A stretch of 44,730 nucleotides of DNA, taken from IMG/VR virus record IMGVR_UViG_3300043171_000105. One strand, given 5' to 3'. The notes beneath the pieces are model-generated. The model was given only the letters and a program-made list of their open reading frames with translations, was not told the origin of the DNA and did not search any database. How positions within the stretch are numbered: position 1 is the first letter of the stretch; each line of letters opens with the position of its first letter. Below are positions 1 to 44,730 of the stretch, in pieces. Position numbers and translations under genes: made by a program. The stretch comes from a virus.

Positions 1-127
1 TTCATCTGCAACAGGTGTGGTTACCAGTGGGATCGTGACGACACAGCACCACCGTGTAAGGACACCACTGCGAAGGCGAGTCAGTACACCAGGGATAAAG
101 AGATGGTTAAGATTAAGGGGTTGTTGA
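1..127. repeat. Terminal duplication, copy 1 (identical to 44604-44730)
   Basis: Base-for-base identity of the first 127 nt with the last 127 nt of the window, checked by eye. Confidence 0.95.
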
Positions 128-132
128 AATGA
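1..132 (+). CDS. C-terminal part of a small Cys-rich (Zn-ribbon-like) protein that wraps around the circular junction
   Basis: Frame 1 is open from nt 1 to TGA at 130-132 (FICNRCGYQWDRDDTAPPCKD...). The same frame is open from GTG 44547 at the other end. CxxC plus distal Cys residues. Confidence 0.7.
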   Translation, partial: FICNRCGYQWDRDDTAPPCKDTTAKASQYTRDKEMVKIKGLLK

Positions 133-227
133 GAACCCATGTCCTTATGGTGTTCATCGTGATCTATGCGGTTGCAGCTTTGTCGTTGATGTAGGTGTAT
201 ATTTGCCTGTATGCCTATGAATACCTG

Positions 228-623
228 TTAGGCGCTCAATACTTCTTCGTATTCATCGTCCTCAAGTAACTTAATATTTATTGGCCTGCTATTTTTTATA
301 CTGTAAAAAGAAGGTTGCTTACCGTGCTTATCTGCCCATGAATCTACAGCGGCCTTTATCAAGTCAACAAGTTCTTTGCCTTGCTCAACGGTACAATCAG
401 GCCAGCTATCGCAGTATTCCCCCATCTCTTCATACGCCATGTCCATCATAGCTTCGAGATCGTTTGGCATGAAGTCAGAGGCGGTAAACTTCACCGGCTC
501 ACCGGCATATATCGTTCTTATGTCGCCAACTTTTACGCCAACATCATCAAACGCACTCTCACCGGCTTCATGTATGCTGTCATGATTATATGTTTCTTCG
601 TCTGTGCTGTATTTTAATTCCAT
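228..623 (-). CDS. Hypothetical, strongly acidic protein (131 aa)
   Basis: ORF track; last gene of the leftward primase operon. About 31 Asp/Glu versus about 11 Lys/Arg by my count. Confidence 0.75.
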   Translation of the reverse strand: MELKYSTDEETYNHDSIHEAGESAFDDVGVKVGDIRTIYAGEPVKFTASDFMPNDLEAMMDMAYEEMGEYCDSWPDCTVEQGKELVDLIKAAVDSWADKHGKQPSFYSIKNSRPINIKLLEDDEYEEVLSA

Positions 624-695
624 ATCTCTATCCCGCGCCTAACAAGGCGCATCAGCGGGAACGCGCAAAGAGAGTGCGTCCCCTGTGTTAATTGG

Positions 696-956
696 TTATA
701 TTCTTTGCTCAGCTAAAAGAGTCGTATCATCCATTCCTCTGGACTCAAGCCCTAATGTTTCACTTTCACCAAAACAGTTACCATTAACATCCACGAAGCC
801 AGCGGATAATGGTGTTCTACTTACTCGATGCCATGCGCCATGCATTTGGTTTTTCAACCGACTGAGCGCATCAGCCATAACATCATGGTTAATGTTTCTA
901 GGAAAAGTAATTATTTCTAAATCATTATCTTCATTAATCATACAAACGTATTTCAT
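696..956 (-). CDS. Hypothetical protein (86 aa)
   Basis: ORF track; co-oriented with and packed directly downstream of the primase-helicase gene. The overlapping plus-strand ORF looks spurious. Confidence 0.65.
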   Translation of the reverse strand: MKYVCMINEDNDLEIITFPRNINHDVMADALSRLKNQMHGAWHRVSRTPLSAGFVDVNGNCFGESETLGLESRGMDDTTLLAEQRI

Positions 957-1005
957 TTTTTAATCTCCAAAATATAACAAATCAATCAAGCGCGACGGAT
1001 AACCA

Positions 1006-3603
1006 TCACTTCACCATCTTCATCATCACTTCACCACGCACCTCTGTAATCTGACGCTGGTATTCATGATATAAGTCAGATGAATTCATTGCTTCGTACT
1101 TCTCTCTGTTACGCAGCACCCACAGTCTCACAGGTGTGCCTAAATGATAAGCACGAGCTTGCGAGAACCTGTTTGTCTCTTTGATGATCATACCTGTCTT
1201 CACTGGTGTGAAGTACCTGCCCTCAGTGTACATGTCACCCGGCGCGAATATAGCACCACTCTTCAATGTCTCTGACATGTCGCTGGCTGTCACCAGGTCA
1301 CATTTGAACGCACCCAGTTGCTTATTGGCGAACGCTTCAAGTGTCTGCACCATCGGTGACTTAGATGCTTCTCTGATCTCACGCAGGAAGTCAGTCATTG
1401 GTGGAGCTTCAGCCGGGTTGAAGTCACTCAGGTCAACCTGATACATCAGATGGTATGCCACAGCTTGCCAGCCATTACCCTTCATCCAGTTCCATCGATC
1501 CTCCCAGTAGTCCAACCAGTCGCGTCGCATATTATCTTGATCATCACGCGGGTTGAGGTCAGACCATACCGCGAAGAATCGACGTGATGGGCCATTCAAC
1601 CTGAGTGGCATCATGCTGTTAGTGGTCATGGTTGCGTTCAGTATGTTGCGGATCTTAATCGGCTTGATGCCTTTCTGATTCACACGCAGTGTATCCGGTG
1701 GAGCAGCTGCTAACGGCTTCAGTTTGTTACTGATCGCCATCGCCTCACGTCGGTCACCCAGCTCTGCTTCATTGATGTGCAGGTACTTGGTAGACAGCAG
1801 ATGATCGTCGAAGTCACGCAGCAACTCTTCACCACTGATGACTGTGTAGTTGTCACCCATAGCTCGTGTAAGCGGGTACAACAGATAATCTTTACCACAA
1901 CCCTCACCACTGCCTAACAGCAGCATGTGGTTGATCTTACGTTCAGGATGGCGCAAGGTGAACGCCATCCATTGTTCAATATGCTTCCTGTGCTCACTCC
2001 ATCCGAGCGCGTCGAAGTGGTCGTGCCAGCGTGCGATGTCACCCTGCGCACCGTTTGACTGAGTGATGTCGGTCCAGGTGTTAGCATACATGGTGCCATT
2101 CTCATTGAATATCTGAGGTTGTTTCGGTGCATAGTCCAGCCGGTCAACCTTTCGCACTCGACCATCCTGTAGAGCTATCTTCCTGGCCTCAGCATCCTCA
2201 TGACTGAAGCTGTTCTGGAATGCCTCAGTGCTGAAGAAGATGCGTGACTCCCAGTCATAGAACTGATTCAACTCTTTTACAAATACCACATTGTCATAGA
2301 AGTCAGCTTTGCTGGCTCGTTCACCGTACCATTGCTTACGCAGGTCTTTAAGAATCTCTTTTAAATCAACTTTTGACCACGACATAATGTCGCACACAGT
2401 GTTGTGCCAGTGCTTCTGATCGATCTTTGGCAGGTCGTCGGTGTATTTCAGCACCTGTGACGACATAGTGCGTGCTTCATTGCTGGTCGGATGCAGTCGC
2501 AGCAGCTCATCACAGAGCATCTGGATTGCATCGAGGTCAGGGGTTTCATCTACCTGTGCTGTTTCCTGTAATGGCAGTATATTTTGTGGTTGAAGGAAGC
2601 TAATAGGAACGGGTTCGGGGGTTCGTATTTGTTGAACCGGGGTAAGGAAACTGGGTTCGGCAATAGATGAGAACTCACGCATAATCTGCCAGTTTTTGAG
2701 TGTTCCAGAGAACTCCACATTGTGACTATCGATGAACCGAAGCAGGTCGCGTCCTGTACGCTCTTGACAAGCCCCATGGTGGCACTTAAACCCAATACTC
2801 CCGTCTGCGTTTGTGAACACAGCAGAGCCAGAATCGTCTGAACCCGTGTGGTCTTCCACCCACGGGCATGTGATGTCAAAGCGCCCATCAGATCGCACCT
2901 CTTTAATGTGAATAATTTCAGGAATGTTAATTAGCGGATGGTCAGATACAGCGGCTGCGCCATCGATACGTGACTCACGTCGCACCCGATCAAGATCAAC
3001 ACAGAACGGTGCAGCCAGTTGTTCAAGTGTCACACGTCTGGTTGGTTCCCATAATGTCAGTTGACATTTGTAAGGCACACCGTTGATCGACTTTGATGCT
3101 TTACTGTTTGACCCTTCAGGTAGGCGCACGTAGCGTGTGACCCCTTTCATACCTGGATCACGACCTTCAGGAGCTAGCCCGTTAGCAACCAGACCATCGA
3201 GTAAGTTCTCAACACGACTGCGATCTTCACATGGTTCATTGAGAATGTACCCCCACTGCTCCGAACCTTGTGATGTCTCAAGTATCCACGCAGGACTGGG
3301 TAGCTTTGACACCTCATCCATCGACAGCTTCTCTTTGACATCATCCAGCACGATCACCGGTGTATGTCTGAAGAGTGCTTTGCGTCTGCGTGCCTGCCCC
3401 TCGTCATCACAGTAGAAGTTACTGATGGTGAAGTATTGATTGCTACCGGGTTGGATATTGTACCGGCTGAAGTAGTCACCCTTCCATGCGATTAGGTGCT
3501 TGTCTTTAGGGATGTCACCTGGGTCATAGGGGAAGTCTGTTACATGTACCCACGGCGCATGTTCACCAAATAACGCAGTCAGGAATTCACTGTTTGTCAC
3601 CAT
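1006..3603 (-). CDS. Bifunctional primase-polymerase (AEP-like) / SF3 (D5-P4 type) helicase
   Basis: 865 aa. N-terminal VLDDV and ETSQGSEQWGY motifs are typical of AEP prim-pol domains. Cys/His zinc motif CPW..H...CHHGAC. Walker A GSGEGCGKD, Walker B YLHINEA, SF3 motif C TMTTN. Confidence 0.85.
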   Translation of the reverse strand: MVTNSEFLTALFGEHAPWVHVTDFPYDPGDIPKDKHLIAWKGDYFSRYNIQPGSNQYFTISNFYCDDEGQARRRKALFRHTPVIVLDDVKEKLSMDEVSKLPSPAWILETSQGSEQWGYILNEPCEDRSRVENLLDGLVANGLAPEGRDPGMKGVTRYVRLPEGSNSKASKSINGVPYKCQLTLWEPTRRVTLEQLAAPFCVDLDRVRRESRIDGAAAVSDHPLINIPEIIHIKEVRSDGRFDITCPWVEDHTGSDDSGSAVFTNADGSIGFKCHHGACQERTGRDLLRFIDSHNVEFSGTLKNWQIMREFSSIAEPSFLTPVQQIRTPEPVPISFLQPQNILPLQETAQVDETPDLDAIQMLCDELLRLHPTSNEARTMSSQVLKYTDDLPKIDQKHWHNTVCDIMSWSKVDLKEILKDLRKQWYGERASKADFYDNVVFVKELNQFYDWESRIFFSTEAFQNSFSHEDAEARKIALQDGRVRKVDRLDYAPKQPQIFNENGTMYANTWTDITQSNGAQGDIARWHDHFDALGWSEHRKHIEQWMAFTLRHPERKINHMLLLGSGEGCGKDYLLYPLTRAMGDNYTVISGEELLRDFDDHLLSTKYLHINEAELGDRREAMAISNKLKPLAAAPPDTLRVNQKGIKPIKIRNILNATMTTNSMMPLRLNGPSRRFFAVWSDLNPRDDQDNMRRDWLDYWEDRWNWMKGNGWQAVAYHLMYQVDLSDFNPAEAPPMTDFLREIREASKSPMVQTLEAFANKQLGAFKCDLVTASDMSETLKSGAIFAPGDMYTEGRYFTPVKTGMIIKETNRFSQARAYHLGTPVRLWVLRNREKYEAMNSSDLYHEYQRQITEVRGEVMMKMVK

Positions 3604-3618
3604 TGAATTGTTGCTCGG

Positions 3619-3816
3619 TTATTTAGTTAATTCTAATCTTGATGCACCACATTTCAACGCAAAGAACGCTTCTTCACCGTCTTCTCGCTTAGCATACACT
3701 CTACTATTCTCAACCTTTGTTATTTCAAGCAAGTCATCGATGTTTGCAAACCCCGGTGCACCCATACCAACCACTTTAACTTCATCACCAACTTCAATAG
3801 TTTCAAAATCAATCAT
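3619..3816 (-). CDS. Hypothetical protein (65 aa)
   Basis: ORF track; co-oriented and tightly packed upstream of the primase gene. Confidence 0.6.
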   Translation of the reverse strand: MIDFETIEVGDEVKVVGMGAPGFANIDDLLEITKVENSRVYAKREDGEEAFFALKCGASRLELTK

Positions 3817-3841
3817 AATCTCATCACCTTAATTTGAATTA

Positions 3842-4069
3842 TTAGTTTACTTTGCGGCTTATTAATTTGAATTTAGGGTACACTTCCCCATCCCAACCAA
3901 TATACATTTTGATTTCAGGGAGCTTGCTTATAAATTCAGCAGCGTTACCTTGTGCTGTCAGTTTCCCGTCGTCTGTAAACAAACCCAACGACTCATCGCG
4001 TATTGCGCGTTCTGATTTATTCTCTAAACCGTCAAACGATGTTTTTATTATTTCGACAACTTCACTCAT
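3842..4069 (-). CDS. Hypothetical protein (75 aa), first gene of the leftward operon
   Basis: ORF track. GAGGTGA Shine-Dalgarno 6 nt upstream of the ATG on the minus strand. Confidence 0.65.
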   Translation of the reverse strand: MSEVVEIIKTSFDGLENKSERAIRDESLGLFTDDGKLTAQGNAAEFISKLPEIKMYIGWDGEVYPKFKLISRKVN

Positions 4070-4129
4070 AACTCATCACCTCAATTTGAACCGTTAATAA
4101 TACGCCAACAGAATAGTTCTGTCATGGTG

Positions 4130-4158
4130 ATATTAAGGGAGGTGTGGAACAATGTCAA
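4130..4158 (-). promoter_or_regulatory. Sigma70-type promoter for the leftward primase operon
   Basis: Minus strand reads TTGACA (4158-4153), 17-nt spacer, TAATAT (4135-4130). Confidence 0.6.
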
Positions 4159-4166
4159 ATAAAATG

Positions 4167-4196
4167 TTGACAACTGCCACATTGTGCAACTAGAAT
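4167..4196 (+). promoter_or_regulatory. Sigma70-type promoter for the rightward replication operon
   Basis: TTGACA (4167-4172), 18-nt spacer, TAGAAT (4191-4196), about 38 nt upstream of the ATG at 4234. Confidence 0.65.
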
Positions 4197-4233
4197 AGAA
4201 TCCGTAATCAATTTATTAACCGAGGGTTTAAAC

Positions 4234-4449
4234 ATGTCTGAGAATGATAACGAGGTGCTGGATGGTAACTTGCGAGTGCGAGTAAGCCAACAGGAACTCG
4301 ATATTTTTGAAGCAAAATCTGAGCGCATGGGCAAACCCAGCGCAACTTTAGTCCGTGAAATTATAGCGGCATTTAATGATGGTCGCTTGCGTATCATCCC
4401 AACCAAAGGTCAAAAAGAATCTTTAGGAGAACTGTACAATGTCAATTGA
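4234..4449 (+). CDS. Ribbon-helix-helix (CopG/Arc-like) DNA-binding protein
   Basis: 71 aa. [32 protein letters not shown] fits the beta-strand, helix, helix pattern of RHH regulators. First gene after the promoter. Confidence 0.6.
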
Positions 4450-4897
4450 AAACAACTTGAAACGTAGTGCTGATGCACTTGAATCTATCGCTGAGTCATT
4501 ATCACTATTGTTAATTGCTATGGGCGGTAATACGAGTGTCACAGTTGCTGCTCCTATTGCTGCTCCCGTTGCTGCTCCCGCTGCTGCTCCCGCTGCTGCT
4601 CCCGCTGCTGCTCCCGCTGCTGCTGCTGCTGCTCCTGCTGCTGCTGCTCCCGCTGCTGCTGCTCCTGCTGCTGCTGCTGCTGCTCCTGCTGCTGCTGCTG
4701 CTGCTCCTGCTACCATCGAACCTGCCCTTCTGTCAGACATCGATATGAACAATGAACTGGTCGCTGAGTCGAAACGAATCGGTGATACTGATGCTGTCAG
4801 AAATGCAATGAGTGAGCTTGGCCTTACGTCAGTGACTGGCTTAACTGCTGATGTTCAGAACTCATTGTTGTTAGTTGTTCGTGCGATTCAGTCATGA
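4439..4897 (+). CDS. Hypothetical protein with a central ~65-residue Ala/Pro repeat linker
   Basis: AGGAG Shine-Dalgarno before ATG 4439. ATGA-coupled to the downstream nuclease gene. This reading frame fits the operon packing, whereas the other five frames that are open across the repeat do not. Confidence 0.75.
4547..4711 (+). repeat. Imperfect triplet repeat tract: (GCT)n interrupted by CCY
   Basis: GCTGCTCCC/GCTGCTGCTCCT units are visible directly. The tract encodes (A)nP repeats. Confidence 0.95.
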
Positions 4898-6303
4898 GCG
4901 AAGGTCATGCAAGGTTAGGTCCATCGAATAAGCGATGGCCTGAATGTCCGGGGTCAGTGCGTGAAGAAGAACGCTATCCTGACATACCCGGCGAAGCTGC
5001 CATCGATGGTACAGGATCACACCTGTTGCTTGAGATGTGTCTCGATAACAATGTACCCGCCATTCAGTACGACCAGCAGATCATTGGTGCCAATCACCAT
5101 GATAACCCCGGTGGATGGTTGATCGATCCAGCTCGTTGTGGTCGTGTGCAGATGGCGTTGGATTACGTCACTCGTCGTGTTGCTGAGTTGAAAGCTCAGT
5201 TTGAAGGCTGTCAAGTCACTGTTGAGTCTGAGCAGAAATCAGATCCAGGTGGTGCATTCGGTCGTGATGATTGGTGGGGTACATGTGATATCACCATCAC
5301 AGCACGTGACAAGATGACTGCTGAAGTGTTCTTCATTGAAGTCGCTGACTATAAAGATGGTCGTGGTTATGTCTCTGAGAAATGTAACAGTCAGAACATT
5401 AGCTATCTCTTTGGTAAGATGCGACCACACATTGCCAGTGGTCCTGAGTTAGTCAGACCGTTTGACGGTAGTAAGATCGGTGCTATCAGAATGACGATCA
5501 TTCAACCGAAGACTAACCCAGTGATTCGCTATGAGTGCTCGACTCGACCTGAAGATGGTGTCGCTGTGATTAATATCATCGCCGCCGCTGAACGGTTGTC
5601 TACAGCTGCACACGCAACTGACGCAGATGATGCACCACTGAACCCTGGTGATCATTGCCAATGGTGTAAAGCCAATCCTAAACGCGGTGGTCATTGCACT
5701 GCGAAAACCGATCAATCAATCCAGACGGTGACTGATATGAATATAATTTCAATGAGTCCAGAATTGGTAACTGATGATGGAACCCTGCTTGACCTGATCA
5801 GCAAAGCTGTATCAGATCCGAAGTCGTTGCCAGTTGAAGTGCTATCTCAACTGGCTGACGCTGAAGAAGGGTTCCAGGCTGCATTCGACAAAGTGAAAGC
5901 TGAGATTCAGGAACGCATTGAACAAGGTGACAGTGTACCTGGTTATGCAATGGTGCCGGGTCGTGGTTCTAACATCTGGAATGAAGATGAAGAAGTCATC
6001 GTCAAGAAACTGAAAGCACGACGATTGAAAAAGGATGACATCTATCCTATGAAACTCATTTCACCGGCACAAGTTCTGAAGTTAGAACAGCTAACTGATG
6101 ATCAGAAAAAGCGCATTGAGAAAGACTTGATCACGTTCAAGGGTGGTACATTGCAACTGAAGAAAGTTGCTCACGATCATCAAAGTGAGAAAGTTGTTGC
6201 ACAAAGTGGTACAGATGATGTACAATCAAACGCAGTTGAACTGATGTTCGCTGATGTTCCTAAAATCCAGGCAGAAGAATCTGCTGAAGTTTCATTTTTA
6301 TAA
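4894..6303 (+). CDS. PD-(D/E)XK nuclease, Cas4/RecB-like with Fe-S cysteines (DUF2800-type)
   Basis: 469 aa. DITI...EVADYKDG nuclease core. One N-terminal Cys (ECPGS) plus CQWC-x9-C near the core, as in Cas4/AddB Fe-S nucleases. The position next to a DUF2815-type SSB is the usual arrangement. Confidence 0.75.
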   Translation: MSEGHARLGPSNKRWPECPGSVREEERYPDIPGEAAIDGTGSHLLLEMCLDNNVPAIQYDQQIIGANHHDNPGGWLIDPARCGRVQMALDYVTRRVAELKAQFEGCQVTVESEQKSDPGGAFGRDDWWGTCDITITARDKMTAEVFFIEVADYKDGRGYVSEKCNSQNISYLFGKMRPHIASGPELVRPFDGSKIGAIRMTIIQPKTNPVIRYECSTRPEDGVAVINIIAAAERLSTAAHATDADDAPLNPGDHCQWCKANPKRGGHCTAKTDQSIQTVTDMNIISMSPELVTDDGTLLDLISKAVSDPKSLPVEVLSQLADAEEGFQAAFDKVKAEIQERIEQGDSVPGYAMVPGRGSNIWNEDEEVIVKKLKARRLKKDDIYPMKLISPAQVLKLEQLTDDQKKRIEKDLITFKGGTLQLKKVAHDHQSEKVVAQSGTDDVQSNAVELMFADVPKIQAEESAEVSFL

Positions 6304-6317
6304 GAGGTGACTTAGTC

Positions 6318-7199
<882 letters not shown>

Positions 7200-7239
7200 A
7201 CAATAGTGGTAAGCGGTTACAGGATTGGGCGTGTTCCCG

Positions 7240-7268
7240 TTGTAACAAATGCTGCCACACTCTTTAAT
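7240..7268 (+). promoter_or_regulatory. Possible sigma70-type promoter
   Basis: TTGTAA, 17 nt, TTTAAT, lying 20 nt upstream of ATG 7288. It follows a GTTACA/TGTAAC inverted repeat at 7216-7246. Confidence 0.35.
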
Positions 7269-7287
7269 TTAATATAGGATTAGTAAT

Positions 7288-7572
7288 ATGAGTGATTCAA
7301 ATTGTTCAATGGAAATGCCCATCTATGATTGTCATAAACAGGTGCACGCATTGAAGATTAAAAGCATTGAGCCTTCAGAACTCGATGACGGTGGTTCAAC
7401 TATTACACCAGAAGAAAAAGGTTATGCACCATTCTACGTTGATAATGACTATGTAGAAAAGCATGAACCGAAAGCAGGTGGATATTATGTTGTTTATAAA
7501 GGCGGTTATAAATCATTCTCACCTGCTGATGCTTTTGAAAGTGGATATACACCGCAGTTAATTCCTGCATAA
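7288..7572 (+). CDS. Hypothetical protein, possibly N4 gp49 / Sf6 gp66-like
   Basis: 94 aa. KVHALKI...GGYYVVYKGGYKSFSPADAFESGY resembles that small phage family from memory only. Confidence 0.6.
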   Translation: MSDSNCSMEMPIYDCHKQVHALKIKSIEPSELDDGGSTITPEEKGYAPFYVDNDYVEKHEPKAGGYYVVYKGGYKSFSPADAFESGYTPQLIPA

Positions 7573-7591
7573 CAATTACTCCTGCCTTTAA

Positions 7592-7616
7592 GCCCTCCTT
7601 CGGGAGGGTCTTTTTA
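7592..7616 (+). terminator. Rho-independent terminator
   Basis: CCCTCC stem, TTCG tetraloop, GGAGGG stem, then TC and a TTTTT run, 20 nt after the stop at 7572. Confidence 0.85.
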
Positions 7617-7720
7617 AAGTGACACTGGTTTAATATAAACAATTATTTTTATATACGGTTGCTTATTAGACTTATCATCATGTAGTGCATTCGTGATCAG
7701 TGTCACTTTAAAAAGAATAA

Positions 7721-7839
7721 TGCTGACGCTGGATTGCAAGCGGGGTTCGAGACCCTGGGTAGATCGAGGATGATCCGCATCACTCACGAAGTGATATAAA
7801 AGCCGGTGCATGGTGGTTCGATTCCACCAGTCAGTACCA
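7721..7839 (+). ncRNA. Non-canonical tRNA-like element (T-arm, acceptor 3' strand, ACCA)
   Basis: 7812-7828 GGTGG/TTCGATT/CCACC, then AGTCAGT, A, CCA. Candidate 5' acceptor strand GCTGACG at 7722-7728. Internal hairpins at 7741-7757, 7762-7775 and 7779-7795. I could not fold a canonical cloverleaf. Confidence 0.5.
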
Positions 7840-7863
7840 TTTAATAACAACGAGGTGACAGTG

Positions 7864-8052
7864 ATGGAGCTATACGAAATTCAAAGAGCGTTGAGTAAAG
7901 CGAGATCAGAGCTAAAAGCCGTTGAAGATAACGCGAGTATCATGGCTGATTTAATCGCTGGTAATTTAAGATCGATACCAGCTTATAAATTGAAACGATT
8001 AAAGAAAGAACTCCGTGATTTCAATATGCACACTCAGACGTGGATGAGGTGA
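7864..8052 (+). CDS. Hypothetical protein (62 aa, coiled-coil-like)
   Basis: GAGGTGA Shine-Dalgarno followed by ATG 7864. The longer track ORF from 7810 would overlap the tRNA-like element. Confidence 0.6.
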   Translation: MELYEIQRALSKARSELKAVEDNASIMADLIAGNLRSIPAYKLKRLKKELRDFNMHTQTWMR

Positions 8053-8057
8053 CAGTG

Positions 8058-8345
8058 ATGAATGACAATAACGATGACGGTATATCGCAGGTGTTAATCT
8101 CTAAAGCTGAATGGTTGCTGAAATATAAACCAGAAACAGCTGATGAAGCCTTTAATATGCTGTACGAACAATTCAATGAACAGACAGAAACAATGCTAGA
8201 GCTGACTGCATCGATGATCAGTCGTCCTCCTATGAAAAAAATTACAAAATGGTATGAATTCTGGAACCCGCAGAGTGGTTTTATCGGGGGGATAATAATG
8301 GGTGTTGTACTTTTAATTATTATGTGGTTTATATCGCACAAATGA
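8058..8345 (+). CDS. Hypothetical protein with a C-terminal transmembrane helix
   Basis: The identical GAGGTGACAGTGATG initiation region sits at 8046-8060. C-terminal hydrophobic stretch GGIIMGVVLLIIMWFI. Confidence 0.6.
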   Translation: MNDNNDDGISQVLISKAEWLLKYKPETADEAFNMLYEQFNEQTETMLELTASMISRPPMKKITKWYEFWNPQSGFIGGIIMGVVLLIIMWFISHK

Positions 8346-10384
8346 TTAACCCCGACTTCCTCTACGGTATGACAACCGGTGACATCAGGTATGACATCGA
8401 AACGTACCCCAACGCGTTCACCGTGTGGTTCTACCACCCTGGAACACAGCGTAAGTGGTACTTCGAGATCAGCTTCAGACGCAATGATATACAGTCGCTG
8501 TGTCAATTCATGGAAGTGATGGCTGAGCAGCAGTGTCGCATGGTTGGGTACAATAACATCGGGTTCGATTACCCGGTGATGCACTTCATCTATCGGAACA
8601 GGCACTCGTGCATCGGTGTCATCGACATCTACAACAAAGCGATGGCGATCATCGAGGCGCATGGTCCAGCTAAGTTCGCACACATGGTGTGGGAATCTGA
8701 CTGGATCGTACCTCAGATTGATCTGTACAAGATCCATCACTTCGATAACATGTCAAAGGCGACTAGTCTCAAGGTACTTGAGTTCAATATGAGAATGGAT
8801 AGCATCGAAGACTTACCTTTCCCCGTTGGCACCATGCTAACCAGTGAGCAGGTTGACACTCTCGATGAGTACAACTGGCACGATATTGTTGCAACTGATA
8901 TGTTCGCTGATCGCACTGAGAAGCACATCAAACTACGTGAAGGTTTATCAGAACAATTCGGTGTCAACATGATGAACATGAGTGACGTGAAGATGGGTGA
9001 AACTATCCTTGTCACCGAGATGGAGAAACGAGGTATCTCATGCTATGAATACGATGGTAGGAAGAAAATCAAGAAGCAGACGAAACGCGAATCAATCGAC
9101 CTGTCGCAAGTCATGTTCCCGTATGTTAATTTCGAGACATTACCATTCCAACAAATCAAAGCGTACCTGGAGTCAAAAGTCATCACAGAAACCAAGGGTG
9201 TGTTCAAGGGACTCATCGCATCTGTTGATGGACTCGACTACCACTTTGGCACAGGTGGATTACATGCCTCTGTTGAATCACAGGTCATCCACACTGATGA
9301 TCGATACCAACTTGTTGATGTTGATGTTGCTAGTTTTTACCCTAACCTTGGGATTAAGAACAAGCTCTACCCGGCGCATCTAGGTGAGGCATTCTGTGAC
9401 GCGTATCAAGGTGTCTATGAAACACGTATGACTTACCCGAAGAAGACCGCAGAAAATGAAGCATTCAAGCTGGCACTGAACGGTGCCTATGGCGGCAGCA
9501 ACAACGACTACAGCCCGTTCCTCGATTCGTTCTACACCATGTCGATCACCATCAATGGTCAACTGCTGCTATGTATGCTGGTCGAGCAGTTACTGAAGAC
9601 ACCTGGTCTACGCATGATCCAGGCCAATACTGACGGTGTGACTTACCTGTGCCCTCATGAGTATCTTGAACACACTCGATCAGTGTGTCGATGGTGGGAG
9701 CAACTGACAAACCTTGAGCTTGAAGAAGTGTTGTACAGTCGCATGTTCATACGTGATGTGAACAGTTATATTGCCGAGTATAGTGACGGCAAACTCAAAC
9801 GAATCGGAGCGTACGCACATGTCACAGCTGAAGAAGACCCCGGAACCAGAGAGTTGCCGTATCACAAAGATTGGTCAGCACGAGTCGTTGCACTCGCTGC
9901 TGAAGCTGCGCTCGTACGTGGTGTTGATATACGTGAGTTTGTTACTAATCATGATGACATATTCGACTTTTTTCTTCGCACAAAAGTACCACGATCCAGC
10001 ACCCTTGAATGGGGAGGTGAGCAGGTCAGCAACATTGTACGATACTACATCAGCACAGATGGCAAACCACTTGAAAAAGTGATGCCACCGAACGGTGAGC
10101 CAGGTGAGTATAAACGCGCGAACAAGTTGACTGATCAATACTTCAACGAGGTCATGACTGAGATTGGTTTCGGCGTACATGATGAACGCATCCACACTAA
10201 GAACAAATCAACCTACGGTGAGCGTCGCAGTGGTATTAATACAGGATGGGATGTGATGGTGTGTAATAATATTTCTCAGGATGAATGGGTGCAAAGTAAT
10301 TATCACCCGCGTGATTTGAATCATGAATGGTACATTCAACAAACAGAAAAATTAGTGAAACCACTGTTGCAAGGTTCAATGTGA
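8342..10384 (+). CDS. DNA polymerase with family-B-type motifs and a 3'-5' exonuclease domain
   Basis: Exo motifs YDIETYPN, NNIGFDYPV, YNWHDIVATD. Pol motifs DVDVASFYPNL (DxxSLYPS-like), KLALNGAYGG (KxxxNSxYG-like), ANTDGV (DTD-like). ATG 8342 forms an ATGA overlap with the upstream stop; GTG 8324 is an alternative start. Confidence 0.85.
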   Translation: MINPDFLYGMTTGDIRYDIETYPNAFTVWFYHPGTQRKWYFEISFRRNDIQSLCQFMEVMAEQQCRMVGYNNIGFDYPVMHFIYRNRHSCIGVIDIYNKAMAIIEAHGPAKFAHMVWESDWIVPQIDLYKIHHFDNMSKATSLKVLEFNMRMDSIEDLPFPVGTMLTSEQVDTLDEYNWHDIVATDMFADRTEKHIKLREGLSEQFGVNMMNMSDVKMGETILVTEMEKRGISCYEYDGRKKIKKQTKRESIDLSQVMFPYVNFETLPFQQIKAYLESKVITETKGVFKGLIASVDGLDYHFGTGGLHASVESQVIHTDDRYQLVDVDVASFYPNLGIKNKLYPAHLGEAFCDAYQGVYETRMTYPKKTAENEAFKLALNGAYGGSNNDYSPFLDSFYTMSITINGQLLLCMLVEQLLKTPGLRMIQANTDGVTYLCPHEYLEHTRSVCRWWEQLTNLELEEVLYSRMFIRDVNSYIAEYSDGKLKRIGAYAHVTAEEDPGTRELPYHKDWSARVVALAAEAALVRGVDIREFVTNHDDIFDFFLRTKVPRSSTLEWGGEQVSNIVRYYISTDGKPLEKVMPPNGEPGEYKRANKLTDQYFNEVMTEIGFGVHDERIHTKNKSTYGERRSGINTGWDVMVCNNISQDEWVQSNYHPRDLNHEWYIQQTEKLVKPLLQGSM

Positions 10385-10402
10385 TGTGGTACAGTGTGCT
10401 AC

Positions 10403-10609
10403 ATGAACAAACAACAGTGGAAAAAATTCTATAGGACTTTACGTATAGTCCGTCGAGAAGCCTACAAAGTTACTTTAGACATGATGATCTATGGTACGGG
10501 TACGATGATGGTTTCTGATGACGGATCAGATCCTAAACATGTTCCGATTGAAGAAATGCTAATTGATGAGGTGATGAGTGATGAAAGTAAAAAAATGGTT
10601 AACAGTTAA
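10403..10609 (+). CDS. Hypothetical protein (68 aa)
   Basis: ORF track, taking ATG 10403 rather than GTG 10394. Confidence 0.5.
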   Translation: MNKQQWKKFYRTLRIVRREAYKVTLDMMIYGTGTMMVSDDGSDPKHVPIEEMLIDEVMSDESKKMVNS

Positions 10610-10853
10610 TAACAAAGGTGCTTGTCGAGTAACTAAGGCAAAGCCTGGGCTAGATTGGAATGAAGTTGCTATCTTTTTAGAGATAGAGTTACCTGATGCG
10701 TTATTTAATAAGCCGCGACTTGAGGCGAAGATAACCGTACCAGATGAGGCTGCGGTTAGTGATGTAATTGAAAGCGTTGTTGCTGAGAATGTGCAAGAAG
10801 CCATTGAACAGGCAACCGGTCTAACATTCTCCGTTGCCGTTGTACAATCATAA
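10581..10853 (+). CDS. Hypothetical protein (90 aa)
   Basis: GAGGTGA Shine-Dalgarno then ATG 10581. Overlaps the upstream gene by 29 nt. Confidence 0.6.
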   Translation: MKVKKWLTVNNKGACRVTKAKPGLDWNEVAIFLEIELPDALFNKPRLEAKITVPDEAAVSDVIESVVAENVQEAIEQATGLTFSVAVVQS

Positions 10854-10874
10854 CAATCGAATAAGGTAACTATA

Positions 10875-11582
10875 ATGAACAACACAACAGTAAAAATTAA
10901 ATACAGCAACGGTTCAACTCGTGAGTTCGTCGCCAGTGATGAGCTTGAGAAGTCGATCAACAACGGTGAGATGTTTAGCGTCACCACGATGCACAGCGAT
11001 ATGGGTGCCGATGAAGAGGCTGCGCTGTCGAAGATGTATGCAGGCAACCCGATGAATGCGCTGGGTCACATGATGATGATGAAGCGTAACGCTGAGAATA
11101 TGGTCGCAGAAGAACCAGAGATGAGTGTCGCTGTTTCAATATTAACAGCGTGTATATCGCTGCTGAGTAATGAGATCACATCTGATGGTTCGGGGATGTC
11201 AATGCCCTCTTACGAACAGGTTGTGGATAGAGCTGATCGGGAAGATAAAGTTGGAGAAGGTCAATACCGATGTGAGATGTGCCAAGGTGTATTTGATGAA
11301 GGGTGGTCTGACGAAGAAGCACATAAAGAAGCTGATGCTAATGGTCTTGACCCCGCTGAGTGTGGTATTTGTTGTGATGATTGTTATAAGAAAACATCAT
11401 ACTACACACCACCGGACGAGGAAGGTCATAAATGTCCTGCAATCAACGCACCGTGTGAACATTTCGCTGAACCGTGTGACGGGGAACTTGTTTATTGCAC
11501 TCATCCTGATAATTCTGATAAAGATCATGTAGGTAATTGCACCAGTTTTCTCTGCCCTCTCTGTACTAACGGCGGCGGTTAA
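10875..11582 (+). CDS. Hypothetical protein with a Cys-rich, multi-zinc-like C-terminal half
   Basis: 235 aa. CEMC, CGICCDDC, CPAINAPCEHFAEPCDGELVYCTHP, CTSFLCPLC. Confidence 0.7.
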   Translation: MNNTTVKIKYSNGSTREFVASDELEKSINNGEMFSVTTMHSDMGADEEAALSKMYAGNPMNALGHMMMMKRNAENMVAEEPEMSVAVSILTACISLLSNEITSDGSGMSMPSYEQVVDRADREDKVGEGQYRCEMCQGVFDEGWSDEEAHKEADANGLDPAECGICCDDCYKKTSYYTPPDEEGHKCPAINAPCEHFAEPCDGELVYCTHPDNSDKDHVGNCTSFLCPLCTNGGG

Positions 11583-11899
11583 TGGGTGTTCGTGAAAACA
11601 AAGTCGAACGCTACCTTGACACCGAGGTGAAGAAGATCGGGGGAATCACTCGTAAGTGGGTTAGCCCTGGGCGTGATGGTGTGATGGATCAAATCTGCTT
11701 TCTGAACCCTGAGTGGTTTGTCGAGGTTAAAACAACTGACGGGGTTCAGGAACCGCACCAGTATCGTGAAGCTCTACGATTGATAAATACCGGCGCGAGG
11801 GTTGCAATTGTTTATGGCAACAACGGTGTGGATAAATTCATCGAGTGGGTGAAGGTTCGCCGACATGATCAACCGCAGGTTCAGGTGGTGTTTAAGTGA
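11582..11899 (+). CDS. VRR-NUC domain nuclease
   Basis: 105 aa. GVMDQICFL...WFVEVKTTDG...Q fits the D...ExK core of VRR-NUC. Such nucleases are commonly found beside SNF2 helicases in phages. Confidence 0.7.
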   Translation: MGVRENKVERYLDTEVKKIGGITRKWVSPGRDGVMDQICFLNPEWFVEVKTTDGVQEPHQYREALRLINTGARVAIVYGNNGVDKFIEWVKVRRHDQPQVQVVFK

Positions 11900-12351
11900 T
11901 TAAGGTAAATCAGAAAGAAGTAGATCCTAAGACTGGTGACTGTATGAGGGCATCAATAGCCAGCGTGCTAGAAGCTGAATTGGAGGCTGTGCCACATTTA
12001 ACAAGAACAGTTCAAGAAAAGTGGTTCACTGTGATGTATTACTTTTTCATCTCATATGGATTTAAGTATTCTGGTATGTGGTGGCCTACCAATGGTAAGA
12101 GAAAGCTAAGAAAGAGAGACTCAATTGGCGGGTTTTACTTAGCCTCGGTCTACAGCAGGACATATCCGAGAAAGAGAAACATCACTCATCTTGTTGTGAT
12201 GGATTCTAATTGGAATGTTGCGCACGATCCGCATCCTAATAAAAAATGGCAAGATGAAAGCCTATTGAATAACCCAGATCTTGAATCAATTTATAAGTTC
12301 AGAACGATGAACAAAACAGACAAGTGTTATTGGCATTATTTAAATGATTGA
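11896..12351 (+). CDS. Hypothetical protein with a candidate Cys-His-Asp (papain-like peptidase) signature
   Basis: GDCMRASIASVL near the N-terminus, ITHLVVMD and VAHDPHP near the C-terminus. GTG start overlaps the upstream stop. Confidence 0.6.
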   Translation: MIKVNQKEVDPKTGDCMRASIASVLEAELEAVPHLTRTVQEKWFTVMYYFFISYGFKYSGMWWPTNGKRKLRKRDSIGGFYLASVYSRTYPRKRNITHLVVMDSNWNVAHDPHPNKKWQDESLLNNPDLESIYKFRTMNKTDKCYWHYLND

Positions 12352-13840
12352 CCTACTCCACCCGCAACAATTACATGACTATCAGAAGCAGTGCGTGATG
12401 CACATGCTTCAACATGACGACTCAATGCTGTGGCTTTCGATGGGATTAGGTAAAACGCCAGTCACACTTACCACAATCGTTGACAGGATGCGTGCAGGTC
12501 AGGTACAGAAGACACTGGTGTTCGGACCACTACGAGTCATACAGGCTGTGTGGGCACGTGAGGCAAGGAAGTGGAGTCACACTAAGCACCTTCGATTCAG
12601 CGTTGTACACGGCACCAAAGAGAAACGATCACGCGCACTGTTCGCAGATGCTGACGTGTACCTTATCAACTATGAAGCAATGAATTGGCTCGCGGAACAA
12701 CTGGATCACTACTACATCAGCCAGGGTAAGCCACTGCCGTTTCAAATGGTAGTCTATGATGAAGTGTCAAAGCTGAAGAACAGCACCACGCTACGCATGA
12801 AGGGTGGTAACCGTGACCGCAAAGATAAACGTGGTGAGTCATTCAAGATCAACGTCACTGGTTGGCGTAAGATCCTGAACCACTTTAAATATCGAACCGG
12901 CCTCACTGGTACACCTGCATCAAATGGTTACCTGGATCTTCATGGTCAGTTCTTAGCAGTCGATGGTGGTCAACGCCTGGGTGAGTTCATCACTCATTAT
13001 AAAGACAGCTACTTCGTCAGTGATTACAGCGGGTGGAAATACTCACCGACTGAATTAGGCAAACAGTGGATCGAGCACAAGATCAGCGACATCACTGTGA
13101 AGATGGATGCACGCGACTACCTCGATCTACCTGATGTCAAGATGACGAATCTGATGGTTGACCTGCCAGCGGCAGCACGTAAAGCCTATAAAGAAATTGA
13201 GAAGAATATGTTCACTCAGCTCGATAGTGGTAGTGAGGTCGAGGTATTCAGTCGATCATCGGTGTCAAATAAATGTTTACAGTTCTGCAATGGCTCCCCA
13301 TATCTCAGCAGTGAGTCACCGGAGTTTGAAGTCATACATGATGCGAAGCTGGATGCACTGGAAGAGGTGCTGGAAGAAGCCGGGGGATCACCGGTGTTGT
13401 GTAGCTATTCATTCACGGCTGATGCTGACCGTATTATGAAACGGTTTAAAAAATACAAACCTGTGAACTTGACTAAAACAAAATCAACCGATACCGAGGC
13501 AGTTATCAACCGATGGAATAAGGGTGAGATTAAATTGTTAGTCGGTCATCCTGCGTCAATGGGGCATGGGGTTGATGGATTGCAGGACTCAGGTCACATC
13601 GTCGTGTGGTTCGGCATCAACTGGTCACTGGAATTGTACGAGCAGATGTGTGGTCGCATCGACAGACAAGGTCAGACTCACCCTGTATCGATCATCAGGA
13701 TCTTATGCAATGATACAATTGACCTGGCTGTTGCTGATGCTATCGAACGTAAGACCGATGACCAGGAAGGATTGAAAGCAGCATTGCAACGATACCGTGA
13801 TGGTATTACCACTAATGATTTGGAGGTTAATTTTTTCTGA
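12344..13840 (+). CDS. SNF2-family (SF2) helicase / DNA translocase
   Basis: MGLGKT (motif I), VYDEVSKLKN (DExx), LTGTPASNG (III), GHPASMGHGVDGLQ (V), QMCGRIDRQGQ (VI). Confidence 0.85.
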   Translation: MIDLLHPQQLHDYQKQCVMHMLQHDDSMLWLSMGLGKTPVTLTTIVDRMRAGQVQKTLVFGPLRVIQAVWAREARKWSHTKHLRFSVVHGTKEKRSRALFADADVYLINYEAMNWLAEQLDHYYISQGKPLPFQMVVYDEVSKLKNSTTLRMKGGNRDRKDKRGESFKINVTGWRKILNHFKYRTGLTGTPASNGYLDLHGQFLAVDGGQRLGEFITHYKDSYFVSDYSGWKYSPTELGKQWIEHKISDITVKMDARDYLDLPDVKMTNLMVDLPAAARKAYKEIEKNMFTQLDSGSEVEVFSRSSVSNKCLQFCNGSPYLSSESPEFEVIHDAKLDALEEVLEEAGGSPVLCSYSFTADADRIMKRFKKYKPVNLTKTKSTDTEAVINRWNKGEIKLLVGHPASMGHGVDGLQDSGHIVVWFGINWSLELYEQMCGRIDRQGQTHPVSIIRILCNDTIDLAVADAIERKTDDQEGLKAALQRYRDGITTNDLEVNFF

Positions 13841-14433
13841 TGAAAATCGCAATCGTAATACCGTCACCGGATATGGTGCACACTGACTTCGCTCTGAGTC
13901 TCGCACTTATGATGAGCTACACCCAGTCAATCGGTGGTGTCCAGCTGGTCATCATCAACCCTCGGTCAAGTCTCGTGCAGAAGGGTCGATGGGATGGTGT
14001 GAACAATGCACTGAACTGCGACGCAGATAAGATTCTGTTCATCGACAGTGACCAGACCTTCCCTCATGATGCGTTGATCAGACTCATCAACCACGGTAAA
14101 GAAATCATCGGTGCAACTTATCGACTGAGGCAGACTGATGTCGCATACACTGCGCGTGATAAAAAAGGAAGACGGTTGTGTTTTAAAAACCAAACAGGGT
14201 TGCATGAAGTAGCCAGCAACGGTTTAGGTTTTACCCTGATTGATGCTGGCGTATTCAGAGCAGTAGGTGTACCGTGGTTCAACGTAACATTCAAAGCAAC
14301 ATTCGGCATGGGTCGATGGGTCAGTGAAGATGAGCACTTCTTCAAAGCTGCTCATACACATGGTTACACCGTATGGGTGGATGCTGACCTTACTAAAGAG
14401 GTTGGTCACATTGGGACCAAGTGTTATATTTAG
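13840..14433 (+). CDS. GT-A fold glycosyltransferase
   Basis: 197 aa. IAIVIPS start, FIDSDQ (DxD-like), SEDEHFF motif. Last gene of the rightward block. Confidence 0.65.
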   Translation: MKIAIVIPSPDMVHTDFALSLALMMSYTQSIGGVQLVIINPRSSLVQKGRWDGVNNALNCDADKILFIDSDQTFPHDALIRLINHGKEIIGATYRLRQTDVAYTARDKKGRRLCFKNQTGLHEVASNGLGFTLIDAGVFRAVGVPWFNVTFKATFGMGRWVSEDEHFFKAAHTHGYTVWVDADLTKEVGHIGTKCYI

Positions 14434-14591
14434 TGTTTCTTACTCACCGCCACTGCATTATGTTGTGATGCTTTAATAGCACGACCTTGTTCTTCAGCTT
14501 TGGTACGCGCATCTTCGCCGGTGTAACATTTACCATTGTCACCGTATTTATATCCGGACTTACCATCATGTGTGCATTGTTTAACTGGCAT
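14430..14591 (-). CDS. Small conserved-looking ORF (53 aa), absent from the ORF track
   Basis: My own translation: MPVKQCTHDGKSGYKYGDNGKCYTGEDARTKAEEQGRAIKASQHNAVAVSKKH. Overlaps the upstream minus-strand gene by 11 nt and the convergent glycosyltransferase stop by 4 nt. Confidence 0.45.
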   Translation of the reverse strand: MPVKQCTHDGKSGYKYGDNGKCYTGEDARTKAEEQGRAIKASQHNAVAVSKKH

Positions 14592-14919
14592 GATTAAAAG
14601 TCTCAATTATCCAGTTGATGATAGCAACAACACCAACGCCAATAGCACCCCATTTCAGACACCACAGCATGAACCCCTGAACACCTTTACCAACGCGTGC
14701 GGCACCCTGGAAGTCTGTGGTGAGCTGCACAATTACACGGGTACCTTCGACTACTGATGCCACTGATGTAGTCAACGCGGTGATTGCATCAGTGTTTGTC
14801 TGCTGAACTTCGATGAGTTTATCGAACTTCTCAGCATCTCTTTTTTCATGTTGCTCGAACATCTCAACATGCTTATCGAATCTCTCACACAATTGAAATA
14901 ACCTTTCGTTAGTATCCAT
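14581..14919 (-). CDS. Membrane protein (coiled-coil N-terminus, C-terminal TM), lysis-associated
   Basis: FMLWCLKWGAIGVGVVAIINWII hydrophobic segment. Located in the lysis cluster. Confidence 0.6.
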   Translation of the reverse strand: MDTNERLFQLCERFDKHVEMFEQHEKRDAEKFDKLIEVQQTNTDAITALTTSVASVVEGTRVIVQLTTDFQGAARVGKGVQGFMLWCLKWGAIGVGVVAIINWIIETFNHAS

Positions 14920-14936
14920 TTCAAATCCCTTAATGT

Positions 14937-15299
14937 TTAAATTTTCTTAGCCTTGAATACACCTTCAGCAAACCCGCCACCGAAGTAAAACGCAATTATG
15001 GTGAACATAATCTCACCGACATAGAACTCAGACATGACTGCTTTGACTGCATCAATGTCACCGATGCCAGCTAACGTCAAACCGAGCACAAGCATGAATG
15101 AGAAGATGAACGTAGCACCGAACATCAACGCCAGGTATCGCTGTGCGATCTTAAACGGTGCGTAGGCTTGCATCAATTCAGTCTTCGCTTTGGTCTTTGC
15201 TTCGATCATCTCAGTGTCAGATGTATGGAATGAGTCAATCAAATCCATGCCTTTACTGATAACATCCCCGCTACCGAAAATCACGCTTAGTATTCCCAT
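14937..15299 (-). CDS. Holin-like multi-pass membrane protein
   Basis: 120 aa with hydrophobic segments (LALMFGATFIFSFMLVLGLTLAGI, IMFTIIAFYFGGGF), directly downstream of the endolysin gene. Confidence 0.6.
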   Translation of the reverse strand: MGILSVIFGSGDVISKGMDLIDSFHTSDTEMIEAKTKAKTELMQAYAPFKIAQRYLALMFGATFIFSFMLVLGLTLAGIGDIDAVKAVMSEFYVGEIMFTIIAFYFGGGFAEGVFKAKKI

Positions 15300-15326
15300 A
15301 TCAGTACCCTCTAATAAATAATTTAA

Positions 15327-15752
15327 TCATCGCTTATCCCACCTGGCAGGACCAATGGTTCTAGTATCGAAATGTACCCGATTGCTGTACCGACCCATGC
15401 CAAAGCGACCTGAGTATTCCTGCTCAAGATAATCAGCTACACGGTCAGGATCAATCTGCTCATTGGTGAATCGGTTGAACAGCTTGAAGTCAGCAGCACG
15501 ACCATAAATGTGCTGAGTCTTTGACGAGTACGGGACATAATCAGGATTATAATGTTTCTGCACTTTCTCATTGTGCTCCACGCACCGATTGGGACCAGTG
15601 ATCTTAATGCGAGCACTGATACCATCAACACCTTCAAAATGATGTACGCATTTCTGTAGAACTTCAACAAGCTCCACATCAACAGTGTCGAACCCGCAAC
15701 CACATTCACATGCGAATTCTGACCTGCTTAAATTTTTAGTTAAGTCACCCAT
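15327..15752 (-). CDS. Endolysin, peptidase M15 (zinc D-Ala-D-Ala carboxypeptidase-like) family
   Basis: FACECGCG, QHIYGRAADF (Hx6D) and RVHFD motifs. Confidence 0.8.
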   Translation of the reverse strand: MGDLTKNLSRSEFACECGCGFDTVDVELVEVLQKCVHHFEGVDGISARIKITGPNRCVEHNEKVQKHYNPDYVPYSSKTQHIYGRAADFKLFNRFTNEQIDPDRVADYLEQEYSGRFGMGRYSNRVHFDTRTIGPARWDKR

Positions 15753-16006
15753 TATAATTTAAGTAAAAACCCGCAATGGTTAAGTCCTGCTCCTTTTTCG
15801 GTTTTTGGAAATGAGCTAATATGCTCACAAAATATTACTGTTTCTTTTTCAGTTTCATATTCTAATCGCAAGATGCCAAGTGGGTCAGGGAGATCAACCT
15901 CCGGTTTAGCACTTTTCTCGTCGCTTAGAGATAGTCCGGCATAGAAACTGAAGTCTGCCATTACAGTGCAGGGTAGGAATAATAGGATGAATATATATTT
16001 ATACAT
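15752..16006 (-). CDS. Secreted or lipoprotein-like small protein (possible spanin component)
   Basis: N-terminal signal sequence MYKYIFILLFLPCTVMA with a Cys. Sits between the tail fibre and endolysin genes. Confidence 0.5.
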   Translation of the reverse strand: MYKYIFILLFLPCTVMADFSFYAGLSLSDEKSAKPEVDLPDPLGILRLEYETEKETVIFCEHISSFPKTEKGAGLNHCGFLLKL

Positions 16007-17307
16007 TAGTTTACATACTGAATAGTTACCCAGCCTCGGTTAAAAGAGGTGGCGTTGTAGTTTGGATCATCAAAGAGACCACTGGCATCCCTACCTAGTG
16101 TAATATCAGTTCCGTTATTATTTGGCGAGAAGTAGCCACCATTTTGTGTTGCATTACGATAATCTAGATTAGTGTAGAGTGAATTATCATCAGTACGGAT
16201 CATAACATTAATCGCTCGGATATTAGTCATTGTTAATCCATGCGCCACGTTAATTGCTTGGGTGGCATCCATATCCCAGTCGCCAATCTCTATAACTTTT
16301 GTATTTAATCCATTAAAACTTTTACCTACAAACTCGCCAGCAGCATTAACATGGGCATTTGACCCGCCAGCACCATCACCAAAAACAGTACCACCAGTAC
16401 CTTGATAGAAGCCTAAATAAACAGCATTTGCTCCAACATGACCTGATAGAAATAAGTGGTTATTTCCTGCTTTAATATTTAAGGGGGCTGACGATGTTCC
16501 AGTGACATCAACCAACTCTGTAAGGGTCTTGGCATCAAGCGTCTGAGCACCATCTTTCGTAGCACATTCTGCCAGAGCACCCTCTACCTCACCACTGTCA
16601 AAATTACCTGCTGTGTCATTTATCGTAATATCAACAGCTGCATTACTCGGATTAACAGTTGACCATGACGTTGTACCAAGATCATAAGTTCTAACAACAT
16701 TACTGACGTTATTCTTATACATCGCACCATCAATCAATGCGTTACCCTGGTTATCCAAAGTAGGGTCAGAAGATTTAGCACCGAGATATACAGTGATGAA
16801 CTCTTCATTCAACGTCACCACAGTAAGATCACCATCGACATCAAAACCCAGTATCTTATTGATACGATCAGCAGCAGCATCTGAGATAGTGAAATCACCA
16901 TCGACATCAATTGAATCTGATAATCCAAAATGACGAGCCATACCGTCGCGCAACTGTTGAATCAGGAAAGTAATATGATCCATCTGTGCTTCATGTACAT
17001 CAGGAAAGAATCCACCCTGTGATGCGAACTCAGTCAACTGGTTCTCAACACGATTCGATCTGATGTACCACTGGTAATCAGTTGGCAGATTCCCTGCAAC
17101 ACGTGTAATTAGACCACCGGCATCGATACCAATACCCGCAACAGTGTAATCTGTATCGACCGTTAGAATAGTCTGCACACCTGCGTCATCAGTTTCATAC
17201 ACTGACAGCTGAGTTTTATCTTCAACTCTGAATGTGTATGAATACTCAGCTGACGCACCGTTGCCTATATAAGGGCCAGATGTGATATTTGTTGTATTGA
17301 CAGTCAT
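16006..17307 (-). CDS. Tail fibre / receptor-binding protein
   Basis: 433 aa in the T7 gp17 position. The conserved-looking N-terminus (GPYIGNGASAEYSYTF...) is typical of podovirus fibre anchors. Gly/Asn/Thr-rich distal part. Confidence 0.7.
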   Translation of the reverse strand: MTVNTTNITSGPYIGNGASAEYSYTFRVEDKTQLSVYETDDAGVQTILTVDTDYTVAGIGIDAGGLITRVAGNLPTDYQWYIRSNRVENQLTEFASQGGFFPDVHEAQMDHITFLIQQLRDGMARHFGLSDSIDVDGDFTISDAAADRINKILGFDVDGDLTVVTLNEEFITVYLGAKSSDPTLDNQGNALIDGAMYKNNVSNVVRTYDLGTTSWSTVNPSNAAVDITINDTAGNFDSGEVEGALAECATKDGAQTLDAKTLTELVDVTGTSSAPLNIKAGNNHLFLSGHVGANAVYLGFYQGTGGTVFGDGAGGSNAHVNAAGEFVGKSFNGLNTKVIEIGDWDMDATQAINVAHGLTMTNIRAINVMIRTDDNSLYTNLDYRNATQNGGYFSPNNNGTDITLGRDASGLFDDPNYNATSFNRGWVTIQYVN

Positions 17308-17343
17308 CTCATAACCTCAGTGTTCGTTTGTGTGATTCTAGCA

Positions 17344-20300
17344 CTACTCACGGCTAGGACCAAATAGTAACTCTCGGGTGGTGAACTCTTCACCATCTTC
17401 AATGACATCATATAAGTGCTCCCCGGTGGACCACATTTGATTGACTCCAGGGACACCGATACCCGCAGCAATCAGCTTGCTCACATTCTTAATCTGACCG
17501 AGGGTGATGTCTTCATCAGTCATAATGTTCTTAACCAGACCCTTGCCTGACGTGATGCCTCGCTCCATCATCGCAGCTACAGGGGTGGAATTGTAACCAA
17601 AGTCTGTGAATGCACCACTGGCAACATCCCTTACAAAAGGCACAGATGTCACAGGGTATAATGCTACCATTGTCAAAAAATTACTCATTCTCTCATCTTC
17701 ACCCTCTGGTTCATCCAGCTCACCGCGCATGAACATCTCAAGGAATACAGGTATGGTGAACAAGAACATCGCTTTAGCAGCTGCTGATGTTGGTGAATAC
17801 ACACCAGATTTAGTACCTCTTATCAGATCCCTTGTCAAATTACCCAATGAGCTGAAGAACGTCATAAACATGGTGAACGTGGTGTGTATTTTAGACTGAC
17901 TACGCATGATGCGTGCCATATCTTTAGTGGCACCAGAGCCTTGAGTATTTTCTAAAGTCACATCAGCAAAGTGAACAGCCTTAACTTCGTCACCATTCTC
18001 ACTCAGATGTTTATCATAAGCTGCGTGCCATGTGGGTAAGTCAACCATGTACACCTGAATCAATGCAATGTGCTTCATTGACACTTCTTGCACAGCTGCC
18101 AGTGGACCTGTCTTCTTACTTAATCTATTCATTGCATTTCGGATTTCACGATCCATTGTTTTAACACGATGCGGCAGAACCTTAGAACGCTCGTTTGCAA
18201 AATCCCAACCTGACTGCATATTTTCACGACTGCCGAGCAACTTGCGTATTGTTCTCATGTACCACGCATTACCAACAACAGCTTGTACACCCTTAACAGT
18301 CGGACCCACACCCAACTCAGCAGCAGTTGTGAATATGCCGAACAGCTGCATGATACCTGTTGTTGCTTTGAACCCCATTACACCGAGTGTGGTGCCAAAA
18401 CGTAACCGACCGAATGCTTCATCGATGTATGTCTTCACCGGTTGCTGTCTTCCATCCTTAGCAATGTCGTTCAACCAAGGTTTCAATTCTTTAAACTCAG
18501 CCTCACCCATGACAGCAGTGATCGCACTTGCGACATCAGGTGACTGTATAAGCCTGTTTACCTGGCGCACAGCATCATGGTGAGTGATGTAATGGATAGT
18601 CTCGTTGAAATGATCAGGTACAACCTCCATGCTGAGGTAGATTCGATCATAGAAACCAGTACGTTCATTAGTTGCACCGGTGTTCACCGATGACTGGATG
18701 CTGGCTGTGTTGTTGAACATCGATTCAGTCTCAGCTTCACGCTTCTCAGCGTTCTTCTCAGCCTTGTGACTGCGTTTCGGTGAGTATTTGACCGGATAGT
18801 AACCACCTTTGAATGTACCATGTTCAGTCACAACAGGGGTCGCTACAACCTTTGGTGGCACCAACCCAGTAGTACGACGGTGAACCTCAGCGAGTTGTGG
18901 GTATAGAGTATCCATTTGATCCCAAATCAACTGCACCAGCTCCCAGTCACTCTTCGTCATGTGTGCCAGCACAGCCTGTAACTTAGGATTGTCAATTGTG
19001 ATCTCAGCTTCATTCTCAGGGTCAGCCCAACCTTCACCGAGTAGTAACTTTTTCAAGTTACCCTGGTTACCAGTATTCAATGCAACTGCGAGAACCTGAT
19101 GACCTTGTAAAGTATCATCGATCTCAGGGATAAAGACCTTCGTGTTATGGCGTGCTGCATCTTCTTTGCTTCGATTATTGATAGCTTTGATTACTGGTGT
19201 AGCTACGTCATCAACCAGATTCATCTTAGCATCGAGCGCATCGGTAAACGGCTGAGTCAATATATCATGACTCATACCAACACGATCACCACCGTCGAGC
19301 CATGATGCAAGGAATGGGATCTTGGTGAGCTGTGATGCCCACCGTTGAATATGTTCAGACAGTGTTGCTTTGCGTGCGTCATCGATACGACTGCGACTTT
19401 CTTTAGTCTCGAAGCGTGCATCCTGTTCACTGATATGATCAATCCAGTTAGCCTTCAGCTTCTGGAACTCAATCTCTTCACCGGCTACTTTCAATTTATT
19501 CGCGTACCGGGCAACATGCTCGATGTTCTTCACTGAATCATTGACACCCTGTAAATCTGAGAATGGTATATTTTTCCAATGGGTCACATAGGATTCATTC
19601 AGCACAGCATTTGACAGCACCAGACCATCACCGTCGTTTTCCATGCGATCCTTCATCCACGTGTTGATGCTTTCAACTTCCTTTAGTGTAGCTACTTTTC
19701 TGAACTCAAAGCGACCGAGGATCTTAGTGATCTGATCCATGTAGCCGTTCTCAGCTTTCATTATTTCTTCACGTACTTTCTTCTTGTTGTACCGCGCCAT
19801 GCGATCAACAATTTTAGTGGTCTCGTTCTTTGCACTGGTTGCAGCCATGCCGAGGTAATAATTCATCACCTGACGCATCTTGGCCTCAGCCGCACCTTCT
19901 TTGTTACCCTCAGCCAACATGCGTGCAGATTCCTGCGCTGCTCTGATCTCAGCTTTACGGTACTTGCCTGGGTGGTTCTCACGGAACGATAAGCGACCGA
20001 TACGTTCTTCAGCCATTGCTTTAATTGTCGCACGATCAACAGTCGGTGCAGTTGTACCTTTAGCCAACATCTTCAATTCGTGCAGTATCAACTTACCACG
20101 TTCTTCATTCTGCACCGCTTCATCAGCTTCACGTTCAATGGTGCCATCGGTGAGGATATCACCGTGACGTTCAACCATACGAGCTTCAGCATTGACTTCA
20201 GCTTGAGCTTTGATAGTTGGAGCAGTGATCAGATCGATCAACATCTCTGAGCCTGATCCATAACCGAAGAAAGCAGCAGCTTCATCAGGGTGTACACCCC

Positions 20301-23300
20301 GCATACCTTTGGCTGTCATACCACGCAGTTCAGGGGGGACGATGACGGACTTGACATCACGCTTATCAATTTTCTCTTCACCCACCATCGCTTTGACAGC
20401 GGCATGGTCGATCTTGAATTCACCGTCGCGCAACTCAGTACGAGCTTTATAAATTTGCTCTTTACTCAGCGAGTCGAGTTCTTCATCGATGATGTCCTGC
20501 TTCTCTTCTTTCCACCACTTCTGAGTTTGGCGTGTCAGTTGTTTGATGATCTTATTGCGCAGAGTTTCAGACTGTACGTCTTTCACTTTCTCCTGACGCT
20601 TCTGATAATCAGCGAACTCATCTTCAGTCATACCTGCCATCGCAGCATTAGTGAACATCGGTTCAACTCGTGCGCGTGACTCAGCAGCCTGGATCTGTTC
20701 TTCAGTAGCAATCAGTCGGTCGAACACCTGACGCATCTCATCGTCAAGGTTCACGTCAAGCTGTTTACGCAGAGACTGGTAGATTCGTACAAGCCAGCGT
20801 GCGAATGCTCTGAACGCGTTACGCAACTCGATAGACGGTGCTTTACCTTCCATCAGATAAGTCTCGAAGCCACGTGCGAACTGCTCATGAACAGCACGAC
20901 GGATTGCTGCATCTTTGTCCTTGTTATCAGTGGTATTGTTGTCAAGGAATGTGATTACATCATCGGCGGTGATTTCAACTTTCTTCTTGTCAGTACGCTC
21001 ACCTTGTTTCAATACGTCAAACTCACCATCAACATAAGTCGTCGCCTCCTTCGCCACATCCTCAGCGTTACGCTTGTACCAGTTATTGATCGATTGGAGC
21101 ATCTCGGTATCACCGTTGACCTCCATCTCGTACATGAAGTGGGCGAACTCGTGCAGGAACGTACTCAGATCAGCAGCTTCAGTCAGACGGATGACACTGT
21201 TTGATGGGTCATAGTAGCCGCGTGCGACTTGTTCACCGTCGGTGCGTTGACGGAAGATGCTGGGGTCAGTGGGGTCGAATGTACCAATGTTTTCAACTGA
21301 TTTAATATTGGTCTTACCGCTGTCGAAAATATGAACGTGAGCAGTACCTGATTCAATGTTCATTGTTTCAAATCGAGTTTCTGCATTTCTCAGAATGATA
21401 GAATCAAAACCCATTTCTTCAATGACTTCAGCAATCAGCTGTGATTGAATTAACTCTCCAGTTTCAGGGTCATCTGCATACTGGTAGTCTTCACTTTCAC
21501 GTAGAAGATTTTCGATGGTCTCAGGCGTAGCTTCACCACCAAGCTCAAATACCTGACCAGAAAGGTTAGCAGCATCAACATCGTGACGATTTGAAATAGT
21601 TTGAATCGCTTCAATTAATTCATTAGGAGTTTCAGCTTCAATATCCCATCGAGCTTCATCAATATCAACTTGATAGCTATCAATGTTTTCATTAACTTCT
21701 TCAATAGTGACATCGTTGTTATCAGCAACCTGTTCAATAGCATTATTCTGAATTTCTTCATTGTCAACAAACTCAATCCATTCAGCGTTCTCCCCGATGA
21801 CAAACGGGTTGTCAACACGCACGAACAGTTCCATTGTTTGCTCTTCGCCACCTGACAGTTCTTGACGCACTACGTTTCTAGCAAATTCCATTGTATCTTC
21901 ATCATAGAATTCTTCACCGAAACGATCTTTAGCTGCATCGATACCTTCTTCATCAATGACATCCTGAATATCATCAACAACCTGTTCAGCACGTTGTTCA
22001 ATACGGTTTGTTAAATCTGGACCTTCACCTGCGTAATTATCAGAAGCATCACTCTCAGAACTAGTGAAGTAATTGATAGCACCAAACTGACCTTCAAGAT
22101 TTCCGCGTAACGCATCGAACACATCGAAATCATGAGTCGTACCGTGAAATACTTTGACTACCACTGGTGTATCAGCTTTGAACACGTGATCATTAATATC
22201 TTCAGGTTCTATTACTTCACCATCGCCAGACCATTTTTTGAACTCTTCTGTTTCAGTCGATACAATTTCAACAGGTGCCTGAGCAAACACCAAATCTTCT
22301 TCCAACTTAGTAACAGTCGCACCTTCAAACGCGATGATCCAGTTCAACCCTTCAACCAGTACACCGTCATGACCTAACTCCATCAGAGCTTCACGACGCT
22401 GCATAACCTCTTCAGCAGTGAGATCACCCAGCACATCAGCGAACACCTCAGCGTCAATGACAAGCGGGTTCTCAAGGGTGATTTCATGCACACTTAACTC
22501 GTTGCCGTAACGCTCAGCATTGCCGACATCATCGAATGAGAGATAGTGACCCAGGTTACCGGCTGGTGTTGTGGTGTTCTGACCTAGAAGACTGTCATCA
22601 AACTGAGTAAAGTCTTTAGGGGATCGGTGGGTGACTGTTACTGTTTCGCCTGCTTTTGCCCGGTTGAACTCGGATAGAGCTGCTGCGTCATCTCTGATTT
22701 TCGTTTCTGTGATAAGGTCTTGCCGGGCTTGCTGCTGGTCAACTTCTTCACGTCGTCTTGTAATTTGCTCATCTGTTATTACTCCGGGTTGTGCGAACGG
22801 TCTACGCCCTGCAAATTCAGCATTAACCATTCGACCGATTGATTGTTTTAATCCTGGCGATACTTCAAAATTTTCAATTTCTTCTGATAATGCGACACTG
22901 ATGGCTTGACTTGGAAAATCAAAACCTAACCAATTATCACGATCAAGCGCGTTAATGAACTTACGATAATCTGGACCAAATTCATCAGCAGCTTCTAATA
23001 CTTCATTAACTTCAGCATCTTCAGGTAACACATCGAGAAATTTGTCACGAGCAGATTCAAATATCTCAGGTGCATCTTTGTACGCAGGCTGCTCCAACAC
23101 CATCTCACCTTCAAGTCGCGCACGCTCACCGGTGAGTGGACCTTCAATAGTCAAACCTGAATCTTGATAAACCTGCTGCACAGTCTTACCTTGGCGGCGT
23201 GCCTGAGCTGTTGCCCACGCTGGGACGATCTGCGCCATTGTTGATGCATTAGCCGCGTTCACTTGACCTGAGTCGATCAGCTGATCACGAACCTGATCAT

Positions 23301-25011
23301 AGATCTCTTGAGCTTCAACGTACTCGCTGGTGTTCTCCTGAGCTTCCTCCATCAAACCCTTGATGTAATTGTCAGTCTCATGCTGCACCTGCTCCTGGCG
23401 GAACGGTGAAGTGGTCTGATCACTCATTGTCATGCTGTCACGCAACTCGGTGAAGTGGTCAGTACCTGCAATGTCAGCAGCAAAATCAGCAACAGGCACC
23501 TGGACATCAACACCCAGCGCAGCAGCTTCACGCGCCTGTTCTGACAGCAGCTTCAACGCAGGGTCAGCTTCAATCTCTTCAATGGTCTTGCTCTGAAGGT
23601 ACAATGATGTCTGAACACCATCAATGAACACGTGAGTATTATTCTCACCGTCAGCTTCACCGACGAATTGTCTAAATGATTCTTTGTCGCGTTCACGGAG
23701 TTTTGAGTCACTGACATTCTCATTAAGAGTGTCGATCTTCAACTGCTCATTCTCAGACAACTTATCACGCTGCCGTGTTTCTGCGATGACACTGGCGGTT
23801 GTACCAACACCCGCGAATATCAATGATGCTTGAGCACCTTTCTTACCAGCTTCAAGTACACGTTCACCAGTTTCTTCACTGAATATAGTATCCAGTGCAG
23901 ATGATAAATCCTGTTCAGTGAATGACTCTTCATCGATGTACTTAGCCAGTTCACCACCGATGACATTCGTGAATTCCTGTGCACTCTCGGTGACAGCTTC
24001 AGTAGCCACTGCGATGCCGTAGTCTTTCATCAAGCGAGTGATCATCGCGCGACCAGTCTCAGTACCCAGTGCTCTCTTCACTTTACTCTTAATCACAGCA
24101 CGCATACCAGGTGTAACGGTACGACCCAACGCAGCTAATGATATGAACTCTAACCCTGCGTTAATTCCACCGACTAGCGTAGCTGCACCACCTGCAACCC
24201 GTGGTGATACATAATTACCTTGTTCATCTTGTAATACAATAAACTCATTGAATGCCAGACCAGCTTCTAAGTCGAAAGCAGCTTTAGCAACACCAACGCG
24301 ACCTGATATTTTCGCAGCAGGTACACCGAGCGCAATTGCACCAGGTACAGCACCAACGCCGCCGAATAACACACCCCCAGCAGCACCAGTAGCACCGGCG
24401 ACAACACCACCTGCTGCTGCATAACCCAAACCGGTACGCAGTATCTCAAACATAATCGGCAACTGTTCTGCTGCTGCAACTGGCGCACCAACGAAGAATC
24501 CATATTCATCTGCGCCTTGTTTGGTTAGATCTTCAATTTCTTTTAATCGTGCGATCTGCTCATCAGTGACAACCTCATTTGCACCGAGCGACTGATACAT
24601 CCTACTTAGGCCGATCTCTGACGACTCGACCATGAGTTGCCCTTTCTCGAATGACTCTGCTATATCAACCCCGTATTCACTTACAGTTTTTAACCCATCT
24701 TCAATTAGCTGCATGACACCAATATCATCCTGGGCAACAACAGCATTGTCGAAGTTACTGAGGTATTTAGATGTAGCGGGGCTGTTGGTTGTTATGTCAT
24801 TGAAATCAATACTGTCAAGGTTGAATTTGTGTTCAACGCTCTCATCGACTGCGAACGGGGGTACATCAGTGTCAATCGACAACTGCTGAGTTTTAGCATG
24901 TTCATCAGGATTGATCTTCAGTGCTTCACTAAAATTCGATTCTAACAGGTTATTCTCATCAACCTGTTGTTCAACTTCACCGAACTGAACCTTACTCAAA
25001 TCAAAGGTCAT
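17344..25011 (-). CDS. Giant internal virion / ejection protein (T7 gp16 position) of polyvalent type
   Basis: 2555-aa uninterrupted ORF between the gp15-like and fibre genes. HEFAH zincin motif, two HxS/T...Y...E modules, Gly-rich and C-terminal hydrophobic segments. Confidence 0.9.
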   Translation of the reverse strand: MTFDLSKVQFGEVEQQVDENNLLESNFSEALKINPDEHAKTQQLSIDTDVPPFAVDESVEHKFNLDSIDFNDITTNSPATSKYLSNFDNAVVAQDDIGVMQLIEDGLKTVSEYGVDIAESFEKGQLMVESSEIGLSRMYQSLGANEVVTDEQIARLKEIEDLTKQGADEYGFFVGAPVAAAEQLPIMFEILRTGLGYAAAGGVVAGATGAAGGVLFGGVGAVPGAIALGVPAAKISGRVGVAKAAFDLEAGLAFNEFIVLQDEQGNYVSPRVAGGAATLVGGINAGLEFISLAALGRTVTPGMRAVIKSKVKRALGTETGRAMITRLMKDYGIAVATEAVTESAQEFTNVIGGELAKYIDEESFTEQDLSSALDTIFSEETGERVLEAGKKGAQASLIFAGVGTTASVIAETRQRDKLSENEQLKIDTLNENVSDSKLRERDKESFRQFVGEADGENNTHVFIDGVQTSLYLQSKTIEEIEADPALKLLSEQAREAAALGVDVQVPVADFAADIAGTDHFTELRDSMTMSDQTTSPFRQEQVQHETDNYIKGLMEEAQENTSEYVEAQEIYDQVRDQLIDSGQVNAANASTMAQIVPAWATAQARRQGKTVQQVYQDSGLTIEGPLTGERARLEGEMVLEQPAYKDAPEIFESARDKFLDVLPEDAEVNEVLEAADEFGPDYRKFINALDRDNWLGFDFPSQAISVALSEEIENFEVSPGLKQSIGRMVNAEFAGRRPFAQPGVITDEQITRRREEVDQQQARQDLITETKIRDDAAALSEFNRAKAGETVTVTHRSPKDFTQFDDSLLGQNTTTPAGNLGHYLSFDDVGNAERYGNELSVHEITLENPLVIDAEVFADVLGDLTAEEVMQRREALMELGHDGVLVEGLNWIIAFEGATVTKLEEDLVFAQAPVEIVSTETEEFKKWSGDGEVIEPEDINDHVFKADTPVVVKVFHGTTHDFDVFDALRGNLEGQFGAINYFTSSESDASDNYAGEGPDLTNRIEQRAEQVVDDIQDVIDEEGIDAAKDRFGEEFYDEDTMEFARNVVRQELSGGEEQTMELFVRVDNPFVIGENAEWIEFVDNEEIQNNAIEQVADNNDVTIEEVNENIDSYQVDIDEARWDIEAETPNELIEAIQTISNRHDVDAANLSGQVFELGGEATPETIENLLRESEDYQYADDPETGELIQSQLIAEVIEEMGFDSIILRNAETRFETMNIESGTAHVHIFDSGKTNIKSVENIGTFDPTDPSIFRQRTDGEQVARGYYDPSNSVIRLTEAADLSTFLHEFAHFMYEMEVNGDTEMLQSINNWYKRNAEDVAKEATTYVDGEFDVLKQGERTDKKKVEITADDVITFLDNNTTDNKDKDAAIRRAVHEQFARGFETYLMEGKAPSIELRNAFRAFARWLVRIYQSLRKQLDVNLDDEMRQVFDRLIATEEQIQAAESRARVEPMFTNAAMAGMTEDEFADYQKRQEKVKDVQSETLRNKIIKQLTRQTQKWWKEEKQDIIDEELDSLSKEQIYKARTELRDGEFKIDHAAVKAMVGEEKIDKRDVKSVIVPPELRGMTAKGMRGVHPDEAAAFFGYGSGSEMLIDLITAPTIKAQAEVNAEARMVERHGDILTDGTIEREADEAVQNEERGKLILHELKMLAKGTTAPTVDRATIKAMAEERIGRLSFRENHPGKYRKAEIRAAQESARMLAEGNKEGAAEAKMRQVMNYYLGMAATSAKNETTKIVDRMARYNKKKVREEIMKAENGYMDQITKILGRFEFRKVATLKEVESINTWMKDRMENDGDGLVLSNAVLNESYVTHWKNIPFSDLQGVNDSVKNIEHVARYANKLKVAGEEIEFQKLKANWIDHISEQDARFETKESRSRIDDARKATLSEHIQRWASQLTKIPFLASWLDGGDRVGMSHDILTQPFTDALDAKMNLVDDVATPVIKAINNRSKEDAARHNTKVFIPEIDDTLQGHQVLAVALNTGNQGNLKKLLLGEGWADPENEAEITIDNPKLQAVLAHMTKSDWELVQLIWDQMDTLYPQLAEVHRRTTGLVPPKVVATPVVTEHGTFKGGYYPVKYSPKRSHKAEKNAEKREAETESMFNNTASIQSSVNTGATNERTGFYDRIYLSMEVVPDHFNETIHYITHHDAVRQVNRLIQSPDVASAITAVMGEAEFKELKPWLNDIAKDGRQQPVKTYIDEAFGRLRFGTTLGVMGFKATTGIMQLFGIFTTAAELGVGPTVKGVQAVVGNAWYMRTIRKLLGSRENMQSGWDFANERSKVLPHRVKTMDREIRNAMNRLSKKTGPLAAVQEVSMKHIALIQVYMVDLPTWHAAYDKHLSENGDEVKAVHFADVTLENTQGSGATKDMARIMRSQSKIHTTFTMFMTFFSSLGNLTRDLIRGTKSGVYSPTSAAAKAMFLFTIPVFLEMFMRGELDEPEGEDERMSNFLTMVALYPVTSVPFVRDVASGAFTDFGYNSTPVAAMMERGITSGKGLVKNIMTDEDITLGQIKNVSKLIAAGIGVPGVNQMWSTGEHLYDVIEDGEEFTTRELLFGPSRE

Positions 25012-26666
25012 TATTTTGTCGCCTGTCTGTATGTACTCAGAATAGTGTCAATTGTCACAGGTTGATCACTTAATTTCAATAAATCCTTGACTTGAGTAAA
25101 CGACTCTTCACCATGTGCATCAACAAATTTACTCAACTCAGCAACCTGTTCAGGGCGTGCAGTCTTCAGATCAATATCAACGTCAGGCATGAGGTAATCA
25201 AACCCACCTAGTGAACGCTCAATTACGAATCTGCGACTATAATCAGCCAACAGTTCATCGATTTCACTGGGTGCAAGTTTACCACCCTTAATCTCTTCAG
25301 CATCTTCAATCGCACCCTGTACTGTGGTCATAAGCGTTTGTACTTGTGCTGATTTTGCCTTGTTACCTTTCCATGTTTTCTTCTTGCCGAAGAACTGTTC
25401 AGCAATCAAAGTGACCTTGTTGGCAGGGGTCTGTACCGATGTGACACTCTGACCCCTCTTTGCCTTGTCCACTGCCGACCGTAACTTAGATAAGTCAGCA
25501 GGTTTGAGCACATGAGTCCATTCAGCAGGGTTGACCTGCATCAATTGTTTACGTGGAAGACTTAGTAACTCATTGAATTTAATCTGATCGGTGGTCATGT
25601 GTTTACCAGCCAACAGATTGTTACGCTGCTGTGATGACATACCTTCCCATGCTTCAGCATTATTAGCTTTGAATGATTCAGTAGTACCACCACCGTTAAA
25701 ATGCTCTATACCCTGATCGTAAAACTCAGCTTCAATTTCTTTCTCAGCTTGAGTTTTACGGGTGTACTGTGTCATCGCTTCAGACATTGTTTTCTTACGC
25801 AGGTCAAGATCTTCAATCTTGTTGACTTCTTCAATGATGTCAGCTTTATTCTCATGCTGACCCACCAGCTTGCCAGCGGTGAGAGTCGCAGCACGAGCGT
25901 CAGATTCAGTCTTCTCAATCTTCGCTTTCTTCTCGACTAACCCTTCCAGCTTCACTTTGTCCGGGCCTTCTAATCGTTCACCGTAGGATTCCAGTGCCTG
26001 CTTACCCTCAGCAGCACTACTTTGTGTAGCAGCCTCGACAGTGGATTTAGCGAACGATGATTCAAATGTTTGCAGCTTCTCAGCTTTAGCTTCAGGACTG
26101 TCGCCCATCAAGTCAGACGCATCGATAATAGCCTGACGACCGAGTACATTCTGCACTTTTAATCGATCAGGTTCATTCCAGTATAGTGATGCGTTTTCAA
26201 TTGAGTTCTCAACCTGTGCCTCAATGGTGGACACTTCCCAGGCTTTGAGACCTTTGGCAGAATGTCTGCTGATGTCAACCTGACCACGCGTGATATGAGC
26301 GTCAGCAGCGCGGTCGAACATCTGTTTAGCTTGAACACCAAGGGTTTCCCCGTATTTCATCTTCAGATCATCCAGAGCCTTTGTAGCGGCTGCTGAATTA
26401 TCATAAGCATCACGACCTTGAGAGTTAAAGTACCCACTGTCAGGGTTGAAGAACATATCATTTTTATCACGCTCAAAATTAACGACAGCTTCTTCAGCTG
26501 AGGTGGTGTCAACACGCTGTTTGAGCTGTAAACCTGATCGAACCACGTCGGTCAGCCCTTTAGCAATAGCACCACCGAACGCACCTGGTGGAGCATCTTG
26601 AGCAGTCGGCTGTGATACTACTTGAGTCTGTACTTGTTCAGGTTGGTACGTTGCTATTTTTGGCAT
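25011..26666 (-). CDS. Internal virion protein (gp15 position)
   Basis: 551 aa, Ala/Lys/Glu-rich and helical. Assigned by synteny. Confidence 0.65.
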   Translation of the reverse strand: MPKIATYQPEQVQTQVVSQPTAQDAPPGAFGGAIAKGLTDVVRSGLQLKQRVDTTSAEEAVVNFERDKNDMFFNPDSGYFNSQGRDAYDNSAAATKALDDLKMKYGETLGVQAKQMFDRAADAHITRGQVDISRHSAKGLKAWEVSTIEAQVENSIENASLYWNEPDRLKVQNVLGRQAIIDASDLMGDSPEAKAEKLQTFESSFAKSTVEAATQSSAAEGKQALESYGERLEGPDKVKLEGLVEKKAKIEKTESDARAATLTAGKLVGQHENKADIIEEVNKIEDLDLRKKTMSEAMTQYTRKTQAEKEIEAEFYDQGIEHFNGGGTTESFKANNAEAWEGMSSQQRNNLLAGKHMTTDQIKFNELLSLPRKQLMQVNPAEWTHVLKPADLSKLRSAVDKAKRGQSVTSVQTPANKVTLIAEQFFGKKKTWKGNKAKSAQVQTLMTTVQGAIEDAEEIKGGKLAPSEIDELLADYSRRFVIERSLGGFDYLMPDVDIDLKTARPEQVAELSKFVDAHGEESFTQVKDLLKLSDQPVTIDTILSTYRQATK

Positions 26667-26669
26667 GGT

Positions 26670-27194
26670 TTATAGACTCAGTGGTGCTGGGTTTTTCGTT
26701 ATACCTGCGCTATTCGGTGTAAACCATTTATCAGCCACACCTGTGTCTAATACATCAGCAGTGCCACCGAGTATTGTACCAAACGCTTGCTGTTGACCAG
26801 CTGATTCAGCGAATGCACCTTGCTGACGGGTCAAACCTGCACCAGTCTGCAATGATTCAACCTGTAATTGAGTATTACTGCGAATACGCAGTGCGTCAGC
26901 TTCACCGAGTGTGAGTGTATCTTCCTGCAATTGTAGAGCTGAACCTGACTCTAACTCAACCCCGGCAGCACCTAGCTGTGCTCTCTGTTTAGACAACAAC
27001 TCAGCGGTTTTACGGCGTTGGATATTCTCAGCTTCAGTACCAGCGCGTCGTGTTTCCTGAGCTTGATTCTCAGCTACACGGGCATTATATTCGGCAGTAC
27101 CTTTTCTGAATTTACCTTGAGCACGCTGACCTTGATATGCCATAGCTGTTGACGCTACAGTCATGACAGCCATTATTGTTGTTGGTTCACACAT
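26670..27194 (-). CDS. Internal virion protein (gp14 position)
   Basis: 174 aa. N-terminal hydrophobic helix followed by a Gln/Ala-rich coiled region. Assigned by synteny. Confidence 0.6.
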   Translation of the reverse strand: MCEPTTIMAVMTVASTAMAYQGQRAQGKFRKGTAEYNARVAENQAQETRRAGTEAENIQRRKTAELLSKQRAQLGAAGVELESGSALQLQEDTLTLGEADALRIRSNTQLQVESLQTGAGLTRQQGAFAESAGQQQAFGTILGGTADVLDTGVADKWFTPNSAGITKNPAPLSL

Positions 27195-27664
27195 CAGTCG
27201 GATCTCTCAAGATAGAATTTATGGAACAACTCACCCTCGCACCCGTACTCAACAGGGTCACCAAGTGTGAATCCGATCCGTTTAAGCCATTTGATGCTGA
27301 CCTTATTCTCAGTGTGTACATAGTTGAACAACCTCGGACATACAGTCAGCATTTCGTTAATTATTTCAGGAACCTGTATTAAAAAATGACGCTTGTATTT
27401 CAAGGCACCATCAGTGCCAAGCAACCACGGAACCCCTGTACCCGTTAATATATCACGAATTACCAGCCCTAGCACTACACACGGCACATCGTTCACGACA
27501 ACGACAACTGTGTAATCTGATATCTCACACCCATCTAACAGCGCACTAAGTGGTGTGAGATGACCTGAAGCCCATATCTCATCAACATCAGCCTGGCGCA
27601 TATCAGCTGCAACAGCTTCGATAAGCTCACGAGTGGGCTTGAGAAATTTAACTCCCGCCGACAT
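27194..27664 (-). CDS. gp13-position protein, possibly acetyltransferase-fold (T7 gp13/DUF2833-like)
   Basis: 156 aa. Synteny plus a general resemblance recalled from memory; the function call is weak. Confidence 0.45.
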   Translation of the reverse strand: MSAGVKFLKPTRELIEAVAADMRQADVDEIWASGHLTPLSALLDGCEISDYTVVVVVNDVPCVVLGLVIRDILTGTGVPWLLGTDGALKYKRHFLIQVPEIINEMLTVCPRLFNYVHTENKVSIKWLKRIGFTLGDPVEYGCEGELFHKFYLERSD

Positions 27665-29972
27665 CTACGCTCGGAATCACTGATAAGATTGCCATTGGCA
27701 ACGGTGCTCGTTGTTCAATGCGAACTCCGCCGCCTTTAGACCATAATGGTTCAATGACAACTTCTTGTTTGTATGTTCTCAATGCAATAGCATCATAAGC
27801 ATCAGCTTCAAATCGAGGTTTAATTTCATGGAATATGACATCTTGACCACTGGTTGCATCTTGGCGTGGTCCAACGAACCCACCACGTGTACCTTCAACT
27901 TCAATGAATACTTTAGAAACAGACACTGAACGAGCCTTCAATGAGTCAGAGGGTGATGCTATGTCAATATCAAGCATCTCGATAACAGGTGTATATGGTA
28001 GACCGACATGCACCTTAGACGCTTCACGATCCAGTGTGATAGAACCACCTGATACAGTCTTACCTTCAACAACATAACCATCAGCAAGCACAGCTACAGC
28101 CTCACCTTCAAGGTGATCAAGTCCACTGATGACCGTAGCCGGTGACCCGTTATAAGACAACCCTGAATCAACATAAAAAGCATCTTCAGCGACCTTACTC
28201 TCACGCTTCTCAAGACGTTCAACGTATCGTACAGTGTTACCGTCAATTGTTCTTTTAACTATCGCATACAACGCATCACGACCGTCTTCACTGATCGTTG
28301 CTATAGATTCAAACTCACCATCAGTAACATGGTGGTGCCAACCCCACACCTGGTGCTCACGTTGGTAAGTAAGACCGAGCAGTACCCCATCATTACGAAC
28401 ACACCATAAGATTCCGTACGGCTCGTTAGAATAAGCCATTTCAATAACTTCATGATCTTCAAACAGATGCTCAGACATCAATGATAAATCGTTACCTGTA
28501 TATTTATCATTGCTGAACTCATACCCCAGGTCACGAATGCGTGCACCTTTTTCCTGTAGATACAACACGGTACTGTTAATGATCACAGGTTTAACCCATG
28601 ATGCGCCATTGTATGATTGAGGACGGACACCGATGGTTGATGGGGTGAGAACTCTGTCTTGACCTTCACTCACCAGCCACTCGCCGCCTGATGTAAGTAA
28701 TATCAGCGAATCTAAAGATATTATGTGTCGGATTTCATTTACCTGTTGCGCTGCAATAGTAAACGTCACAGCATCATCATCGCGTGCAGGTTTAGATGTT
28801 CGCAATGAATTGAAATTATTAACCTGGGTGGTATATGTTGCTTGAGGTTCATTATTCGTATTAGCGAATATTTGACGTTGCTGATAATAATTTACAGCAG
28901 CAGGTTTGTTATCTGCGCCAGCGAAGGATTGTCTGTCTTCAGGAGGGGCATCACTGGTGATAGGTGCGATGTTATAATCATCAAAAGAATTATTGCTAGA
29001 ATCACCAATCCACCCGTACACATCAGTATTGTTCGATGGGTCTTTATAAATACGATAATAATCAGCACCACTGACCGCACCCCATTCAATGCGCACACCA
29101 CCAGTGACTGATAACGAATCAGTGATAACAGATGCTGCTGATGATGCTAGGGATTCTATCCCTGACTCATCAACTGCTGTCACTACATAAGTGTAAGTTT
29201 TTTCAAAATCACCAAAGCCAGAACCAACTGTTGTCGCACTGTTCTCACGAGTAGCAGTACCACCTGATGTGTACGCAGTGTGACCTGTAGAGTCTTCACC
29301 ATCGAGTTCAATGTGATCGGCATCCACTACTGTGATCCTGAATAACCTATCATTAACCTCAACCATTCCTACAACATTTTCAATAGTGGTTAGGTTACCT
29401 GTTACAAAACCATGCCCCACAGCAGTCACAACAGCTGGGTTAGCCTGTGAAATACCAGTTATAACTTTGACTGTCGCACCTGAAAAAGCCGGTGCAGTGA
29501 CAGATGATGAATAGTCAATATCAGTTAATGTCCAGTTATCATCAGCAAGGCGATTCAGATTCGCAGGGTCATGGTCAGGATGAACAATGGTCATTACATC
29601 TGCTGATTGAGTGAAACCTAATCTCGATAACTGTACTTCAGTGTAGGGGGTGACCAATTCAAAAAGAGCTGGACCAGCACCATCGAGTACATACCCTCCG
29701 TTTTTAATGACTCGCATTTTCAAATGCTCAAAATGCAATATGTACGTTTGCTCAGTGCTAAAACTGAATGGTATGAGTTTACCTACTTTTGAATGGTCGT
29801 CAGATTCACCGATGAACTTGAACCCGGGGCGTGAATAAACACCACCCTGCGCACGTACGAAGAAATTCTCACAGAGGTTAAGACCTGTTGAATATTTAAC
29901 GATATCAGCACGAGACTGTAAAGATGGTGCAATCTCACCAGATGTAAAACTGCGTTGGATAGTCTGTGGCAC
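27648..29972 (-). CDS. Tail tubular protein B / nozzle-like protein
   Basis: 774 aa directly after the gp11 homologue. N-terminus SFTSGEIAPSLQSRADIVKYSTGL...RPG parallels the T7 gp12 N-terminus. Confidence 0.7.
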   Translation of the reverse strand: MPQTIQRSFTSGEIAPSLQSRADIVKYSTGLNLCENFFVRAQGGVYSRPGFKFIGESDDHSKVGKLIPFSFSTEQTYILHFEHLKMRVIKNGGYVLDGAGPALFELVTPYTEVQLSRLGFTQSADVMTIVHPDHDPANLNRLADDNWTLTDIDYSSSVTAPAFSGATVKVITGISQANPAVVTAVGHGFVTGNLTTIENVVGMVEVNDRLFRITVVDADHIELDGEDSTGHTAYTSGGTATRENSATTVGSGFGDFEKTYTYVVTAVDESGIESLASSAASVITDSLSVTGGVRIEWGAVSGADYYRIYKDPSNNTDVYGWIGDSSNNSFDDYNIAPITSDAPPEDRQSFAGADNKPAAVNYYQQRQIFANTNNEPQATYTTQVNNFNSLRTSKPARDDDAVTFTIAAQQVNEIRHIISLDSLILLTSGGEWLVSEGQDRVLTPSTIGVRPQSYNGASWVKPVIINSTVLYLQEKGARIRDLGYEFSNDKYTGNDLSLMSEHLFEDHEVIEMAYSNEPYGILWCVRNDGVLLGLTYQREHQVWGWHHHVTDGEFESIATISEDGRDALYAIVKRTIDGNTVRYVERLEKRESKVAEDAFYVDSGLSYNGSPATVISGLDHLEGEAVAVLADGYVVEGKTVSGGSITLDREASKVHVGLPYTPVIEMLDIDIASPSDSLKARSVSVSKVFIEVEGTRGGFVGPRQDATSGQDVIFHEIKPRFEADAYDAIALRTYKQEVVIEPLWSKGGGVRIEQRAPLPMAILSVIPSVDVGGS

Positions 29973-29975
29973 CGC

Positions 29976-30629
29976 TTATCTCCTAATGGTTTCAAACTCA
30001 CTTAGTGGAGGTTCATTGTACTGATCATTCAAGTCATTCGCCAGAGCAGCATTTAAGTATTCTTTGTACAATTGCAGGTTGTCATTGCGAAACTGCCGAC
30101 CTGTTTCAGCACCTACAATCGGTATCGCTAAATGAGCAGACAGCAGCATGGCAAGTGCCATGACGAAATCATCAGTGAATAAGTTCGGATCGGTTACTTT
30201 TACCGCGTAGTCAATTCGCAACTCAGACTCGTTAGCACCAATTGTTTTATTGTTATCGAAGTTGAACACCTCATAAGGAACTTGAGGTCGTAAGTCTTTC
30301 AATGGTAACAGTTGACTATCAAGTAATCTTGACACTACACCAGCATCTGCGTTCAGCAACTCTTCATGAGCACCAACTAAACGGTGAATCTTTAAACAGT
30401 CAGTAGGATATTGGTATGCGTAAGCCCAGTTAAATATCTCTGTTGTTAATACAGATAGTGCTCTAATCTTACGATTGAATCCCCAACCTTCAGTCAATAA
30501 TCTATCACGTAGAATAGGGTATTTAAGTTTACAAGTCTGTGCCTGTAAACTACCCTCAGTAAGAGAGTTGATACTCCCACCGCGTATATCAGATAATGCT
30601 AAATTGCAGATTTCAACTTCACTTGACAT
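29976..30629 (-). CDS. Tail tubular protein A / adaptor (T7 gp11-like)
   Basis: ICNLALSDIRGGSINSLTEGSLQAQTCKL...LLTEGWGFN aligns by eye with T7 gp11 [29 protein letters not shown]...IQSRGWTFN. Confidence 0.8.
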   Translation of the reverse strand: MSSEVEICNLALSDIRGGSINSLTEGSLQAQTCKLKYPILRDRLLTEGWGFNRKIRALSVLTTEIFNWAYAYQYPTDCLKIHRLVGAHEELLNADAGVVSRLLDSQLLPLKDLRPQVPYEVFNFDNNKTIGANESELRIDYAVKVTDPNLFTDDFVMALAMLLSAHLAIPIVGAETGRQFRNDNLQLYKEYLNAALANDLNDQYNEPPLSEFETIRR

Positions 30630-30631
30630 GG

Positions 30632-30877
30632 TTAATCCTCAGATGACTGCCATTCAGAATTATAAAAGAATTTGAATATTTCTTCACGGTTAGTATTATC
30701 AAAGTGCTTGACGATACATTCGTATTTCAGTATTTTACTATGATTCACTTTGATTAGTTCTTGAGTACCTGCGACATTTGATGTTTTAGATAGCAACCCA
30801 CCCTCATGTAACAATTCAGCCTCAATTAAGAAATCACGATAATCATTTGACTTAGTATCAACTAAATATGTATTCAT
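30632..30877 (-). CDS. Hypothetical protein (81 aa)
   Basis: ATG at 30877 forms an ATGA overlap with the upstream stop. The longer track ORF extends into the LamG gene. Confidence 0.55.
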   Translation of the reverse strand: MNTYLVDTKSNDYRDFLIEAELLHEGGLLSKTSNVAGTQELIKVNHSKILKYECIVKHFDNTNREEIFKFFYNSEWQSSED

Positions 30878-31623
30878 GAGAGCGGCCTCTCTAGCGACCC
30901 TGTGACAGTGAGGCCACCGCCGGTGCCCTTGTTTATATGCCAAGACGCATAATCGCCAGCAAAGTACATTATTGGAGCAGTTCCGGTTGCTGCCGAACCA
31001 TCGCCATTTGAATTCAAAACTGGTTGACCTTGAGAATTAAAAAATTTCCTGCGGTTAGCTTCGACTGAGAAATCAATACCCGTATCTACATTGAAATACA
31101 TAAAATTAATGTCTGCGTTTACCTTGGCTATTCCTCCAATCCAGAACGCACCAATGACATGCTCTGTTACCGTGTAATCAATGTCGCCAGCAACTCTTGT
31201 TGTAAGCGTTAAATCGGAAGCGTCATCAATATATAGATGATTATTTGCATCAGCGGAAGTATCCCAACTGCATAATATATTATGGTATCTTCCATCGGCG
31301 GTTATAGTTCCAGTGGACGCAATCTCAATCTTTGCTGCTGATGTAGAATCGAGCATTTTGAATAACAGAGTATTATCAAGCTGCTTTATTATCTCTACTT
31401 TTGCAGAGTTGGTGGAGTACAGTTTTTGCACAACTCCATCGCCACCATTAAACCGGATACGTGCAACAAAAATGCCTGTTGCGCCATCAGCATTGCCAGC
31501 TAAATCTGCGCCTCTACTAAGGTAATCATTAGTGCCATCAAATGATGCACCGAAAATACCAAAAGAAGGTCTACCAACACCCCTCACAGCGTTTCTCACA
31601 GCACCTCTGATAGCGTTACGCAT
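30874..31623 (-). CDS. LamG / concanavalin-like jelly-roll domain protein
   Basis: FDGTNDYLSRGADL...FVARIRF...LYIDD pattern typical of LamG-like domains. Confidence 0.6.
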   Translation of the reverse strand: MRNAIRGAVRNAVRGVGRPSFGIFGASFDGTNDYLSRGADLAGNADGATGIFVARIRFNGGDGVVQKLYSTNSAKVEIIKQLDNTLLFKMLDSTSAAKIEIASTGTITADGRYHNILCSWDTSADANNHLYIDDASDLTLTTRVAGDIDYTVTEHVIGAFWIGGIAKVNADINFMYFNVDTGIDFSVEANRRKFFNSQGQPVLNSNGDGSAATGTAPIMYFAGDYASWHINKGTGGGLTVTGSLERPLS

Positions 31624-31934
31624 TATGGATGATCAGGTGTAGAAATCTCAACAGCAACTGCACCAGCGGTCTCACTCTTATTAATGCGATAATAACCAGC
31701 CGCATCGATCACGACACCGGAGTTTGTCGGTGTGATCTGTTGAATAACACCGTTGACATAATAATCACTGAAACTTCCAGCTGAGTCTTCCTTCTGAACA
31801 GTTGCAGTTTCAGTAGTAGCAAGCCCTGGTGCTGTCAGATGCGCATGAGCACCACCGGCGCGTTGTACACCTCGTACTGGGAACTTTCTCGACTGACCTG
31901 CGCCAGTCGCAGCTGTTAAAATTACTGTACTCAT
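31623..31934 (-). CDS. Hypothetical structural-module protein (103 aa)
   Basis: ORF track; start and stop overlaps with its neighbours. Confidence 0.6.
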   Translation of the reverse strand: MSTVILTAATGAGQSRKFPVRGVQRAGGAHAHLTAPGLATTETATVQKEDSAGSFSDYYVNGVIQQITPTNSGVVIDAAGYYRINKSETAGAVAVEISTPDHP

Positions 31935-32239
31935 GATTCACCTCCATACATTCGTTTAACAATGTCATCGTTTTCACGACTCACTTTCAAAGATGTCAAC
32001 TGCAATCGTACTGACTTGTTCGTTGATTCACTGTCACTGTGTTCTGACTTACTATCGACAAACGCATATCCGCGAATCTCGACAACATCACCGACTGCAA
32101 GGTTATCAACACCAAGTTCGTCAACGAGGTCATCATCAAAATTGATGCTTGTACCATAGGGGTAATGATTATCGTCAGAGCAACATGTCACACCCATCGA
32201 CGACGATTCTTTTTTAATCTTCACTTGATCTTCAGGCAT
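31931..32239 (-). CDS. Hypothetical structural-module protein (102 aa)
   Basis: ORF track; translationally coupled to its neighbours. Confidence 0.6.
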   Translation of the reverse strand: MPEDQVKIKKESSSMGVTCCSDDNHYPYGTSINFDDDLVDELGVDNLAVGDVVEIRGYAFVDSKSEHSDSESTNKSVRLQLTSLKVSRENDDIVKRMYGGES

Positions 32240-32250
32240 GACTCATCCTC

Positions 32251-32544
32251 TTAAAGTGTTTGGACGTTACTACCAGACTCACCGGTGCCAAGGAATGATG
32301 CGTCTTTAATATCTTTTTGATCACCGTCAGCTTTCTCATCATCGGTGACCTTCTGCGCCGCTTCAAGTGCCTCACGCTTCTTCTTAACACCATCGGATTC
32401 TTTCGGCATCTCAGCCAACCAGGAAGGCATAGGGTTACTTTTTTTTGTGAATGGTTTCGCAGTATGCAGAACTGACCGCTTACCTTCAGGATCATACAGC
32501 TTACCTTCAAAGAACCCGGTTGCAATTACTTTATAACGTGGCAT
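32251..32544 (-). CDS. Hypothetical Lys-rich protein (97 aa)
   Basis: GGAG Shine-Dalgarno upstream. First gene after the terminator. The alternative-frame ORF 32232-32525 is rejected. Confidence 0.6.
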   Translation of the reverse strand: MPRYKVIATGFFEGKLYDPEGKRSVLHTAKPFTKKSNPMPSWLAEMPKESDGVKKKREALEAAQKVTDDEKADGDQKDIKDASFLGTGESGSNVQTL

Positions 32545-32561
32545 TTTAAATGCTCCAAATC

Positions 32562-32597
32562 AAGGTTAAAGAAAAGGGCGACCGGAGCCGCCCTTTC
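32562..32597 (-). terminator. Rho-independent terminator (minus strand)
   Basis: The minus strand reads AAAGGGCG, GCTCCGGT, CGCCCTTT and then TCTTTAA. Stem at 32573-32596. Confidence 0.75.
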
Positions 32598-32601
32598 TCA
32601 G

Positions 32602-33036
32602 TTACGCGCCTGTGACGTTAGTCTGGTTGCCCATAGTAATGCCAGCAGTGATTGTACCGCCGCCATCAGCAGCTGAACCAGCTATCACGTATTCAATACC
32701 CAGGTAGCGTTCAACGATACCATTAGGTAAGAAGTCCAGATTAAACTGCTTACCTGCAAGCAGATCACCAATCAGGATAGTCTGAGATGCGATAGTAGTA
32801 CCGAGTGTTGCAGCTGCACCAGTAGACAGATTGACTGTCAAACTGTCGCAAGTTGCGAAGTCGGCGGTAACCTGCACTAAGAGTGGAATCTTAGCACCTT
32901 TACCTACATCATCATTTAATGCAGCCTTGCCACCATACGGTGTACCTGCTACGCCTAAGTCGATGACATTGGTCGAATCCGCACTAACGGTAACCTCCTG
33001 ATCATCAGAAAACAACTGTTGTAATGAAAAAATCAT
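32602..33036 (-). CDS. Probable capsid decoration / cement protein
   Basis: 144 aa immediately after the capsid gene and bracketed by terminators. The pattern SADSTNVIDLG...KIPLLVQV recalls BPP-1 Bbp16-like cement proteins, from memory only. Confidence 0.5.
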   Translation of the reverse strand: MIFSLQQLFSDDQEVTVSADSTNVIDLGVAGTPYGGKAALNDDVGKGAKIPLLVQVTADFATCDSLTVNLSTGAAATLGTTIASQTILIGDLLAGKQFNLDFLPNGIVERYLGIEYVIAGSAADGGGTITAGITMGNQTNVTGA

Positions 33037-33050
33037 TTTGATTAATCCTC

Positions 33051-33086
33051 TAAAAATTAAAAATTAGCCGAGGTGTTACCCCCGGC
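33051..33086 (-). terminator. Rho-independent terminator / attenuator after the capsid gene
   Basis: The minus strand reads GCCGGGGG, TAACA, CCTCGGC and then TAATTTTTAATTTTTA. Confidence 0.65.
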
Positions 33087-33104
33087 AATTGATGAACCGT
33101 TCGG

Positions 33105-34103
33105 TTATGTGACCTTAGCTTCAGTGTTGATGATGGCATCTGTTTCACGAATCGGAATACCACGATAAGTGGTAACTTCCTTACCTTCAAGCTCTACCAC
33201 CTTGAGGCGCACAAAGGTATCACTGGCACCGGCGTTGGTAGCAAGGGCATCAAGTGCTTCAAGCACATCACGGTTACAGTAGATGGCAATGTTACCACCA
33301 GCGACACGACGATTTTGCAACTTGTAATATGCCTTACGCATAAAGTCATATAAAGCAACTGAACCACCAGCCATCAATGACACGTCGATGTTCGCAATAC
33401 GTGCAACATAACGCCAATCTTTAACAGCCAGACCAATGTGCCATGTAAATTTCTCTTCCATCGCGTAGTAAGCATCACCGTTATCATCAACGATACGCTG
33501 TTGACCCATGTCTTCACGCTGAACACCAGCCTGAGTACCTTTAGGATAAAGCAAGTTACATTGGTTATCACCCCATGTAACAAACCATATTGACGTGTTG
33601 TCTGAACCAGTACCACCGGCATTAATAATCTGATTACCGTTAGCAGCAGTCGTGTCGTTGAATCGTGGGGCCAGACCCATGAACTCTTCAGGATCATCTG
33701 CTGTGCTACCGTAGAATAACTTAGTAGCAACTTCCTGAGACATAGCTTCAAGATAAGACTGAGCCTCAGATAAGCGTACAGCACCTTCATTGGTAGACAG
33801 ATCCAGCAGACGCTTGTCGATGGTACTCAGACCTTCAACGAAACCAGTGGTATCTTCAACCTGGGATGTTTTACCTTTACCGTTGGGGATACCCTTGTAA
33901 AGTTTACCCCACGTAACGCTTGGCAGACCAGAACGCACAGTGTGTAAGTGAGTTGTACCCTTGTTACACTCGACCGCAATCGCGTCATCAAGTATAGGGT
34001 TCATTTCCATAAGCATTTCAATAACATCGACGAAATTACCGCGTCCGTCCTGTAGCTTATATACGTCGATCAGATCGACAAAAGTAGCTCCTAAAGTAGC
34101 CAT
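33105..34103 (-). CDS. Major capsid protein
   Basis: 332 aa, following the scaffold gene and followed by a terminator. Size and position fit an HK97-fold podovirus capsid protein. Confidence 0.8.
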   Translation of the reverse strand: MATLGATFVDLIDVYKLQDGRGNFVDVIEMLMEMNPILDDAIAVECNKGTTHLHTVRSGLPSVTWGKLYKGIPNGKGKTSQVEDTTGFVEGLSTIDKRLLDLSTNEGAVRLSEAQSYLEAMSQEVATKLFYGSTADDPEEFMGLAPRFNDTTAANGNQIINAGGTGSDNTSIWFVTWGDNQCNLLYPKGTQAGVQREDMGQQRIVDDNGDAYYAMEEKFTWHIGLAVKDWRYVARIANIDVSLMAGGSVALYDFMRKAYYKLQNRRVAGGNIAIYCNRDVLEALDALATNAGASDTFVRLKVVELEGKEVTTYRGIPIRETDAIINTEAKVT

Positions 34104-34125
34104 TTGATATTACCTCGTAAGATTG

Positions 34126-34878
34126 TTAGGCATCCGTTTTCGGATACATTCTAGACACACGGTCAGACTCTTCAGAAGATTGAGCACCAGTTACACCCGG
34201 TACATCTTCATTCAATGTTTGACCAACTCGAACCATAAACCGGATAACTTCAGGGTGGTTGCCCACACCGTGTTCTTCCAGCAGCTGTTTCAATTCTGGA
34301 GTTCCATATTTAGAAATAGCAGATTGCGCGATCTTGACACTTTCTTCAAACTTGTCTCCACCGAACTCACCGTCATTTTTAGAACTGGTCTTCCAGTCAC
34401 TCATCAGCTGGTTGAAGTTTTCGACTTGCGTCTGCGAACCCGCCTGGACTTGTTTTGCGTAAAGGTCAATAACCTTCTGAGCCTGTTCCTGATTCAAACC
34501 CAACTCTTTGAAAAGAGGGGATGCTTCAGCGAGAGCAGTTTCATTAAGTTCAGTGCCTTCAGGCATAACAAAGTCGGCATAAGTGTCGGGAGGCGTATCA
34601 CTACCTTCTGCACCAGCAATATCAGCAGCAGCATCAACAATAGCTTTTGCAGCTGCTTTATCATCAGCAGATAACCCTGGGTCATCTGCATCAAGAATAG
34701 CTTGTGCAACTGCAACATCAGCAGCCGCACCTTCAGCAGCAGCACCTTCGCCGCCGCCTTCAGCACTGCCACCTTCGGCAGCAGCACCTGTTAATACGGT
34801 TTCAGTACCACCTTCGGCAGCACCTTCTGTTTGAACACCTTCTGTACTTGATTCGTCACTCATTGAGATCATCTCCAA
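34126..34878 (-). CDS. Scaffolding protein
   Basis: Acidic and Ala/Glu/Gly-rich, lying between portal and capsid. The true start is probably ATG 34863, which has a GGAG Shine-Dalgarno. Confidence 0.7.
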   Translation of the reverse strand: MEMISMSDESSTEGVQTEGAAEGGTETVLTGAAAEGGSAEGGGEGAAAEGAAADVAVAQAILDADDPGLSADDKAAAKAIVDAAADIAGAEGSDTPPDTYADFVMPEGTELNETALAEASPLFKELGLNQEQAQKVIDLYAKQVQAGSQTQVENFNQLMSDWKTSSKNDGEFGGDKFEESVKIAQSAISKYGTPELKQLLEEHGVGNHPEVIRFMVRVGQTLNEDVPGVTGAQSSEESDRVSRMYPKTDA

Positions 34879-35125
34879 TCATTTTTAAATAATCACCTGG
34901 TGCAGCTTCTTTGATTTGTCGTTCAAGATCCAAAGCCGCATCCCTCTTACCTGAACAATACGCAGATCGAACAGGATTTTCATTAAACATGCTGTCAAAT
35001 ATACCACAGTTTTGCAGGTACTCCAAAATAAACCTTCTACCTTCAAATGTTCGCATAAAGTTTTGAATAACAAGAAGATTCGGGTTGCTGTCATTACTAT
35101 TCGATTTCTGCTCATCATCACTCAT
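34856..35125 (-). CDS. Small conserved protein downstream of the portal gene
   Basis: 89 aa. ATGA overlap with the portal stop. Confidence 0.6.
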   Translation of the reverse strand: MSDDEQKSNSNDSNPNLLVIQNFMRTFEGRRFILEYLQNCGIFDSMFNENPVRSAYCSGKRDAALDLERQIKEAAPGDYLKMIGDDLNE

Positions 35126-36801
35126 TATGCGACACCTGCGTTACGCATGGTTCTACCTAGCACATTGTCTTCACTGATTTCAGTTTCAGATGCTTTCTTC
35201 GCCATATCAACCATCTGACCACCCTGCTCCATCATAGCAGCACGTTGTCTGGCTTGAGCTTCAGCAGCAGCAGCAGCAAGTGCATCACTGTCACTAGTAA
35301 TAAGTGAAGGATTAACACCCAGTGCTTCAGCGTAATCATCGACTGCTTGATTAATATTGATCTTATGACGTGCTTCAGGCCATATCGCTGCCACACCACC
35401 GACGAACTGTGCAATGCGATCAATGGCACCAGTATTCACCAGTCGTTGTGCTTGTGCTAACACAGACACATACTCAACGCTCAGCTCACGATCCTGCAAT
35501 TCAGGTGGTGGCGTAGGCAGCACACCGTTGCGTTGCAAGATATTGAAGGTACGATCAATCAATGGATCGAGCAACTCAGTATGCAGACGTTCAAGCACTG
35601 GTCCCAGCATCAGCAGCTTCTCTTCATGCTTCTCAGCAACCTCACGCGCAGTAATTTGACGGCGGTCAGTATTAGCAAGCATCAAGAACAAATCTTCATA
35701 GAACGCACGTTGTATACGGTTCTCTACATTCAGGATTTCACCTTTGATTTGCTCGACTTCAGGTCTGTAGTTCTCATAAATACTCTTCAACCCGCCGTTG
35801 TTCGTGTCACTGTGCCATATAATCTCGTTATAACTAGGTACACCGTTCTTCATCTTACTCTTCAGTGCAGATGGACCCTGCAACGGTGGACTCACTAACT
35901 TATCAAATGCCTGATACTTGCGACGTTCAGCCAACTGCAATGCCTTAGTGTCGCCTAAAGCAGTGATACCGGGACAATCAGTCGCATAGACATCTTCGCC
36001 GGTGACATCCCAACGAGGTGCCAAGATAGGGAACTCATCGAAACCTGATTCACGCAGGAACTTCTCCTGTGCATCACGTGAGCCTTTGTTCGCTTCATAG
36101 TAAACAGAACGTGTGGGTTTATCACTCGCCTTGACGCTGGTCATGTCACGATCATCATTAGGTTCAATGGCATGGACGATCTTCACCCAGGCTTCAGTGT
36201 TGCCTGTATCCCACTGTCTTTTAACACTTTCGCTGACATTCTCGATACCAAACTGTTTGACGACCTGACCGACAGTCAACTCATATTCACGATACATAGT
36301 GTCAGTTTCATTCTTACCATCCATACCTAGCATGTAGCTGCCGACGGTGTAAGGTTTGCACCAGATGACGTTATCAAAATCATGGAACACACCCATCGCA
36401 GCTGTGCCGAATACACCCAGTTCAGAGTACAACTGATGCAGTGAGTTATAAGTATTCGATGACGCGAACACTTTGTACATGATTGTCTGCACTTCATGCA
36501 ACCACATCTTCACCGCTGTAATGTCGTCCAGCTTCCTGTCACCGGTTGCCAGTCTGAACCAAGGTCGCGCCGGTGATGTGATGCCTGACATCATGCCGGA
36601 GGCTAACGTCCTGGCTGACATTCTGCTGCTGTTGTTGATCTGCTTCGTGTTGCGCTTGAACCCTTTGTTTCGATCAGATGTTAAGAATCGACCACGGTGT
36701 GCCAGATGATAGTCTGACAGTTCCCGGTACAAGGGTATGAATGACGACCGTTCAGATCGCATTGCTTCAAGTCGCTTGTTGTAACTTCTAATTGTTGGCA
36801 T
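35125..36801 (-). CDS. Portal (head-tail connector) protein, podovirus type
   Basis: 558 aa. ARTLASGMMSGITSPARPWFRL parallels T7 gp8 ARGLNNLASKLMLALFP..W.RL. Confidence 0.85.
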   Translation of the reverse strand: MPTIRSYNKRLEAMRSERSSFIPLYRELSDYHLAHRGRFLTSDRNKGFKRNTKQINNSSRMSARTLASGMMSGITSPARPWFRLATGDRKLDDITAVKMWLHEVQTIMYKVFASSNTYNSLHQLYSELGVFGTAAMGVFHDFDNVIWCKPYTVGSYMLGMDGKNETDTMYREYELTVGQVVKQFGIENVSESVKRQWDTGNTEAWVKIVHAIEPNDDRDMTSVKASDKPTRSVYYEANKGSRDAQEKFLRESGFDEFPILAPRWDVTGEDVYATDCPGITALGDTKALQLAERRKYQAFDKLVSPPLQGPSALKSKMKNGVPSYNEIIWHSDTNNGGLKSIYENYRPEVEQIKGEILNVENRIQRAFYEDLFLMLANTDRRQITAREVAEKHEEKLLMLGPVLERLHTELLDPLIDRTFNILQRNGVLPTPPPELQDRELSVEYVSVLAQAQRLVNTGAIDRIAQFVGGVAAIWPEARHKININQAVDDYAEALGVNPSLITSDSDALAAAAAEAQARQRAAMMEQGGQMVDMAKKASETEISEDNVLGRTMRNAGVA

Positions 36802-36807
36802 AAGTCT

Positions 36808-37608
36808 TTAACCTAGTTGTGGTTCATACCAGAATATAACAGTGCTGAAATCAATTTCTTGATTAGTATTATTTGTCACTCCGTAACTATACTTTGTATT
36901 TGGTTTTAATATCCATTCACCACCAGTGATAATGTCTAATCCATTACCGCCTTTTTGCGCCACTGATGGGATTAGAGATTTTCCTATCGGGTTGCCTATA
37001 TCTGTAATAACAGGATTTTGATATAACATCATCGTCGGAGTATTATCACTCGTTCTATTGTTATTACCAGCACCTAATAAATCACCATCATCAGTTGTCA
37101 CAACATCTTCAAAGTATTCGACAGTACATGGGGCCGCTGTTGTCTGTATGTTGAACGATCTTAAATGAACAGGATCATCGCCTGTTATCATTAAGTGAGT
37201 TTCTGTAGTATCGGCGGCTAATGCTGGATGAATGTCTGCATGAGTAAACCCATTCCCTTGGTGAATTTGAGCATGTTGATGCGTTATTGTTGGTATCGAA
37301 CCATCATCAGATTCATAAGGGTTACCGAGCGCGTCATACAATGCAACATGAACCGGATCAGTCTCAGTAGCAACTAGTGAACATTTATCACTTGTCGGTA
37401 GTGCCCATACATTTGTGTCAAGTGATAGAAACTGCATCGGGTCATCGTTGCCACCGAGTGTATGATACACAGAATTAGTTTTAGCTGGTTTCAATTCACT
37501 CAGCGTAATGCGTACATCATCACGATGTGATTGCAACAGCAGTGGATTGAACCCTGTGTTGACCTGGACATACTGCGTAGGATCAAGATTGACTGAAACA
37601 GTCGCCAT
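36808..37608 (-). CDS. Hypothetical protein (266 aa) between terL and the portal gene
   Basis: ORF track. Beta-rich composition; no motif recognised. Confidence 0.65.
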   Translation of the reverse strand: MATVSVNLDPTQYVQVNTGFNPLLLQSHRDDVRITLSELKPAKTNSVYHTLGGNDDPMQFLSLDTNVWALPTSDKCSLVATETDPVHVALYDALGNPYESDDGSIPTITHQHAQIHQGNGFTHADIHPALAADTTETHLMITGDDPVHLRSFNIQTTAAPCTVEYFEDVVTTDDGDLLGAGNNNRTSDNTPTMMLYQNPVITDIGNPIGKSLIPSVAQKGGNGLDIITGGEWILKPNTKYSYGVTNNTNQEIDFSTVIFWYEPQLG

Positions 37609-37609
37609 A

Positions 37610-37819
37610 TTACTGACCTAGCAATGTTTTCTGTGCAGTAGCTCCACCGTCTTGAATGCCACGTGAACCTGTCAGAATGGTACTTCGACCGCCCCCGGTA
37701 GCAGCACGACGACGACGTACATCACGATCACCCCCGACAGCTGCGCCTACATCAGGTGCAACAGGTGCTTCTGGTACCGCCGGTGGTGGTGCAGGTGCTG
37801 ATGGTGATGATGTGCACAT
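37610..37819 (-). CDS. Small Pro/Ala-rich, Arg-cluster protein (69 aa)
   Basis: ORF track. The ending RRRRAATGGGRSTILTG...KTLLGQ is of a type I recall from small podovirus proteins. Confidence 0.55.
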   Translation of the reverse strand: MCTSSPSAPAPPPAVPEAPVAPDVGAAVGGDRDVRRRRAATGGGRSTILTGSRGIQDGGATAQKTLLGQ

Positions 37820-37861
37820 ATCGTTTATCCTCAGTTGATTAAATCAATGGGTTATAGCATA

Positions 37862-39418
37862 TCACATGTCAGCCAGCGGGTCATAGTCTGCGTTGTTATT
37901 ATCACGCAGCGGCAGTGCTGCATCGAGATGACCGCGTACAAAGTCTAGTTTAGGTACATGCTGCGCGAATGTCAGGTACAGTGCATCAGCCCAGTCTGGT
38001 GAGCATTTGATGCGTTTCTTCATGTCCTTCTTTTTCTCAAGCACAAGTCGATCTCTGTCATCATGCCAGAACTCACGAGCAACCAGTTCATTCTCAAGTT
38101 GAATGTCATCATAAATCGCACCACCTTTCATCAACCATTCTCTGCATCGGGCACCCATTTCAGCTGTTTTACTGGAATACAGCTTCTCATCATCAGCTTT
38201 ATGCCCGAAACCAATGTCAATGACATGATAGCCAAGCTGACGCAACCTATCACCGATGGGTCCACCAATACCAGTGACATCCAGGAACGTGACATCAGGC
38301 TTATGTCGATCAAGTATCATGGTGACGAGTGACACAACCTTCATGCTGTCACGTGACTTCTCACCGGGTATCCTGTACACCTTCTCAGACTTAGCATCCT
38401 TACCACGTCTGAACTGAATCATGCAGTTATCTTCACCACCTCGTGCGACATCGATGCCACAGATGAGTGGATCATCACCGAGATAGATACCCGGGCCACG
38501 CTTCATGGCATTGAATACATCATCGCCAGGGATGAACTGCATATCGCCTGCACGTGGAAACTTACCCAGCACACGTACTCTGAAGAAGTCAGAATCTTCA
38601 CCCCAGTCTTGCCGCCACTGCTCGATGAGCTTCTTATTGGTCATCTTGGCTGTGCGACTATCTACCTGTCGCTTGTGCCAGCGCGACCCGGCACCCAGCA
38701 TCGTGAAGCAGTCTTTGAATTTACCGGTATTACGTGTAGGGTTACCAAACACAAAGAACATCGGCTCACCGTCAGTCAAACCACCTTCAGCAACCTCCCA
38801 TATCTTGTCAGGCACCGCACTGGCTTCATCAAATATGTAGAATGGTGTTGAGCTGGCTGAATGGAGTCCAGCGAATGCTTCAGAGTTCTCTTCACGGCAC
38901 GTCTGAGCATCAGCACGCCATGACTCAGGCCACGACTTATGATACAGCGACATCGAGCCGCGACCATTATTGTATTCAAACCAATGACCTACAATGCAGC
39001 GAGTGCGCCATTTACCAAGCTCACCCCATGTCTTTGTGCGTAATTGATCAGATGTGTTAGCTGTGATAATGCCTTTCGAATATGGCCTGGTGGACATGAT
39101 CCATAAGATGATCCATGCAGTGATTGCTGACTTACCGATGCCATGACCTGATGCCGTAGATTCACGAATAGGGTCAACAGGTGCAACACCATCAAAACCA
39201 CGATCAATAACCTGCTTACCGACATCAATGAGCATCTCACTCTGCCACTTATCAGGACCATCGAACCCTTCAAGCTCACCATGCCCCCAGTCGAACGCCC
39301 ACATGACCCAGCCAAGAGGGTCAGCATAATACTCAGAACATTCATCAGCTAGAAGTAAATCGATTTGACCAGGTAGATAATCACCTGATGATGTCATTGC
39401 TGATTTTACGGTTGCCAC
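37862..39418 (-). CDS. terL: Terminase large subunit
   Basis: 518 aa. ATPase P-loop-like SGHGIGKS and an acidic FIFDEAS Walker B. C-terminal nuclease-like half. Adjacent to terS. Confidence 0.85.
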   Translation of the reverse strand: MATVKSAMTSSGDYLPGQIDLLLADECSEYYADPLGWVMWAFDWGHGELEGFDGPDKWQSEMLIDVGKQVIDRGFDGVAPVDPIRESTASGHGIGKSAITAWIILWIMSTRPYSKGIITANTSDQLRTKTWGELGKWRTRCIVGHWFEYNNGRGSMSLYHKSWPESWRADAQTCREENSEAFAGLHSASSTPFYIFDEASAVPDKIWEVAEGGLTDGEPMFFVFGNPTRNTGKFKDCFTMLGAGSRWHKRQVDSRTAKMTNKKLIEQWRQDWGEDSDFFRVRVLGKFPRAGDMQFIPGDDVFNAMKRGPGIYLGDDPLICGIDVARGGEDNCMIQFRRGKDAKSEKVYRIPGEKSRDSMKVVSLVTMILDRHKPDVTFLDVTGIGGPIGDRLRQLGYHVIDIGFGHKADDEKLYSSKTAEMGARCREWLMKGGAIYDDIQLENELVAREFWHDDRDRLVLEKKKDMKKRIKCSPDWADALYLTFAQHVPKLDFVRGHLDAALPLRDNNNADYDPLADM

Positions 39419-39449
39419 ATTATCACCTGTGTATGAATTTAAAGCCTCC

Positions 39450-39496
39450 CTGCAACACGCATTGACGGTGACGGATCAATGGTAGTCGTGTTGCAG
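39450..39496 (-). promoter_or_regulatory. Strong stem-loop in the terS-terL intergenic region
   Basis: CTGCAACACG (39450-39459) pairs with CGTGTTGCAG (39487-39496). An inner CATTGA/TCAATG stem (39460-65 / 39476-81) extends it. Confidence 0.6.
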
Positions 39497-39525
39497 AGTG
39501 CTAGGTGCATAGATTAACAAAGAAA

Positions 39526-39975
39526 TCAAAGGAATGAAACAGTGTCATCATCCTTTTTATCACCTTTATTCAATCGCTTGCGACCACGTAACAGTCGTTC
39601 CATGATCTCATGATCACTGCTGACCTCGACCTTCTCAGCTGCCAGTGCATCGACGAATGTATGTTTAGCTACCAGGTTAAGTGCTGTGTTACTTGCAGTG
39701 ATGTTCCCCGTCTGCCGGGCAATCAGATGATTGTCCACTGCTTCCATCAGCACCCACTCAGCATCAATGTGACTGGCATCAAGCCTGCTCATCAGAACGC
39801 GCTGGATCGCTTTCTCGACCTCATCTACCTTCAGGATACCGTAACCACTGTCAGGCTCAAACCCTGAAGCCTGAGCCGCACGACGTGCGTTGAAGTCTTT
39901 GCAGTATTCAATGACGAAATTGATATACTTAGACTTCAACCCGGTCAAGTCTGATTCTGTGATTCTACAAGGCAT
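39526..39975 (-). CDS. terS: Terminase small subunit
   Basis: 149 aa. YINFVIEYCKDFNARRAAQASGF matches the N-terminal HTH signature of Terminase_2-type small subunits. Confidence 0.8.
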   Translation of the reverse strand: MPCRITESDLTGLKSKYINFVIEYCKDFNARRAAQASGFEPDSGYGILKVDEVEKAIQRVLMSRLDASHIDAEWVLMEAVDNHLIARQTGNITASNTALNLVAKHTFVDALAAEKVEVSSDHEIMERLLRGRKRLNKGDKKDDDTVSFL

Positions 39976-40021
39976 GGTTTACCAAATATCAACTAGTTAC
40001 GTGTGAGTGTATCACAATTAG

Positions 40022-40291
40022 TCACGCATCAAAATGCTTTACCATACCGTCGCGCTCTCTAAAATAATTCAAAGTGTTAACTCTCTTCTCTCTGTCCTGC
40101 TGATATAGATCAGGTTCGCAGCACGAGAAATCAGGGCAGCACTCATCGTCAATTTTATTGTGTTCGCTTTTACCATTAACCCATTTTTCAACTTGCTTAA
40201 AAAACCTTTGCTTATATCTGGCAGTGGCTCCGCAGGTACAGTTATCCTCTGGTACTTTTTGTTTATCGCAACTCATCATGTGATGTGGCAT
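40022..40291 (-). CDS. Hypothetical Cys-rich protein (89 aa), first gene of the late block
   Basis: ORF track. CTC, CCPDFSCC cysteine clusters. Confidence 0.6.
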   Translation of the reverse strand: MPHHMMSCDKQKVPEDNCTCGATARYKQRFFKQVEKWVNGKSEHNKIDDECCPDFSCCEPDLYQQDREKRVNTLNYFRERDGMVKHFDA

Positions 40292-40328
40292 GGTTGATCA
40301 CCGTCCTAAATTAGTTTCATTCACCACT

Positions 40329-40337
40329 GAGTATATC
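40329..40337 (-). promoter_or_regulatory. Extended -10 promoter candidate for the leftward late block
   Basis: The minus strand reads TGATATACT, about 38 nt upstream of ATG 40291. Confidence 0.4.
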
Positions 40338-40864
40338 ACGTCATCAACACAGCTTCAGGTGAATGTGACACACTGTTACCCAGCATCTCAGACCAACATT
40401 CTAAGCGTCATTCACCGTGGAAGCCCACGACTACCCCGTACACCCTATACCTTGTTTCGGGTCTCAACCTTAGCGTTTCGCAATGTCCGAAAAATCCTAC
40501 CCAGCGACTTGTGAAAAAAAGAAGGAGGGTGCTTGTTTGAGCACTTTCACCAGATATATCATAGAGTTACAACAAGCATCTATCCATTAGTAGGTATATG
40601 TGATATAAATGTTTTACCTTTGAGATCAATGACTTATAACAACAATTGAAAGTGTTTAGGTTGTTCACAGGGTAGTCGTCGGTTTTTTCCTGTTATAGAT
40701 CAACTAGTTACCCCTCAACATCTCTAACGAGTGTTAAGAACCACACTGCACCACAACACCAGATATCACCACTCACAGCAACAACTGGTTACTTTTTGTA
40801 CAATGACGCGGAAAATGTCAATTGAATATTGAATAATGACCCTACAGAAAAAGTGCGTCATCTC

Positions 40865-40897
40865 TGCACACACCCTTGCCGATTTAGGGTGTGTGCA
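40865..40897. promoter_or_regulatory. 12-bp perfect hairpin in the control region
   Basis: TGCACACACCCT, 9-nt loop, AGGGTGTGTGCA. It is flanked by CGTCA repeats. Confidence 0.5.
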
Positions 40898-40949
40898 AAA
40901 TCCACGTCATGACGCTCAGAATGTTTTTACATTGATTTACAATAAATAG

Positions 40950-40978
40950 TTGACACGTGTGTAACATTGTGAAACAAT
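40950..40978 (+). promoter_or_regulatory. Sigma70-type early promoter
   Basis: TTGACA, 17 nt, AACAAT, with TG at the extended -10 position. About 30 nt upstream of the first early gene. Confidence 0.55.
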
Positions 40979-41010
40979 CTGATTAACAGTTAATTAACGA
41001 GGTGATGACT

Positions 41011-41298
41011 ATGTTGAATAATGTGATACGTGAAACTATAAGGAAGTTGGTTATTGATGGGCACAGTGCAGAAATAAGAGCACTTCTATTGAATAGTAAT
41101 CAACTTGATCTCGTTGCGCGTGTCAAGAGAGTTGATACACTAAGAGCCAGTCTACTTTCTCACAGTGACGGTGTTTCTATCCAGAATGCGAGTTCTAAGT
41201 TGAACAGACTTTATTCAACTGGGTATTTGAAAAGAACTGAAACAAGTGCAGACAGTGGCGGGTTAGAGTATTTCTATTCGATTGCTGAAAATAATTAA
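41011..41298 (+). CDS. Winged-helix (MarR/ArsR-like) DNA-binding protein
   Basis: GVSIQNASSKLNRLYSTGYLKR recognition-helix-like segment. GAGGTGA Shine-Dalgarno before ATG 41011 (the track starts at GTG 41002). Confidence 0.55.
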   Translation: MLNNVIRETIRKLVIDGHSAEIRALLLNSNQLDLVARVKRVDTLRASLLSHSDGVSIQNASSKLNRLYSTGYLKRTETSADSGGLEYFYSIAENN

Positions 41299-41319
41299 TC
41301 AACACAGAAGGTGACAACA

Positions 41320-41811
41320 ATGAACAACATTAAAATAGTACCCAACCTGCAACCCTGGGAAGTGATGAAGCGTGCCAGTGAGGGTGAGTCGGTGGCTTTA
41401 TGTATATCCCCGCCTCATGCCGATGTTAAATGGGAGAGTGTCGAGGATGTCAGTTGGAATTGGGGGGAGTTTATCTACGCCATCATCGACACCACTGCAC
41501 CAGAGATAGACTGGAGCGGGTTCGACTTTGATTTCTTTAATCAGTATGGTGGGCTAGGCACATCAAGCGTTGCTGATTCAAGCAGGAAGTATGTAACGAA
41601 GTCAGAACCGCTATCACCTGAGGTAATAAAGATCCGCGAATCCCCCTTCTACTACTGGCCCGGCGGCGACAAAGCACCTGTGCCTGATAATGTAGAGGTT
41701 GAAGTTATCATGCGCAGCGGTACCGATGGTACTGTAGGTGAAGCGCACTATTTCAAATGGGGCAACCACACCAGCATCATCGCCTTCAGAATCACAGGCA
41801 ATGTGTCATGA
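41320..41811 (+). CDS. Hypothetical early protein
   Basis: AAGGTGA Shine-Dalgarno then ATG 41320 (the track starts at GTG 41311). Confidence 0.65.
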   Translation: MNNIKIVPNLQPWEVMKRASEGESVALCISPPHADVKWESVEDVSWNWGEFIYAIIDTTAPEIDWSGFDFDFFNQYGGLGTSSVADSSRKYVTKSEPLSPEVIKIRESPFYYWPGGDKAPVPDNVEVEVIMRSGTDGTVGEAHYFKWGNHTSIIAFRITGNVS

Positions 41812-42164
41812 TCACATTCACTGAAGAAGAAATCAGAACCATGTCAACTGCGCGACTGAAGATAATTGTTCAACCATTCTTTCACGCATATCACACAGCA
41901 ACGCAGATCCTCGTTCGTTGGGAGCTGCTTCATCGTGAGCACGTTCAACATATGATACCAAGGATGATATTTGCCAGCGGTGCCGTGGGATGTTTTAAGG
42001 CCGGTGTGAGTGACAGACGATTCATTGCTGTAGATTCAGCTAGTGAACCTGACTCATCAGTTTGCGTATGCCCCAGTTGTTGCACGGTTCAAATAATGAT
42101 TGGTCCAGAGTATAAGTGTAACGAGTGTAATTACCCTCTAATAGATGAGGAACTAGAATCATGA
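41808..42164 (+). CDS. Early protein with a shared N-terminal domain plus a C-terminal Zn ribbon
   Basis: ATGA overlap at 41808. LKIIVQPFFHAYHTATQ. CVCPSCC...CNEC. Confidence 0.65.
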   Translation: MITFTEEEIRTMSTARLKIIVQPFFHAYHTATQILVRWELLHREHVQHMIPRMIFASGAVGCFKAGVSDRRFIAVDSASEPDSSVCVCPSCCTVQIMIGPEYKCNECNYPLIDEELES

Positions 42165-42352
42165 AACGCTACAATGAATCAGAGCTGATTGATAAGATCA
42201 TCGACTGCATGGATCGCAGCGATCAACTCAGCGACTGGGAGCGCGGGTTCATGTCAACCTGCCTCGATACCACCGACAAGCACATCATGCTGTCACAGGA
42301 ACAGCGTGATATTATCCATACAACGTACAACAGGGTGACTGCTGATGAGTAA
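42161..42352 (+). CDS. Hypothetical early protein (63 aa)
   Basis: ORF track; ATGA coupling. Confidence 0.6.
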   Translation: MKRYNESELIDKIIDCMDRSDQLSDWERGFMSTCLDTTDKHIMLSQEQRDIIHTTYNRVTADE

Positions 42353-42566
42353 ATACACTGAAGCTGAGATTAAAAAGTTACCAACACCACTGCTGAAGAT
42401 AATCGTTCAACCGTTCTTCAGTGCTTATCTCACAGCGACACAGGTGATGGCAGGTTGGGAATTGTATAACAGACAGTTGCCAAAACGACCCCCTATGGTC
42501 AGTGACCGCTTGATTAAAATGACACTCAACAGCAAGTATGGTGTTTTCGGTGGTGATCAATCATGA
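42345..42566 (+). CDS. Early protein, paralogue of the N-terminal domain of 41808-42164
   Basis: LKIIVQPFFSAYLTATQ. The shared segment is similar at the nucleotide level too. Confidence 0.65.
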   Translation: MSKYTEAEIKKLPTPLLKIIVQPFFSAYLTATQVMAGWELYNRQLPKRPPMVSDRLIKMTLNSKYGVFGGDQS

Positions 42567-42853
42567 GTAAATCAATGCTGGATAAGATACGTCAGGCGCG
42601 TGCTGAGTTCATCCCAGCCAAAGGCACCTTCCCGACCACCATCTACATGACTGAGTCAGAGATGAAGCAGCTCAGAAGCGAGATGAAAGCTCATCAGATC
42701 TGCACACGCAGGCGTGACTTGAAACAGCGTATGCGTCCTGACCTGTTGCCACCACTGCAACGAGTACCACCGATCCATGCTGGGTGTATGATACTCGGTA
42801 TGACGATCGCTGAGACTGATACACCGGGGCTGCATCTGGAGCGTCAGTCATGA
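42563..42853 (+). CDS. Hypothetical early protein (96 aa)
   Basis: ORF track; ATGA coupling. Confidence 0.6.
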   Translation: MSKSMLDKIRQARAEFIPAKGTFPTTIYMTESEMKQLRSEMKAHQICTRRRDLKQRMRPDLLPPLQRVPPIHAGCMILGMTIAETDTPGLHLERQS

Positions 42854-43029
42854 GCACCCGCATATCACCAGCTCAACGCAACGTGCTGCACAGCCTGACG
42901 GTCAACCTGCTGAAGTGGGACTCTGACCTCACTGAGTTCCAAAGGAAGCCTTACATAGCGTTACAGAGTAAAGGTTTGATTAAACTGACCACTGATGATA
43001 ATGGTCATAATTACTGGGAGTTGGTGTGA
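42850..43029 (+). CDS. Small ORF (59 aa), possible wHTH, absent from the track
   Basis: My own translation: MSTRISPAQRNVLHSLTVNLLKWDSDLTEFQRKPYIALQSKGLIKLTTDDNGHNYWELV. Start and stop overlaps on both sides. Confidence 0.55.
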   Translation: MSTRISPAQRNVLHSLTVNLLKWDSDLTEFQRKPYIALQSKGLIKLTTDDNGHNYWELV

Positions 43030-43484
43030 TGAGTGAAACAGGAATGAAGTTGACGATAGTAAAAAGCTATCTTCACGGAATAGCAACGCAATTAAATCTT
43101 GATCCTTATGGTTATCAGTCCTGGGATTTATTAGCAGATGGGATCGGACATTCTATTTATGAACGGCATCAGGAAGCCCAAGCATTGAAGGCAATGGTGA
43201 ATGAGTTGCGTGAATCGCTCGACGATATTACGGAGTGCGGAGCTACTGGTGAGGATACGGATGTAATGCGCGATTATGCCAAAGACGCTCTAGCCAAAAC
43301 CCCACAACAAGCCCTGGCCTCGCATAATGCAGGGATAGAGGAAGAGGTTATTGCTGACTTGTTAGAGAAGCTGAAAGACTATCTCGAAGAGCCAGCATGG
43401 AATCATTTAGAACACGCCACTAGAACAGTGGCCCGCAAATACCAATCGCCCACCAATGAAGACCAAATTGGTAGCAACTCATGA
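43029..43484 (+). CDS. Hypothetical early protein (151 aa)
   Basis: ORF track, with ATG 43029. Confidence 0.65.
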   Translation: MSETGMKLTIVKSYLHGIATQLNLDPYGYQSWDLLADGIGHSIYERHQEAQALKAMVNELRESLDDITECGATGEDTDVMRDYAKDALAKTPQQALASHNAGIEEEVIADLLEKLKDYLEEPAWNHLEHATRTVARKYQSPTNEDQIGSNS

Positions 43485-43651
43485 ACCGCAACACAGCAGC
43501 AGCGAATAAAATATTGTACGGGCGCAGTACCAGAGCACCGACAGTATTCCGTGAACCTAAAGTCTCACCCGAGCAGAAAGCCAAACGCGACCAGATCGAA
43601 GAGATCAAGTTTAAGATGAACAACCCGTCTGATAAAGACCCACTTTTGTAA
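43481..43651 (+). CDS. Small basic ORF (56 aa), absent from the track
   Basis: My own translation: MNRNTAAANKILYGRSTRAPTVFREPKVSPEQKAKRDQIEEIKFKMNNPSDKDPLL. ATGA overlap at the start. Confidence 0.5.
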   Translation: MNRNTAAANKILYGRSTRAPTVFREPKVSPEQKAKRDQIEEIKFKMNNPSDKDPLL

Positions 43652-43662
43652 GGAGAGTGACA

Positions 43663-43884
43663 ATGAATAACGACCAAGATCTTGAGAAAGCTGTAGCGCA
43701 ATTATTGAGAAATTTAGTTTTCAATGAAGACGCAGTTCAATTTGGCAAATTAGCCAAAGAAATAATGGTAATTGTCCGTGAGCGCGATAGAGAATTGTTA
43801 CACATTGCTTACGGACAATTACAGCAAAGTTCAACCGCTTATGATAGTGGCTGCAATATTATTCGGCAGATATTAGGAGAGTGA
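43663..43884 (+). CDS. Hypothetical early protein (73 aa)
   Basis: AGGAGAGTGACAATG initiation region. Confidence 0.6.
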   Translation: MNNDQDLEKAVAQLLRNLVFNEDAVQFGKLAKEIMVIVRERDRELLHIAYGQLQQSSTAYDSGCNIIRQILGE

Positions 43885-43886
43885 CA

Positions 43887-44090
43887 ATGAATCCATCATG
43901 CTTTAAAAAGAAACTCGACAGTGAAGCCTGTAACCACAGTTACCCTGTGTCAGATGAATGCTACCGGGATGAAACCATCAACTCAGCAGCACGTCACGCA
44001 GGTAAACTGTATCTCAAGAACAAGGTGATGAGACTCACTGACTTCGGTACAGTGCTGTGCTTCGTATCACCCGGGAGAATGTCATTATGA
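43887..44090 (+). CDS. Hypothetical early protein (67 aa)
   Basis: The identical AGGAGAGTGACAATGAAT initiation region. Confidence 0.6.
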   Translation: MNPSCFKKKLDSEACNHSYPVSDECYRDETINSAARHAGKLYLKNKVMRLTDFGTVLCFVSPGRMSL

Positions 44091-44200
44091 ACTGGTACAG
44101 GTTACTCTGTTTGACTCTGATGATCGCTTCGGGGGTGTTTGTTGTTTATCTACTCAGCATCACAGTCGATATTGTGAAATTAATCGGAGAGGTGTTATGA
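44087..44200 (+). CDS. Micro-ORF encoding a single-pass membrane peptide (37 aa)
   Basis: My own translation: MNWYRLLCLTLMIASGVFVVYLLSITVDIVKLIGEVL. ATGA coupling at both ends. Confidence 0.45.
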   Translation: MNWYRLLCLTLMIASGVFVVYLLSITVDIVKLIGEVL

Positions 44201-44319
44201 AAAAACTATCACTAAACAAAGACCTGCCCATCGCACTATCAGCGGTGCCACCCGGCTGCACTGTAACCCGGTGCATTCGCATCAACATGGTGTGGCGTGT
44301 GTGGTTCCGTCATGACTGA
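44197..44319 (+). CDS. Micro-ORF (40 aa)
   Basis: My own translation: MKKLSLNKDLPIALSAVPPGCTVTRCIRINMVWRVWFRHD. It fills the gap between coupled genes. Confidence 0.35.
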   Translation: MKKLSLNKDLPIALSAVPPGCTVTRCIRINMVWRVWFRHD

Positions 44320-44566
44320 ATATCATTGTGTTAATAGCTGCAATAAATGCGGCGGTAAAAACGACGTAGGTCAGACGGACAGTATTGAAACCGGAAACAT
44401 GGAGGTGAAGCAAGCAGGTCGAAATGTAACCACGATTTATAGCGAGGGTAAAATGTGCGAAGCAAGAACAAAATGCACAGTTTGTGGGCATGAGGATTAC
44501 TGGGCTTATGGGTTCTTTGAGTCTATGCAGCACATAGAGAGTAAATGTGAAAAATACTCATTCTGA
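44312..44566 (+). CDS. Small Zn-ribbon protein (84 aa)
   Basis: CVNSCNKCGG...CTVCGHEDY, two CxxC pairs. ATG 44312 preferred to GTG 44297. Confidence 0.6.
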   Translation: MTEYHCVNSCNKCGGKNDVGQTDSIETGNMEVKQAGRNVTTIYSEGKMCEARTKCTVCGHEDYWAYGFFESMQHIESKCEKYSF

Positions 44567-44730
44567 AGATAACTGCCAAGCCTACCAGACCTCCACTGGT
44601 GACTTCATCTGCAACAGGTGTGGTTACCAGTGGGATCGTGACGACACAGCACCACCGTGTAAGGACACCACTGCGAAGGCGAGTCAGTACACCAGGGATA
44701 AAGAGATGGTTAAGATTAAGGGGTTGTTGA
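44547..44730 (+). CDS. N-terminal part of the junction-spanning Zn-ribbon ORF (continues at 1-132)
   Basis: GTG 44547 is in frame with nt 1-132 across the duplicated end. 62 codons in total on the circular unit. Confidence 0.6.
   Translation, partial: MKNTHSEDNCQAYQTSTGDFICNRCGYQWDRDDTAPPCKDTTAKASQYTRDKEMVKIKGLL
44604..44730. repeat. Terminal duplication, copy 2 (identical to 1-127)
   Basis: Direct comparison of the sequence. Confidence 0.95.

What the first reader, a model, noticed from the sequence alone, without database searches (positions are those of the whole stretch)
7721..7839. Non-canonical ~118-nt tRNA-like RNA ending in ACCA, with a tmRNA-like 5' end
7812-7839 is a textbook tRNA 3' half: T stem GGTGG, loop TTCGATT, CCACC, a 7-nt acceptor strand AGTCAGT, discriminator A and an encoded CCA. 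The only upstream partner for the acceptor strand is GCTGACG at 7722-7728 (one G-U, five Watson-Crick pairs, one mismatch), which gives about 118 nt, too long for a tRNA. In between lie a second T-arm-like hairpin (7741-7757, CGGGG/TTCGAGA/CCCTG), a GATC/GATC hairpin (7762-7775) and an anticodon-arm-like 5-bp/7-nt hairpin (7779-7795, loop TCACGAA, lacking U33). The 5' segment GCTGACGCTGGATTGCAAGCGGGG resembles the 5' end of bacterial tmRNA (E. coli GGGGCUGAUUCUGGAUUCGACGGG), that is, the acceptor plus the D-loop analogue. The element follows a strong terminator, so it is probably its own transcription unit. Possible identities are a tRNA with large insertions, a tmRNA-TLD-like or Y-RNA (YrlA)-like tRNA mimic, a decayed tandem tRNA pair, or a decoy for tRNA-targeting defence nucleases.
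Basis: partly seen in the sequence, partly recalled or inferred. Interest (0 to 1): 0.7.

Follow-up and report, generated by a model that had tools for sequence, protein, structure and literature searches.

The report
Two-T-arm tRNA mimic in phage
The 118-base element is neither a working tRNA nor a tmRNA; it looks like a divergent copy of an unannotated family of phage RNAs built from tRNA parts without an anticodon arm, also found in well-known E. coli phages, and its function is unknown.

Summary
ARAGORN calls an 86-nt tRNA-Arg(ACG) at 7754-7839, but the call is marginal: 5 of 7 acceptor pairs, C33, and a 16-nt unstructured variable loop. Rfam gives no tRNA, tmRNA or YrlA match.

A related phage contig (L006) has an orthologous element in the same slot, between a terminator and the small ORF plus DNA polymerase. 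Pattern scans then uncovered a family of about 105-120-nt RNAs in N4-like phages (G7C, Klebsiella Kaypoctavirus), in T4-like phages (VR25, CkP1, between tRNA genes) and in uncultured phages. None is annotated and none matches an Rfam family.

The shared plan is:
- a 6-bp acceptor-like stem, often followed by NCC(A)
- a UGG loop
- T arm 1
- two hairpins
- a 16-nt linker
- T arm 2

Covariation is strong: 94.5% of cells are paired and 20 of 26 pairs show changes on both sides. The window copy has all five helices but lacks the family's conserved loop and linker motifs. It scores only 31.5 bits, no better than tandem tRNAs, so membership rests mainly on orthology with L006.

Most likely it is a non-decoding tRNA mimic matured by tRNA-processing enzymes. 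Its function is inferred, not shown.

The parts
7592..7615 (+). Intrinsic-terminator-like hairpin GCCCTCC-TTCG-GGAGGGT plus T run. It is orthologous to the hairpin that directly precedes the L006 element.
   Evidence: terminator scan; window 7589-7629 aligns with L006 1472-1512, 33/41 identical, 0/300 shuffles reach the score.
7609..7716 (+). Perfect inverted repeat: arms 7609-7629 and 7696-7716 (21 bp, one G.U) around a 66-nt AT-rich spacer. The left arm is the ortholog of the outer 5' strand of the long closing stem in L006. Read as the hollowed-out first copy of a tandem duplication of the element. It may carry a promoter (GTGACA-16-AATTAT, 7619-7646).
   Evidence: spurious mir-465 hairpin match; the repeat occurs only here in the window; MFE fold; 7697-7733 resembles 7831-7868 at 4/300 shuffles; 7615-7631 resembles 7718-7735 at 6/300.
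7722..7727 (+). S5, the 5' strand of the 6-bp acceptor-like closing stem (GCTGAC). G7728 lies opposite A7829 and is unpaired, as at the same position in the family.
   Evidence: R1 alignment marks no broken pairs in this stem; all 6 pairs of this helix show both-side changes across 16 sequences.
7728..7740 (+). D1, a D-loop analogue without a convincing stem. It contains the family-conserved UGG (7730-7732).
   Evidence: UGG is conserved in the unpaired columns; a D1 stem is not supported by covariation.
7741..7757 (+). T1, the first T-arm hairpin CGGGG/TTCGAGA/CCCTG.
   Evidence: local T-arm match; helix 2 is 100% paired, 2 of 4 pairs with both-side changes.
7759..7778 (+). Hairpin at the family's 'AS' position: GTAGATC / GATCCGC, 7 bp with one A x C, loop GAGGAT.
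   Evidence: R1 alignment places it on helix 3; helix 3: 6 of 6 pairs with both-side changes.
7779..7795 (+). Hairpin at the family's 'D2' position: ATCAC/TCACGAA/GTGAT. This is the 'anticodon arm' (ACG) of the ARAGORN tRNA-Arg call. It lacks the family's UUGGU loop.
   Evidence: (ARAGORN drawing). Not conserved in the ortholog L006.
7796..7811 (+). 16-nt single-stranded linker ATAAAAGCCGGTGCAT. Its length matches the family linker AAUAAGACUUAAUACU, but the AAGACUUA motif is not kept.
7812..7828 (+). T2, the second T arm GGTGG/TTCGATT/CCACC.
   Evidence: helix 5 is 98.8% paired, 3 of 5 pairs with both-side changes.
7830..7839 (+). S3, the 3' strand of the closing stem (GTCAGT, 7830-7835), then discriminator-like A7836 and an encoded CCA (7837-7839).
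   Evidence: N-CC follows the stem in 12 of 16 aligned members; 7821-7866 is orthologous to L006 1587-1635.
7852..8052 (+). Ribosome-binding site GAGGTGA and orphan ORF (7864-8052, 62 aa) directly downstream, with no terminator in between. A 95-aa orphan ORF (8058-8345) and the DNA polymerase gene (8324-10384) follow.

Best explanation
Window 7722-7839 (+) encodes a roughly 118-nt RNA made of tRNA parts that cannot decode. It has a 6-bp acceptor-like stem ending in ACCA, a UGG-containing D-loop analogue, two T arms, two further hairpins and a 16-nt linker. It has no true anticodon arm.

It is the ortholog of an element at the same position in a related uncultured phage (L006). Through that element it is a divergent member of a previously unannotated family of phage RNAs found in G7C-like and Klebsiella N4-like phages, in VR25/CkP1-type T4-like phages (there between tRNA genes) and in several uncultured phages.

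Inferred mechanism. The RNA is transcribed with the ORF62-ORF95-DNA polymerase message, possibly from a promoter inside the upstream inverted repeat. The acceptor/T2 stack then makes it a substrate for the tRNA maturation machinery: RNase P at G7722, and 3' trimming or CCA repair at the encoded ACCA. The stable product presents one or two tRNA-like 'elbows' plus an acceptor end to a factor that recognises tRNA shape rather than an anticodon. In other words, it acts as a tRNA mimic (decoy or adaptor).

Shown: the structure, the family, the covariation and the orthology. Inferred: the processing. Guess: the binding partner and the benefit to the phage.
For: - Orthology. L006 carries a two-T-arm element in the same slot. 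Both flanks, including the element's ends, align significantly (0/300 shuffles for each).
- Compensatory differences between window and L006. Closing stem GCUGAC/GUCAGU versus GCUGGU/GCCAGC; T2 GGUGG/CCACC versus ACCGG/CCGGU.
- The family. Pattern scans found members in IMG/VR contigs. BLAST found them, unannotated, in 45 GenBank phage records. In VR25 the element sits between tRNA-Met and tRNA-Arg; in G7C it sits in a gene-free stretch.
- Structure. RNAalifold on a sequence-only alignment without the window predicts the closing stem, T1, D2 and T2, with 15 of 19 pairs showing compensatory changes. On the 16-sequence model alignment, 94.5% of cells pair and 20 of 26 pairs change on both sides. 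No shuffle of 500 reaches this, and slid controls pair at only 42-53%.
- Model match. A covariance model built without the window matches 7719-7840 end to end (31.5 bits, E about 1e-7) and places the window's hairpins on all five helices.
- A discrete conserved unit. The element is an island of conservation: VR25 versus CkP1 is 90% identical in the element and 34-38% in the flanks; G7C versus VLCpiP4a is 66% versus 38-40%.
- tRNA-like ends. N-CC follows the stem in 12 of 16 members, and most start with G.
- Not a known family. No Rfam family covers it in the window or in members.
Against: - The window copy scores only 31.5 bits with the family model. Members score 65-130, and ordinary tandem tRNAs in phage tRNA clusters score 20-38. 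The model hit is therefore not specific evidence.
- The window lacks the family's conserved unpaired motifs: GUAGAU before T1, UUGGU in the D2 loop and AAGACUUA in the linker.
- 6/6 closing-stem pairing in a similar geometry arises in 11% of unrelated two-T-arm loci.
- Only two of 13 related phages carry the element, so it is dispensable.
- The window locus looks rearranged, with a duplicated stem and an inverted repeat, which fits decay as well as function.
- There are no expression, processing or binding data for any member. The alignment used for the best covariation numbers was fitted to the model's structure.
- The single-sequence fold is not exceptional (z = -1.49).
Confidence: 0.55

Rival explanations
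1. It is a decaying, functionless relic in this particular phage: a rearranged copy of the family element (or of tandem tRNAs) that is still tRNA-like enough to trigger ARAGORN but is no longer under selection.
For: - The conserved family motifs are lost.
- The model score is at the level of tandem tRNAs.
- The locus shows duplication and rearrangement with an inverted repeat.
- The element is absent from 11 of 13 relatives.
- It sits in a hypervariable accessory slot beside orphan ORFs.
Against: - All five helices are intact, with correct spacing and a linker of the right length.
- Both T loops are perfect.
- ACCA is retained.
- The differences from L006 in the stems are compensatory rather than disruptive, which is not what free decay produces at this divergence (DNA polymerase 60% amino-acid identity).
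Confidence: 0.25
2. It is a genuine, unusual tRNA-Arg(ACG) of 86 nt (7754-7839), as ARAGORN calls it, supplying or replacing host tRNA-Arg.
For: - ARAGORN calls it with score 102.1, inside the range of real phage tRNAs (102-123).
- ARAGORN made no calls in 6.7 Mb of shuffles.
- The loop UCACGAA resembles the tRNA-Arg(ACG) anticodon loop as I recall it, which is not a tested comparison.
- It has an encoded CCA and a perfect T arm.
- Rfam also misses some real class II phage tRNAs.
Against: - Acceptor stem is 5 of 7 pairs with a 1:72 mismatch, the D stem is 3 bp, and there is a 16-nt unpaired variable loop.
- C33 replaces the near-universal U33.
- The best tRNA-clan score is 13.6 bits against a 29-bit gathering threshold.
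- A better acceptor partner lies 31 nt upstream.
- The 'anticodon arm' is absent from the orthologous element and aligns with a non-anticodon hairpin of the family.
Confidence: 0.05
3. It works in cis as a tRNA-like 'punctuation' or stability element. RNase P and 3' processing at the structure separate the upstream message from the ORF62-ORF95-DNA polymerase message, or set that message's 5' end. The released RNA itself has no role.
For: - In both the window and L006 it lies inside an operon-like run, directly after a terminator-like hairpin and 13-25 nt before the next ribosome-binding site and start codon, with no terminator of its own.
- tRNA-like processing signals of this kind are established elsewhere: mascRNA/MALAT1 and mitochondrial tRNA punctuation (general knowledge).
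Against: - In T4-like phages and L044 the same family sits between tRNA genes. In G7C it sits in a 1.9-kb gene-free stretch, where no mRNA needs to be cut.
- A simple T arm plus acceptor would be enough for processing. The extra conserved helices and motifs point to a function of the RNA itself.
Confidence: 0.1
4. It is a tmRNA-like (SmpB/alanine) or YrlA-like (Ro60-binding) RNA, or an attP copy of the 3' end of a host tRNA.
For: - The acceptor strand followed by an unpaired UGG loop resembles the tmRNA 5' end.
- The inner order T arm, hairpin, D-like hairpin matches the T-AS-D order of YrlA (PMC4201824).
- A tRNA 3' half with CCA is what attP cores look like.
Against: - tmRNA: ARAGORN's tmRNA mode finds nothing. 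Rfam tmRNA models match only the T arm at 9.2 bits. The 3:70 pair is U-A. 118 nt leaves no room for a tag frame or pseudoknots.
- YrlA: no RF02553 hit over the element in the window or in members. No GNCGAA motif seen by eye. No TROVE protein among the 30 ORFs scanned.
- attP: the 20-mer spanning T loop and acceptor occurs in no tRNA of 185,579 species representatives, only two chance hits. No integrase was found. Relatives are lytic isolates.
Confidence: 0.04

Closest known systems
Bacteriophage T4 stable RNAs of the tRNA region (rnaC 'species 1', 139 nt, and rnaD 'species 2', 119 nt)
   Same: - Phage-encoded RNAs of about 120-140 nt with unknown function that lie among tRNA genes and are annotated as small stable RNAs.
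- rnaC ends in a T arm (CCGGG/TTCGAAT/CCCGG) followed by an acceptor-like strand.
- In VR25 the new family sits in the homologous tRNA region, next to an rnaD-like sequence.
   Different: - No sequence or model similarity. The family model gives 16 bits over rnaC.
- rnaC has one T arm and rnaD has none.
- The two-T-arm, five-helix plan is not present.
YrlA / bacterial Y RNA-like RNAs (Rfam RF02553; Chen et al. 2014, PMC4201824)
   Same: - A non-decoding tRNA mimic.
- It contains a circularly permuted tRNA top half in the order T arm, acceptor-like stem-loop, D arm, which is also the order of T1, AS and D2 in the family.
- Some are phage-encoded, and M. smegmatis YrlA is cut by RNase P and receives CCA.
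   Different: - YrlA is closed by a Ro60-binding stem with a GNCGAA motif and is encoded next to rsr. Here the closing stem is acceptor-like with NCC(A).
- Here there is a second T arm and an extra D-loop analogue, and no rsr gene was found.
- RF02553 does not match.
tRNA-like domain of tmRNA
   Same: An acceptor stem ending in ACCA stacked on a T arm. The 5' acceptor strand is followed by an unpaired D-loop analogue containing UGG instead of a D arm. There is no anticodon arm.
   Different: No G3:U70, no tag reading frame and no pseudoknots, and the size is 118 nt rather than about 360. Neither ARAGORN nor the Rfam tmRNA models detect it.
Canonical phage tRNA genes, including class II tRNAs with long variable arms
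   Same: - T arm, acceptor stem, encoded CCA, a GG-containing D-like loop and a location among tRNA genes in several phages.
- ARAGORN reads members as tRNA-Arg (window) or tRNA-Ser(cga) (L037), taking T1 or another hairpin as the anticodon arm.
   Different: - There is no anticodon arm. The hairpin at that position is a T arm whose loop has a pyrimidine at position 37 in most members.
- Length is 105-120 nt.
- The Rfam tRNA model fails.

Membership tests
tRNA (Rfam RF00005 / cloverleaf) | Covariance-model score at or above the gathering threshold (29 bits) | tested here: not met
   No hit at gathering. The best tRNA-clan hit is tRNA-Sec at 13.6 bits, E = 6.6. Real phage tRNAs scored 31-66 bits in the same test.
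tRNA (Rfam RF00005 / cloverleaf) | A 7-bp acceptor stem contiguous with the D arm, total length about 73-93 nt | tested here: not met
   The ARAGORN model (86 nt) has 5 of 7 pairs with a 1:72 mismatch. The good partner GCTGAC gives 118 nt, with a T-arm hairpin between the acceptor and the rest.
tRNA (Rfam RF00005 / cloverleaf) | A conserved anticodon arm with U33 and a purine at 37 | tested here: not met
   The loop UCACGAA has C33. The hairpin is absent in the ortholog L006 and aligns with the family's D2 hairpin.
tRNA (Rfam RF00005 / cloverleaf) | T arm with a GTTCRANNC loop, and an NCCA 3' end | tested here: met
   GGTGG/TTCGATT/CCACC, then 7 nt, then ACCA.
tmRNA | Detection by ARAGORN's tmRNA mode or by the Rfam tmRNA models | tested here: not met
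   Searches find none. One search gives only a 17-nt T-arm match to beta_tmRNA at 9.2 bits.
tmRNA | G3:U70 alanine identity pair, tag reading frame and pseudoknots | tested here: not met
   The 3:70 pair is U7724-A7833. 118 nt with five hairpins leaves no room for a tag frame.
YrlA / Y RNA-like (RF02553) | Covariance-model match | tested here: not met
   No RF02553 hit over the element in the window or over members. The weak hits fall on other positions (tandem tRNAs).
YrlA / Y RNA-like (RF02553) | Ro60-binding closing stem with GNCGAAN0-1G, and a gene next to rsr (TROVE) | tested here: not met
   The motif is not seen in or beside the 5' strand (by eye). No TROVE domain in the 30 window ORFs scanned with PHROGs or Pfam. 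The host genome could not be examined.
YrlA / Y RNA-like (RF02553) | Internal order T arm, acceptor-like stem-loop, D arm | tested here: met
   T1, AS hairpin and D2-position hairpin occur in that order in the window and the family (PMC4201824).
Two-T-arm phage RNA family defined here (G7C / VR25 / L006 type) | Five helices in order: 6-bp closing stem, T1, AS, D2, T2, with 1 unpaired nt between T2 and the closing stem | tested here: met
   The R1 alignment covers model positions 1-119 and all five helices are formed in the window.
Two-T-arm phage RNA family defined here (G7C / VR25 / L006 type) | Conserved unpaired motifs: D1 UGG, GUAGAU, D2 loop UUGGU, linker AAGACUUA | tested here: not met
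   Only UGG (7730-7732) and the 16-nt linker length are kept. The other three motifs are absent.
Two-T-arm phage RNA family defined here (G7C / VR25 / L006 type) | Model score clearly above that of tandem tRNAs | tested here: not met
   Window 31.5 bits, members 65-130 bits, tandem tRNAs and tRNA-rich loci 20-38 bits.
Two-T-arm phage RNA family defined here (G7C / VR25 / L006 type) | Orthology (same genomic slot, alignable ends) with an undoubted member | tested here: met
   L006 (65 bits, with the TAAGACU linker) lies between the same terminator-like hairpin and the RBS/small ORF/DNA polymerase. Both junctions align at 0/300 shuffles.
attP core (phage copy of a host tRNA 3' end) | Identity with the 3' end of a bacterial tRNA gene, and an integrase in the phage | tested here: not met
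   The 20-mer GGTTCGATTCCACCAGTCAG has only two non-tRNA chance hits in 185,579 species genomes. No integrase among the ORFs scanned.

The most novel reading that the evidence does not exclude
The two-T-arm RNAs are a new class of phage tRNA mimic. [quoted passage not shown] They then act in trans, either as a decoy or inhibitor for host tRNA-targeting immunity or another tRNA-binding factor, or as an aminoacylatable carrier charged by a synthetase that ignores the anticodon (Ala, Ser or Leu type). The window element would be a Vibrio-phage variant with different specificity loops.
Probability: 0.2. Interest if true: 0.85.

Novelty: new variant of a known kind. Interest (0 to 1): 0.62.

Why it matters
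If the family is real and functional, model coliphages that anyone can grow carry a conserved, unannotated tRNA-shaped RNA with no anticodon. These include G7C-like N4 relatives and VR5/VR25-type T4 relatives.

That makes an old question directly testable with deletions, pull-downs and defence-system panels: what are the non-tRNA 'stable RNAs' in phage tRNA clusters for? The question has stood since the T4 species 1 and 2 RNAs were described. It also bears on the current arms race around tRNA-targeting immunity.

On the practical side, ARAGORN reads members as tRNA-Arg or tRNA-Ser(cga). These are probably annotation errors that distort counts of phage tRNAs. The family model and its motifs could be turned into an Rfam entry.

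Tried and rejected
- Exact or near-exact copies. Three sub-patterns in viral contigs and one in metagenomes gave nothing. BLAST of the locus against 50,697 phage records gave nothing significant. The only contig encoding the neighbouring proteins is the same phage, 100% identical.
- Neighbour-gene route. The two downstream ORFs have no homolog in phage records or in the 5.8-billion-protein set. Homologs of the upstream 94-aa ORF occur in unrelated phages with no tRNA-like neighbour.
- Host-tRNA origin or attP. Rejected.
- Metagenome scan with the two-T-arm pattern. Most of the 72 loci were a tRNA plus an att-type partial duplicate, or repeat arrays. Only L090 and L128 look related.
- Splicing out 7729-7759 to make a 'clean' tRNA raises the ARAGORN score only from 102.1 to 108.3, so an insertion-bearing tRNA is not convincing.
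- A D1 stem is not supported by covariation and was dropped from the model.
- T4 rnaC and rnaD are not homologs.
- E. coli genomes hold no copy of the G7C-type element. The L006 type is not in the phage record collection searched.
- Literature searches found no description of this family in the open-access library. They cannot exclude one in subscription journals or among the 10,006 unnamed candidates of PMC10690425.
Full report
**Context**

The window is a complete or nearly complete podovirus-like phage genome of about 44.6 kb, with a 127-nt terminal overlap. Its DNA polymerase is 72-73% identical to that of Vibrio phages 1.021.A, 1.185.O, MZH0603 and PS25B.1.

The finding lies in the replication module, in this order:
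- DUF2800 exonuclease
- Enc34-type ssDNA-binding protein (6318-7199)
- a 94-aa accessory ORF (7288-7572)
- a terminator-like hairpin (7592-7609)
- a perfect 21-bp inverted repeat (7609-7629 / 7696-7716)
- the element (7722-7839)
- two orphan ORFs (7864-8052 and 8058-8345)
- the DNA polymerase gene (8324-10384)

In relatives, the slot between the ssDNA-binding protein gene and the polymerase gene is hypervariable.

**Checking the observation**

ARAGORN reports one gene in the whole window, tRNA-Arg(ACG) at 7754-7839.

The ARAGORN model is poor:
- acceptor 5 of 7 pairs with a 1:72 mismatch
- a 3-bp D stem
- C33
- a 16-nt unpaired variable loop

Its score of 102.1 is at the bottom of the range I measured for real tRNAs of a Felix-O1-like phage (102-123). 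ARAGORN made no call in 6.7 Mb of dinucleotide shuffles, so the tRNA-likeness is not chance.

Rfam 15 gives nothing at gathering thresholds. At E up to 10 it gives only local T-arm matches and a 13.6-bit tRNA-Sec alignment. There is no tmRNA call.

The single-sequence fold of the 118-mer uses the GCUGAC/GUCAGU stem but is not exceptional (z = -1.49). The acceptor pairing alone is within chance expectation.

No terminator follows the element. A ribosome-binding site begins 13 nt after the CCA.

**Finding relatives**

Exact-pattern scans, BLAST of the locus and searches with the neighbouring orphan proteins all failed. The only other contig carrying the neighbours is the same phage.

The 20-mer spanning the T loop and acceptor occurs in no tRNA of 185,579 bacterial and archaeal species, and no integrase was found. 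That rules out an attP copy of a host tRNA.

The breakthrough was a weak nhmmer hit in L006, an IMG/VR phage whose polymerase is 60% identical. L006 carries GCTGGTA-TTTGGTAACGACGTG-AGGGTTCGACTCCCT-...-ACCGGTTCGATTCCGGT-C-GCCAGC-ACCA in the same place: after a terminator-like hairpin and before a ribosome-binding site, a small ORF and the polymerase gene.

Both junctions align significantly with the window:
- window 7589-7629 with L006 1472-1512, 33 of 41 identical, 0/300 shuffles
- window 7821-7866 with L006 1587-1635, 0/300 shuffles

Only these two of 13 related phages have paired T-arm hairpins there. Between the two, the closing stem and T2 differ by compensatory changes. The hairpin that ARAGORN took for an anticodon arm has no counterpart in L006.

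**A family**

Patterns built from the shared pieces retrieved further elements with the same plan from IMG/VR.

BLAST with one of them found 45 GenBank phage records, with no RNA feature annotated over the element in any of the records listed:
- G7C-like N4-like coliphages and Shigella phages (Gamaleyavirus)
- Klebsiella Kaypoctavirus
- T4-like phages (Gaprivervirus VR5/VR25, Karamvirus CkP1, Edwardsiella PEi20/26)

In VR25 the element fills the gap between tRNA-Met and tRNA-Arg(TCT) in the region homologous to the T4 tRNA cluster. In L044 it lies between tRNA-Thr and tRNA-Trp. In G7C it lies in a 1.9-kb gene-free stretch upstream of the virion RNA polymerase gene.

It is absent from 5,426 E. 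coli genomes. It is an island of conservation in otherwise unalignable flanks: 90% versus 34-38% identity for VR25 against CkP1. No Rfam family, YrlA included, covers any member.

**Structure**

The family plan, 5' to 3':
- A closing stem of 6 bp, extended to 17-19 bp in L006, L044 and L048, so that in L006 the 'ACCA' is itself base-paired.
- An unpaired D-loop analogue with yUGGU and usually GUAGAU.
- T arm 1 (4-5 bp, loop UUCGAnn).
- A 4-7-bp hairpin ('AS').
- UAG.
- A D-like hairpin with loop UUGGU ('D2').
- A 14-17-nt linker containing AAGACUUArUACU.
- T arm 2.
- One unpaired nucleotide.
- The 3' strand of the closing stem, followed by N-CC in 12 of 16 sequences.

RNAalifold on a sequence-only MAFFT alignment of 15 members, without the window, independently predicts the closing stem, T1, D2 and T2. 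In that prediction 15 of 19 pairs carry compensatory changes.

On the 16-sequence alignment to the covariance model:
- 94.5% of cells pair
- 20 of 26 pairs change on both sides
- no shuffle of 500 reaches these values
- sliding the partners by 1-3 columns drops pairing to 42-53%
- all six pairs of the closing stem covary

A D1 stem is not supported.

The connectivity reads as two tRNA 'top halves' without anticodon arms. The outer one is closing stem, D1 and T2. The inner, circularly permuted one is T1, AS and D2, which is the T-AS-D order described for YrlA (PMC4201824).

**Is the window element a member?**

A model built without the window matches 7719-7840 over its full length (31.5 bits, E about 1e-7 in the window). 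It places the window's hairpins on all five helices:
- GTAGATC/GATCCGC on AS
- ATCAC/GTGAT (the supposed anticodon arm) on D2
- the 16-nt ATAAAAGCCGGTGCAT on the linker

The same model gives 20-38 bits to ordinary tandem tRNAs, while members score 65-130. The window also lacks GUAGAU, UUGGU and AAGACUUA.

Membership therefore rests on three things: orthology with L006, the complete helix plan, and the compensatory stem differences. It does not rest on the model score. I call it a probable, divergent member.

The window locus also looks rearranged:
- The left arm of the inverted repeat is the ortholog of L006's outer 5' strand.
- 7697-7733 resembles 7831-7868.
- 7615-7631 resembles 7718-7735.

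This fits a tandem duplication whose first copy lost its core and survives as the perfect hairpin.

**How it probably works**

The structure and its conservation are shown. The rest is inference, based on:
- a 6+1+5 acceptor/T2 stack
- a G at the first position in most members
- N-CC(A) after the stem
- placement between tRNA genes in two unrelated phage groups

These suggest maturation by RNase P, 3' trimming and the CCA-adding enzyme, as shown experimentally for the acceptor-like stem of M. smegmatis YrlA (PMC4201824).

Without an anticodon arm the RNA cannot decode. Its conserved loops and linker suggest that it binds something that recognises tRNA shape. A decoy for tRNA-targeting defence, an adaptor, or charging by an anticodon-blind synthetase are all open. 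I could test none of them.

In the window and L006 the element could also serve in cis to process the polymerase operon transcript.

**Comparison with known RNAs, and novelty**

- It fails the defining tests for tRNA, tmRNA, YrlA and attP (see the membership table).
- The closest functional analogues are the T4 species 1 and 2 RNAs, which are stable RNAs of unknown function in the tRNA cluster. rnaC has a T arm and an acceptor-like end but is not homologous.
- YrlA is the other close analogue.
- I found no description of the two-T-arm family in Rfam 15 or in the searchable literature. That search is incomplete.

I rate it a new variant of a known kind (phage or bacterial tRNA mimics). The window copy is a divergent and possibly decaying example.

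Noticed in passing
window 1-127 and 44604-44730: An exact 127-nt direct repeat at the two ends of the window. It is either a circular-assembly overlap or a terminal repeat, which implies a complete genome of about 44.6 kb.
   Followed up: no
window 7609-7629 / 7696-7716: A perfect 21-bp inverted repeat (one G.U) around a 66-nt AT-rich spacer, unique in the window and overlapping the terminator's T run. It produces a spurious mir-465 Rfam match. Each arm contains a -35-like GTGACA. I read it as the remnant of a duplicated closing stem of the element.
   Followed up: partly
window 4482-4783 and 6757-7109: Long GCT-triplet (TGCTGCTGCT...) tracts inside ORF 4439-4897 and in the 3' part of the ssDNA-binding protein gene. 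They imply low-complexity protein tails.
   Followed up: no
window 7852-7866 and 8046-8060: The identical 15-mer GAGGTGACAGTGATG (RBS plus start codon) precedes both orphan ORFs (62 aa and 95 aa). Neither ORF has a homolog in the phage records or in the 5.8-billion-protein collection.
   Followed up: partly
window 8535-8616: A weak hit of the family model (12.5 bits, E 0.1) inside the DNA polymerase gene, centred on a T-arm-like hairpin CGGGTTCGATTACCCG. Probably chance.
   Followed up: no
window 17344-25011 (- strand): A single 2555-aa ORF in the virion module, next to genes similar to T7 gp14-like internal virion protein and tail proteins. I did not characterise it.
   Followed up: no
L058 9192-9252; L059 (- strand, about 9507-9583); L037 (- strand) 637-805: Phage contigs carry roughly 50-nt 'mini-tRNAs': an acceptor stem, a TTTGGTAA loop and a T arm, with no anticodon arm. 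They occur singly (L058, L059) or as two to three units in tandem between tRNA-Phe and tRNA-Tyr (L037, partly called tRNA-Ser(cga) by ARAGORN). They may be the building block of the two-T-arm family.
   Followed up: partly
L023, L026-L028, L030-L032, L035, L040, L041, L045, L046, L051, L053-L055, L057 (e.g. L028 5908-6060): About 20 IMG/VR contigs share a tRNA with a 6-nt anticodon loop (ARAGORN 'tRNA-???', anticodon 'tc'). It is followed at once by another odd element with two T-arm-like hairpins (GCCGTTCAAGTCGGC ... GGTTCGATTCC).
   Followed up: no
L134, L135, L138, L139, L144 (e.g. L134 6600-6690): A conserved hairpin RNA candidate, AAATCTTAGGAGTAATTAACCTAAGACTGACAGGTTCGAAACTGTCGATTGA, lies directly after a tRNA gene in five phage contigs. 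It is unrelated in plan to the two-T-arm family.
   Followed up: no
L147 (G7C NC_015933) 34296-36222: A gene-free stretch of about 1.9 kb between gp47.2 and the virion RNA polymerase gene holds the family member. The family model also hits weakly about 250 nt upstream of the member in related phages (L140 5561-5737, L152 36-212). There may be further structured RNAs here.
   Followed up: no
L002 (Vibrio phage 1.185.O) 6496-6713: The GenBank record annotates four 'CRISPR spacers' as ncRNA inside a CDS just downstream of the DNA polymerase gene. This is most likely a repeat-finder artefact in a repetitive coding region.
   Followed up: no

Follow-up and report, generated by a model that had tools for sequence, protein, structure and literature searches.

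The locus described here raises the question of what a marine podovirus carries in a protein of 2,555 residues that is encoded at the position occupied by gp16 in T7. The window (the whole stretch of viral DNA analysed, 44,730 nucleotides) has the same sequence at both ends, positions 1-127 being identical to 44604-44730 in a self-comparison, and the contig is a closed genome of 44,603 bp. The open reading frame (17344..25011, minus strand) starts with ATG, includes its stop codon within these coordinates and takes up 17.2% of the genome, in agreement with the share of about 17 percent given in an earlier sequence-only reading. That reading proposed a polyvalent ejection protein, and the interpretation is supported, with each computational test that bears on it being favourable. 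Two polyvalent hallmark domains exceed their Pfam cut-offs. An LPD22 domain (PF18834, E 3e-15, 56.6 bits versus a cut-off of 28.6) is located at aa 29-111 (24679..24927, minus strand), and ART-PolyVal is matched over aa 780-1100 (51 bits, E 3e-13, cut-off 31.2). Based on these two domains, the product qualifies as polyvalent as Iyer et al. 2017 use the term. Within the very large and previously described class of polyvalent internal-virion proteins, it is a typical representative. The present stretch is mostly confirmation; what the analysis adds is that the carrier and the cargo bay are mapped precisely in one lineage of polyvalent proteins.

The reading that we favour, with a probability of roughly 0.7, is that of a large ejection protein of a BPP-1/epsilon15-type podovirus in which a conserved carrier holds a bay for effector cargo. 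A few copies would be packed into the head core, accompanied by the gp14-like protein and by a 551-aa muralytic protein encoded at the gp15 position. At infection, these copies, which lack cysteine and would be loosely folded, would pass out via the tail like "beads on a string". Hydrophobic segments of the carrier would engage the inner membrane and form part of the DNA conduit, and the ART cargo would enter the cytoplasm and ADP-ribosylate host targets ahead of any phage gene expression. An HExxH domain in cis could free the cargo by cutting the linkers between its units, or may serve the carrier otherwise. In 2017, polyvalent proteins were reportedly predicted to act on the host before phage gene expression, and injected effectors offer one route for such action.

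The conserved carrier and its HExxH domain

Mapping on relatives by BLASTP and phmmer divides the protein into three parts: an N-module, a cargo bay and a C-module. The N-module (aa 1-642; 23086..25011, minus strand), as delimited by homologue mapping, shares 37-41% identity with the N-terminal regions of four related proteins from Vibrio phages, and BPP-1 Bbp10 and Carin1 gp32 match it in part and less strongly. It is present in most family members found by phmmer, where it ends at ~aa 600-650, and LPD22 is found in most of the homologues listed. A Gly/Ala-rich hydrophobic patch at aa 170-300 (24112..24504, minus strand) shows Kyte-Doolittle peaks of 1.3-1.8, with 20-27 Gly and Ala residues per 50 aa and 41 within aa 201-300, and is a candidate membrane-active region. 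A further hydrophobic segment of the N-module lies at aa 392-410.

The conserved C-module (aa 1263-2555) consists of the HExxH domain followed by ~1,100 aa of helices. The latter, an all-helical body at aa 1451-2555 (17347..20661, minus strand; PHROG 9880), was modelled with AF2 as part of aa 1356-2555, and the model is nearly all helical with a mean pLDDT of 81.7. A Foldseek search with this model gave no fold match in the PDB (best E 0.69), although the cut-off date of the library is later than that of the T7 ejectosome structures, 7K5C and 6YT5 among them. In BFVD, 83 matches were obtained at E<=1e-3, nearly all of the best 50 of these 83 being fragments from the C-terminal end of giant phage proteins. 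Near the C-terminus, a cluster of hydrophobic helices (aa 2205-2465; 17617..18399, minus strand) has Kyte-Doolittle peaks at aa 2209-2227, 2406-2432 and 2442-2463, which are helical in the AF2 model. The hydrophobic regions that the sequence-only reading described at either side of the protein are thus both recovered. At the level of sequence, a phmmer search of the PDB with the whole protein returned nothing at E<=1, and a profile built from 43 sequences gave only chance matches to designed helical repeats among PDB sequences.

The HExxH domain (aa 1263-1450; 20662..21225, minus strand) forms the start of the C-module and is zincin-like. The protein contains exactly one HExxH, at aa 1287-1291, and each homologue likewise has one, ~1,250 aa from its C-terminal end. 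In a 43-sequence alignment that reaches down to 25% identity, His1287, Glu1288, His1291, His1375, Glu1376 and Glu1383 are invariant, giving the pattern HExxH...HEQFARGFE with the downstream motif HE..A...E. Because the motif sits in the conserved C-module of relatives, the domain belongs to the carrier and not to the effector block. The central effector block proposed earlier therefore stands for the ART-like modules but not for the HExxH domain, which lies outside the variable bay. In the AF2 model, the domain has pLDDT values of 88-97 and both motifs fall in confidently modelled helices, whereas the strands before the HExxH motif have low confidence. The arrangement is that of a zincin-like MPTase, with an HExxH helix and a downstream helix that would supply a Glu ligand. 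No Pfam peptidase family exceeds its threshold on this domain, the best match being DUF6782 ("putative metallopeptidase", E 0.024). A zincin fold is absent among the Foldseek matches of an 808-aa multidomain model used as the query, and a profile of the domain found nothing meaningful among PDB sequences.

The role of this domain bears on whether the cargo is released. It is possible, albeit somewhat unlikely, that the protein is ejected but that the HExxH domain does not act as an autoprocessing protease and the cargo stays tethered to the conduit. The domain would then act as a cell-wall or periplasmic peptidase in crossing the murein, as an effector protease on host proteins, or as a structural zinc site. 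Consistent with such roles, it is part of the invariant carrier and is present even in members with an empty bay. In addition, a murein-degrading metallopeptidase has been proposed for gp47 of phage phi24B by the authors of that study (bioRxiv 10.64898/2026.04.10.717836), and the C-terminal domain (CTD) of the N4 virion RNA polymerase (vRNAP) is reported to regulate the polymerase allosterically (PMC13434306). N4 vRNAP, which has an HExxH motif, is also reportedly packaged unprocessed (PMC5512222), which makes autoprocessing speculative. In contrast, the 551-aa neighbour already supplies a muralytic-like domain, and the HExxH domain is without similarity to murein peptidase families in Pfam. 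Short linkers of the form [FLIVM][AE]Q.?P, moreover, flank the cargo units, and their frequency in bays is raised 8-fold, as would suit cleavage between the units. This motif occurs in only ~20 of 87 proteins, mostly close relatives, and its enrichment may thus be mere inheritance. For this reason, the linkers are kept as marks of processing sites only as a hypothesis.

The variable cargo bay and its ART-like modules

The bay itself covers 620 aa (aa 643-1262). In relatives, its size ranges from 4 to 448 aa and reaches 889 aa in Carin1. Some family members (Vibrio phage MZH0603, P0020 and P0057) have an empty bay, and in MZH0603 the junctions of the N- and C-modules abut directly (...GERARLEGEQVLTQP|DTSGARGYYDPSNSIIRLTE...). 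The bays of other members contain RadC, PBECR5, zeta toxin, GGDEF, Kinase-PolyVal, PBECR1, LPD3 and ParB_N (the last below Pfam's cut-off), as well as a GNAT domain. ART-PolyVal is carried by 26 of the 120 family members listed, and in members of 3,200 aa most of the cargo is without a Pfam family. As judged from these comparisons, the bay appears to be a recombination hot spot for interchangeable effector domains.

In the present protein, the cargo is a concatenation of three units, each of which is found separately in other family members. Units 1 and 2 together share 69% identity with P0016, and unit 3 is 64-65% identical to the sole cargo of P0037 (64%) and P0095. The GC3 value is 0.21 in unit 1, 0.29 in unit 3 and 0.42-0.47 in the carrier. 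Unit 1 (aa 643-743; 22783..23085, minus strand) is small and all-helical, with pLDDT values of 78-95 in the AF2 model, and is bounded by LEQP (aa 639-642) and FAQP (aa 739-742). It has no Pfam family and occurs separately in P0002, P0011, P0015, P0098 and P0016. A PADLOC search of the cargo and the HExxH domain detected no defence-system family.

Unit 2 (aa 744-913; 22273..22782, minus strand) is composed of a charged linker and a divergent ART-like module, ART1 (H795, Y823 and E896), and ends at FAQAP (aa 909-913). It occurs alone in P0014, P0016, P0017, P0039, P0059 and P0010. When ART1 is searched alone, ART-PolyVal is its best Pfam match but remains sub-threshold (17.6 bits, E 0.007), and an ART1 profile found nothing meaningful among PDB sequences. 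Its His, Tyr and Glu residues are invariant across seven homologues, and its C-terminal strand aligns in register with that of the second module such that E896 faces D1230 (hhalign E 8.5e-4, probability 24%). Unit 3 (aa 914-1262; 21226..22272, minus strand) is an ART-PolyVal domain with a large helical insert, ART2, and is recognised alone by PF18760 (E 2.7e-9, 38.3 bits versus a cut-off of 31.2). The residues H956, Y981 and D1230 are found here, along with the signature NYAGEGPDLTNRIE at aa 992-1005. Of the two ART-like modules noticed earlier, only the second thereby passes the Pfam threshold when taken alone.

Both modules keep the triad of the H-Y-[DE] clade (ART-PolyVal / Tox-ART-HYD2), in which the His is located in strand 1, the Tyr in strand 2 and the Asp or Glu in strand 5, and H956 and Y981 fall in predicted strands of the AF2 model. 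In stand-alone ART2 homologues, the acidic position is occupied by Thr, Ala or Pro and is not conserved, which suggests that this subfamily may use other chemistry. The central block was modelled from an alignment of contiguous fragments, and both modules are well folded in the resulting model. The best PDB neighbour of this 808-aa multidomain model, for which the query region aligned is not given, is 6KYF (Foldseek probability 0.98, E 0.11, target TM 0.45). This structure is of AcrIF11, a small phage ADP-ribosyltransferase for which activity depends on D115 in the protein solved as 6KYF and, in one homologue, on H20/Y46 and D146/E147 (PMC12421852). The two modules of the present protein probably enter the host along with the DNA.

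A purely structural ejection or conduit protein would provide a different explanation for these modules. They would be decayed, non-catalytic spacers or assembly domains, and the variation of the bay would come from drift and recombination, with no effector role. The low score of ART1, the varying acidic residue among ART2-type homologues, the evident viability of the members with an empty bay and the large share of cargo without a Pfam family in the 3,200-aa members all agree with this explanation. It is nonetheless improbable. The His, Tyr and acidic residues are kept in both modules, ART2 exceeds Pfam's cut-off, the modules are well folded, and the bays of relatives hold enzymes with above-threshold matches, namely GGDEF, zeta toxin, Kinase-PolyVal, RadC and PBECR nucleases.

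Position in the internal virion protein operon

The earlier placement at the T7 gp16 position rested on the order of gp11-, gp12-, gp13-, gp14- and gp15-like genes, this reading frame and the fibre, and Pfam and PHROG matches bear out that order. All of these genes are on the minus strand. They begin with a tail tube A-like gene (29976-30629), a tube B-like gene (27648-29972) and a gp13-like gene (27194-27664), which matches PHROG 308 ("internal virion protein", E 4e-38) and scores 21.2 bits in Pfam, under the cut-off of 25. A 174-aa internal virion protein of the T7_gp14 family follows (26670..27194; PHROG 418; Pfam PF24072, 32.8 bits versus a cut-off of 27), and then the gp15-position partner of 551 aa (25011..26666). 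The 2,555-aa protein comes next, in the T7 gp16 position, and is followed by a tail fibre gene (16006..17307), in which aa 1-120 match PHROG tail/tail-fibre families and represent a T7 gp17-type N-terminal adaptor domain. The gene order around the 2,555-aa gene is kept in all six of the related phage genomes examined. The stop codon of the 551-aa gene overlaps the ATG of the 2,555-aa gene (TAATG), and the latter is translationally coupled to this tail and internal-virion-protein operon. A scan within the gene found promoter-like sites not in excess and terminator-like matches that are weak only, and thus gave no hint of parts expressed separately.

The N-terminal ~230 aa of the 551-aa partner are endolysin-like (PHROG 1044/10475 "endolysin", E 5e-23), and this protein matches genes annotated as "lysozyme" in Nostoc, Microcystis and Cobetia phages. 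The muralytic-like domain is therefore found on this upstream protein and not on the 2,555-aa protein. In the latter, no match to a transglycosylase, lysozyme or other muralytic family, to a holin or to a crystallin was obtained in Pfam or PHROGs, in keeping with the earlier reading, which recognised no transglycosylase motif. The 2,555 residues include no cysteine, versus ~23 expected. T7 gp15 and gp16, N4 gp50 and gp51, BPP-1 Bbp11 and the 551-aa partner are cysteine-free as well.

GenBank records of BPP-1, Caulobacter, Octadecabacter and cyanophages name homologues "lysin", "lysis protein" or "crystallin beta/gamma motif-containing protein"; the "lysin" and "crystallin beta/gamma motif" names are unsupported by any family match. 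It is very unlikely that the product is a late-expressed cytoplasmic or lysis-associated protein instead of a virion protein, as these names might imply and as a literature search that found no readable virion proteomics of BPP-1-like phages for a close homologue would allow, given the absence of muralytic, holin and crystallin matches, the phage's own M15 endolysin (15327-15752), the placement of the gene within the operon and the lack of cysteine, which is common to proven ejection proteins.

Comparison with known ejection and polyvalent proteins

T7 gp16 shares with the present protein its genomic place, downstream of gp14 and gp15 and followed by the fibre, an N-proximal Gly/Ala hydrophobic patch (its aa 328-412) and C-terminal hydrophobic helices. 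In contrast to the present protein, gp16 (1,318 aa) carries a lytic transglycosylase at its N-terminus and lacks cargo enzymes; here, a muralytic-like domain is found on the 551-aa neighbour. The length of about twice that of gp16 stands as first stated, but it is not unusual: the C-module was found in 10,599 cluster representatives, and family proteins run from 1,900 to 3,540 aa. BPP-1 Bbp10 has been described as a homologue of IVP-D (gp16), and internal virion proteins as hosts of domains that are bound for the cytoplasm (Hardies et al. 2016, PMC4819975). The remote homology of Bbp10 to IVP-D was obtained there through chained HMMs (PMC4819975) and was not reproduced here, where hhalign of the 43-sequence profile with the single sequence of T7 gp16 gave a probability of 0.2% and no similarity, and hhalign with the single sequence of N4 gp50 likewise gave nothing.

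A parallel in layout is provided by N4 gp50, the virion RNA polymerase of 3,500 aa, in which the same order of parts is observed: an N-terminal domain (NTD), cargo, HExxH and ~1,100 aa of helices. It is described as a membrane-spanning NTD followed by the polymerase and a CTD with an HExxH-containing C1 and a helical, ~110 kDa C2 of no known fold (PMC13434306), and the adjoining HExxH peptidase-like domain has been noted within the polyvalent-protein concept (PMC5512222). N4 gp50 also has an N-proximal Gly/Ala patch (aa 118-365) and C-terminal hydrophobic segments as seen here, comparable segments being present in BPP-1 Bbp10. The HExxH motifs of the present protein and N4 vRNAP C1 lie in register in a weak hhalign match (probability 40%, E 3e-4). 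A second stretch of the N4 CTD, 289 (here) and 302 (N4) residues past the motif, is matched weakly as well (probability 24%, E 8e-4), and the two weak matches are collinear. N4 gp50 is packaged in the head and ejected, as is proposed for the present protein. The differences are that the cargo of N4 gp50 is an RNA polymerase instead of ARTs and that N4 belongs to a different family (Schitoviridae) with a different gene order around gp50.

From this likeness, a broader but doubtful proposal can be drawn, in which the carrier would be a general protein-injection chassis of BPP-1-like and N4-like phages, related by remote homology, and the zincin-freed ARTs would be pre-made enzymes for anti-defence or host takeover. 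The bay just upstream of the HExxH domain would accept almost any enzyme, once the protein is ejected, the zincin would cut at [FL][AE]Q(A)P linkers, and the ART modules would act in the manner of AcrIF11 or Alt, such that the cell would be disarmed before transcription starts. AcrIF11, however, is a stand-alone protein of 132 aa that is made after entry, whereas the ART modules here are inside a carrier. T4 Alt is a precedent for a head-packaged ART that is injected with the DNA (PMC5512222), but it belongs to the R-S-E clade and is outside any conduit protein, unlike the H-Y-[DE] modules in the carrier.

With the polyvalent proteins described by Iyer, Burroughs, Anand, de Souza and Aravind in 2017, the present protein shares LPD22, ART-PolyVal, the HExxH hub domain, a location among late virion genes and the combinatorics of domains, with no essential difference. 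Another large polyvalent protein, phi24B gp47, was found in virions by proteomics (bioRxiv 10.64898/2026.04.10.717836). For the BPP-1-like carrier lineage, our literature search found no experimental study. The family offers a natural experiment, as over 10,000 sequence clusters share one carrier, whose single bay has precise borders and is either empty or variously loaded. Cargo delivery, the targets of the ARTs and release by the HExxH domain are thereby directly testable, and the family suggests a chassis for bringing chosen proteins into Gram-negative cells.

The true homologues are those of the BPP-1 Bbp10 group, whose C-modules, compared over ~1,300 aa, show identities from 29% in BPP-1 to 66% in the Vibrio phages. 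The group includes Xanthomonas CP2 / PhiXacm4-11 gp35, Pseudomonas phage AF, Cobetia phage Carin1 gp32 and Vibrio phages MZH0603, 1.021.A, 1.185.O and PS25B.1. Most of these homologues have the N-module, the position of HExxH is unchanged and cysteine is absent or almost absent. The cargo, in contrast, varies: it is missing from MZH0603, a GNAT-like unit and another are found in 1.185.O, and a PBECR1-like sequence is found in BPP-1. Relative to this group, the helical unit, ART1 and ART2 are combined only in the present phage.

Genomic setting and relatives

The minus-strand ORF at 17344..25011 (ATG start, 2,555 aa) is present exactly as a sequence-only reading had given it. Bases 1-127 of the window are identical to bases 44604-44730 over exactly 127 positions, and the window is therefore a closed circular assembly with a non-redundant genome of 44,603 bp. 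The giant ORF occupies 17.2% of this genome, in keeping with the earlier estimate of about 17 percent. Along the minus strand, from the terminase towards the fibre, genes for the large terminase, portal, protease/scaffold and major capsid protein are followed by those for a tail-tube-A-like protein (29976-30629), a tail-tube-B-like protein (27648-29972), a gp13-like protein (27194-27664), a T7 gp14-family protein (26670-27194), a 551-aa protein in the gp15 position (25011-26666), the giant protein and a fibre with a T7-gp17-type N-terminus (16006-17307). The surroundings proposed from the sequence are borne out by the Pfam match of the gp14-family protein (32.8 bits, cut-off 27) and by the fibre; the gp13-like protein is sub-threshold in Pfam and is supported by the PHROG annotation 'internal virion protein'. 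The tube-B-like protein has an E1_FCCH-type domain at aa 178-242 (Pfam, 35.7 bits against a cut-off of 29.5), an odd annotation that recurs in records of the related Vibrio phages. A single tRNA gene, tRNA-Arg(ACG), is located at 7754-7839 on the plus strand, in the early/replication region.

The stop codon (TAA) of the 551-aa gene and the ATG that starts the giant ORF overlap as TAATG, an arrangement that suggests translational coupling of the two genes. As the first reading had noted for a transglycosylase motif, no transglycosylase or lysozyme family in Pfam or PHROGs matches the giant ORF. The N-terminal 230 aa of the 551-aa neighbour are endolysin-like (PHROG E 5e-23) and match lysozyme-annotated genes in cyanophages and Cobetia phage Carin1. 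Judged from these matches, this lineage seems to have on its gp15-position protein the muralytic function that T7 has on gp16. The name 'lysin', given in GenBank to homologues of the giant protein, is unlikely to be right because a small endolysin belonging to peptidase family M15 (15327-15752, minus strand) is encoded separately, downstream of the fibre.

In a tblastn search of phage genomes, the giant protein matched 53 records. The nearest relatives are Vibrio phages MZH0603, 1.021.A/B/C, 1.185.O and PS25B.1; farther relatives include Carin1, Bordetella phage BPP-1 (protein Bbp10), Pseudomonas phages AF and HU1, Xanthomonas CP2-like phages, Caulobacter phages and some cyanophages. Synteny is maintained in all six genomes examined, with the homologue located between the gp15-position gene and the fibre/spike genes. 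When the last 1,200 aa were used as query in an exhaustive HMMER search, 10,599 cluster representatives were retrieved at E<=1e-3 (5,676 at E<=1e-30). Among the best 150 of these 10,599 matches, the C-module is always C-terminal and total lengths reach 3,540 aa. The size that had drawn attention to the ORF is thus mid-range for the family. LPD22 and ART-PolyVal, both present in the giant protein, also occur together in members of 3,200 aa, alongside long stretches of cargo that carry no annotation.

A conserved carrier and its variable bay

Comparison of the giant protein by BLASTP with six phage homologues (1,902 to 2,854 aa) reveals a clean split into conserved, unmatched and conserved segments. 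Residues 1 to ~642 share 37-41% identity with the Vibrio phage proteins, aa 643-1251 have no match in any of the six homologues, and aa 1252-2555 are ~65% identical to the Vibrio phage proteins and 29% identical to that of BPP-1. The conserved N-module (aa 1-642) and C-module (aa 1263-2555) are here termed the carrier, and the intervening variable region (aa 643-1262) the bay. The junctions are sharp: in MZH0603, ...GERARLEGEQVLTQP is followed immediately by DTSGARGYYDPSNSIIRLTESADLSTFLHEFGHFMYEME. In the giant ORF of the window, 620 aa separate the same two motifs. The spacing between the end of the N-module and the HExxH domain, mapped in 87 family members, varies between 4 aa and 448 aa, and is 889 aa in Carin1. 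A second, smaller insertion site is located within the C-module, ~240 aa past the HExxH motif, and adds 150-220 aa in some relatives (Vibrio phage 1.185.O, aa 1330-1478, and the retrieved homologues P0013, P0028, P0041, P0082, P0084, P0086 and P0087); in the giant protein this site is empty.

The hydrophobic layout anticipated from the sequence is observed in the carrier, with a Gly/Ala-rich hydrophobic patch that comprises aa 170-300 and 392-410, and with hydrophobic helices towards the C-terminus at aa 2209-2227 and 2406-2463. An AF2 model of aa 1356-2555 (pLDDT 81.7, pTM 0.65) is almost all helical, and its comparison with solved structures gave no significant match (best E 0.69), as was likewise reported for the 2,300-aa gp35 of PhiXacm4-11 (bioRxiv 10.64898/2026.02.16.706137). 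Among predicted viral structures, the model has 83 matches at E<=1e-3. The best 50 of these are nearly all C-terminal fragments of giant phage proteins, and their names reflect the cargo: ART-PolyVal-like, N-acetyltransferase, nuclease, MuF C-terminal domain and UDP-GlcNAc kinase.

Cargo units of the bay

The central block had been proposed to hold two ART-like modules. When isolated pieces were searched against Pfam, unit 3 (aa 914-1262, ART2) matched ART-PolyVal at 38.3 bits, above the cut-off of 31.2, and aa 775-913 of unit 2 (ART1) had the same family as top match at a sub-threshold 17.6 bits (E 0.007); unit 1 (aa 643-743) matched no family. The ART-PolyVal active site consists of a His in strand 1, a Tyr in strand 2 and an Asp in strand 5, as described by Iyer et al. 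(PMC5512222). ART2 has H956, Y981 and D1230 together with the subfamily signature NYAGEGPDLTNRIE and a ~120-aa helical insert. In ART1, the catalytic-type residues H795, Y823 and E896 are invariant in seven of seven homologues, and the last strands of ART1 and ART2 align in register, which places E896 opposite D1230. In an AF2 model of aa 643-1450 (mean pLDDT 74.8), the units are well folded and the linkers between them are of low confidence. The model's best match among solved structures in Foldseek, a search the first reading had called for, is 6KYF (probability 0.98, E 0.11, target TM 0.45); this is the phage ADP-ribosyltransferase AcrIF11, an inactivator of type I-F CRISPR-Cas (PMC12421852). 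Based on the Pfam scores and triad residues, ART2 can confidently be assigned to ART-PolyVal, and ART1 is a probable divergent member.

Stand-alone homologues of the ART2 unit are found among metagenomic proteins of 380-470 aa (P0003-P0009). Several have Thr, Ala or Pro in place of the triad Asp, yet retain both the NYAGEGPDLTNRIE motif and an invariant His two residues before the last strand; some of the proteins terminate in a hydrophobic tail rich in Gly and Ala. In this ART subfamily the active site may be a modified one.

Each cargo unit is found by itself in other family members, and the cargo of this phage is thus a concatenation. The homologue P0016 has units 1 and 2 (69% identity over aa 601-913) followed directly by the C-module, P0037 and P0095 have unit 3 alone (64-65% identity), and unit 1 is carried by P0002, P0011, P0015 and P0098. 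The joints fall at the short linkers LEQP (aa 639-642), FAQP (aa 739-742) and FAQAP (aa 909-913). The three-unit combination is present in none of the retrieved proteins, the best match to the central block being 47% identical over 58% of the region. Within the bay (window 21226-23085, minus strand), GC3 is 0.21 in unit 1, 0.44 in unit 2 and 0.29 in unit 3, compared with 0.42-0.47 in the carrier. The low values of units 1 and 3 would fit a recent acquisition, and the spread points to units that differ in origin or age.

Elsewhere in the family, the same bay holds RadC, PBECR5, zeta toxin, GGDEF, Kinase-PolyVal, PBECR1 or LPD3, as well as GNAT domains, as in Vibrio phage 1.185.O, and, below Pfam's cut-off, ParB_N; ART-PolyVal is present in 26 of 120 listed members. 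The bay of Bbp10 (aa about 610-700) contains GPFGPVLRDFQGDAKGAIAKLLEMKSGEAIGALHHPDIGDIDLVWG, and a near-identical motif string occurs in the PBECR1-positive bay of the homologue P0113. By this resemblance, BPP-1 probably carries a PBECR1 RNase as cargo in Bbp10, a protein named in GenBank only as Bbp10 or 'crystallin beta/gamma motif-containing protein'.

HExxH domain and likeness to T7 and N4 ejection proteins

The giant protein contains exactly one HExxH motif, at aa 1287. In every full-length homologue the motif lies ~1,190-1,280 aa from the C-terminal end, or 1,400-1,480 aa in the subset with the second insertion. Residues H1287, E1288, H1291, H1375, E1376, A1379 and E1383 are invariant in an alignment of 43 sequences that extends down to 25% identity, and the motif is therefore real and under strong constraint. 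It had been counted as a zincin within the effector block; it is instead the first domain of the conserved carrier and not a swappable effector. Cargo release at the inter-unit linkers is only one option for its role, since the domain is present even in members with an empty bay and packaging of N4 vRNAP in unprocessed form has been reported (PMC5512222). The domain might also work in the periplasm, act as a protease on host proteins or be structural, and its role is the least certain step of the proposal.

The gene position corresponds to that of T7 gp16, as first proposed, and no similarity to gp16 was detected by hhalign or by fold. Membership of the gp16 family (IVP-D) hence rests on position and on the listing of Bbp10 as an IVP-D homologue via chained HMMs by Hardies et al. 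(PMC4819975). Three independent features tie the giant protein functionally to proven ejection proteins. First, it has no cysteine in 2,555 residues, where ~23 would be predicted on the basis of the phage's other large ORFs. Cysteine is also absent from nearly all of its homologues, and from T7 gp15 and gp16, N4 gp50 (3,500 aa) and gp51, BPP-1 Bbp11 and the 551-aa neighbour. Second, the giant protein, T7 gp16, N4 gp50 and Bbp10 are alike in having a hydrophobic, Gly/Ala-rich patch close to the N-terminus and hydrophobic helices towards the C-terminus. Third, N4 vRNAP has its parts in the same order: an NTD that likely spans the membrane, the cargo (RNAP), C1 with a conserved HExxH, and C2, ~110 kDa of helices without a known fold (PMC13434306); the HExxH domain was noted earlier (PMC5512222). 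In a focused profile comparison, the strand-plus-HExxH segment aligns in register with that of N4-like proteins (probability 40%, E 3e-4). A second weak match, from the full-profile comparison (probability 24%, E 8e-4), is collinear with the first, lying 289 residues past HExxH in the giant protein and 302 past it in N4. These alignments suggest that the carriers may be remote homologues.

The concept of polyvalent, head-packaged, injected multidomain effectors, including IVP-D homologues with cytoplasm-destined domains, goes back to publications of 2016-2017; the Pfam families applied in this analysis stem from that work, and the polyvalent reading of the giant protein fits it. To this concept are added a map that sets out explicitly the carrier and the one bay it has, the reassignment of HExxH to the carrier, sequence evidence pointing to recent cargo concatenation, the cysteine-free signature shared with T7 and N4 ejection proteins, and a possible remote relationship to the carrier of N4 vRNAP. 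This member would come as no surprise to a specialist; the family offers a convenient system for testing podovirus protein injection.

In the proposed mechanism, the giant protein would be packaged in the head core along with the gp14-like and gp15-position proteins and expelled, loosely folded, through the tail. Its hydrophobic segments would join the inner-membrane end of the DNA conduit, and the ART modules would then modify host macromolecules in the cytoplasm, ahead of phage transcription. T4 Alt, a head-packaged and injected ART, provides a precedent for action on the host (PMC5512222). Unlike the head delivery proposed here, AcrIF11 acts as an ART after its expression.

What the first reader, a model, noticed from the sequence alone, without database searches (positions are those of the whole stretch)
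21292..22659. Tandem pair of H-Y-E ADP-ribosyltransferase-like modules inside the giant protein
Two segments share the same ordered motif string. Module 1 (aa ~785-904): VTHRS ... GHYLSF ... HEITLENPLVID ... ELGHDGVLVEG ... IIAFE. Module 2 (aa ~946-1240): VFHGTTHDFDVFD ... GAINYFTSS ... MELFVRVDNPFVIG ... EMGFDSIILRN ... HVHIFD, with an acidic insertion of roughly 140 residues. The pattern of H-G-[ST], then aromatic Y-[FL]-[ST], then a Glu on a beta-strand is the catalytic signature of PARP / diphtheria-toxin-class (H-Y-E) ARTs. It also matches my recollection of the ART-PolyVal family. Module 1 (HRS) may be degenerate or regulatory. A virion-delivered ART would act like T4 Alt, but this one is of a different clade and is fused to a core protein.
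Basis: inference. Interest (0 to 1): 0.75.

Follow-up and report, generated by a model that had tools for sequence, protein, structure and literature searches.

The report
Two ADP-ribosyltransferase domains in ejection protein
A short-tailed phage's 2,555-residue internal virion protein carries two copies of a known but biochemically untested ADP-ribosyltransferase domain (ART-PolyVal) in a swappable cargo slot, probably so that a ready-made host-modifying enzyme enters the cell with the DNA; it is a well-supported new member of a described class.

Summary
All ten motif strings are at the stated residues of the 2,555-aa ORF 17344-25011(-).

**Family.** Both modules belong to Pfam ART-PolyVal (PF18760).
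- Module 2 passes the Pfam cut-off.
- Module 1 fails it alone. Profile-profile comparison rescues it (98.8%, E 7.5e-17), as does a confident model whose best solved match is the anti-CRISPR ADP-ribosyltransferase AcrIF11, followed by tankyrases.

- The family signature is H-Y-D, not H-Y-E. The conserved acid is the Asp of G-[HYF]-D (D882, D1203).
- The "acidic insertion" is two helical inserts. They are conserved in a subfamily of at least 1,427 protein clusters, mostly giant proteins.
- Module 1 has lost family-invariant residues (Gly after His, C-terminal Q-I-K-S) but is conserved in relatives. It is probably a modified or non-catalytic partner.

**Context.**
- The host protein sits at the T7 gp16 position.
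- The modules occupy a variable slot (aa ~704-1252). Cultured relatives leave this slot empty or put a GNAT there.
- An invariant HExxH motif follows the slot.

**Verdict.** This is a new member of a known kind, of modest interest. Catalysis and target remain untested.

The parts
17344..25011 (-). Giant ORF of 2,555 aa. It is a polyvalent internal virion / ejection protein at the T7 gp16 position.
   Evidence: ORF list and translation. On the minus strand the gene order is portal, capsid, tail tube A/B, gp13-like, gp14-like, a 551-aa ORF, the giant, then tail fibre. Hydrophobic segments lie at aa 198-233, 276-295 and 2409-2428.
24679..24927 (-). LPD22 domain (aa 29-111), a domain of unknown function typical of polyvalent proteins.
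   Evidence: Pfam PF18834, 56.6 bits against a cut-off of 28.6. Also present in the three Vibrio phage orthologues.
21256..22902 (-). Variable cargo slot (aa ~704-1252) between the conserved N-terminal and C-terminal parts of the giant protein.
   Evidence: BLASTP to the orthologues of Vibrio phages MZH0603, 1.185.O and PS25B.1 aligns only aa 3-~700 and aa 1252-2555. 1.185.O has a GNAT in the slot, and none of the three has an ART.
22306..22650 (-). Module 1 (aa 788-902): a compact, divergent ART-PolyVal domain. Key residues are H795 (with R796 in place of the family Gly), Y823, N848-P849 and D882. The C-terminal Q-I-K-S motif is missing.
   Evidence: Pfam 17-18 bits. hhalign 98.8%, E 7.5e-17. 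A family HMM built without the giant protein gives 38.8 bits. The AlphaFold2 model has pLDDT 86.7 and pTM 0.80. Foldseek finds AcrIF11 at E 1.6e-4, tankyrases at about 0.01-0.1, and 44 viral models at E <= 1e-3, many named ART-PolyVal. It is conserved in L005 and L006.
21277..22176 (-). Module 2 (aa 946-1245): an elaborated ART-PolyVal domain. Key residues are H956-G957-T958, Y981, N1068-P1069, D1203, H1225 and N1235-I-K1237-S.
   Evidence: Pfam 38.1 bits alone. There are 1,427 representative clusters at E <= 1e-3, almost all spanning query 150-487. With the inserts spliced out it aligns end to end to the compact domain. Scores against the family HMM built without the giant protein are 44.9 and 57.7 bits.
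21847..22059 (-). Helical insert A of module 2 (aa ~985-1055), between strands 2 and 3. It opens with the near-invariant D988, N992-Y993, G997 and D999.
   Evidence: Secondary structure of the model. Conservation: D988 156/160, N992 157/162, Y993 160/162, D999 161/161. Composition is 31% D+E.
21442..21789 (-). Helical acidic insert B of module 2 (aa ~1075-1190), between strand 4 and the helix before strand 5.
   Evidence: Model helices 315-408 of the 491-aa query. Composition is 28% D+E and 2.6% K+R. The insert is present across the family.
20779..21186 (-). Zincin-like motif region (aa ~1276-1411) at the start of the conserved C-terminal part: H1287-E1288-x-x-H1291, then E1376 and E1383.
   Evidence: H1287, E1288 and H1291 are 45/45, E1376 is 55/55 and E1383 is 54/55 in homologues. 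No Pfam model matches it. The metallopeptidase reading is an inference from the motif and from PMC5512222.
17347..21258 (-). Conserved C-terminal ~1,300 aa. It is shared with Bordetella phage BPP-1 Bbp10 and with many podophage giant proteins.
   Evidence: PHROG 9880, 945 bits, aa 1263-2538. tblastn hits to BPP-1 and to Pseudomonas, Xanthomonas, Caulobacter and cyanophage proteins. 42-52 of the 154 proteins that carry module 2 share this part.
25011..27664 (-). Upstream internal-virion genes: a 551-aa ORF at the gp15 position, a gp14-like ORF and a gp13-like ORF.
   Evidence: PHROG 418 and 308, 'internal virion protein'. Pfam T7_gp14 at 32.8 bits; the T7 Gp13 match (21.2 bits) is below its cut-off of 25. 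The stop codon of the 551-aa ORF overlaps the giant's ATG by one base.

Best explanation
The window is an essentially complete genome of a BPP-1-like / T7-like short-tailed phage.

**The carrier.** The 2,555-aa protein is the phage's large ejection protein, the gp16 equivalent. It would be packed in the capsid core and expelled into the host envelope and cytoplasm ahead of the DNA. It has three parts:
- a conserved N-terminal part (LPD22 plus Gly/Ala-rich hydrophobic segments);
- a conserved C-terminal part that opens with an invariant HExxH...E motif;
- a variable cargo slot between them.

**The cargo.** In this phage the slot holds two ART-PolyVal domains.
- Module 2 keeps every family-invariant residue and belongs to a very large subfamily with two conserved helical inserts. 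I take it to be the active NAD+-dependent mono-ADP-ribosyltransferase. It would modify a host macromolecule in the first seconds of infection, before any phage gene is expressed. The helical inserts would serve as the target-recognition surface, as proposed for the helical region of AcrIF11.
- Module 1 keeps H, Y and D but has lost the Gly after His and the C-terminal Q-I-K-S. Relatives nevertheless conserve it. It is probably an altered-specificity or non-catalytic partner.
- The adjacent HExxH domain may cut the cargo free.

**Shown versus inferred.**
- Shown: family membership, residue conservation, the ART fold of module 1, synteny, and the modularity of the slot.
- Inferred: packaging, ejection, catalysis, the target, and proteolytic release.
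For: **Family**
- Pfam ART-PolyVal scores above its cut-off.
- hhalign gives 98.8% for module 1 and 99.0-99.6% for module 2.
- A family HMM built without the giant protein gives 38.8 bits for module 1 and 44.9 / 57.7 bits for module 2.
- A profile led by module 1 retrieves 194 proteins; the 120 listed all carry PF18760.

**Fold**
- The module 1 model has pLDDT 86.7.
- Its solved neighbours are AcrIF11, tankyrase PARP domains and MbcT.
- Its viral neighbours are ART-PolyVal models.
- Its weak PDB sequence matches are dominated by PARP4, diphtheria toxin, PARP3/10 and Tpt1.

**Active-site residues**
- H956, G957, Y981, D1203 and K1237 are near-invariant across 160 or more family members.

**Delivery**
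- The gene order is T7-like, with gp13- and gp14-like genes immediately upstream.
- The protein has hydrophobic segments.

**Modularity**
- Only the flanks align to cultured relatives, and one relative has a GNAT in the slot.
- L007 has compact ART, then a GNAT-like segment (identified by eye from a motif), then module 2.
- Module 2 plus the C-terminal part recurs in 42-52 of the 154 proteins that carry module 2.
- A compact ART followed by an elaborated ART recurs in at least 9 other proteins.

**Published framework**
- Polyvalent proteins are predicted to be virion-packaged and injected. ARTs are their commonest protein-modifying domain, with up to 12 copies in one protein (PMC5512222; PMC9503650).
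Against: - No ART-PolyVal domain has, to my knowledge, been assayed. The literature search found the name in only two papers, versions of one study.
- The module 2 model gave no significant match to any solved structure (best E 1.7). Its fold assignment therefore rests on sequence profiles alone.
- The MSA used for the module 1 model consisted of ART-PolyVal domains, which biases that model toward the family fold.
- The third catalytic residue is unresolved. A weak profile alignment to PARP4 (E 0.013) places the canonical catalytic Glu four residues before the strand-6 aromatic. That position is variable in compact domains (E 30, Q 14, V 14, T 14 of 117). By my own manual register, it is W891 in module 1 and an invariant His (H1225, 158/160) in module 2. 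Ordinary Glu/Asp-assisted chemistry cannot be assumed.
- Module 1 lacks three family-invariant residues.
- Packaging and ejection are inferred from synteny. No sequence match to T7 gp16 or to any solved ejection protein was found.
Confidence: 0.6

Rival explanations
1. Both modules are catalytically dead ART-fold domains. They would serve as structural or packing elements of the pre-ejectosome, or as NAD+/ADP-ribose-binding sensors, and not as transferases.
For: - No acidic residue is conserved at the position aligned to the PARP / diphtheria-toxin catalytic Glu.
- Module 1 lacks the Gly after His and the Q-I-K-S motif.
- The acidic helical inserts (28-31% D+E) could simply be DNA-mimicking or charge-balancing filler inside a DNA-packed capsid.
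- The module 2 model has no structural match.
Against: - H, G, Y, D and K are near-invariant across more than 150 clusters at 50% identity or less. That pattern is what a ligand-binding or catalytic site looks like, not a packing element.
- Cultured relatives lack the slot content altogether, so it is not needed for virion structure.
- AcrIF11, which has the atypical H-F-H-D set, is a proven enzyme (bioRxiv 10.1101/2024.08.26.609590).
Confidence: 0.15
2. Module 2 is an NAD+-consuming enzyme of a different chemistry. It might be an NADase or NAD+ phosphorylase like MbcT or RES toxins. It might instead ADP-ribosylate nucleic acid, as DarT does, or act on RNA 2'-phosphate, as Tpt1/KptA does.
For: - Among the structural neighbours of module 1 are MbcT (E 0.04) and NatT (E 0.2).
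- Tpt1 appears among the weak sequence matches (E 1.5).
- An invariant His (H1225) at the canonical Glu position, together with the conserved R1213 and K1237, would suit a phosphate or nucleic-acid substrate.
Against: - These matches are weaker than those to AcrIF11 and the tankyrases.
- The defining tetrads of Tpt1 and the RES domain (recalled from my own knowledge) were not looked for here. The family-invariant residues found give no sign of them.
- The authors who defined the family group it with protein-modifying toxin ARTs of the HYD2 clade (PMC5512222).
Confidence: 0.15
3. The two modules work as one unit. Module 1 would be a pseudo-enzyme that regulates, inhibits in the capsid, or targets module 2. 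This would be analogous to paired active and inactive domains in other toxin systems.
For: - A compact ART immediately upstream of an elaborated ART recurs in at least 9 other representative proteins.
- The closest compact relatives of module 1 are themselves degenerate. P0104 has R in place of the His and lacks Q-I-K-S.
- Module 1 keeps a lineage-specific conserved signature (H-R-[SA], GHY, GHDG, GLNW, AFE) at 50-69% identity.
Against: - Orthologues P0008, P0010 and P0020 carry module 2 without a detectable module 1 homologue, so module 2 does not need it.
- In other tandem cases the compact copy is fully canonical (P0013 and P0076).
- No interaction evidence exists.
Confidence: 0.1

Closest known systems
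ART-PolyVal domains of phage and conjugative-element polyvalent proteins (Pfam PF18760; prototype Roseovarius Plymouth podovirus 1 virion RNA polymerase; Iyer et al. 2017, PMC5512222)
   Same: - Same Pfam family and the same H / Y / D signature.
- Same setting: a multidomain virion protein with LPD and zincin-like neighbours.
- Multiple copies in one protein are already described.
   Different: - The carrier is a gp16-position ejection protein of a BPP-1-like podophage, not an N4-like RNA polymerase.
- Module 2 belongs to an elaborated subfamily with two conserved helical inserts. In my scans the 140-position Pfam model matched it only in separate stretches.
- Module 1 is a divergent branch that lacks Gly14 and Q-I-K-S.
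AcrIF11 (PDB 6KYF), a phage and plasmid anti-CRISPR mono-ADP-ribosyltransferase that modifies Csy1 N250
   Same: - It is the best solved structural neighbour of module 1 (Foldseek E 1.6e-4, TM 0.47).
- It is small, has the same order of strands, and has a variable helical region inserted at the same place.
- Its key residues are non-canonical (H-F-H-D).
- It is a phage counter-defence enzyme.
   Different: - No detectable sequence relationship (HMMER -1.4 bits; hhalign below 1%).
- It is a free-standing early gene product, not part of a virion protein.
- Its catalytic D115 lies in the hairpin after the strand equivalent to GxDG. The aligned residue in module 1 (E887) is not conserved.
T4 Alt (virion-packaged ART that modifies host RNA polymerase)
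   Same: The proposed logic is the same: an ART made late, packed in the head, and injected with the DNA to act before phage gene expression.
   Different: - Alt belongs to the R-S-E (Alt/VIP2) clade with a different active site (PMC5512222).
- Alt is a separate head protein of a myovirus, not a domain of the ejection channel protein.
T7 gp16 / Bordetella phage BPP-1 Bbp10 / cyanophage A4 pre-ejectosome proteins
   Same: - Same gene position, after gp14- and gp15-like genes and before the tail fibre.
- The C-terminal ~1,300 aa is homologous to BPP-1 Bbp10 (28% identity, E 4e-103).
- An A4 ejection protein also carries enzymatic domains, a transglycosylase and a metallopeptidase (PMC12002296).
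   Different: - No sequence match to T7 gp16 or to any solved chain.
- No N-terminal lytic transglycosylase was detected.
- The ART cargo is absent from BPP-1 and from the nearest cultured Vibrio phages.
PARP / diphtheria-toxin H-Y-E ARTs
   Same: - The H-G-[ST] strand 1.
- The aromatic-F-[ST] strand 2 followed by A..Y.
- G-[YH]-D-[GS]-[VI], which resembles the 'G-Y-D-S-V' of PARP4 in the one weak alignment seen.
- Tankyrase catalytic domains are structural neighbours.
   Different: - No conserved Glu at the catalytic position.
- No regulatory or acceptor-loop elements.
- Sequence matches are only marginal (E 0.013-2).

Membership tests
ART-PolyVal (Pfam PF18760) | Score against the Pfam model above the gathering cut-off (31.2 bits): module 2 | tested here: met
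   38.1 bits for module 2 alone and 50.7 bits for the 456-aa segment.
ART-PolyVal (Pfam PF18760) | Score against the Pfam model above the gathering cut-off: module 1 | tested here: not met
   17-18 bits, E 0.005-0.01. Homology is nonetheless supported by hhalign (98.8%, E 7.5e-17) and by a family HMM built without the giant protein (38.8 bits).
ART-PolyVal (Pfam PF18760) | His in strand 1 (Y-H-G-T) | tested here: met
   H956-G957-T958 in module 2. H795 in module 2's partner, module 1, is followed by R796-S797 (the Gly is lost). The family column is H in 120/121 and G in 114/121.
ART-PolyVal (Pfam PF18760) | Aromatic Tyr in strand 2 (G-F-Y-F-[TS]) | tested here: met
   Y823 and Y981. The family column is Y 69, F 34, W 17 of 122. 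In the module 2 subfamily it is Y in 158/161.
ART-PolyVal (Pfam PF18760) | Asp at strand 5 (G-[YH]-D-G) | tested here: met
   D882 and D1203. The Asp is found in 115/119 compact domains and 160/161 module 2 relatives. It immediately precedes the fifth strand in both models. Equating it with the published 'D in strand 5' is my inference.
ART-PolyVal (Pfam PF18760) | C-terminal F-x-P-x-Q-I-K-S motif (Q 119/119, K 118/119 in compact domains) | tested here: inconclusive
   Module 2 keeps N1235-I1236-K1237-S1238. Module 1 has AFEGATVTK and does not align to this part of the profile.
ART-PolyVal (Pfam PF18760) | ADP-ribosyltransferase fold | tested here: inconclusive
   Module 1 is supported: AcrIF11, tankyrases and 44 viral ART-PolyVal-type models. 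Module 2 has no significant hit.
ART-PolyVal (Pfam PF18760) | NAD+-dependent ADP-ribosyl transfer | not testable with these tools
   Needs biochemistry. I found no published assay for any family member.
Polyvalent proteins (Iyer et al. 2017) | A large multidomain protein in a phage late / structural operon that combines LPD domains, effector enzymes and a zincin-like peptidase | tested here: met
   LPD22 at 56.6 bits, two ARTs, and an invariant HExxH...E motif, within the structural gene block. The peptidase is seen by motif only, not by a Pfam match.
PARP / diphtheria-toxin H-Y-E ARTs | Catalytic Glu at the start of the strand aligned to PARP 'E-Y-I-V-Y' | tested here: not met
   In my own register the aligned position is W891 in module 1 and H1225 in module 2. 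It is variable in the compact family. The underlying alignment is weak (E 0.013).
T4 Alt / VIP2 (R-S-E) ARTs | Arg, Ser-x-Ser and Glu-x-Glu active-site motifs | tested here: not met
   Strand 1 carries His, not Arg. No Pfam or PDB match to this clade.
AcrIF11 anti-CRISPR ARTs | Sequence relationship to AcrIF11 | tested here: not met
   HMMER -1.4 bits; hhalign probability below 1%. The similarity is structural only.
T7 gp16-type ejection protein | Position after the gp14- and gp15-like genes, large size, and hydrophobic segments | tested here: met
T7 gp16-type ejection protein | Presence in virions and ejection into the host | not testable with these tools
   Needs virion proteomics or cryo-EM.

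The most novel reading that the evidence does not exclude
The module 2 type would be a distinct, very abundant subfamily of ejected counter-defence enzymes, with three features.
- It holds an invariant His (H1225) at the position of the PARP / diphtheria-toxin catalytic Glu.
- Its conserved helical inserts (D988, N992-Y993, D999, R1213, F1214) form a dedicated target-recognition or second catalytic surface.
- It is often paired with a degenerate compact ART.

On this reading, podophages would deliver a pre-made, AcrIF11-like ADP-ribosylating anti-defence activity, with unusual chemistry, through the ejection channel protein itself.
Probability: 0.2. Interest if true: 0.65.

Novelty: new member of a known kind. 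Interest (0 to 1): 0.35.

Why it matters
If the domains are active, this phage injects a host-modifying enzyme as part of the protein that builds its DNA channel. The enzyme could then act before any transcription.

The slot that holds it behaves as an exchangeable cassette. Relatives carry an ART, a GNAT or nothing there, so the slot gives a natural experiment on what such cargo buys the phage.

The module 2 subfamily is large: at least 1,427 clusters at 50% identity, mostly in proteins of 2,000-4,800 aa. It has never been assayed. A single biochemical study would therefore annotate thousands of viral giant proteins.

None of this changes the current picture. It fits the polyvalent-protein model published in 2017.

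Tried and rejected
- **Direct BLASTP of module 1 against module 2.** Nothing found. I rejected a recent internal duplication.
- **megablast of the gene against GenBank phages.** No match. Only protein-level relatives exist.
- **Word-indexed search for module 1 plus its upstream region (aa 700-940).** No hits. Homologues appeared only with full HMMER and in IMG/VR.
- **phmmer of the region and of the N- and C-terminal parts against PDB sequences.** Nothing significant.
- **Foldseek of the 491-aa two-module model against PDB.** Nothing significant. In that model module 1 had pLDDT below 50 because it had no alignment depth.
- **Treating AcrIF11 as a sequence relative.** Rejected.
- **The Foldseek hit to the cyanophage A4 pre-ejectosome chain** (E 0.057). 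Too weak to use.
- **E887 as an AcrIF11-D115-like catalytic acid in module 1.** Rejected because it is Q in L006 and N in P0151.
Rejected on strand position and conservation.
- **Coordinates of the models.** They were not available to me, so I could not measure active-site geometry.
Full report
**1. What is there**

The window is essentially one podophage genome.
- A replication block on the plus strand holds an exonuclease, a Gp2.5-like SSB, a DNA polymerase and a helicase. A primase lies on the minus strand.
- A T7-like structural block lies on the minus strand. In order it holds terminase, portal (35125-36801), major capsid protein (33105-34103) and tail tube A and B. These are followed by gp13-like and gp14-like internal virion proteins, a 551-aa ORF, the giant ORF 17344-25011, and a tail fibre.
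- The giant ORF encodes 2,555 aa, and the finding's coordinates map to aa 785-1240.

**2. Are the two modules real ART-like domains?**

- Pfam gives ART-PolyVal (PF18760) at 50.7 bits for the segment and 38.1 bits for module 2 alone, against a cut-off of 31.2. Module 1 alone reaches only 17-18 bits.
- Direct BLASTP between the modules finds nothing.
- I searched aa 770-1260 with HMMER against 1.84 billion representative proteins. This gave 1,427 hits at E <= 1e-3 and 907 at E <= 1e-10. Nearly all span query 150-487, which is the whole of module 2 including both helical inserts. Most hits lie in proteins of 2,000-4,800 aa.
- Module 1 has one close relative in that library (P0151, 50% identity). 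Its more distant relatives (P0104, P0063, P0097, P0101) have matching segments that are full-length Pfam ART-PolyVal domains at 51-76 bits.
- Profile-profile comparisons:
  - The module 1 lineage against 16 compact ART-PolyVal domains: 98.8%, E 7.5e-17, 115 columns.
  - Compact domains against the module 2 family: 99.0%, but over strands 1-2 only.
- With inserts aa 1001-1051 and 1081-1185 removed, module 2 aligns end to end with the compact domain (99.55%, E 2e-23, 123 columns). I chose the splice points from the model, so this step is guided.
- A profile headed by module 1 retrieved 194 proteins from the 5.8-billion-sequence collection. All 120 listed carry PF18760.
- An HMM built from those proteins, without the giant, scores module 1 at 38.8 bits and module 2 at 44.9 bits (57.7 bits when spliced).

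**3. Fold**

- The two-module model had mean pLDDT 62. Module 2 was at 70-90 and module 1 below 50. It found nothing in the PDB.
- Module 1 modelled with 17 compact homologues gave pLDDT 86.7 and pTM 0.80, with seven strands.
- Foldseek of that model against the PDB:
  - The best hit is 6KYF (E 1.6e-4, TM 0.47).
  - Many tankyrase PARP domains follow (E 0.009-0.1), then the NAD+-phosphorylase toxin MbcT.
- 6KYF is AcrIF11, a proven mono-ADP-ribosyltransferase with key residues H-F-H-D (bioRxiv 10.1101/2024.08.26.609590; identity of the chain confirmed).
- Against viral models there were 44 hits at E <= 1e-3. The named ones are ART-PolyVal proteins, an N4-like virion RNA polymerase and PARP-like proteins.
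- The compact-domain profile's weak PDB sequence hits are PARP4 (E 0.013), diphtheria toxin (0.11), PARP3, PARP10 and Tpt1.
- AcrIF11 is not related at sequence level.
- Caveat: the module 1 model was built on an alignment of the family it then matches.

**4. Active site**

- The authors who defined the family describe H in strand 1, Y in strand 2 and D in strand 5 (PMC5512222).
- In the module 2 family, the following are near-invariant:
  - strands 1-2: H956, G957, F965, G977, Y981;
  - insert A and strands 3-4: D988, N992, Y993, D999, G1054, P1069;
  - strand 5 onward: G1201, D1203, F1214, H1225, K1237.
- In compact domains H13, G14, F22, N67-P68, D101, Q128 and K130 are near-invariant.
- The only invariant Asp is in G-[HYF]-D-[GS]. 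It directly precedes the fifth strand of both models. I take it to be the published 'D'. The triads are then H795/Y823/D882 and H956/Y981/D1203.
E1061 is E in 90 and D in 40 of 157 sequences.
- One open point remains. The PARP4 alignment pairs G-Y-D-S-V with G-Y-D-G-V, and E-F-V-V-Y..Q-V-K with the family's x-V-V-F.P.Q-I-K. This puts the classical catalytic Glu four residues before the conserved Phe.
  - That column is variable in compact domains (E 30, Q 14, V 14, T 14 of 117).
  - By my own manual register it is W891 in module 1 and the invariant H1225 in module 2.
  - The alignment is weak, so I treat this as unresolved.
- Module 1 has R796 for the Gly after His and lacks Q-I-K-S.
- Its orthologues in two uncultivated viral genomes conserve H-R-[SA], G-H-Y, N-P, G-H-D-G, G-L-N-W and A-F-E. 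These are L005 (69% identity over this region) and L006 (50%).
- Module 1 is therefore maintained, not decaying.

**5. Context and modularity**

- The nearest cultured relatives are Vibrio phages MZH0603, 1.185.O, PS25B.1 and 1.021.A-C (55-62% identity). The C-terminal half is shared with Bordetella phage BPP-1 Bbp10 and with many Pseudomonas, Xanthomonas, Caulobacter and cyanobacterial podophages.
- Against the three Vibrio phage orthologues, only aa 3-~700 and aa 1252-2555 align.
- None of the three has an ART. 1.185.O has a GNAT in the slot, and MZH0603 has essentially no slot.
- Among the 154 retrieved proteins with module 2, 42-52 also carry the giant's C-terminal part. Three of them (P0008, P0010, P0020) share the N-terminal part, module 2 and the C-terminal part but show no detectable module 1 homologue.
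- A compact ART directly upstream of an elaborated ART recurs in at least nine others.
- L007 has compact ART, then a GNAT-like segment (identified by eye from a motif), then module 2.
- Immediately after the slot, H1287-E1288-x-x-H1291, E1376 and E1383 are invariant in 45-55 homologues. This is a zincin-like signature that no Pfam model recognised.
- A free-standing 661-aa protein (P0001) combines module 2 with the same HExxH region in a non-structural neighbourhood.
- Hydrophobic segments lie at aa 198-233, 276-295 and 2409-2428.

**6. Interpretation**

- The best reading is a polyvalent ejection protein whose exchangeable middle slot carries an ART-PolyVal pair.
- Module 2 is the likely enzyme, and module 1 an altered or non-catalytic companion.
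- The HExxH domain is a candidate for releasing the cargo.
- Delivery with the DNA, catalysis and the target are all inferences. They rest on synteny, on conservation and on the 2017 polyvalent-protein model.
- The AcrIF11 resemblance makes a counter-defence target attractive but does not show it.

**7. Verdict**

It is wrong on the catalytic Glu and on the nature of the insertion.
- This is a new member of a known kind.
- The aspects worth a specialist's attention are the size and conservation of the insert-bearing subfamily, the uncertain third catalytic residue, and the cassette-like slot.

Noticed in passing
window 21256-22902 (aa 704-1252); L001, L002, L003 giant ORFs: The middle of the giant protein is an exchangeable slot. 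Vibrio phage 1.185.O has a GNAT acetyltransferase there, PS25B.1 has about 320 aa of unknown content, and MZH0603 has almost nothing. 1.185.O also has a second insertion of about 150 aa further downstream.
   Followed up: partly
window 20779-21186 (aa 1276-1411): An invariant HExxH motif plus two invariant Glu residues (E1376, E1383) lies directly after module 2. No Pfam model matches it. It may be an unrecognised branch of the polyvalent-protein metallopeptidase.
   Followed up: partly
L007 (IMGVR_UViG_3300033148_002070), ORF 9131-15781, aa ~350-560: In this relative's giant protein a compact ART (GYDGIIF...FVAFDADQV) is followed by a segment that looks like a GNAT by eye (HRDKGIGTEVM) and then by module 2. 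This matches the ART-GNAT pairing noted by Iyer et al. 2017. The GNAT call was not checked with a profile search.
   Followed up: no
L004 (Logan SRR24908204 contig), gene 10001-11986 (P0001): A free-standing 661-aa protein carries module 2 with its inserts plus the HExxH region. Its neighbours are non-structural genes (YkuD, radical SAM, EVE, a DNA methylase and the R.HinP1I restriction enzyme). The ART-plus-HExxH unit therefore also exists outside ejection proteins.
   Followed up: no
window 25011-26666 (-): The 551-aa ORF at the gp15 position matches PHROG families annotated 'endolysin' over its first ~230 aa (82 bits) and has no Pfam hit. The cell-wall-degrading activity may sit here and not in the gp16-position protein. 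Its stop codon overlaps the giant's ATG by one base.
   Followed up: no
window 27648-29972 (-), aa 178-242: The tail tubular protein B homologue carries an inserted domain that matches the ubiquitin-activating enzyme E1 FCCH domain (Pfam 35.7 bits against a cut-off of 29.5). The same annotation appears in the Vibrio phage relatives.
   Followed up: no
window 21337-21339 (H1225) and 22012-22047 (aa 988-999): The module 2 subfamily has invariant residues with no counterpart in compact ART-PolyVal domains. They are D988, N992-Y993 and D999 at the start of insert A, R1213, F1214 and M1217 in the loop before the last strands, and H1225.
   Followed up: partly
P0015 (4,443 aa): One representative protein matched the query in 12 separate stretches. 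This is reminiscent of the 12-copy ART protein of a Pseudomonas prophage mentioned by Iyer et al. 2017.
   Followed up: no
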